Positions 1 to 20,000 of a stretch of DNA of 20,000 bases are shown one piece after another (within the stretch, counting starts at the first letter, position 1; each line of letters begins with the position of its first letter). A program made the position numbers and the translations under genes. The notes beneath the pieces are model-generated. The model was not told the DNA's origin. It searched no databases and worked only from the letters and a program-made list of their open reading frames with translations. Source of the stretch: an uncultured virus (IMG/VR IMGVR_UViG_3300009177_000003) (lineage: Duplodnaviria; Heunggongvirae; Uroviricota; Caudoviricetes); the IMG/VR virus record IMGVR_UViG_3300009177_000003; one strand, given 5' to 3'.

Positions 1-2
1 CG

Positions 3-152
3 GATGCGCCGCTGCCCGCTGATCAGTTCACCGAGCTGCAGGGCCAGGACACCGACCTGCAAGCCGCTATCGGCGTGTTCGAGGAAGCGCCGCCGCCCGC
101 CACCACTCTGACGGTCAACCTGGGCGAACCGGTCCCGAAGCCCGCGCCGTGA
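3..152 (+). CDS. 3' end of an upstream gene (partial), ...AAIGVFEEAPPPATTLTVNLGEPVPKPAP*
   Basis: Open frame from the window edge to TGA at 150-152 with GC3-rich codons; C-terminus resembles that of the next ORF. Confidence 0.7.
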   Translation, partial: DAPLPADQFTELQGQDTDLQAAIGVFEEAPPPATTLTVNLGEPVPKPAP

Positions 153-181
153 CGTGCCTACCCAACCCGAAAGGATGAGAC

Positions 182-511
182 ATGGCCGACATCAACACCT
201 CGCAGCAGTTCGACATCACGCTTGCGATCACCAACGCGAACGGCGATCCCGCGCCGGTCGATGGCGTGCCTGTATGGGCGTCCAGCGATGAGACAGTGAT
301 CTCTGTGACCGCAGCCGCCGACGGCATGAGTGCCGTCGCTCCGGCGGTGGCTCCGGGCACCGCGCGCATCACGGTGACGGCGGATGCCGATACCGGGAGC
401 GGGGTGACGACGATCACCGGCGTCAGCGAGGACATCACCGTCGTGGTCGATCCAGCGAATCAGGCCAGCGTGATCACGCTGACCTTGGGCGCCCCCGTTC
501 CGAAGACCTGA
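182..511 (+). CDS. Ig-like (Big_2-like) domain protein, possibly virion-associated
   Basis: WASSDETVISV...PGTARITVTA pattern typical of bacterial Ig-like group 2; purine-rich RBS (AGGATGAG) upstream. Confidence 0.75.
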   Translation: MADINTSQQFDITLAITNANGDPAPVDGVPVWASSDETVISVTAAADGMSAVAPAVAPGTARITVTADADTGSGVTTITGVSEDITVVVDPANQASVITLTLGAPVPKT

Positions 512-553
512 TCGCGGCCTCCCCAGACCGACCTTCTACCCAGGCCGCGATCT

Positions 554-586
554 GGCCCCAGGCACTCCGGTGTCTGGGGCCTTTTT
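554..586 (+). terminator. Rho-independent terminator
   Basis: GGCCCCAGGCAC-TCCG-GTGTCTGGGGCC stem (12 bp, one G-U) followed by TTTTT, between convergent genes. Confidence 0.88.
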
Positions 587-1056
587 CATGTCCGCAGCGT
601 CACCGAGGCGATGGCGCGCGGATGCCAGATGCAGCCGCCGGCTACGTCCCAGCCGTAGTACCACATGGCCTCAAGCCGCCGCTCCCAGACGTAGGGCGTG
701 ATGATCAGTCCGTCGTAGCGTTCCATCACCACAGGCCAGTTCAGCCACATCGACCCAAGGCGCGAGATGGGGCCGGCCCACTCCGGGACGACGCACCATT
801 CGGCGCCGAAGGCATCGATGTCGGCTGGCGTGCTCAAGATCAGCACGTTGGCGCCCGGCGCCAGCTCGACATCGTGCGCGTGCGTCAGTCGGTCGGTGCC
901 GAATTTCTCGGCGGCGCACCACGCGGGCCAGTTGTCCTCGCAGGCGTCGTCCGACACCCACAGCCCAGCCGGCTTCATCAGGGCACGATTACCGGGAGGC
1001 AGCGTCCCCGGCCGCAGCTCCCCGAGCGGTTCGCTGGAATAGTGGACGAGCTTCAT
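586..1056 (-). CDS. Phage hypothetical protein, possible ADP-ribosyltransferase-like fold
   Basis: 156 aa, ATGA-coupled to upstream ORF; motifs LVHYS, KPAGLWVS, YDGLII, WYYGWDV. Confidence 0.75.
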   Translation of the reverse strand: MKLVHYSSEPLGELRPGTLPPGNRALMKPAGLWVSDDACEDNWPAWCAAEKFGTDRLTHAHDVELAPGANVLILSTPADIDAFGAEWCVVPEWAGPISRLGSMWLNWPVVMERYDGLIITPYVWERRLEAMWYYGWDVAGGCIWHPRAIASVTLRT

Positions 1057-1319
1057 GCCCAGCCTTCCCGCTCCGGGTCCGGTGCCCGCCCGATCATGCC
1101 AGTGTAGCGCTGGACCATGACCTCAACGTCGGCCAGGGGGACCGGGATCTCATGCAGCACTCGGCCGCTACCGAACATCGCGCGGGCACTGATCTCGAGC
1201 GCCCGTTCGCGTGAATAGCGTCCAGCCTCACTGATACGCTGCGTGTAGCCTATCTCGCCCGGCCCCCACCAAGCCGAGTGCTCGTGCGACCAGATCAGGT
1301 AGTCGCGTGCCTCGCTAAT
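1053..1319 (-). CDS. Phage hypothetical protein (YLIWSHEHSAWW...GYT...AGRYS type), missed by the ORF track; non-canonical start
   Basis: 88-codon open frame exactly filling the gap, TGA overlapping the next ATG; GGAGG 8 nt before an in-frame ATT. Confidence 0.7.
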   Translation of the reverse strand: MSEARDYLIWSHEHSAWWGPGEIGYTQRISEAGRYSRERALEISARAMFGSGRVLHEIPVPLADVEVMVQRYTGMIGRAPDPEREGWA

Positions 1320-1722
1320 CGCCGTTTCCTCCGTTCTGCCAGCCCTGCCCGCTCACTTCATCGAAAATGACTGCCTCATAGGCTCGGATAGCCGCTTGCA
1401 CCGCTCCGTGCAGGAGCTTGGGCTCAATGCGCTCGACCGGGGTCCCCAACCTGGCGCCTAGGGTCTCCATGAGGGCCTGCTTGGCGGCCTCAATGGCTGC
1501 TTCATCGCAGCGATCATTCATCATGTCCCCTCGCGCGTCAGGCTGCGCCCACTCCAGGTCTTCTCGCAGTGTCGCTGCCGAGGCGATGCCAGCGTATCTG
1601 ACGAACACGTAGCTGGCATTGAAGGACGTGATCATCCCCTCCTCAACCTTGCGGCCGGGAAAGTCGCCGTGCTCCCGGTAGATCACTTTTCGGCCGATGT
1701 CCGTGGGTTTTGGCTCGATCAT
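1315..1722 (-). CDS. Hypothetical protein (SH3-like N-terminal half plus helical C-terminal half)
   Basis: Strong RBS (AGGAGG/AGGA) before ATG; 135 aa. Confidence 0.75.
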   Translation of the reverse strand: MIEPKPTDIGRKVIYREHGDFPGRKVEEGMITSFNASYVFVRYAGIASAATLREDLEWAQPDARGDMMNDRCDEAAIEAAKQALMETLGARLGTPVERIEPKLLHGAVQAAIRAYEAVIFDEVSGQGWQNGGNGD

Positions 1723-1726
1723 TTTC

Positions 1727-1765
1727 CTAATTCCTCCTAGCGCGATAAACGGCCTTATCGCGCCT
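1727..1765. repeat. Junction element F: TAGCGCGATAA-ACGGCC-TTATCGCGCCT plus CTAATTCCTCCTAG leader
   Basis: Perfect 9-bp inverted repeat around a 6-bp spacer; related to five other intergenic elements. Confidence 0.85.
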
Positions 1766-1774
1766 GACCGACGA

Positions 1775-2032
1775 TCACGCCCATTTCCCGCCGGCAGGCT
1801 TGATGATTAGGTTCGGCTTATCCTTCGAGAACTCTAGCGGCGTTCCTGGTGGATCAATCCGCTCGATGATGACCTGAAAGCCGCTGACGTTGAGCCGGGT
1901 GCCAACCTTCGGCAGCGGCTTGCCGCGTGGTCCCTTGGTTCGCCAGAGCAAGGTGAAGCGTGGCAGTTGGCCATCTACGCGACGGCAGATCAGTGCGTGC
2001 TTCTGGTCCAGATCGGGGATGCTGTCGCTCAT
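1775..2032 (-). CDS. Hypothetical protein (cassette-like module)
   Basis: 85 aa ORF filling the space between junctions F and E. Confidence 0.7.
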   Translation of the reverse strand: MSDSIPDLDQKHALICRRVDGQLPRFTLLWRTKGPRGKPLPKVGTRLNVSGFQVIIERIDPPGTPLEFSKDKPNLIIKPAGGKWA

Positions 2033-2064
2033 GTTTCGCTTCCGGTGGACGGCGGCTCTCTCAT

Positions 2065-2120
2065 TGATTTCCCTCCCTCTTTTGCCAGTCGGGCGCGGTA
2101 ACTGAGCTGTTATCGCGCGT
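2065..2120. repeat. Junction element E (~54-bp direct repeat copy 1, contains GGGCGCGGTAA-CTGAGCTG-TTATCGCGCGT)
   Basis: Near-identical to 2397-2453; contains the TAA stop of the upstream gene and a GAGGGAGG RBS on the minus strand. Confidence 0.9.
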
Positions 2121-2391
2121 CGTCAGCGTCCTGTAGGCCCATGACAACGTATCCAGGCTCAATGCCAAGCTGGCCGCCCGTCAGGATGTAGCTGATCCGC
2201 TTCCGCACTTCCTTGAAGCTGTAGGAGCCGGGTTCCGTTGTCGAAAGCCCGGTTTTTCGTTCCGTGCACCGCAGCACGAGGATATCGCCACGCTGAAAGC
2301 CGCGATCATCCCGGCGAACCTCAAAGGGCTTCGCGCCGGACGCCACCGCCTCCCAGTAGGGCTGCCACGTTTTCAGGACGTGCTCGGTCAT
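2110..2391 (-). CDS. DUF3850 / ASCH (PUA-like) domain protein
   Basis: HVLKTWQPYWEAVASGAKPFEVRRDDRGFQRGDILVL and GYVVMG signature. Confidence 0.88.
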   Translation of the reverse strand: MTEHVLKTWQPYWEAVASGAKPFEVRRDDRGFQRGDILVLRCTERKTGLSTTEPGSYSFKEVRKRISYILTGGQLGIEPGYVVMGLQDADDAR

Positions 2392-2396
2392 CCGCC

Positions 2397-2453
2397 TGAT
2401 TTCCCTTCCTCTTTTGCCGGCTCAGCGCGGGTAACTGAGCTGTTATCGCGCCC
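2397..2453. repeat. Junction element D (~54-bp direct repeat copy 2, contains AGCGCGGGTAA-CTGAGCTG-TTATCGCGCCC)
   Basis: Near-identical to 2065-2120. Confidence 0.9.
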
Positions 2454-2724
2454 GGCCAACGTCTACGGAGGCGCCAAGCCAGTTGGCTGCCATTGCATAG
2501 AAAACGTGATCTGCGGCTGCCTCGCCCGGAGAATCGCCGCGCGGTCCCAGTTCAAACTGCTGCCCCGTTCCAGCCTGATCTATTTGCCTTTCCAGGGCGG
2601 CGATGGCCCGCAGCATATTGCTGGCGAGTCGTTCGTGAAACGCTAGAAGGTGCTCCGGCGGAAGCTGAGCGAGCCACAGGTCGTATTCAACGACCGGATC
2701 GTCGAGGTCGAGATCGCTCTGCAT
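2443..2724 (-). CDS. Hypothetical helical protein (cassette-like module)
   Basis: AGGAG RBS; TAA stop lies inside junction D. Confidence 0.7.
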   Translation of the reverse strand: MQSDLDLDDPVVEYDLWLAQLPPEHLLAFHERLASNMLRAIAALERQIDQAGTGQQFELGPRGDSPGEAAADHVFYAMAANWLGASVDVGRAR

Positions 2725-2733
2725 TGGGCGCTC

Positions 2734-2773
2734 CTAAATTCCACTAGGCGCGAGAAGCGGGACTATGGCGCCC
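2734..2773. repeat. Junction element C: CTAAATTCCACTAG leader plus AGGCGCGAGAA-GCGGGA-CTATGGCGCCC
   Basis: Degenerate 11-6-11 inverted repeat; contains the TAG stop of the upstream gene. Confidence 0.75.
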
Positions 2774-2999
2774 GGCTTAGGGCCTCCCTGATCTTGTCCA
2801 TGGTCCCTGCGTTCGGCGCCGTGTTGAACATCATGTCGTCCACCACCTCCTGAAGCAGCGAGCGCAGCCGCCCGATCTCTTCATCAGACACCCGCAGCAT
2901 CTCGCGGGCTGCACGCATCGCAGCTTCACGGTCTTGCTCGTAGGCGCTGTCGTCCGATTGCAACCAGTCAGCCGCCGCCTCAATGCGAGCATGGCTCAT
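2763..2999 (-). CDS. Hypothetical coiled-coil protein (MSHARIE...), cassette-like module
   Basis: Start moved to ATG at 2999 after a GGGAG RBS, which removes the overlap with the upstream gene. Confidence 0.7.
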   Translation of the reverse strand: MSHARIEAAADWLQSDDSAYEQDREAAMRAAREMLRVSDEEIGRLRSLLQEVVDDMMFNTAPNAGTMDKIREALSRAP

Positions 3000-3009
3000 G
3001 TTTCGCTCC

Positions 3010-3028
3010 CTAATTCCACTAGGCGCGG
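3010..3028. repeat. Junction element B (half site): CTAATTCCACTAGGCGCGG
   Basis: Matches the leader and one arm of junction C; contains the TAG stop of the HNH gene. Confidence 0.75.
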
Positions 3029-3513
3029 TCGGCATAGCGCCATCCACTCATCGATCGCGAGGCGCGGTAGCGTGCTGTTGCAGGGTGTATCCCATAATGC
3101 CGGGCCGCTGATTTTATTGACGGGAAGAGACCATCGGGCGTCTGGCACGCTTTGGCCTGCCTTGAGTCGGCGCCATTTTCCTTCGCGGAACCACAGAAGA
3201 TATTGCCCAGCTCATAGGGGCCGCGGTCGTTGAATCGGCACATACGCCACTGTCCCAAACCCTTCCCGCGTTCCGCTCCTGGCCCTTTTCGAGCAAGGGC
3301 ATCGTGCCACCAGTTGAACCACGCCTCATAAGTCAGATTGAATTCGATGCCACGTCTGGCTGCCTGTTTTCTGTGTGCCTCACAGGCCATCCGGCTGAGC
3401 ATGTGGCCCTTGCAACAGTCCCGACAAAAGGTCGCACGGCCGTCTGCCGAGAACATGGTGTAGTGAAAATCGGCGATGTCTTTGTTTTCCCCACACTTTT
3501 CGCAATGCTTCAT
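3019..3513 (-). CDS. Putative HNH-like homing endonuclease (N-terminal Zn ribbon, C-terminal NUMOD1-like HTH)
   Basis: CEKC...CRDC; GIEFNLTYEAW; MCRFNDRGPYELGNIF; FPSIKSAARHYGI; visibly lower GC than flanks. Confidence 0.75.
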   Translation of the reverse strand: MKHCEKCGENKDIADFHYTMFSADGRATFCRDCCKGHMLSRMACEAHRKQAARRGIEFNLTYEAWFNWWHDALARKGPGAERGKGLGQWRMCRFNDRGPYELGNIFCGSAKENGADSRQAKACQTPDGLFPSIKSAARHYGIHPATARYRASRSMSGWRYADRA

Positions 3514-3524
3514 GGGTGCCTCGG

Positions 3525-3564
3525 GTAAATTCCACTACTCCACATAATCGGGGTTATCGCGCCT
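3525..3564. repeat. Junction element A: GTAAATTCCACTAC leader plus ACTCCACATAA-TCGGGG-TTATCGCGCCT
   Basis: Minus strand reads AGGCGCGATAA CCCCGA TTATGTGGAGT, a dif-like 11-6-11 geometry. Confidence 0.8.
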
Positions 3565-3781
3565 AGGTGCCCTCCGGTGCGATTTCCGGCACGCTCCGCT
3601 CGATCTCGTCGGCGATGAAGCGCAACATCCGCGACAGCCCTGCGGTGACGGCCGGCGTCGCCTGAACCGAGAACCCACTCCCCGCAGGGCCGCCGATCAC
3701 CACAACGATCACGCCCTCTGCCGCCGCCTGCTCGCGGACGAGCGTCGCGAGGTCGTCGTATTTTCCGGGTCCGGCTGGCAT
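3563..3781 (-). CDS. Small phage hypothetical protein
   Basis: 72 aa, GGAGG upstream, GPGKYDDL...GSGFSVQ. Confidence 0.75.
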   Translation of the reverse strand: MPAGPGKYDDLATLVREQAAAEGVIVVVIGGPAGSGFSVQATPAVTAGLSRMLRFIADEIERSVPEIAPEGT

Positions 3782-3799
3782 AGCTTCTTTTGACCTCCG

Positions 3800-3994
3800 T
3801 CATCCACCCCCTCGAATCCGGCGAAGCAGCTGCGACAGGCGCCATGGCCGCATCGCCCTGGCCTCGGCCAGCTGCTGGCGCAGCGCCTCCGCGGGGCATT
3901 CCATCTCCTTTTCTTTCGGCAGCGAGGCGCACATCCCGCACGTCTCGACCCCCCACCACCGGGCGCCGCAGCGCGGACAGCGCCAGGGTTTCAT
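3800..3994 (-). CDS. Small Zn-ribbon protein
   Basis: CPRC...CGMC; ATGA coupling. Confidence 0.65.
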   Translation of the reverse strand: MKPWRCPRCGARWWGVETCGMCASLPKEKEMECPAEALRQQLAEARAMRPWRLSQLLRRIRGGG

Positions 3995-4179
3995 TCGTCG
4001 CGTCCCATTTCCCGCAGCGCTTCCTCCCGCTCCTTCGGATCCATCCGCGCCAGGATCTTCTCGATCTCGCGCATCAGCATTTCACAGTACGTGTAGGGAA
4101 AGGCTTCCCACGCGGCCGCGAGATGGACCAACACCACGAGCGAGATCAGCCAAAGCCCGAGTTCGACGGTTAGGATCAT
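3991..4179 (-). CDS. Small membrane protein (MILTVELGLWLISLVVLVHL...)
   Basis: ATGA-coupled on both sides; hydrophobic N-terminus. Confidence 0.65.
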   Translation of the reverse strand: MILTVELGLWLISLVVLVHLAAAWEAFPYTYCEMLMREIEKILARMDPKEREEALREMGRDE

Positions 4180-4556
4180 GCCAACTTCAACATAAACAGC
4201 CCCGGCTGCCGATCTTGCACCGGCTCGACTACCCGGACGCCGATGGCGCGAGCCTGCCGCACGCAATCCCGGGTCCCCTTCCCGCCCGGAAACGCCAGAA
4301 CGACGTCGGGCTTCGCATCCAGCAGCATGTGCTTGTTACGTTCCGGCCCAGCACGATCCCCGCGGCTCCAGTCGGCCTTATAGGTCACGAGGGGCACCTT
4401 GCGCCGGCGCGCCCAGGCGGCGGCGAGACGGTCGGCCCCCGGAGCTCCGCCCTGCCCGAGGATCTCGATGCCGTAGTTGTTGTGCCAGAGGTCCAGCACA
4501 TGCCAGAGCGTCTGCCGGTCGGCGTAATTCCTCCCGCCGCACACCACGACCATCAT
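4176..4556 (-). CDS. YspA/SLOG family (DUF2493-like) protein
   Basis: VVVCGGRNY...GGAPGADRLA...ADW...AGPERN..ML...VLAFPGGKGT; start at ATG 4556. Confidence 0.9.
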   Translation of the reverse strand: MMVVVCGGRNYADRQTLWHVLDLWHNNYGIEILGQGGAPGADRLAAAWARRRKVPLVTYKADWSRGDRAGPERNKHMLLDAKPDVVLAFPGGKGTRDCVRQARAIGVRVVEPVQDRQPGLFMLKLA

Positions 4557-4726
4557 GCGGCGTCCCTTTCGTGCGGCAGCCGGCGCCGCATTTCCTCCCG
4601 CTCCTCCGGATCCCCGATCCCGGCGATGAACGAGCAGGTCAGGCAACGTCCGTGCTCTGGCGGGCGGCCCAGCGCCATCGAATGGATCGACCAGCCGCAG
4701 TCGCAGCATATGAATGTCACGCTCAT
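4553..4726 (-). CDS. Small Zn-finger protein (MSVTFICCDCG...RCLTCSF), not in ORF track
   Basis: 57 aa, two CxxC pairs, ATGA-coupled to the SLOG gene. Confidence 0.65.
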   Translation of the reverse strand: MSVTFICCDCGWSIHSMALGRPPEHGRCLTCSFIAGIGDPEEREEMRRRLPHERDAA

Positions 4727-4736
4727 GCCCGCCCTT

Positions 4737-4952
4737 TCACCATCCTTGGGGTGGAACGGGATCGTGGATCACCATGCGCCGGCTATCCGGGTCGAGGCTG
4801 GCGAACCAGTAGGTCGCCTCGGCCTCAATGGCCTGGGTTGCGACTCGCGGCGGCAGGGCATCGCGCGCCACGAAACGGGCGACGCGCCCCTCCCTGTCGA
4901 TGATCTCCCAGTGCCTATGATCGGCGCGAGGCCGCATAACCTTGACGATCAT
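4737..4952 (-). CDS. Hypothetical protein (MIVKVMRPR...)
   Basis: GAGGAGG RBS before ATG 4952. Confidence 0.7.
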   Translation of the reverse strand: MIVKVMRPRADHRHWEIIDREGRVARFVARDALPPRVATQAIEAEATYWFASLDPDSRRMVIHDPVPPQGW

Positions 4953-5025
4953 AGAGTCCTCCTCTCTTGCGCGAATCTTTGCGGTGTGTACCCGGCACGA
5001 CAGTCGCCCATTTTCCGGAGGCCGC

Positions 5026-5418
5026 GTGTCGGAAGACGAGATCCCCCAGGACGAGCTGGCTGGGGACAAGCTGGCCAACTACACGATCAAGAACCTGCCC
5101 TTGCGGGCCCGGATGCGGGCCTCGAACGCAGCCAGGATGGCCGGCCGGCCGCTCGGCCAATGGATGGACTGGGCGATCGGCCTTGCGGCCGACCAGCAGG
5201 AGCGGAACGCGGTGCTGCCTGGGGGCGACAGTCGTGCCCTCGTGCCCCCGGGCTCCGAGGCGACGGCCCCGGCGCTGCCAGGGGCGACAGTCGCCCCTCC
5301 GGATCCGATGCTCTGTCTGGTGCACGCCGCCGTGGCGCTGAGCGGGGTCGGTGTGCGGAATACCAAGGTCGTGCGGCAGGCGCGTGACCTCGTCAGCCGA
5401 AAGCTGCTCGAGCTGTAG
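5026..5418 (+). CDS. Putative ribbon-helix-helix DNA-binding protein, counter-oriented in the left arm
   Basis: GGAGG before GTG; NYTIKNLPLRARMRASNAARMAGRPLGQWMDWAI fits a strand-helix-G-helix RHH pattern. Confidence 0.65.
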   Translation: MSEDEIPQDELAGDKLANYTIKNLPLRARMRASNAARMAGRPLGQWMDWAIGLAADQQERNAVLPGGDSRALVPPGSEATAPALPGATVAPPDPMLCLVHAAVALSGVGVRNTKVVRQARDLVSRKLLEL

Positions 5419-5441
5419 GCGACGCTGGCGTAGCGACGGCA

Positions 5442-6743
5442 TCAGCCAGCCTCCAGCATCCGGTCGATCTCCCCCGGCGTGGGGAGGATCGCCGCGTGCG
5501 CTTTTGTCCAGCCACCTTTGTCGAGCTCGCTCAGCGGCCGGTCGAGCTTGCCGGGGGCGCCGATCCAATCGGCGATCTTCTCGGCCATCTCGGCGCTGGT
5601 GATCTTGTCGGTCTCGTCCTCCGCGTCTTCGAGTGCGCCGATGTTAAACTCGGTGAAGTCGACGTGGTCGATGCCCGGTACCGTGATCGCGATGTCGTAG
5701 CCGTTCCACTGGAAGCGCTTCAGCCCGGAGAAATGCAGCTTGATTGCGCGGATCCCGCGTTTGGTCCGTCGCTGATGGGCACGCACCAAATGGAAAATCC
5801 GCCGTCTCTTGCCGTCAGCGGTCTGCACCTGCTCACGGTCGCGGAAGAAGGCTGGGGTTTCCAACACGTCGACCACGAACGGCATGACAATGTTGTCCTT
5901 GGTCGCCGTGACCCGGATCATGCTGCGGTGCGCGGAGTAGAGCCACATGTTCATGCAGCTGATGAAGGTCCGGCGCAGATGTTCGGCCGAACTGAGGCCC
6001 TCGCTATAGTTATCCTCAAAGTCACTCAGCCCCCAACGCTGATGCTTAATGACGCTCTCTCCACCCTTGCGATGGCGGATCACCTGCGATTCTGACTTCA
6101 GCACCCGAAGCGCTCGCACGGTCCCGTCGGGGAAGACATTGACGACATAGTCATCGCCCCACCCATGCTTGCGCTGGTGATTGTTGAGCGTCTTGTTCTT
6201 CTTGTCGTCCCAATAGACGTGACAGCGATAGGTGACTCCGGCGTTGACCCGTTCGATGTTGTGGCCTGGACGCTCCAGGCGGACGAAGGTCATGAAGCGG
6301 CCCTGGACCTTCCTCTCACCATTGACCACATCGTCGTCGGAGCTGGTGAGACCGATCGCGACGGCTCCGAAGGCTGGCATGATGCGCAATGCCTCCGGCT
6401 CCAGCTCGCGATGATCGTGCTTCAAGCCGCGCACGATATAGGCTCCGAGCCGGCGATAGAGCGCGTAGTGATCTGGCGACCAGCGGCGCATGCGCTTGAT
6501 GTACGTCTGATAGATATCCAGCCTGTCGAGTACGTCGGCCTTCAGTTTCGCTATGTGCCTGCGGGGCGCCCGGGGCGGGGTGGGTGGGCTGACAGCCTTG
6601 GGTGCCGGCTCTGGGGCCAGCACCGCCTCGATCGCCGTCTCGTCGCAGTCGAGCAGCGAGCGAGCACCGACCCCGCCCATACAGGTCTTCCAAAAGCCGA
6701 TCCAAGCCTGCGAGGCGGCGTGATTGATGGCGGCGTGATTCAA
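5442..6743 (-). CDS. Large phage hypothetical protein with IFHLVRAHQR motif
   Basis: ~433 aa; GGAGG before TTG at 6743; basic His-Arg motif near the C-terminus. Confidence 0.8.
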   Translation of the reverse strand: MNHAAINHAASQAWIGFWKTCMGGVGARSLLDCDETAIEAVLAPEPAPKAVSPPTPPRAPRRHIAKLKADVLDRLDIYQTYIKRMRRWSPDHYALYRRLGAYIVRGLKHDHRELEPEALRIMPAFGAVAIGLTSSDDDVVNGERKVQGRFMTFVRLERPGHNIERVNAGVTYRCHVYWDDKKNKTLNNHQRKHGWGDDYVVNVFPDGTVRALRVLKSESQVIRHRKGGESVIKHQRWGLSDFEDNYSEGLSSAEHLRRTFISCMNMWLYSAHRSMIRVTATKDNIVMPFVVDVLETPAFFRDREQVQTADGKRRRIFHLVRAHQRRTKRGIRAIKLHFSGLKRFQWNGYDIAITVPGIDHVDFTEFNIGALEDAEDETDKITSAEMAEKIADWIGAPGKLDRPLSELDKGGWTKAHAAILPTPGEIDRMLEAG

Positions 6744-6832
6744 AAACGGTCCTCCCCCCAAAGGCTCGTCAGTGGGTCACAGCGCCATCCCCGGCCTCGT
6801 GATCGGGCAATAGTCGCGGTCTGGCCCTGAAC

Positions 6833-7075
6833 TCATGCAACGGCCTCTCGCGTGGTCTCCTCGGCGCGGCGGCCGGTCCGTGTGATGGCGAACAGCACGA
6901 ACCGCAGGTCGCCGGAGCTCGGCGGGTGTCGGGTCACCAGCTTCCGCGCCACCAATCCGTTCGCCAGCCTCGACGCCTGCGAGCGCGATATCCCCATCAG
7001 CGAGGCGATCGAGCCGAGCGCCAGCCGCTCGTGTGTCGCCAGCACGCCCAGCAGCTGTCGCTCGCGCGGTGTCAT
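6833..7075 (-). CDS. MarR-like winged helix protein
   Basis: IASLMGISRSQASRLANGLVARKLVTR...DLR...ITRTGR. Confidence 0.85.
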   Translation of the reverse strand: MTPRERQLLGVLATHERLALGSIASLMGISRSQASRLANGLVARKLVTRHPPSSGDLRFVLFAITRTGRRAEETTREAVA

Positions 7076-8544
7076 GCTGCGGCCGCCGGCAGCTCGTTGT
7101 GCTTCGCGGTGAACTCGGCATTGATCCGGTTGAACAGCGGCGGCTTGCTGGTCCGCAGCTTGGCGATCTGCGGCCGGATCTCGGAGACTAGGCGATCGAA
7201 GTCCTTCCGCCCGTTGGCGTCCGCCGTGATCTTCTGGATCTTCGTGACCTGCGCATCGACCCAGACCGCGTCCTCATCCTGCGCCGGCGGCGGCGCGGGC
7301 TCCTTCATCCAGTCCGGCACCACATCGCCGTCGTCTTCCTCGGCGCGCCGTTGCGCCTCGCCACGGTCGAAGTTGTCCATCATCCGACCGACGACTGACG
7401 CCGGCTCTTGCAGATCGACCAACAACGGTCCGACGGCTGGGTAGGTCCTGGCCGCGGCCAAGGCGTCGGCGTTGTGGTGCAGCAGGTTCGGCCGCTCGAA
7501 GCCCGGCGTCCGCTCCCATTCCTTGAGCATCAGACGGGCCCAGCGCGCCGGGTCGACGGTCAGCTCGCCGTCGGTCTCGCCGTTGGCGTCGAACACCGGG
7601 AAGTCGAAGCCCGGCGGCGGCGTTGCGACCTTCTGCGCCAGCCGCTTGCGAGCGGCGCCGAGCGCTGCGGCGATCTCCACCTGCGCCGGCTTGGGTGCTT
7701 TGTCGACGTGCTCGCGCACGATCTGCACGAGCTCCTCGAGCTTCTCCGCCGTCGGCTCGCTGGCGAAGGCCGCCTTCAGCCGATCGACTTCCGCTCGCTC
7801 GCCGCGGGCCAGCCGTTGCTTCCAGTCCCGCGGGGGAGGGGCGACTGTCGTGTCGGGCTGGCGTGGGGGCTGCTCGCGCTTCACCTGATCGCGGCGTTCG
7901 AGGCTCTGGCTCCGCTGTCGGCCGCCGTCGTCGTCCTGGGAGCTTGCATTGCCGTCGATTTCCTCGCGGCGCATCGCAATGCCGATCGCGCGGCAGAGCA
8001 GGCCACGCTGGACGTAGGTTATCGACGCCTGCTGCCCCTGGATGACCGTCTTGTTGGCGGTCCCCTGCGGTCCCATCGTGTCGGCCGGCGTGTCGGGGGC
8101 GAAATACTCCTCCTCGTGTCCGGCCGCGTGGCGGACGATGCACTTGAGGCGGATCAGCTCGGTGCCGGTCGGCACGGTGTCGAACGAGACGCTGAACCCG
8201 TGCGCGGTCCAGATCTGGTAGCACGCCTCCCACAGATCGCCGTAGTCGGTGTACTTGCCCTTGCCTTCCTGGTTGGGCGTGTCTTTATCCAACACCGGGA
8301 GCGCTCGCTGCATTGCCGGCAAGGCGGCATAGAAGGCGATGCGGGCGGCGTCGGCGCGATCGGCCTTCTCCCATTCACGCTGCTTTTCCTGCGTGATGAT
8401 CCAGGTTTCCGCCAGCGTCTTCAGCTTGTCGGCGTCGATCGCCGGGTTCATCGCCATCCGGGTCAGAAAATCGTCCGGCGCCTCGGCCACATGATTTCCG
8501 TTCGTCGGCACGACAGTCGTGCCGGGCTTCTGATCGTCGCTCAT
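7072..8544 (-). CDS. ERF-family ssDNA annealing protein with long C-terminal extension
   Basis: AFYAALPAMQRALP..K..N..KY..Y.DL...HGFSVSF...C..RH..GH.E...QASITYVQR; TGATG-coupled start at 8544. Confidence 0.82.
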   Translation of the reverse strand: MSDDQKPGTTVVPTNGNHVAEAPDDFLTRMAMNPAIDADKLKTLAETWIITQEKQREWEKADRADAARIAFYAALPAMQRALPVLDKDTPNQEGKGKYTDYGDLWEACYQIWTAHGFSVSFDTVPTGTELIRLKCIVRHAAGHEEEYFAPDTPADTMGPQGTANKTVIQGQQASITYVQRGLLCRAIGIAMRREEIDGNASSQDDDGGRQRSQSLERRDQVKREQPPRQPDTTVAPPPRDWKQRLARGERAEVDRLKAAFASEPTAEKLEELVQIVREHVDKAPKPAQVEIAAALGAARKRLAQKVATPPPGFDFPVFDANGETDGELTVDPARWARLMLKEWERTPGFERPNLLHHNADALAAARTYPAVGPLLVDLQEPASVVGRMMDNFDRGEAQRRAEEDDGDVVPDWMKEPAPPPAQDEDAVWVDAQVTKIQKITADANGRKDFDRLVSEIRPQIAKLRTSKPPLFNRINAEFTAKHNELPAAAA

Positions 8545-9338
8545 CAGCGGATACCGAGCGAGGCGACTTCCACCCAACGAATACCCGGCACCTTGGTCGT
8601 CGGCCGTCCGGTTGCCTTGTCACGCTGCTTCATCGCCGCTTTGATGGCGGAGTCATTGATCATCAAATAAGCCAGCGGAATCTTATCGAAGTCCTCGATC
8701 TCGTACTCCCAGCGGGTGCGGACCGAGGCGACGGCACCGTAATGACCTACCGTTTTCGCCAGCTGGGCCGGCTTGCCGGCGGCGATCTCCGCGGCGTTCC
8801 TTGCCGCCCTGGCAGAGTCCGCGGCGGCATGGGCCTGTCCGTCGTCCGGATCGAAGATGCCGCGCCGCTGCACTGCGGCCGCAGCCTCGGCATCGCGCCG
8901 TGCGCGTTCCGCGGCTTCCGCGGCCCGGCGCTGCGCTTCGGCGCGGGCGGCCGCCGCTTTGCGGGTCTGGTAGTCGAGCAGAATGGCGCGGGCCTGCTGC
9001 AGCGGGGCGCCCAGCGTGGTCATGAACCTGTCGCGCCAGCCATCCACCGTCTTGCCGGCGTCGATGAAGGGGCGCTTTTCGGCGAGGATCCGCTCTCTCG
9101 CGGCGCGCTCCATATCGCCGGCGATGCGGATGTTGTCGGTGAACAGCGCGGCGGCTTCGTCGTCCTCGACCTGCGGGTGCGCCTCGATCATTGCGTCGAG
9201 GGCGGGGACGACCTCTTCGTTGCGGCGCTCGACCAGATCGGCGAGGCAGTAGTCGAGCCACTCGGTGACCTGCTGCGCCGACAGCGGCTCGGGAGGCGGC
9301 GGAGCGTTGCTCCCCGTCAGTATGGCGGTGGTTCCCAT
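8544..9338 (-). CDS. Phage coiled-coil protein of the recombination module
   Basis: GSNAPP N-terminus; EKRPF...GKTVD; Ala-rich coil; RTRWEYEIEDFDKIP...VPGIR C-terminus. Confidence 0.8.
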   Translation of the reverse strand: MGTTAILTGSNAPPPPEPLSAQQVTEWLDYCLADLVERRNEEVVPALDAMIEAHPQVEDDEAAALFTDNIRIAGDMERAARERILAEKRPFIDAGKTVDGWRDRFMTTLGAPLQQARAILLDYQTRKAAAARAEAQRRAAEAAERARRDAEAAAAVQRRGIFDPDDGQAHAAADSARAARNAAEIAAGKPAQLAKTVGHYGAVASVRTRWEYEIEDFDKIPLAYLMINDSAIKAAMKQRDKATGRPTTKVPGIRWVEVASLGIR

Positions 9339-9700
9339 GATTGCGGTTTCCTTGGATAGAGAGGCCGCAGATTGAGGCGGTCTATCGCGCGACGCGGCCA
9401 GCACGCGGGATGATCGGGGTTGTTCTCGGCGGCCCAGGATTTGATAGAGAGCAGCCAGGAATAAGTCTCAGCGTCGATGCGTTCACCGTAGGCGTGGATG
9501 TTGGAGACGCCCTCAGCGCGCCACGGGTCCGGATTGGCTGGGTGGGTGAACCCGTCGATCGTGGCCTGCCAGCCATCGCTGGTTGACTCGATCCGGCAGG
9601 GCACCTGCCAGCCGCCGCGGACGAGGCGGAGCCGGAAATAACCGGGCTCGACGATATCGACGAAACGGGCCTGGGAGGCTGCGTGGCGAGGGTTGCTCAC
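9317..9700 (-). CDS. Phage hypothetical protein (EPGYFRLRLVRGGWQVPCRI)
   Basis: GTGA-coupled to the HNH gene. Confidence 0.75.
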   Translation of the reverse strand: MSNPRHAASQARFVDIVEPGYFRLRLVRGGWQVPCRIESTSDGWQATIDGFTHPANPDPWRAEGVSNIHAYGERIDAETYSWLLSIKSWAAENNPDHPACWPRRAIDRLNLRPLYPRKPQSWEPPPY

Positions 9701-10170
9701 GCCACGTGCTGCCAAGATTTGCGGGTGACGATATGAGAGATTGCTGCGCGGCTTACGCCGTAGATCTTACCCAAGTCGGCATAGCTCTTTTGGCCAGTGG
9801 CATACTGCCGCCTGATCGACGTGACGTTCTCTTCGGTCAGAACGGGGGGCCGGCCAGCGCCACGTCGCAGGCCAAGATCGGCCTTGCGCTTCAAATCAGC
9901 CGCGTTCTCCGCTGGCGAGCCAAGGAATAAGTGGCGTGGGTTACAGCAGGCCGGGACATCACACCGATGGCAGACATGCTTGCCTTGTGGGATTTCGCCT
10001 ATCCAGAGCCGATAAGCGGATTTGGCCGCAGTCTCTCGTCGACCATCAGGACTTTCGGATAATCCGTAGCCGGCGCCCGGCCTTCCATCTACCGGTCCTG
10101 TCCAAAGCCAACATTCCTCGTCGGATCCGCGCCTGATACGGGCTTCAAAAACATCAACTTTCCACGCCAT
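9697..10170 (-). CDS. HNH endonuclease (HNH_3 type) with C-terminal HTH
   Basis: CWLWTG...GYG...VCHRCDVPACCNPRHLFLGS..EN; LGKIYGVSRAAISHIV. Confidence 0.92.
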   Translation of the reverse strand: MAWKVDVFEARIRRGSDEECWLWTGPVDGRPGAGYGLSESPDGRRETAAKSAYRLWIGEIPQGKHVCHRCDVPACCNPRHLFLGSPAENAADLKRKADLGLRRGAGRPPVLTEENVTSIRRQYATGQKSYADLGKIYGVSRAAISHIVTRKSWQHVA

Positions 10171-10199
10171 AGGCCGTCAACCATTGTCATGAACTTTGG

Positions 10200-10257
10200 C
10201 AATAGTTGACGAAGCTAGCCTGCGTTGTCAATCCGGTGAATCGGTACAAAACCGATT
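10200..10257 (-). promoter_or_regulatory. Probable leftward early promoter/operator region (PL-like)
   Basis: TTGACA on the minus strand at 10226-10231 within TTGAC...GTCAA dyad (10206-10231); AATCGGT-N5-ACCGATT inverted repeat at 10239-10257; -10 element weak. Confidence 0.45.
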
Positions 10258-10318
10258 TATTTCTGCGAAGGCTGGCGCCTCGGCAGACTGATCGCTGTTA
10301 GGAATGTAACAGCGGAAA

Positions 10319-11074
10319 CTAATTCGGGATGATCGCTCGGACGCGGGTCGCCGCTACGATCTTCTGATCGTAGAGCGTCTCTCCCTTGAACTGGAAGATC
10401 GTCCAGCGTCCATTGGGTTGGAGCTTGAGCTGGGCCGCCAGTGAGGTCAGCCCATCAGCGAGACGGTAGAAGCATAAACGATCGTTCATCTCGGTCGGAT
10501 CGAAGGTCTCCGACATCGGTTCGGCCAGGAGTTTGTAGTCCTTTCCGAGGAATGGTCGAAGCGCGTCGTCCACGGCAGCGATTGCTATAACTGGGATGTC
10601 CGGATCGGCCGGTTCACCATAGTCGAACGCACCAAAATTACCCCCGTCTGGCATGATGATAACCCGTGCAGAGGTGTCGCTGATCGTGCCGACGATACGG
10701 ATTACACGCCGGCGGAGCAACCACGTTTCTTTCTTCCCGAGAATTTCCTCAACCGGAACGTCCAACAGCTCCGCGTAGCGACGCGCTGTTACGTTGTTCA
10801 ACGCGCGGTCGCCTCTTTCGTGGGAATAATATACTGAATAATTTATTTCGTGTTTGCGCGCAAAACCCTTGGCTGTTTTGAAGTGTCTTTCGCGCGCCGC
10901 CCTCAACCGTGCGGCGACCTCCTGATCAGCGTTTGCGCTTGCTCGTGCGCTTCGGTCCCTTTCCTCGACGAGCCGTATTGCTTCCTCAAAGGAGACCTCG
11001 ACGTCTGGGTTCTGCTCGACGTCTCTGTTCTGAGTGCCCGTGTCTGTCATAGCGGCATCGCTCGGGTTATCCAC
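10319..11074 (-). CDS. CI-like XRE repressor with degenerate S24-like C-terminal domain
   Basis: RLRAARERHFKTAKGFARKHEINYSVYYSHERGDR...YAELLDVPVEEIL; divergent from Cro-like gene; start may be 11050. Confidence 0.85.
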   Translation of the reverse strand: MDNPSDAAMTDTGTQNRDVEQNPDVEVSFEEAIRLVEERDRSARASANADQEVAARLRAARERHFKTAKGFARKHEINYSVYYSHERGDRALNNVTARRYAELLDVPVEEILGKKETWLLRRRVIRIVGTISDTSARVIIMPDGGNFGAFDYGEPADPDIPVIAIAAVDDALRPFLGKDYKLLAEPMSETFDPTEMNDRLCFYRLADGLTSLAAQLKLQPNGRWTIFQFKGETLYDQKIVAATRVRAIIPN

Positions 11075-11146
11075 CTTGACGGAAATTCACAAACTGGCGC
11101 AGCATGGTCAATACCGTTCTCTTCCTCGTGACTGTGAAGGCGGCCT

Positions 11147-11734
11147 ATGGTGGCAGACGCTCATCGTGTCACGACGATCAAGGCACTGCTGGATCTGTTC
11201 GCTTCGACAGACCAGATCGCTGCGCGTCTCGGCGTGACATATGCCACGGTTACCGAATGGCATCGCCTTGGCAGGATCCCTGAGTCACACTGGGATCGGT
11301 TCGTCACCGCGGCGCGGGACGCCGGAATAAAGGGCGTCTCGCGCAACCTGCTGGCACGTTTACCGTCTGCCAAGGGGGTCAGCACCGTCGCTGAGCTCCT
11401 CAGCCTTTGGCCTACCATCGCATCCCTGGCTCGAGATCTGGGGCTGCACCATTCAACCGTAGGGTCCTGGGCGGTCCGCAACAGCATCCCGGTGGAGCGA
11501 TGGTCCGGGGTGGTCATGAGTGCGAGATCACACGGCATCGGGCACCTCACGGAGTCACGTCTTCAAGCGATTGCTGAGGCACGGAGAGCGATTCGGCAAG
11601 GCGCAGCACTCGCCGGCGGGCAGACTCACGAAGACGATAGCTCACTCAGCGGAGTCCCGGCAAGGCACGATCACGCACTTTGCGTGATCCATCATGACCC
11701 AGAACATTCCAATAGGGGAGTGACCCTTCGATGA
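11147..11734 (+). CDS. Cro-like protein with two tandem HTH domains (carph-isopro-like)
   Basis: Two ~65 aa units: LLDLF...IAARLGV...V.EW...GRIP..HW...AAR..GI and LLSLW...LARDLGL...V.SW...NSIP..RW...SAR..GI. Confidence 0.82.
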   Translation: MVADAHRVTTIKALLDLFASTDQIAARLGVTYATVTEWHRLGRIPESHWDRFVTAARDAGIKGVSRNLLARLPSAKGVSTVAELLSLWPTIASLARDLGLHHSTVGSWAVRNSIPVERWSGVVMSARSHGIGHLTESRLQAIAEARRAIRQGAALAGGQTHEDDSSLSGVPARHDHALCVIHHDPEHSNRGVTLR

Positions 11735-12327
11735 TGGATGGTCTTTCGAACGTCAGCAATGACGCGATCGCCGCGTTTCAGATCGCTTGGGAGAGGCAGG
11801 ACAGCGTGTGCGCCCGGGAGAACAGCGCCCGCAATCTCCTGGTCAAACAGGCGAAGAAGGAGGGGGTTCCCACCGAGGCGGCGATCGAGGCCATCCGGAC
11901 CAAAAAGCGCCGCGGCTCAGAGGAGGCGCGGATTTTCATGCGCGATCTGCTCCGGAGTCTGGCCTTGGCCAATATGCCGATGAGCCAGCAGGATTTATTC
12001 GAAGGATGGAATGCTGGCGTCTCGCCCGGCGTGAAGGCGGAGGCCGATCTGTGGGCGGCGGAGGACGCCGGCTTCAAGGCGGGGCGGCACCGGATGGACC
12101 TCGCCGATTGCCCGTTCTCGCCGGGCTCCGAGCAGCACGCGGTGTGGCACCGGGAGTATCGCAAGGGCGAGCTCTCGCGCGTCTCCGAGGATCCCGACAC
12201 GACAGTCGCCCCGGCGACCCGCAAGCGCGGACGCCCGCCGCGGCAGGCCCGGATCCCCGGTACCGAGCAGCGGATGCGCCGGCCCGGGCGGGCGTCCTCC
12301 GAGGAGGCCGCCGCTCCCGCTGAATAA
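11731..12327 (+). CDS. GapR/DUF2312-like N-terminus plus Rmf/CrpP-like domain
   Basis: KQAKKEGVPTEAAIEAIRTKK; AEDAGFKAG...CPF...W..EY..G. Confidence 0.6.
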   Translation: MMDGLSNVSNDAIAAFQIAWERQDSVCARENSARNLLVKQAKKEGVPTEAAIEAIRTKKRRGSEEARIFMRDLLRSLALANMPMSQQDLFEGWNAGVSPGVKAEADLWAAEDAGFKAGRHRMDLADCPFSPGSEQHAVWHREYRKGELSRVSEDPDTTVAPATRKRGRPPRQARIPGTEQRMRRPGRASSEEAAAPAE

Positions 12328-12378
12328 CCGCAGCACGGATGGCGACCGACTTCCTCCTGCCTAAAAGGAGTCTCCCCC

Positions 12379-12951
12379 GTGCTGCATGTGCCGTCCAAGG
12401 CGGGCAGCGCGCCCGTGCTCGATTCATTGCCTCCGGGCGGCACGGTCGCCTTCGACCTCTCCGGCACGGTCGGCTGGTGCTATGCGCCGGACTGGATGGC
12501 GGTGCCGGCGAGCGGGCAGTGGGAGCTGCCGCATTGGGGCGGGAAGGGGGCGAAGGGCGCGGCTTTCCTGAACCTGCTCGAGCCGTTCATGGACCGCTAC
12601 CAGCCCACGCACATGGTCTTGGAGCGGGTGCTGCCGCTGCCCGCCATGAACAACTGGAGCGTCGCCTACCAGCAGTTCGGGCTCGGCTGGATGGCCTGGG
12701 CCGAGGCCTATCGTGCCTCCTGCGCGGTCACCGAGATCGATGCGCTGACCGTTCGGTCCGACATCATGGGGCAGCGCCGGTTCTCCAAGGACACCGTCAA
12801 ACGCGAGGTGGTCGCCTACTGCCGCAGGCGGGGCATCAAGGTCACCAGTCACCACGCAGCTGATGCGGTGCTGTGCTGGCTTTGGCACAGGGCGCGGCTG
12901 CAGGGCGAGGCGCCGGTGGCCGGTCCGCTGTTCCGGGAGGTTGCGGCGTGA
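12379..12951 (+). CDS. RuvC-like (RNase H fold) Holliday junction resolvase
   Basis: VAFDLSGTVGWC, MVLER, K.EVV, HHAADA; AGGAG RBS. Confidence 0.75.
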   Translation: MLHVPSKAGSAPVLDSLPPGGTVAFDLSGTVGWCYAPDWMAVPASGQWELPHWGGKGAKGAAFLNLLEPFMDRYQPTHMVLERVLPLPAMNNWSVAYQQFGLGWMAWAEAYRASCAVTEIDALTVRSDIMGQRRFSKDTVKREVVAYCRRRGIKVTSHHAADAVLCWLWHRARLQGEAPVAGPLFREVAA

Positions 12952-13550
12952 CCGCGATCCAGCAGTCCCTGCTGCTGCCTCCGGTGCCCCCGGCCAAGCG
13001 CCGGCTGGTGCCGCGGAGGAACGGCTCGATTCACGATCTGGTCGTCACTCCGGACGCGCTGGCGGCGCGGATCGTCGATCTCTTCAAGCCCTCCGGGGTG
13101 CTGCTCGACCCGGCGCGCGGCAGCGGCCCCTTCTTCCGGGCGCTCGAGCGCTACTCCAACGACGTGCGCTGGTGCGAGCAGGCTGCCGGCCTCGACTTCT
13201 TCGCCTTCCACGAGCCGGTCGACTGGATCATCACCAACCCGCCCTGGTCGAAGATGCGGCAGTTCATCCGCCACGCGATGACGCTCGCCCCGAACATCGT
13301 GTTCGTCGGCACCGTCTCGCACTTCATGCTGAAGGCGCGGCTCCGCGACATGCGTGACGCCGGCTATGGCCTGCAACTGACGCTGTTCGATCAGCCGCCG
13401 AAGCCCTGGCCCGGCTCCGGGTTCCAGCCGGCCATCGGCTATCTGCGCAAAGACGGGCCATTCCCGTTCAGCTGGCTCCCCGAGCTGGCACGACAGTCGC
13501 CCCTCCGGGAAATCAGATCTGCAAGGAGAGAAGTCAGTGCCACCGTCTAA
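12948..13550 (+). CDS. Small orphan amino-DNA methyltransferase (probably N6-adenine)
   Basis: LDPARGSGPF (motif I) preceding IITNPPWS (motif IV); GTGA coupling. Confidence 0.85.
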   Translation: MTAIQQSLLLPPVPPAKRRLVPRRNGSIHDLVVTPDALAARIVDLFKPSGVLLDPARGSGPFFRALERYSNDVRWCEQAAGLDFFAFHEPVDWIITNPPWSKMRQFIRHAMTLAPNIVFVGTVSHFMLKARLRDMRDAGYGLQLTLFDQPPKPWPGSGFQPAIGYLRKDGPFPFSWLPELARQSPLREIRSARREVSATV

Positions 13551-14538
13551 TCCCGTTCTGCCTGCTCGCGTCGGCCAGGAGATCCTGCGCCGTCAGGCGC
13601 CGCCCCTACCGATGGGGCTCGAGGCTCGCAACGACCCGCCGGGCATCGACAAGGAGCTCGCGCAGCTGCGCGCGCTGATCCGGCGACACGGCAAAGTGGC
13701 CGGGGCGGTGAAGCTGAAGATCACCGTGAAGATGGCGAAGGCCATGAAGCATCTGATGGGCAAGAATCGGAAGCTCTCCGAGCCCTGGGTCAGGCGTTGG
13801 GAGCGGGCGCTCCAGGAGGGGCGCTGGAAGGATCTCCCGACCCAGGGGTTCGCCTTCGACTGGGACGGTCTGTTCCGCGACGGCCAGCACCGGGCAGCCG
13901 CGATCATCAATACCGGGATTGAGCCTGACGTCTGGGTGGCCTTCGGTGTGGATCCCGATTCGTTCCCCGTCATGGACACCGGGCTGCGCCGCAACGCCAC
14001 GCAGAATCTCGTCCTCGACGGCGTCAGATTCGCCAGCCCGGTCGCCATCGTGGTCCGCCTCAAGTTCCGCACCGAGCACAACGGCGAAATGCCGGACGAC
14101 GGCTTCGTCCATGATGAGGCCGCCAAGCTGATGGCCCAGGACGACGCGATGGAGCGCGCCGTCGTCGCGGGGCACAAGGTGGTCAAGGAACACCGGGGGG
14201 TGATCGCCTCTTCCGTGATCCTGGCCTACTGGCTGATTGCCACGCGGTCGAAGCGGAAGCTCTCGGTCGACGAGTTCTTCGACCTCTTGTCCGGCGAGGG
14301 CTCCGGGCTGGATGAGACCAGCCCGATCCACCGCCTGCGGCGCAAGTTCAAGCCATTGGCAGCCGCCGGGCGGAAGGCGAGCCAATACCGCAGCCAGACC
14401 GAGCAGGCCGCCTGGATCATCATGGCCTGGAACGCCTGGATCCTCGGTCGATCCATCCCGGTGACAGGCGAGGGATCGCGATCAGCCCTCGCCTGGAGTC
14501 AGCCGCACGCGCTTCCCGTCGTGGATGCAAGGGAGTGA
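13537..14538 (+). CDS. ParB/Srx-like N-terminal domain protein (DGQHR type)
   Basis: NRKLS...G.W...AFD..G...DGQHRAAAII...MDTG.RR. Confidence 0.75.
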   Translation: MPPSNPVLPARVGQEILRRQAPPLPMGLEARNDPPGIDKELAQLRALIRRHGKVAGAVKLKITVKMAKAMKHLMGKNRKLSEPWVRRWERALQEGRWKDLPTQGFAFDWDGLFRDGQHRAAAIINTGIEPDVWVAFGVDPDSFPVMDTGLRRNATQNLVLDGVRFASPVAIVVRLKFRTEHNGEMPDDGFVHDEAAKLMAQDDAMERAVVAGHKVVKEHRGVIASSVILAYWLIATRSKRKLSVDEFFDLLSGEGSGLDETSPIHRLRRKFKPLAAAGRKASQYRSQTEQAAWIIMAWNAWILGRSIPVTGEGSRSALAWSQPHALPVVDARE

Positions 14539-15425
14539 TGCCGATGCTCATACCCATCGATCTGATCATCGTCGGTCCCGGCCATCGCAAGACGACCAAG
14601 GGCAAGGTCACAGAGCTGGTGGCCTCGATCGAGACAATCGGGCTGAAGACGCCGATCACCGTGCGGCCGGCCAAGGAGGCGGGGAAGTATCTGCTGGTCG
14701 CCGGCCGGCATCGGATCGAGGCGTATCGCAAGCTCCGGCGCGGCGAGATCGAGGCGGAGGTGCTGTCGGCGACGGAAGCCGAACGCGACGACCAGATCGA
14801 GGCGCAGCTCTGGGAGCACGCTGAGAATCTCCATCGGAGCGAGCTATCGGTAGCGCAGCGGCTGGTCGCGCAGGGAAGGTGGCTGAAGCTCCGGGCCGAG
14901 AAGATCAAGCGGCAGGAGCAGGCGGGGAATTACCGTCCTGAGGACGGTAAGTCGCAAGATAATTACGTCCGCCGTGGTCGTCCGACCAAAACCCACATCG
15001 AGGCGGCCGCCCGCGAGATGGGCATCGCCTCGAAGACCGCTCGCCGGGCCGTCTTCATCGCCGACAACCTCACCCCGTCGGCGATCAAGGCGGCGGAGGG
15101 GCTCGGCCTGGAGAACAGTCAGGCAGCCCTGGAAGCGGCCGCCGGGGTGCCGGAGGGCTACAAGGAGCAGGTCCTCGAAAACTTCGCCGCGCAGCAGGAT
15201 CGCAAGAAGCGGGAAAAGGCGGCGAGGGCCGAACGGCAGAACGGGGAGGGCCCAGCGCCGCCTCGGACCGAACAGGACATCTTCGACGCTTGGTTCCTTT
15301 CCCTCGACATCGAGGAGCGGGCCAGGATGCGGATCTGGCTCCTCGGCCTGGATCTCGAGGCCCACTTCGCCGAACAGGACAAGACCGAGCAGATGCTCCG
15401 CGACGACCGGGCAGCGCTGCACTGA
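14538..15425 (+). CDS. ParB-like protein (ParB/Srx domain plus HTH)
   Basis: ELVASIETIGLKTPITVR, LVAGRHRIEA, ENLHRSELS, AAAREMGIASKTARR; start 14535 or 14538. Confidence 0.88.
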   Translation: MPMLIPIDLIIVGPGHRKTTKGKVTELVASIETIGLKTPITVRPAKEAGKYLLVAGRHRIEAYRKLRRGEIEAEVLSATEAERDDQIEAQLWEHAENLHRSELSVAQRLVAQGRWLKLRAEKIKRQEQAGNYRPEDGKSQDNYVRRGRPTKTHIEAAAREMGIASKTARRAVFIADNLTPSAIKAAEGLGLENSQAALEAAAGVPEGYKEQVLENFAAQQDRKKREKAARAERQNGEGPAPPRTEQDIFDAWFLSLDIEERARMRIWLLGLDLEAHFAEQDKTEQMLRDDRAALH

Positions 15426-15637
15426 TGGCTCCGGCGGAGCGCGCCGAGCTCGATCGACACGAGGCGGAGGCCGCCATGGCGTTCCGCATCCGCCGGTGCG
15501 CCTGCGGTGCTCCGGCGGTCTCGGTCGAGCCCGGCTCCGCGCCGGTCCGCGAGGCCGGCTTCTTGCTCCGCCCCGCGGTGCCGGACCGCAACTTCTGCCT
15601 CGATCACGCCATGCCGGCGCGGAGAGCGGCCGTATGA
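15425..15637 (+). CDS. Small Cys/His protein
   Basis: TGATG-coupled; CACG...CLDH. Confidence 0.6.
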   Translation: MAPAERAELDRHEAEAAMAFRIRRCACGAPAVSVEPGSAPVREAGFLLRPAVPDRNFCLDHAMPARRAAV

Positions 15638-15738
15638 GCTGCAACGATCCCCTCGGCCCCGCCGCCGGCATCCTGCTCGCCATCGCCCTCGGCGTCGCGC
15701 TCTGGCTGATCGGCGCCCTGGTGTGGAGGGCGGTATGA
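15634..15738 (+). CDS. Small single-pass membrane peptide
   Basis: MSCNDPLGPAAGILLAIALGVALWLIGALVWRAV; ATGA-coupled on both sides. Confidence 0.65.
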   Translation: MSCNDPLGPAAGILLAIALGVALWLIGALVWRAV

Positions 15739-15971
15739 CCGAGATCATCGACCTGTGCGCCCGCCGTCAGGGACGCCAGCTTGACCCCGAGCCGGCGCGG
15801 CTGTCCGACCGAATCGAGGGGCTGATGGCCTGGGCCCGGCTCGAAATCGAGGATCTGGTGCCGATGACCCGGATGCAGCGGATCGCGCTGACCATCATTT
15901 TCGAGCGCGTGCTTGACCAAATTGACGCACTTGACCCCCCGCCGCCGGAAAATTCGGGAAATGCGGCATGA
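15735..15971 (+). CDS. Hypothetical protein (MTEIIDLCARR...)
   Basis: GGAGG RBS, ATGA coupling. Confidence 0.7.
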   Translation: MTEIIDLCARRQGRQLDPEPARLSDRIEGLMAWARLEIEDLVPMTRMQRIALTIIFERVLDQIDALDPPPPENSGNAA

Positions 15972-16516
15972 GGGGACTCCCGGAATCAAATCGTACCGGT
16001 CACAATGCGAAACCCCCCGCTCCGGGAAAGGGAACGGGGGGCCTGTTCGGGTTTCAACCAGCTGCTCAAGAAGCGATTAGGGGACCAACTTGCACCCCCA
16101 ATTTCGCAGACCTTGGGCGGCCTGTCCATAGGTCTGTCCAGATGCATGATCGCCACAAGAACTTAACGACCGGCACTTTGACGCTTTCCGGCGTCATGCC
16201 GCAGCCCGAGTCTCAGCCGGCCTCGGAGCCTGATGCCGCCGTCACCGAGGCGACTGCACCGCAAGGGCCGGTGCGCACGCATGGGAGGCCGGGCTGGGCT
16301 CGTTCCGACAAACCGTGGTGGGGTGTGATTGCCGTCGAAGGAAAGAAGCGTGGCAATTCGTATCATGGTCCGATCTTTCGGCATCCAACGCGAGAAACCG
16401 CAGAGGCTGAAGCGACCTATCTCGCTGCGCTTTGCCCTGGCCAACGGTACACCGTCATCGAGGCCGTCTCGTTTCATCTCGTGGCGAAGCCGCCAGCCGA
16501 CGGGGGAGGGCAGTGA
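15968..16516 (+). CDS. Phage hypothetical protein (C-terminal FRHPTRETAEAEA..LA...PG motif); true start uncertain
   Basis: ORF coupled to neighbours; the 5' part contains a GC hairpin and may be non-coding. Confidence 0.6.
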   Translation: MRGLPESNRTGHNAKPPAPGKGTGGLFGFQPAAQEAIRGPTCTPNFADLGRPVHRSVQMHDRHKNLTTGTLTLSGVMPQPESQPASEPDAAVTEATAPQGPVRTHGRPGWARSDKPWWGVIAVEGKKRGNSYHGPIFRHPTRETAEAEATYLAALCPGQRYTVIEAVSFHLVAKPPADGGGQ

Positions 16517-17412
16517 TGAGCTGCGGACTTCCGGTTCTGAAGGCGCTGACCACGCCAGGGCTGAGCCACGTCGAACGAAATGTCTATGCCTACTACGTCG
16601 GCCGAGCGCGCGCCCGGTTATGCTGGCCGTCCGGGGAAGAGACCCAAACCGACCTTGGCATCAAGACCCGCGCCACCCTGGCAGCCGCCAACGGGGAGCT
16701 GGTCAAGCGGGGGCTGATCGCCATCAAGAGGCGGTTCCGCGACACGAACCACTACTGGATCCTCGATCCAGGCGGCCTGCTCTATGGCCTAGATCAGGCG
16801 GTTCCGCCTTGGAGTGAGCCACAATATGCTGATGTTCAAGAAACCGAACATCTCGACCAAAGCGATGTTCAAGAAACCGAACATCTCGGCCAAAGCGATG
16901 TTCAGGAAACCGAACATCTAGCCGCCTCAGACGCCTCGCCACCGCCAGATGTTCAATCTTTGAACGTTCAACAAACCGCACAAGAGTCAGACTCCCAAGT
17001 AAGAAGCAAGGAAGAAAGAGAAGAAAGAAAGAACGTAGTGCTACGCACTACGGCGCCGGCCGAGCCGGACGCCGATCCCGACACTGCGGCCAAGGCGGCT
17101 TTGTGGGAGCAAGGGGTGCCGATCCTATCCCGGCTCCGCAAGCCGAGCGATCCGTCGGCCGGCTCGATAATCGGGCGGTTGCTCAAGGTCTCGCAGCACG
17201 ACTACGGCGCTGTCCTCGATGCCGTGCTGGCAGCCGAGAGATCGCCGCCTCTCCACCTCCTGTCCTGGCTGACCAGGGTCATTCAGAACCGCGTCGATCC
17301 CGTGCCAATGCCAGCCTACGATCCGAGCAAACTCACCGGCGCGGCGCACGAGGCTATGGCTTCCCGCCAGCGGCTCAAGGCCTTCCTCGAACAGAACGAG
17401 GTGTGCGCATGA
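16516..17412 (+). CDS. Replication initiator (lambda O-like, N-terminal wHTH)
   Basis: CWPSGEETQTDLGI..R...A..EL.KRGLI; internal iterons and purine-rich tract. Confidence 0.85.
   Translation: MSCGLPVLKALTTPGLSHVERNVYAYYVGRARARLCWPSGEETQTDLGIKTRATLAAANGELVKRGLIAIKRRFRDTNHYWILDPGGLLYGLDQAVPPWSEPQYADVQETEHLDQSDVQETEHLGQSDVQETEHLAASDASPPPDVQSLNVQQTAQESDSQVRSKEEREERKNVVLRTTAPAEPDADPDTAAKAALWEQGVPILSRLRKPSDPSAGSIIGRLLKVSQHDYGAVLDAVLAAERSPPLHLLSWLTRVIQNRVDPVPMPAYDPSKLTGAAHEAMASRQRLKAFLEQNEVCA
16831..17052. repeat. Replication origin: iterons GATGTTC-N8-GAACATC at 33-bp period (16831, 16864, 16897; degenerate 16948), A/G-rich tract, hairpin CGTAGTGC-TAC-GCACTACG
   Basis: Directly visible tandem palindromic repeats inside the initiator gene, as in lambdoid ori. 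Confidence 0.88.
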
Positions 17413-18371
17413 CCACTCAGCACGAGCTAGAGATCGAGGTGTGGCTCTCCGACCTGTCACTCAGGTGCGAGCCGCGCTCGAAAGAGAACCTCCGCGTCAT
17501 TATCGCCAAATACGCGGAGGGCCTAGCCGACCTGCCTTACGAGGCGTTCACCACAGCCTCCGGCGAGGGCGCAGCCCGCAACTGGGAGCGCTTCCCGAGC
17601 TACAAGGCGCTCCGGAAGTTCCTGGAGGACTGGGCCGACAAGCACGGGGCGAAGGACACCAAGCTCCTTCCGCCCATCGATGATCCCGGCCTTTCGGACG
17701 AGGACCGGGCCCATGTGCGCTCCTGGATCAACCTCCGAGCCGAGCGCCAGAAGAGCGGCAGGTTCGCCCAGGCGCTCAGCCTCATGCGCAAATGGCCAGC
17801 CGCCTTCGCCTACATCTGCCGCACCGACGACGAAGCCCACGCCACCGCCCAGCAGCGGGGCTGGCTTCCCGAAACCGGCGATACGGTGGACGTCTCCGAG
17901 GCCGGCATCACGGAGCGACTGATCGAGCTCGAAAGTATCGCCGGCGGATCGCTGGGCGCCGTTCTTGCCCCCTTTGGCCTTTCCATTCTCCGCAAGAATG
18001 TCGCTGCCCGCGCGCCCGAGCGGCTCCATCTGCTGCCGGATGTGGTGCTCCCGCAGCGCCAGCCGCGCGAGCCGTCCGAGCGTCGACAGGACGCGGAGGC
18101 CGAAGCCAGCGCGCGAGCCCAGAGGGAGAAACTCCAGCCGGAGATTGACGCCGCCTCCGCTGCCTTCGAGGCCCGCACCGGCCGTAAGCCCGGCCAGCTC
18201 TCCCCAGAACAGCTCGCCGCCGTCCGCGCCCAGGCCGGCATCCACCACCCGCCGGTGCAACAGTCGCCCCAGACCATCGACGGCGACGCCGAGGAGATCC
18301 CGCCCCCTAAGCAATCCGCCAAGGTCATCGACCTCTGGGGCTTTGGCGATACCGAGGAGGTCGCCGCATGA
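17409..18371 (+). CDS. Putative replisome organiser / helicase loader (P-position) protein
   Basis: Immediately after the initiator; Y...L.DLP.EAF...AAR.W..FPS pattern. Confidence 0.6.
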   Translation: MTTQHELEIEVWLSDLSLRCEPRSKENLRVIIAKYAEGLADLPYEAFTTASGEGAARNWERFPSYKALRKFLEDWADKHGAKDTKLLPPIDDPGLSDEDRAHVRSWINLRAERQKSGRFAQALSLMRKWPAAFAYICRTDDEAHATAQQRGWLPETGDTVDVSEAGITERLIELESIAGGSLGAVLAPFGLSILRKNVAARAPERLHLLPDVVLPQRQPREPSERRQDAEAEASARAQREKLQPEIDAASAAFEARTGRKPGQLSPEQLAAVRAQAGIHHPPVQQSPQTIDGDAEEIPPPKQSAKVIDLWGFGDTEEVAA

Positions 18372-18733
18372 TCTCCATCGCCCACATTCAGGCCGCCGTC
18401 TGCCGCCGCTACAACGTCGGCCTCGCCGATCTCCTCTCCGACCGCCGTGAGCAAGCCATCGTCCGCCCACGACACGTCGCCATGTGGCTCGCCCGCAGGC
18501 TCACCCGAAAGTCCTGCGCCGCCATCGGCCGCGCCTTCGGTAACCGCGATCACACCTCGATCCACAGCGCGCTGGCCCGCGTCGAGGCCCGCATGGCGGC
18601 CGGGGAAAGCGGGGATATCTGGGCGTTGCTGGCCGAGCTGCAGACGCCGCTGCCGACCGTGTGGCCACAAACCGCCCTGGCCCACCTCTGGATCACGGCG
18701 GCGACCAGCCGCAGCAGGGAGATCGCCGCATGA
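18368..18733 (+). CDS. Stand-alone DnaA C-terminal (domain IV) HTH protein
   Basis: IQAAVCRRYNV..ADLLS.RR...IVRPRHVAMWLARRLT.KS...IGRAFGNRDHTS. Confidence 0.92.
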   Translation: MISIAHIQAAVCRRYNVGLADLLSDRREQAIVRPRHVAMWLARRLTRKSCAAIGRAFGNRDHTSIHSALARVEARMAAGESGDIWALLAELQTPLPTVWPQTALAHLWITAATSRSREIAA

Positions 18734-18927
18734 AGCCGATCAACGACGTCATCGCCGACGGCCACCAAGTCAGCATCCCCGACCCGCGCACCGTCCTGCT
18801 CGATCGCGCCGTCGAGGCGCTTGAGCGCGAGCTCCGCCACCGCCTGGACACTGTCGAGCGCCCGGCCGTCGTGCGCCTCCTCGAACAGCTCGCCGACGAC
18901 TGGCCTGAATCCGGGAGCTTCTGGTGA
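18730..18927 (+). CDS. Hypothetical protein
   Basis: ATGA-coupled, GGGAG RBS. Confidence 0.65.
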   Translation: MKPINDVIADGHQVSIPDPRTVLLDRAVEALERELRHRLDTVERPAVVRLLEQLADDWPESGSFW

Positions 18928-18943
18928 AAGGAGAGTCCAACCC

Positions 18944-19141
18944 ATGAACGACACCACCCCCTGGAAGGGCGTCCACCGCACGGACGGCCTCTGCATCGCC
19001 GAGGGCGTCGACGGATGGGTCGTCATCCCGCGCGACGGCGAGGTGCTCGACCGCTGTCCCTGCTGCACCCGCCCCATCACCGCGCCCTACTACGCCAAGC
19101 TCATCGCGGGGAACGCCTTCCCGCTGGATCCAGTGCCATGA
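18944..19141 (+). CDS. Hypothetical protein (CPCC motif)
   Basis: AAGGAG RBS; ATGA coupling downstream. Confidence 0.7.
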   Translation: MNDTTPWKGVHRTDGLCIAEGVDGWVVIPRDGEVLDRCPCCTRPITAPYYAKLIAGNAFPLDPVP

Positions 19142-19350
19142 ACTGGACCCCCGAGCAGGTCGACACGCTGCGCCGCCTGCACGCCGCCGGATGCAACGAC
19201 GAGGAGATCGCCCTCGCCCTCAGCATCACCCCGCGCGCCGCGACGGGGAAGCGCCAGCGTCTCGGGCTGCTCTCCGGCCGGCGGACCGACGCCTACGAGA
19301 CCGCTATCGCCCGCGCCAGCCGGGCCAGGGCCAAGGAGACCACCACATGA
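19138..19350 (+). CDS. GcrA-like N-terminal HTH protein
   Basis: MNWTPEQVDTLRRL...G....EIA..L.IT..A..GK..RLGL. Confidence 0.82.
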   Translation: MNWTPEQVDTLRRLHAAGCNDEEIALALSITPRAATGKRQRLGLLSGRRTDAYETAIARASRARAKETTT

Positions 19351-19985
19351 CCAAGGCCCGCGCCGGCGCCGCGCGTTCCCGTTTCGATCCGCGCCACATC
19401 CCATCTCCCGGGACGCTCGAGCCGCACCACGTCCGCAAGGCCGCCAGGAGCGGCTCCACGGCCGTCATGCGATCCTGCTGGCGGGACCCGCTCGATGACA
19501 ATCCGCGGGCTCGCAGCGCCCGGGAAATCACCGGCTGGCGGGGCTACTGCACGCTCCGGGCGGCGGTGAAACGCAACAACTCGGCGATCACCGAGCGCCA
19601 CATCTATGCCGCCGATCGGCTCCGGCAGGCCTGTGACCTAGCCGCAATCGGCGCGTCAGGGCCGCGGGAGATCCTGCCGGTGGTGGCGATCGTCTACGGC
19701 CCACGCGGCGGCCCGAGCTACGCGGCCCTGGCCCAGACCAGGGGATGGCGCGACTTCCAGCGCGCGATGGCGCAGTTCGACGCCTCCCAGCGGCTGCTGC
19801 TGACGATGGTCATCCTGCTGAATTATTCAGTTTCCGCATGGTGCGCGATGCAGTCGAAGCCCGGCCGGGTGGTCTACCCCACGCCCGAAATGCAGCGGCT
19901 GGTGCTCTGCCTTGAGCGGTTGGCCGAGCACTACGCCTCGGAGATCGACGAGGATCTGGCGAAGGGGCGACTGCTGGCGGCGTAG
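19347..19985 (+). CDS. DUF6456-like putative late-gene regulator (Q position)
   Basis: AITERHIYAADRLR...; C-terminal sigma4-like helices (LVLCLERLAEHY); last gene of the early-right operon. Confidence 0.6.
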   Translation: MTKARAGAARSRFDPRHIPSPGTLEPHHVRKAARSGSTAVMRSCWRDPLDDNPRARSAREITGWRGYCTLRAAVKRNNSAITERHIYAADRLRQACDLAAIGASGPREILPVVAIVYGPRGGPSYAALAQTRGWRDFQRAMAQFDASQRLLLTMVILLNYSVSAWCAMQSKPGRVVYPTPEMQRLVLCLERLAEHYASEIDEDLAKGRLLAA

Positions 19986-20000
19986 CGCGCGCGGATTCAA

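Follow-up and report, generated by a model that had tools for sequence, protein, structure and literature searches.

Direct-repeat elements resembling tyrosine recombinase core sites at six accessory-gene junctions of an uncultured tailed phage

Six gene junctions and one element family

The DNA analysed here (the window) is a stretch of 20,000 nucleotides within the 42.8-kb record of an uncultured tailed phage of the Caudoviricetes (IMG/VR IMGVR_UViG_3300009177_000003). At the far end of a leftward early operon, six successive junctions between small accessory genes each carry one copy of an element, the copies being direct repeats. A single open reading frame lies between each pair of elements (164, 78, 93, 93 and 85 aa), as had first been noticed, and families could be assigned to two of the array genes, g4 and g7. 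From right to left, the genes and elements are the following:

g8, 3563..3781, minus strand: 72 aa, the gene ahead of the array; its stop codon is a TAG directly 5' of element A
Element A, 3527..3569, minus strand: (CCTAG)GCGCGATAA-CCCCGA-TTATGTGGA, then tail GTAGTGGAATTT; right arm degenerate; between g8 and g7
g7, 3019..3513, minus strand: cassette gene, 164 aa; zinc-ribbon EndoVII/HNH-like by PHROG matches; stop codon TAG in the tail of B
Element B, 3012..3041, minus strand: decayed; only the right-arm end CGCGCC and TAGTGGAATT are clear
g6, 2763..2999, minus strand: cassette gene, 78 aa, no family; stop codon TAG in the left arm of C
Element C, 2736..2773, minus strand: GCGCCATAG-TCCCGC-TTCTCGCGC, then CTAGTGGAATTT; degenerate
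g5, 2443..2724, minus strand: cassette gene, 93 aa, no family; its stop codon is the TAA of the left arm of D
Element D, 2392..2451 (core 2425-2451), minus strand: GCGCGATAA-CAGCTCAG-TTACCCGCGC and a tail of ~33 nt up to the ATG of g4
g4, 2110..2391, minus strand: cassette gene, 93 aa; DUF3850/ASCH (Pfam PF12961 at 2.9e-23); its stop codon is the TAA of the left arm of E
Element E, 2065..2118 (core 2093-2118), minus strand: GCGCGATAA-CAGCTCAG-TTACCGCGC and a tail up to the ATG at 2064
g3, 1775..2032, minus strand: cassette gene, 85 aa, preceded by an 11-codon mini-ORF (2029-2064) that lies between it and E; stop codon at 1775-1777, ~10 nt before F
Element F, 1729..1765, minus strand: perfect dyad GCGCGATAA-GGCCGT-TTATCGCGC and TAGGAGGAATT; between g3 and g2
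g2, 1315..1722, minus strand: 135 aa, the last gene, behind the array

On the minus strand, the six junctions carry the sequences of one family as they had first been read, and the 11-bp arms ending in ATAA/TTAT around a 6-8-bp centre are present as GCGCGATAA-N6/8-TTAT... We found that the element is wider than first described: it has inverted arms of ~13-16 bp, a variable centre of 6-8 nt and often a 3' tail, TAGTGGAATT, which is exact at A, B and C. The consensus of the site has arms CTAC-GCGCGATAA / TTATCGCGC-GTAG around 6-8 bp of free sequence, with an extension TGGAATT after the right arm in most copies; in D and E this extension is replaced by a common 3' tail of ~30 nt (..GGCAAAAGAGGRAGGGAAATCA). 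Within each unit the order is right arm, tail, ribosome site, gene, left arm and spacer. The conserved tail extends past the usual 11-13-bp arm, and its role is unexplained.

The reading of all six as copies of the element stands as far as the family is concerned, but B and C are degenerate or decayed; judged from the sequence, there are four full and two decayed copies. When aligned to the full site of a relative (L143), B has the same type of spacer (TGCCGA vs TGCCCA) and looks like a full site minus 6 nt. Element A gave an nhmmer profile match at E 2.4e-6 over 45 nt and is 82% identical over 44 nt to a site in another viral contig (L029); C and F were also matched by the profile. D and E are directly repeated full sites with the same spacer, yet both persist. 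The upstream stop codons, which had been placed in or on the element for A to E, lie inside it at B, C, D and E, while that at A abuts it.

The pattern GCGCGATAA-N4-10-TTA has 5 matches in the window versus 0.01 expected by chance, and none of 200 shuffles reached 5. These matches fall at four places on the minus, coding strand, because the palindromic F also matches on the plus strand. The absence of the element elsewhere in the window, noted from the beginning, extends to the whole 42.8-kb record, where neither this pattern, nor the strict arm (at most one mismatch), nor the tail was found again. This enrichment, together with the scan of viral contigs described below, excludes a chance origin of the element.

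Copies in other phages and gene replacement among relatives

An exact scan of viral contigs for GCGCGATAA-N6-TTATCGCGC returned 22 contigs, ~17-19 of which also carry the flanks CCTAC.. and ..GTAGTGGAATT that were not part of the search, and copies of the element are present in no fewer than 17 viral contigs that are otherwise unrelated. DNA similarity of the 22 loci to the phage record is limited to the element itself (L015 and L029) and a 125-nt match of 70% (L015). In the consensus the arms are near-perfect inverted repeats, and only site A has a dif-like right arm. Further arrays on one strand, in which a single small gene separates successive copies, are present in L029/G028 (4 copies), L014/G013 (2), L118 (4-5) and L143 (4), and the sites form a single cluster of 0.7-1.9 kb per genome. 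Of 15 sites located through the right arm and tail alone, about 6-7 lack the left arm, as B does, so that a canonical two-arm reaction cannot use them. Megablast of the window against the phage collection gave no match, and relatives sought in viral contigs through g13, g2, g7 and g5 were not found; among 12 DUF3850 loci checked, elements occur only in L118. A scan for sites of the D/E type re-found L118 and gave one further match, in L151, a chance occurrence inside a gene of an unrelated phage of lower GC.

In the relatives L118, L143 and L144, whole small genes are replaced between elements. L118 has 98% blocks in common with window positions 3045-2731 and 2451-2224, the latter starting at the left arm of D; g5 is swapped there for another gene exactly between the tail of C and the left arm of D, the same D element precedes g4, and g7 is replaced by a paralogue of 32% identity. 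Likewise, g5 is replaced in L143, exactly between C and the next element. The product of g6 is 100% identical in the three relatives, with three neighbour contexts; in L143 it lies behind YspA and ahead of another gene. Across the three gene contexts of site C, identity covers the left arm and spacer and is lost at position 3 of the right arm, at the spacer/right-arm edge. The genes flanked by sites of the E and F types in the window are unrelated to those in L143, where the same element E and a 92% copy of F each stand between other genes. At D, E and F the homology blocks run from the outer edge of the element to the start codon. On the partner side, no element is present at two L118 breakpoints (window 2224 and 1354) or at a junction in L144, and a homologue of g3 in G014 has no elements around it. 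The cassette shuffling put forward in the first-pass annotation is therefore upheld in part: whole-gene replacements bounded by elements do occur in relatives, while two breakpoints lie away from any element. As for breakpoints inside the element, that of C falls at the spacer/right-arm edge, whereas the others lie outside.

The stretch is contained in 24 rhizosphere metagenome runs, with no RNA run listed among them. In Logan contigs of four runs, at a low depth of ~3-7, no joints, circles or bridging of deleted forms were seen. One X5 contig matches positions 1729-1765 only, with other flanks, and an X4 contig contains g2 together with a copy of F that differs slightly.

A matching site beside a recombinase gene in Acetobacteraceae

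A genome scan returned 30 loci, ~20 of them in Acetobacteraceae. In this family the site can lie up to ~120 nt upstream of a gene for a tyrosine recombinase of ~345 aa. At five Acetobacteraceae loci the full site stands at most ~60 nt upstream of a ~345-aa ORF with PF00589 and PF02899. Several of the ~10 loci outside the family (Methylomonas, Chloroflexi, Villigracilis) correspond to GGTTATCGCGCCTGGTGGAATT with flanks alike within each group; as likely conserved coding sequence, these were left aside. The recombinase is present in 57 of 201 Acetobacteraceae genomes. Allowing at most one mismatch per arm, CGCGATAA-N6/7-TTATCGCG occurs in 14 of the 33 upstream regions (11.6 kb) versus 3 matches in the remaining 119.9 kb. 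The arms covary, for example GGAGCGATAA with TTCTCGCTCC, and spacer length tracks the clade of the enzyme: the 8 loci with at least 58% identity all have a 6-nt spacer, and one of 7 nt is found in 5 of the 6 with no more than 54%. Three plasmids each carry a copy beside the recombinase gene, which is single-copy in two of them, the third having one looser match besides. Phage sites of L008, L011 and L021 match one recombinase-linked bacterial site (L049) at every position, even in the spacer. A co-occurring tyrosine recombinase, which had been anticipated, was thus found in the form of a Cre/Xer-like gene with the same site, including its tail, just upstream of it in Acetobacteraceae genomes and plasmids.

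The best PDB relative of this recombinase is Cre (E 8e-8, over the N-terminal two thirds). It scores 48 bits against the NCBIfam XerC/XerD cut-offs of 330, far below them, and by its sequence the linked enzyme is an accessory single recombinase apart from XerC/D. The designation of the element as a dif/cer site for XerC/D does not appear to hold, given the near-perfect inverted repeat formed by its arms and its linkage to a different, accessory recombinase; the geometry of a recombinase site, also recognized at the outset, was retained as that of a simple tyrosine-recombinase core site. The best explanation of the linked site is that it forms the core site for a type of Cre/Xer-like tyrosine recombinase often present on the plasmids and chromosomes of Acetobacteraceae.

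The first reading had allowed for a recombinase encoded outside the window or by the host. Neither the phage record (~55% complete) nor the complete phage G028 yielded any type of recombinase gene, and no PF00589 or PF00239 gene was found in G001 or G028. An integrase is present in 4 of the 22 element-bearing viral records. The site-linked enzyme was not detected by tblastn (E 1e-3 or better) in the 6-kb loci of the 22 records, at least two of the four integrase genes lying outside those loci. A DNA search of 401 Acetobacteraceae genomes for a host gave only short weak matches to the window.

Proposed mechanism, alternatives and known systems

With a probability of roughly 0.55, we propose that the elements are recombinase core sites used in trans for cassette exchange. 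Since the phage record encodes no recombinase, the enzyme would come from the host or a resident plasmid. Such a recombinase would bind the phage sites; phages, plasmids or excised circles with matching sites would then recombine with one another in or next to the spacer, so that single genes are swapped, added or removed. Differences in spacer between sites may, as with heterospecific lox sites, protect the array from collapse. In this proposal we infer binding, cleavage, the crossover point, the acting enzyme and the host.

The main competing explanation, which we consider rather unlikely, is that the elements are conserved linkers, retained for binding by a host protein or as a plasmid relic, and that shuffling occurs by ordinary or ERF-promoted homologous recombination over stretches of 30-55 bp, without site-specific strand exchange. 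The phage has a gene for an ERF-family annealing protein at 7072-8577, and four other element-bearing phages (G008, G010, G013 and G014) also carry ERF-like genes; homologous exchange at 30-55-bp stretches is therefore feasible and would yield the same mosaics. In agreement, the blocks at D, E and F span the whole element, so that both flanking genes can differ, and recombination of another kind is evident from the breakpoints away from elements. A precedent may be found in the PeSL cassettes of T4-type phages, described in outline as a sigma-70-type promoter and a terminator that act through homologous recombination, with PeSL-mediated shuffling and mini-circles documented (PMC2839356). They resemble our element in that repeated motifs with a stem-loop flank small non-essential genes in plastic phage regions, again by that outline (PMC2839356), and in that differences between relatives map to the motifs. 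However, a simple scan detected neither a promoter nor a terminator consensus here, and the motif is instead a recombinase-linked site. Homologous exchange would also leave unexplained a 13-6-13 dyad identical to a plasmid site beside a recombinase gene, with a spacer length that tracks the clade, and the three contexts at C, though only three, switch at the same spacer/right-arm edge.

An RNA-level intercistronic signal appears improbable. Here a stable hairpin of the polycistronic early mRNA, with an A/U-rich stretch (GGAAUUU) behind it, would protect upstream segments, mark a processing site or tune translation of the next gene. All window copies lie on the coding strand with stop codons inside, only 6 to 33 nt separate the element, tail included, from the next start codon (the ATG at 2064 for E), hairpins are predicted at D, F and E (z -3.2, -2.35 and -1.9), and the preference of RNase E presumably fits the GGA/AUU of the element. 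Nevertheless, three of the six copies have no dyad hairpin (A, with z +1.8, B and C), and nearly half of the sites in other phages lack the left arm. The stem sequence is conserved, with limited paired changes between clades and variable loops, no Rfam match was obtained at E up to 1, and no terminator-like site was found; a simple consensus scan of 1200-4000 gave 0 promoter-like and 0 terminator-like sites. Furthermore, the flanking genes in L023, L028 and the Acidiphilium locus L035 lie on the other strand, reversed or convergent, and this lack of a fixed element-gene orientation argues for a role in DNA over one in mRNA.

We regard as very improbable an operator or stoperator-type repressor site that silences or blocks transcription of accessory genes at the junctions and autoregulates the recombinase promoter on plasmids. 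The bacterial site does fall where the promoter of the recombinase gene is expected, with a divergent Xre-type gene as its neighbour, and oriented sites in short intergenic gaps recall what we take to be the arrangement of stoperators in cluster A mycobacteriophages. In contrast to many oriented sites spread over operons and genome, only one 0.7-1.9-kb cluster is present per genome, with no shared repressor: no homologue of the repressor-like or MarR-like genes of the phage was found in the other element-bearing phage DNA examined. A variable centre of 6-8 nt between arms of 13-16 bp would also be more typical of recombinase sites than of those bound by helix-turn-helix dimers. Intrinsic terminators (no T run), RNase III sites (stems probably too short), a protelomerase site (centre not palindromic) and DnaA, Fur, CtrA or LexA boxes (presumably only a partial likeness) were rejected.

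Returning to core sites used in trans, a close counterpart is Cre/loxP of phage P1, with its ~13-bp inverted arms around a short asymmetric spacer. The bacterial site beside a ~345-aa recombinase gene, whose best solved relative is Cre, follows this plan, with inverted arms and an asymmetric spacer beside a recombinase gene at bacterial loci and on three plasmids. Also, different-spacer sites that flank swappable genes are a feature of both the array and heterospecific lox cassette exchange. The loxP spacer has 8 nt, and that of the linked site 6-7 nt. Further differences from Cre/loxP are that the linked enzyme is only distantly related to Cre, that the phages carry arrays of sites with no recombinase on the same element, and that the 3' tail has no lox counterpart.

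Integrons resemble the array in that promoterless cassettes of one gene each follow one another in a single direction and close with an imperfect palindromic site, into which stop codons often run. However, no IntI or PF00589 gene was found in the phage record and no attI or Pc was identified there. Integron attC sites are imperfect hairpins of 57-141 nt with extrahelical bases that recombine in single-stranded form, unlike the simple dyads of 30-45 bp seen here, three of six not folding. Shufflon sfx sites, recombined by Rci, have a conserved right arm, a poor or absent left arm and a short spacer, as in our element; shufflons invert pilin-gene segments on IncI plasmids, unlike the element array.

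A pdif module lies between two sites in opposite orientation, each with one arm for XerC and a different one for XerD. The element has near-palindromic arms rather than unlike arms with a conserved XerD arm, its copies are direct repeats on one strand in the window, L029, L118 and L143, its carriers are phages, and its candidate enzyme is an accessory single recombinase. Both have short sites bordering gene modules with the enzyme elsewhere; in outline, Xer-type pdif sites border gene modules of Acinetobacter plasmids that move between replicons through recombinases encoded elsewhere (PMC5790767, PMC10132070). IMEX such as CTX-phi and TLC-phi are likewise summarized as integrase-less phages with a dif-like site that rely on a host recombinase (PMC9226527), and our phage is alike in having no integrase in its record and a predicted recombinase-type site. 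IMEX are mostly filamentous, with one attP, and use XerC/D at chromosomal dif, whereas the phages considered here are tailed, carry arrays and have a plasmid-type candidate enzyme.

As a wider proposal, which we hold only tentatively and with some doubt, integrase-less tailed phages of Acetobacteraceae-like hosts may exploit a plasmid-borne Cre/Xer-like recombinase in two ways. The lox-like site might serve as attachment site for lysogeny in a plasmid or chromosome with the same site, and the rows of different-spacer sites might form an integron-like platform without an integron integrase, exchanging single accessory genes among phages, plasmids and chromosomes by double site-specific crossover. 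Full-text literature searches on the motif, on pdif/Xer modules in phages and on recombinase sites of Acetobacteraceae plasmids gave no description of the element, and the motif sequence itself gave only unrelated primer or barcode matches among the matches listed.

The gain and loss of phage accessory genes ("morons", early-region ORFans) is mostly ascribed to illegitimate or relaxed homologous recombination. Here, a defined and searchable site marks cassette borders in several unrelated phages, and it is tied to a recombinase family found in ~1/4 of the Acetobacteraceae genomes sampled. Should the recombinase act on them, these sites would constitute a cassette system common to phages and plasmids, distinct from integrons and from the pdif modules of Acinetobacter. 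In that case, they would also explain lysogeny by integrase-less temperate phages and would provide a natural set of heterospecific recombination sites.

Junction elements at the far end of a phage operon

We read the six related sequences found at consecutive gene junctions of the window as core sites of a putative host- or plasmid-encoded Cre/Xer-like recombinase, which would bound exchangeable single-gene cassettes; from sequence comparison, we give this reading slightly better than even odds (about 0.55). They lie within 1700-3600 on the minus (coding) strand, confirming the element family that the first-pass annotation had seen at six consecutive junctions, being B and C degenerate copies:

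3527-3569, minus strand: element A, between genes g8 and g7
3012-3041, minus strand: element B, between g7 and g6
2736-2773, minus strand: element C, between g6 and g5
2392-2451, minus strand: element D, between g5 and g4
2065-2118, minus strand: element E, between g4 and g3
1729-1765, minus strand: element F, between g3 and g2

Genes g8, g7, g6, g5 and g4 have their stop codons on or within the elements, and g3 ends ~10 nt ahead of F. The pattern GCGCGATAA-N4-10-TTA gave five matches (one each at A, D and E, and one per strand at the palindromic F) against 0.01 expected by chance, and five were reached in none of 200 shuffles. Directly after the dyad, TAGTGGAATT is exact at A, B and C and is replaced by TAGGAGGAATT at F; D and E have a common alternative tail of ~30 nt, reaching the next start codon. 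C retains GCGCCATAG-TCCCGC-TTCTCGCGC, and B only CGCGCC and the tail; in alignment, B resembles a full site of contig L143 shortened by 6 nt, and the two share the spacer type. The annotation had seen the element nowhere else in the window, and this was borne out by the absence of any further copy of arm (≤1 mismatch) or tail in the rest of the 42.8-kb IMG/VR record G001, which holds the window. Right behind the tail of E, at the position where a cassette gene starts in L143, the ATG of an 11-codon mini-ORF is found (2029-2064, minus strand), whose TGA overlaps the ATG of g3 (2030-2032); it may be left over from the 5' end of an earlier cassette, or serve as a coupling leader.

G001 (65.5% G+C, ~55% complete by CheckV) matches the window save for a 12-bp indel, the window being the longer by 12 bases. 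It is a tailed phage with terminase, portal and head morphogenesis genes, and has a weak repressor-like match at 10319-11071. Its leftward operon encodes an HNH nuclease, an exonuclease, ERF (7072-8577), a MarR-like gene and a YspA/SLOG gene, with the array at the far end. Of the genes in the array, g4 (DUF3850/ASCH) and g7 (EndoVII/HNH-like) alone belong to families. Two nuclease-like genes are present in this operon, a clear HNH endonuclease (9697-10170) and the zinc-ribbon cassette gene g7 (3019-3513). The stretch is contained in 24 rhizosphere metagenome runs, none of them RNA; Logan contigs of four runs, with a depth of only ~3-7, contained no joints.

The element in other viruses and gene replacement

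An exact scan for GCGCGATAA-N6-TTATCGCGC found 22 viral contigs. In ~17 to 19 of the 22, conservation extends to flanks outside the query, (CA)CCTAC to the left and GTAGTGGAATT to the right; the site is therefore an asymmetric element ~45 bp long, wider than first described, and its arms measure 13-16 bp. When these loci were compared with the phage record, the element itself was the only similarity found (L015, L029), save for a 125-nt match of 70% in L015. The profile scan of genome and relatives proposed in the annotation gave one cluster per genome in ten of the phage records taken whole, the clusters being arrays that resemble the window's. With the right-arm end and tail as sole query, 15 distinct sites were found, the left arm being present in 7-8 and absent in 6-7; right arm and tail are the most constant part. 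In other loci, the element does not keep a constant orientation relative to the genes beside it. In virus record G013 a YspA gene has a full site on one side and a right half on the other, and the complete G028, which has terminal repeats, carries one left half, one full site and a pair of right halves ~200 bp apart. At this last locus (L029, G028 36942-37579), the left half keeps 5/6 spacer bases and lies 160 bp ahead of the full site, which has the same spacer; the two right halves then follow, keeping the last 2-4 spacer bases. It looks as if these half-sites arose by exchange with non-site DNA inside the spacer.

Gene replacement was found in L118, a 57.9-kb viral contig reached via g4. 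Its 2230-2544 matches window 3045-2731 at 98% (end of g7, B, g6 and C) and its 2943-3168 matches 2451-2224 at 98% (D plus the 5' two thirds of g4). Exactly from the tail of C to the left arm of D, g5 is replaced by two other small genes, and upstream g7 is replaced by a 32%-identical paralogue with its own full site ahead. The order in L143 is YspA, full site, g6 (100% at the amino acid level), a C-type site, another gene, a D/E-type site, another gene, an F-type site and another gene. Across three contexts, C is identical through g6, left arm and spacer (with one SNP) as far as right-arm position 2, and differs from position 3 on, a break that would fit a crossover where spacer and right arm meet. 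The block shared at D begins with the outer end of the left arm; at E-type and F-type sites the element alone is shared (85-92%, same spacer type) and both neighbouring genes differ. These patterns would be compatible with a double exchange at matching sites, and no less with homologous exchange between conserved linkers. That the conserved stretches serve only as such linkers is the best-placed rival, which we consider rather unlikely.

Other joints lack the element. In L118, window 2224 (within g4) is joined to 1354 (end of g2), and neither breakpoint has an element; in G014, a homologue of g3 lies in an ordinary operon free of elements. Both count against a purely site-bound process. At the L118 joint (L118 3168-3221), two thirds of the DUF3850 gene are fused to the final 37 nt of g2 (window 1354-1318), a deletion of ~870 bp. 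The metagenome contig L144 keeps the window gene order at 98% identity and diverges 5 nt ahead of E, with no element there. As to the annotation's question whether breakpoints map inside the element, the break at C does, and the element-free joints of these two contigs do not.

RNA and operator roles have smaller odds. A dyad hairpin, as an RNA role would suggest, is predicted only in D, F and E (z -3.2, -2.35 and -1.9), and A (z +1.8), B and C do not form it; Rfam gave no match up to an E-value of 1, and a consensus scan of 1200-4000 found neither a sigma-70-type promoter nor an intrinsic terminator. As to an operator, the repressor-like and MarR-like genes of G001 have no homologue in the other element-bearing phage DNA compared; ERF-like genes occur in four of these phages.

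Bacterial copies and a linked recombinase gene

A genome scan for TTATCGCGCSTRGTGSAATT, with one genome per species, gave 30 loci, of which ~20 belong to Acetobacteraceae (Acidiphilium, Rhodopila and uncultured members of the family). With ≤1 mismatch allowed, 10 copies lie on small contigs of a single Acidiphilium genome, and one MAG has 5, mostly at contig ends. Loci with GGTTATCGCGCCTGGTGGAATT in Chloroflexi, Villigracilis and Methylomonas (L034, L039, L041, L037 and L045) have similar flanks and apparent conserved coding sequence and were set aside as chance likeness to the right half of the element. Three Acidiphilium loci (L035, L038 and L051) share a small gene, whose protein begins ..MDIQYIDHFTIRSRPQDV.. 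and ends ..QRDGDLQKSD, and a degenerate left arm ahead of the conserved right arm, and their downstream DNA differs; the conserved right side in Acidiphilium runs on to GTAGTGGAATTATTCGGGGGGCTATCGG. Bacterial genomes, too, seem to have modules bordered by the element.

At five loci, a full site lies within ~60 nt upstream of a ~345-aa ORF with Phage_integrase and SAM-like N-terminal domains, which scores far under XerC/XerD cut-offs and has Cre as best solved relative (E 8e-8). This recombinase was found in 57/201 sampled Acetobacteraceae genomes, and homologues are common on plasmids of the family. In the three plasmids inspected, a related dyad, its arms with paired changes, lies 60-100 nt upstream of the gene, being the sole match to the pattern in two and accompanied by one more in the third. 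Across 33 recombinase loci (30 genomic and 3 plasmid), CGCGATAA-N6/7-TTATCGCG with ≤1 mismatch per arm occurred in 14 upstream regions (all 33 totalling 11.6 kb) against 3 matches in the remaining 119.9 kb; looser inspection added several further sites. The spacer is 6 nt in 8/8 loci whose enzyme is ≥58% identical to the Acidiphilium one and 7 nt in 5/6 loci with ≤54% identity. One 7-nt-spacer site (L099) has the right arm TTACCGCG, the same as D and E. A site by the gene, usually single per plasmid, with covarying arms and a spacer length that tracks the enzyme, is an association that would be expected of a recombinase and its core site.

Directly behind the recombinase gene, a ~235-aa ORF without Pfam or NCBIfam family is conserved in four loci (L030, L031, L033 and L058), with overlapping start and stop; its product could be an accessory factor. 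L030 and L033 also have a divergent Xre-type gene upstream.

Comparison with known systems

Closest in working principle are Cre/loxP with heterospecific sites, integron cassettes, IMEX phages that borrow the host Xer and the Xer-site (pdif) modules of Acinetobacter plasmids. In phage genomics, the closest are the PeSL cassettes of T4-type phages, which are promoter-terminator units acting via homologous recombination (PMC2839356). The element was rejected as dif, since its arms are not unlike; as an integron, on IntI and attC; as a pdif module, on inverted orientation; and as PeSL, on promoter and terminator. No description of it turned up in literature searches on the motif, on pdif/Xer modules in phages and on Acetobacteraceae recombinase sites.

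The first-pass interpretation of cassettes bounded by dif/cer-like junctions is thus supported in part: a site-linked recombinase gene and gene replacements stand, and the dif class does not. The tyrosine recombinase that it placed in the host or outside the window has a candidate counterpart in the Cre/Xer-like gene adjoining the same site in Acetobacteraceae, and no tyrosine or serine recombinase is encoded in the ~55% of the phage covered by G001. A bacterial, recombinase-linked site (L049) and three phage sites (L008, L011 and L021) have an identical 24-bp core, including the spacer GCGCGG, and such identity would allow recombination between phage and replicon.

Follow-up and report, generated by a model that had tools for sequence, protein, structure and literature searches.

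Seven dispersed palindromes in an uncultured soil phage are most likely docking sites for its own DNA-binding protein controlling early genes

The window analyzed here, a stretch of 20,000 nucleotides from an uncultured phage, carries a leftward recombination operon that includes the gene of an Erf-type single-strand annealing protein, a rightward operon that opens with a gene for two tandem HTH modules, and seven copies of a 17-bp palindrome (Table 1). A gene for an RHH-like protein is oriented opposite to the leftward operon and diverges from a probable ORF that has no family match. The RHH-like protein combines an N-terminal strand–helix–helix pattern (YTIKNLP, then helices 26–39 and 43–62) with a 30-aa disordered linker and a C-terminal helical part. 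The label RHH, given to it by a sequence-only reading of this DNA, is plausible but found no profile or model support: there was no match in Pfam, NCBIfam or PDB sequences, the monomer was modeled poorly (pLDDT 43.7) and without any predicted strand, and the language-model neighbors annotated as RHH_1, RHH_5 or NikA-like are weak and serve as leads only (scores 0.88). Farther to the right, the ParB/Noc-like protein has a ParB domain at its N terminus, which contains an ENLHR box and has GRHR replacing GERR, and then an HTH-like segment. The 333-aa protein encoded between it and the small DNA methyltransferase-like protein has no PDB sequence match. The phage also carries an HNH endonuclease gene. 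A search for sigma-70-like promoters in 4000–14500 returned no sites.

Table 1. Palindromic sites and genes of the region (window positions).
Feature	Position	Strand	Remarks
Site 1, GGCACGACAGTCGCCCA	4994..5010	.	22.4 bits; sole intergenic copy
Site 2, GGGGCGACAGTCGTGCC	5222..5238	.	25.0 bits; in RHH-like gene, G-G-D-S-R-A of linker
Site 3, GGGGCGACAGTCGCCCC	5281..5297	.	Perfect dyad; in RHH-like gene, G-A-T-V-A-P of linker
Site 4, GGGGCGACTGTCGTGTC	7838..7854	.	In Erf gene (minus strand), D-T-T-V-A-P
Site 5, GGCACGACAGTCGTGCC	8507..8523	.	Perfect dyad; Erf gene codons 8-13, G-T-T-V-V-P
Site 6, GACACGACAGTCGCCCC	12196..12212	.	In gene 11731-12327, D-T-T-V-A-P
Site 7, GGCACGACAGTCGCCCC	13487..13503	.	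3' tail of methyltransferase-like gene, A-R-Q-S-P
Possible weak eighth site, GGTGCAACAGTCGCCCC	18254..18270	.	11.6 bits; alone not significant
Probable ORF, 71 aa	4737..4952	-	Divergent to RHH-like gene; ATG at 4952, GAGGAGG ribosome-binding site
RHH-like protein, 130 aa	5026..5418	+	Start GTG; leading candidate binder
Erf-type single-strand annealing protein	7072..8544	-	True start ATG 8544; carries sites 4 and 5
CI-like HTH repressor	10319..11074	-	No palindrome copy in flanking intergenic regions
Two tandem HTH ('carph-isopro') modules	11147..11734	+	First gene of rightward operon; further candidate binder
198-aa protein, RMF-like domain	11731..12327	+	Carries site 6
Small DNA methyltransferase-like protein	12948..13550	+	DPARGSGPF, NPPW by eye; carries site 7
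333-aa protein, phrog_5931	13537..14538	+	DGQHR motif; ParB/Srx-like by eye
ParB/Noc-like protein	14535..15425	+	Second candidate binder

All seven palindromes described in the sequence-only reading are present, and they are non-random and sharply defined. The window contains the core CGACWGTCG seven times; 200 dinucleotide-preserving shuffles gave 0.32 on average and 3 at most, so that none of the 200 attains 7. We also examined the 42.8-kb virus record that contains the window (G001; 99.9% identical to the window and about 55% complete), in which the seven copies span 8.5 kb and no further copy of the core is found. The count against a Markov background that had been suggested for these palindromes gives 0.74 expected copies under a second-order model of this record, with a maximum of 4 in 200 simulations, and the reversed pattern, used as a control, occurs once. 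All seven are 17-bp dyads, which can be written as GGSRCGAC-W-GTCGYSCC. When a scoring matrix derived from the seven sites was scanned over the record, the scores were bimodal, with the seven sites at 22.4–25.9 bits, the runner-up at 11.6 bits and the rest below 5. Because the maxima of simulated sequences have a mean of 9.1, a 95th percentile of 15.1 and values up to 18.3 bits, the 11.6-bit match at window position 18254 is only a possible eighth site.

The copies are built from the small set of half-sites that had been proposed for them: GGCACGAC (used five times), GGGGCGAC (six times), GACACGAC (twice) and TGGGCGAC (once), with every combination of the GGCA- and GGGG- types represented. Sites 3 and 5 are perfect dyads, as the earlier reading had said (8/8 mirrored pairs each), and outer positions vary without compensation (5–6/8 mirrored pairs). 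The identity noted earlier between 7838–7857 and 12193–12212 likewise holds, as a 20-nt pair with 100% complementarity. In predicted RNA folding, three of the seven sites fall below -10 kcal/mol (-10.6 to -14.4) and the remaining four are weak (-3.8 to -5.0 kcal/mol); given that the half-sites combine freely, a strong hairpin is possible in only these three. Free mixing of half-sites together with so few strong hairpins fits a protein-binding site rather than an RNA or DNA structure.

The single intergenic copy, site 1, lies in the divergent 73-bp space 4953–5025, 16 bp ahead of the GTG that starts the RHH-like gene, and immediately before its GGAGG. The sequence-only reading had argued that the six intragenic copies, lying in different frames, are conserved at the DNA level, and this argument is borne out. 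The copies occupy three reading frames (GTTVVP, DTTVAP twice and GATVAP in one, GDSRA in a second and ARQSP in a third). In each of the six, one or more codons are rare for their amino acid (≤12%, counted over 21 window genes), drawn from ACA (7.7%), ACT (6.7%), AGT (6.1%), CGT (11.2%), CGA (10.4%) and GCA (11.5%); there is some circularity in this argument, since it was by their DNA that the sites were chosen. Moreover, the intragenic sites occupy variable protein linkers or tails: site 5 lies in the N-terminal tail of Erf and site 4 in a Pro-rich linker downstream of the ERF domain, segments that are absent or unalignable in 6/6 homologues; the linker of the RHH-like protein that carries sites 2 and 3 has a pLDDT of about 30; and sites 6 and 7 fall in C-terminal tails, the former past the RMF-like domain. 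The constraint acts on DNA, not on protein.

Conservation of the site-encoded peptides, judged from protein alignments with single relatives each, is seen in the only near relatives. In the sole homologue of the RHH-like protein (P0002, 76% identity), GDSRALV and PGATVAP are preserved; a hand count gives 12/12 site-encoded residues identical against about 5/19 in the remaining linker (Fisher p = 9e-5). A relative 89% identical to the product of gene 11731 (P0011) retains PDTTVAP, but the site is lost in another at 57% identity (P0012), and neither site 4 nor site 5 is present in any Erf homologue at ≤61% identity.

The sites are concentrated at the RHH-like gene, where three of the seven cluster within 304 bp; sites 4 and 5 lie in the leftward recombination operon and sites 6 and 7 in the rightward operon, where site 7 is 34 bp upstream of the next gene's start at 13537 and marks where the methyltransferase gene meets the ParB-like genes. 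Altogether, we consider it most likely that the seven dyads are docking sites for a DNA-binding protein of the phage that controls early genes. The reading that we favor, tentatively and at slightly below even confidence, is that the dyads form the operator network of a single phage protein and that the RHH-like protein is this binder. We infer three things, namely that protein binds the dyads, that the RHH-like protein is this binder and that repression is the effect. In this model, each dyad would be a high-affinity site for a phage-encoded dimer or dimer of dimers, each protein half reading an 8-bp half-site, GGCACGAC or GGGGCGAC, that flanks the central A/T, and the network would span the early region of what would be a temperate-type phage infecting a high-GC proteobacterium. 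The RHH-like protein would repress its own predicted divergent promoter region via site 1, sites 2 and 3 in its linker codons might boost local occupancy by cooperativity or looping, and the remaining four sites might act as roadblocks or anchors that damp early transcription. The earlier suggestion that the palindromes are binding sites for the RHH protein, a ParB-like protein or the repressor survives insofar as the copies behave like sites of a dimeric protein in their free half-sites, three frames and variable segments, but CI and Cro are disfavored as binders.

Some observations speak against the RHH-like protein as binder. They include the lack of profile support for its fold, the negative promoter search and the loss of sites in more distant relatives. 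In addition, four of the seven sites lie 2.4–8.5 kb from its gene, HTH dimers and ParB-family proteins are the more usual readers of such 17-bp dyads, and the gene of the ParB-like DNA-binding protein lies 1 kb away from site 7. The dyads could instead be loading or nucleation sites (parS-, OB- or NBS-like) for the ParB/Noc-like protein, which would spread or slide from them to silence distant early genes, as KorB does on RK2, or to organize phage DNA; we regard this as rather unlikely. In its favor, the protein aligns to the N-terminal domain of Noc, ENLxR box included (E = 6e-6), it matches TIGR00180 parB_part (E = 6e-10, under the cut-off) and, at E = 9e-24, a number of PHROGs annotated 'ParB-like partition protein', and site 7 lies upstream in the same operon. 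ParB-family proteins recognize palindromes of about 16 bp, and chromosomal parS sites are commonly intragenic. KorB is described as working from OB sites 4 bp to >1 kb off its target promoters (PMC11790492). Against this stand a CTP-pocket motif GERRxRA that is altered to GRHRIEA and a Pfam ParB_N score of 25.6, under the cut-off of 26.3. The densest cluster of sites lies 9 kb from the ParB/Noc-like gene, at the gene of another regulator, and neither a small partner protein nor a ParA was identified. Of the loci examined, the one that matches the protein (L292; 41% over the N-terminal 105 aa) contains no copy of the core and is too distant a relative to carry much weight. A ParB/SopB-like binder also figures in the idea of a dispersed centromere of the N15 type, in which a plasmid prophage would use the dyads for partition, with a ParA ATPase moving them. 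In N15, dispersed inverted repeats reportedly serve as the centromere, and the likeness lies in inverted repeats scattered over a phage genome, some of them intragenic, and in the presence of a ParB-like gene. N15 carries sopA/sopB as well as a protelomerase and stays unintegrated; the phage, in contrast, has no ParA-type partition ATPase (AAA_31 or CbiA) in the 42.8 kb examined of a record that is about 55% complete, its RHH-like protein has no relatives among 72,556 plasmid records, and a metagenome contig (L176) in which phage DNA is joined at window position 5478 to bacterial-looking genes suggests integration rather than plasmid life. Since no ParA was found and this one contig suggests integration, the centromere analogy drawn in the sequence-only reading is weakened, and we hold such a centromere to be very unlikely.

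The second analogy drawn there, with mycobacteriophage stoperators, loses ground as well. Stoperator-like sites of an HTH repressor (CI-like or the two-HTH product of the first gene of the rightward operon) that block elongation in the lysogen seem improbable to us, even though each early operon has two sites in its first 2.5 kb, the 17-bp dyad fits either a dimeric HTH protein or one polypeptide bearing two such modules, and the central A is on the coding strand in six of the seven sites (5/6 of the intragenic ones). In Cluster A mycobacteriophages (L5, Bxb1), a repressor-binding word recurs in many copies over a temperate phage genome, transcription units included, much as the dyads recur here, and each lineage has its own motif (PMC6550527, PMC9283540). 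However, stoperators are described as asymmetric 13-bp sites with a strong orientation bias, one way relative to transcription (PMC6550527), and as numerous and genome-wide (PMC9283540). They are bound by a monomer. The phage, in contrast, has seven symmetric 17-bp dyads, confined to 8.5 kb and none adjoining the repressor gene. Neither intergenic region beside the CI-like gene, where CI/Cro operators would be expected, contains a copy or near-copy of the dyad, which counts against CI and Cro; a different 37-bp inverted repeat is found there instead. Least credible of all is that the palindromes are RNA hairpins (nut, processing), DNA cruciforms or targets of a methyltransferase, nuclease or host factor. 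The three stable hairpins, the methyltransferase-like and HNH endonuclease genes and the GACWGTC within the core, which makes an A available on both strands, are in its favor. Yet the other four sites fold weakly, the outer positions are uncompensated, Rfam gave no family match, and the targets of methylases or restriction enzymes, being short, would not conserve 17 bp. GACWGTC occurs once outside the sites in 42.8 kb. We know of no host-factor motif that matches the dyads.

Among known systems, the conserved inverted repeat (CIR) of the Streptomyces phage phiC31, a high-GC temperate phage, resembles the dyads in being a 17-bp inverted repeat present in many copies, and it is bound by the repressor; CIRs are mostly intergenic, near early promoters and terminators, whereas six of our seven dyads are intragenic. 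Plasmid RK2 has IncC/ParA as a partner. Its KorB, a member of the ParB-CTPase family that silences over long range with a small DNA-binding partner, acts through a palindromic operator (OB) repeated at promoter-proximal and distant places of one mobile element (PMC11790492). Small DNA-binding proteins occur alongside a ParB/Noc-like protein in our phage too; unlike in RK2, no ParA was found, the CTP motif is changed and binding is predicted. For the RHH-like protein that we favor, Mnt of P22, with an N-terminal RHH and a C-terminal tetramerization domain, offers a parallel as a dimer of dimers whose operator is symmetric and about 17 bp long. ArtA of pSK41 (PMC2777438) and ParG of TP228 (PMC3413123) are described as small RHH proteins with many target promoters on a mobile element, autoregulating and controlling its other promoters or centromeres. 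The sites of these three regulators are short boxes or lie in promoters, and the RHH membership of the phage protein is putative. To our knowledge, no such RHH regulator (ArtA, ParG or Mnt) has sites inside its own coding sequence. Finally, the SPBRE of the Bacillus prophage SPbeta differs in that its copies lie in promoter regions and its binder, MrpR, has a tyrosine-recombinase fold (PMC10516654), while our copies mostly lie within coding sequence; the likeness is that this 15-bp repeated element was found from sequence alone and that, as described, ChAP-seq showed 24 years later that the master repressor binds it at 9–10 places of the prophage (PMC10516654).

Seven 17-bp dyads with the core CGACWGTCG, which start at 4994, 5222, 5281, 7838, 8507, 12196 and 13487 (sites 1–7), form a real, non-random motif network at the DNA level. 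The core occurs 7 times in the window versus 0.32 copies expected, and 7 or more copies were reached in 0 of 200 shuffles. The dispersed palindromes described in the sequence-only reading also stand out from a second-order Markov background (7 copies versus 0.74 expected, maximum of 4 in 200 simulations) in G001, the 42.8-kb virus record that contains the window and in which the reversed control pattern has one match. All seven copies are inside 8.5 kb, the other 34 kb of G001 being without a copy, and all extend to the 17-bp dyad, with the half-sites GGCACGAC used five times, GGGGCGAC six times, GACACGAC twice and TGGGCGAC once. With a matrix derived from the seven sites, they score 22.4–25.9 bits, the next match (18254) 11.6 bits and the remainder below 5 bits, where simulated sequences reach 9.1 bits on average, and a tail of weaker sites is absent from the scan of G001. 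The 20-nt identity noticed between 7838–7857 and 12193–12212 proved to be a perfect inverted pair, and beyond two to three flanking bases the surroundings of the sites have nothing in common. No comparable set of extended palindromes was found in 100 loci of phages with the 439-aa gene or the portal. Codon-driven palindromes, that is, enriched 8–9-mers including CGAGCTCG and GAGCNGCTC in 100 distant-relative loci, lack conserved flanks and were rejected as counterparts; the window's motif differs from them in kind.

The half-sites are combined as GGCA+GGCA, GGGG+GGGG, GGCA+GGGG, GGGG+GGCA and GACA+GGGG. Because the types are combined in every way, outer positions are often non-complementary, and mirrored pairs number 5–8 of 8 over the seven sites and 5–6 of 8 in five of them. 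Such independence of the half-sites about a fixed centre is characteristic of a symmetric protein oligomer, and the dyads are best explained as putative operators of one phage DNA-binding protein. That a nucleic-acid structure, a methylase, a nuclease or a host factor accounts for them has, in our estimate, a very small probability. RNA folding is strong for three sites (−10.6 to −14.4 kcal/mol) and weak for four (−3.8 to −5.0 kcal/mol), and with 0 Rfam 15 matches at the gathering score in the whole window a hairpin or RNA element was rejected.

Six of the seven sites are intragenic, two of them inside the gene of a candidate regulator, the 130-aa RHH-like protein, and all three reading frames are used, which bears out the earlier claim of conservation at the DNA level. 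Four sites share one frame (GTTVVP and DTTVAP in Erf, DTTVAP in the protein with the RMF-like domain, GATVAP in the 130-aa protein), the second yields GDSRA in the 130-aa protein and the third ARQSP in the tail of the methyltransferase-like protein. Every intragenic site calls for one or more codons seldom used across 21 window genes (as shares of the amino acid's codons, Thr: ACA 7.7%, ACT 6.7%; Ser: AGT 6.1%; Arg: CGT 11.2%, CGA 10.4%; Ala: GCA 11.5%), although the reasoning is in part circular, since it was by their DNA that the sites were picked out. The intragenic sites occupy segments where the proteins can bear them. Sites 2 and 3 fall in the linker of the 130-aa protein, modelled at pLDDT ~30; the two Erf sites fall in an N-terminal tail and a Pro-rich linker that are gapped or unalignable in six homologues (34–61% identity), all six of which lack the site-encoded peptides; and the remaining two are in C-terminal tails.

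By gene content, the window corresponds to the early region of a phage of temperate type. The window has 65% G+C and is 99.9% identical to G001 4072–24059, with 3 mismatches and one indel, the 12 bp at 8085–8096, which lie in frame inside the Erf domain and are absent from G001. Public runs with the stretch are rhizosphere or soil metagenomes. Relatives of the portal (33–49% identity) are found in bacterial genomes and mostly in Pseudomonadota (18 of 20 loci), and the host is therefore probably a high-GC proteobacterium. Several other elements of the window stand apart from the dyads. At 16831–16929, 1.4 kb upstream of the DnaA_C-domain gene, three tandem 33-bp repeats, each with an internal inverted repeat (GATGTTC..GAACATC), resemble iterons of a replication origin; they have no relation to the dyads. 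Small leftward genes are separated by copies of a 34–38-bp intergenic element (1727–1764, 2735–2772 and 3526–3563; also 2065–2130 and 2397–2463), perhaps a promoter, a terminator or a ribosome-binding-site unit in repeated form. A 37-bp inverted repeat (10175–10211; arms of 14–15 bp, 2 mismatches), located between the start of the HNH gene and the end of the CI-like gene, is a candidate for a leftward operator and differs from the dyads. The first gene of the rightward operon, at 11147–11734, encodes two tandem copies of the NCBIfam 'carph-isopro' HTH (62 bits versus a cut-off of 38), an internal duplication in the Cro position. Finally, 12948–15425 holds the small methyltransferase-like gene, a 333-aa gene (DGQHR motif; likened to ParB/Srx on visual inspection only) and the ParB/Noc-like gene; the methyltransferase-like and ParB-like proteins match 'DNA methyltransferase' PHROGs (phrog_799, phrog_498), and the three genes may be a split form of ParB-methylase fusions.

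Genes and operons of the early region, in window coordinates
Feature	Coordinates	Strand or direction	Remark
Probable 71-aa ORF	start 4952	leftward	small leftward genes resume beyond the 130-aa gene
130-aa RHH-like gene	5026-5418	plus	directed against the leftward operon
439-aa protein	5442-6761	minus	large unannotated family
Erf gene	true start ATG at 8544		leftward operon
Leftward operon			HNH endonuclease, exonuclease, Erf, 439-aa protein (5442-6761)
CI-like HTH gene	10319-11074	minus	separates leftward from rightward operon
Protein with two HTH modules	11147-11734		rightward operon
Protein with RMF-like domain	11731-12327		rightward operon
Small methyltransferase-like protein	12948-13550		rightward operon
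333-aa protein, phrog_5931	13537-14538		rightward operon
ParB/Noc-like protein	14535-15425		rightward operon
DnaA_C-domain protein	18368-18733		rightward operon

A 2.7-kb metagenome contig (L176), 99.95% identical to window 3336–5478, continues past 5478 into bacterial-looking DNA with a truncated ORF of 36 codons and an alpha/beta-hydrolase-like gene, for which many bacterial genomes have counterparts at 76–88% identity; the region concerned is window 5442–5478 and contig 2107–2703. Although the final 12 codons ahead of the junction come from the phage, they fit the pattern FPTLxPxxIxRxxxxG seen at the N-termini of the corresponding bacterial proteins, as an attachment-site core would, which suggests integration at about 5442–5478, directly beside the RHH-like gene; the core may lie at the 3' end of the 439-aa gene. 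The junction may also be an assembly chimera, and the lack of any Phage_integrase, Resolvase or rve match in the 42.8-kb G001 counts against integration. The 439-aa family, large and unannotated, counts 1118 representatives (E up to 0.001) and is represented in 86 viral loci. AF2 modelled its window member confidently (pLDDT 81.7). Sequence searches of Pfam, PHROG, NCBIfam and PDB gave no match and fold searches no clear one, with AcrVA2 as a weak hit (Foldseek E = 0.036, VIA Z = 3.7). A novel integrase was considered for this protein and rejected: fold searches gave no recombinase (best Foldseek E = 0.036, best VIA Z 4.1), a tRNA gene is present in just 1 of 41 loci and far from the gene, and in one locus (L338) further same-strand ORFs come after the gene. 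In a distant phage with a homologue (L282, 103–3999), nine intergenic elements of ~45 bp (..TTGAC CTGATCATCAG GTGCAGGTGGTCAGC) resemble repeated early promoters and differ in nature from the window's intragenic dyads.

In protein searches of 5.8 billion clusters, P0002 (76% identity) was the one relative found for the 130-aa protein. Across the linker their alignment shows three indels and few identities, yet GDSRALV and PGATVAP are intact; by our own count 12 of 12 site-encoded residues are identical versus ~5 of 19 in the rest of the linker (Fisher p = 9e-5), with the caveat that identical islands serve as anchors for an aligner. For the protein with the RMF-like domain, an 89% identical relative (P0011) retains PDTTVAP, and in a 57% identical one (P0012) a two-residue deletion takes out the site. 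From these single-sequence comparisons, close relatives therefore seem to keep the sites and distant ones to lack them, as would be expected of a lineage-specific operator set. Among nearly identical strains in four runs, 0 of 40 listed base differences (there were 37 further) fell in a site, with fewer than one expected by chance, so that the count is uninformative. A relative's DNA was not found by megablast of 4000–14000 against phages, by tblastn of the RHH-like protein against phages and plasmids, by peptide-pattern scans for the RHH-like, 13537 and Erf proteins in viral contigs and for the RHH-like protein in genome contigs, or by a search of metagenome contigs with the RHH alignment; tblastn of the ParB-like protein against phages gave one match, at 34%. 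Scanning with the 17-mer DNA pattern gave 8 matches, all single and attributable to chance. A two-site pattern returned at least 120 genome-contig stretches and 17 viral loci, coding tandem repeats only, with no tblastn match to 11 window proteins among the matches listed, and a stricter version in metagenome contigs recovered only L176, a near-identical copy.

Which protein reads the dyads can be answered only in graded terms, and our weighting over all readings leaves a small remainder for something not considered. The RHH-like protein is our tentative candidate, at slightly less than an even chance. Its gene gathers three of the seven sites within 304 bp, and site 1 lies in a 73-bp divergent region, 16 bp before the start codon, a classic place for an autoregulatory operator. 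The protein has a strand-helix-helix sequence pattern, a long linker and a helical C-terminal part. It has no Pfam match at E up to 5, no NCBIfam match and nothing better than E = 0.55 among PDB sequences; its AF2 monomer (pLDDT 43.7; helices 26–39 and 43–62, no strand) is too poor for a fold search, and its Atlas language-model neighbours annotated RHH or NikA are weak (score 0.88). For the intertwined dimer that is obligate in the RHH superfamily, the prediction scored 0.44, with one control at 0.49, which weighs neither way. The nearest model would be P22 Mnt, reportedly an RHH tetramer on a symmetric operator of ~17 bp. RHH regulators with several targets on one mobile element are described for ArtA (PMC2777438) and ParG (PMC3413123), and RHH proteins are reported mostly to read non-palindromic boxes (PMC3413123). 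We speculate, as a rather improbable extension, that a Mnt/Arc-type phage regulator wrote its putative operator network into coding DNA, with six of seven operators in genes and two in its own disordered linker; that its DNA-binding specificity fixes short peptides (GDSRA, TTVAP) in five proteins; and that it serves as a sensor of, or a block to, transcription across the two early operons and its own antisense strand, beside a possible phage attachment site. If true, this would be a compact natural case in which a regulatory code is overprinted on a protein code and evolves together with its reader.

ParB-family proteins read palindromes, and the ParB/Noc-like protein as predicted loader or silencer at the dyads is a rival that we consider unlikely yet deserving of weight. 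It matches ParB, Noc and RepB models and a Noc structure sequence, below curated cut-offs (Pfam ParB_N at 25.6 bits versus 26.3), and its Noc N-domain alignment includes the ENLxR box (as ENLHR), whereas GRHRiEA is what aligns with the GERRwRA box. KorB is reported to silence from operators near and far from its promoters (PMC11790492). Site 7 is in the same operon, 1 kb upstream of the ParB-like gene. An N15-type centromere, which requires a ParA ATPase and plasmid life, is highly improbable: of the centromere proposal the ParB/SopB-type protein stood, as a match below cut-offs, but a ParA/SopA ATPase was not found in G001, approximately 55% complete, where AAA_31 (PF13614) and CbiA (PF01656) gave 0 matches, and one search of PLSDB showed no relative of the RHH-like protein. 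That another HTH protein, CI-like or two-HTH, binds the dyads is improbable. No copy or near-copy of the dyad is present in the intergenic flanks of the CI-like gene (10171–10318 and 11075–11146), and both proteins are less likely binders. CI/Cro operators were also sought in these flanks and discarded, the regions having no 14-mer in common at up to 2 mismatches.

Repeated operator words are often the first handle on lysogeny control in an uncultured phage, and here a very sharp motif comes with three or four candidate readers only. The layout permits easy tests of how a binding site is embedded in coding sequence without harm to the protein, and should the RHH-like or the ParB-like protein be the reader, protein and sites together would provide a new orthogonal repressor-operator set for high-GC hosts. 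Even if none of this holds, the dyads illustrate clearly how constraint on DNA shapes short peptides across unrelated proteins.

The closest described kinds of system are dispersed operator sets of temperate phages and plasmids, among them the CIRs of phiC31, the C1 operators of P1 and stoperators, whose networks include an operator copy at the early promoter adjoining the repressor gene. Also among them are SPBRE/MrpR in SPbeta, where 24 years are said to have passed until the repressor of the repeats was found (PMC10516654), and KorB-OB in RK2 (PMC11790492). The suggestion that the network is stoperator-like stands as to kind, stoperators (PMC6550527) being among the closest, but not as to symmetry, length, number and spread. 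Cluster A stoperators are described as asymmetric, ~13 bp long and in one orientation relative to transcription (PMC6550527), and stoperators as 'distributed across the phage genome' (PMC9283540), whereas the window sites are 17-bp dyads confined to one region, none beside the CI-like gene; only their central base is directional, with coding-strand A in five of six intragenic sites, too few to judge. What is unusual here is the placement of six of seven sites in coding sequence, including two in a candidate regulator's gene, together with the sharp definition of the set.
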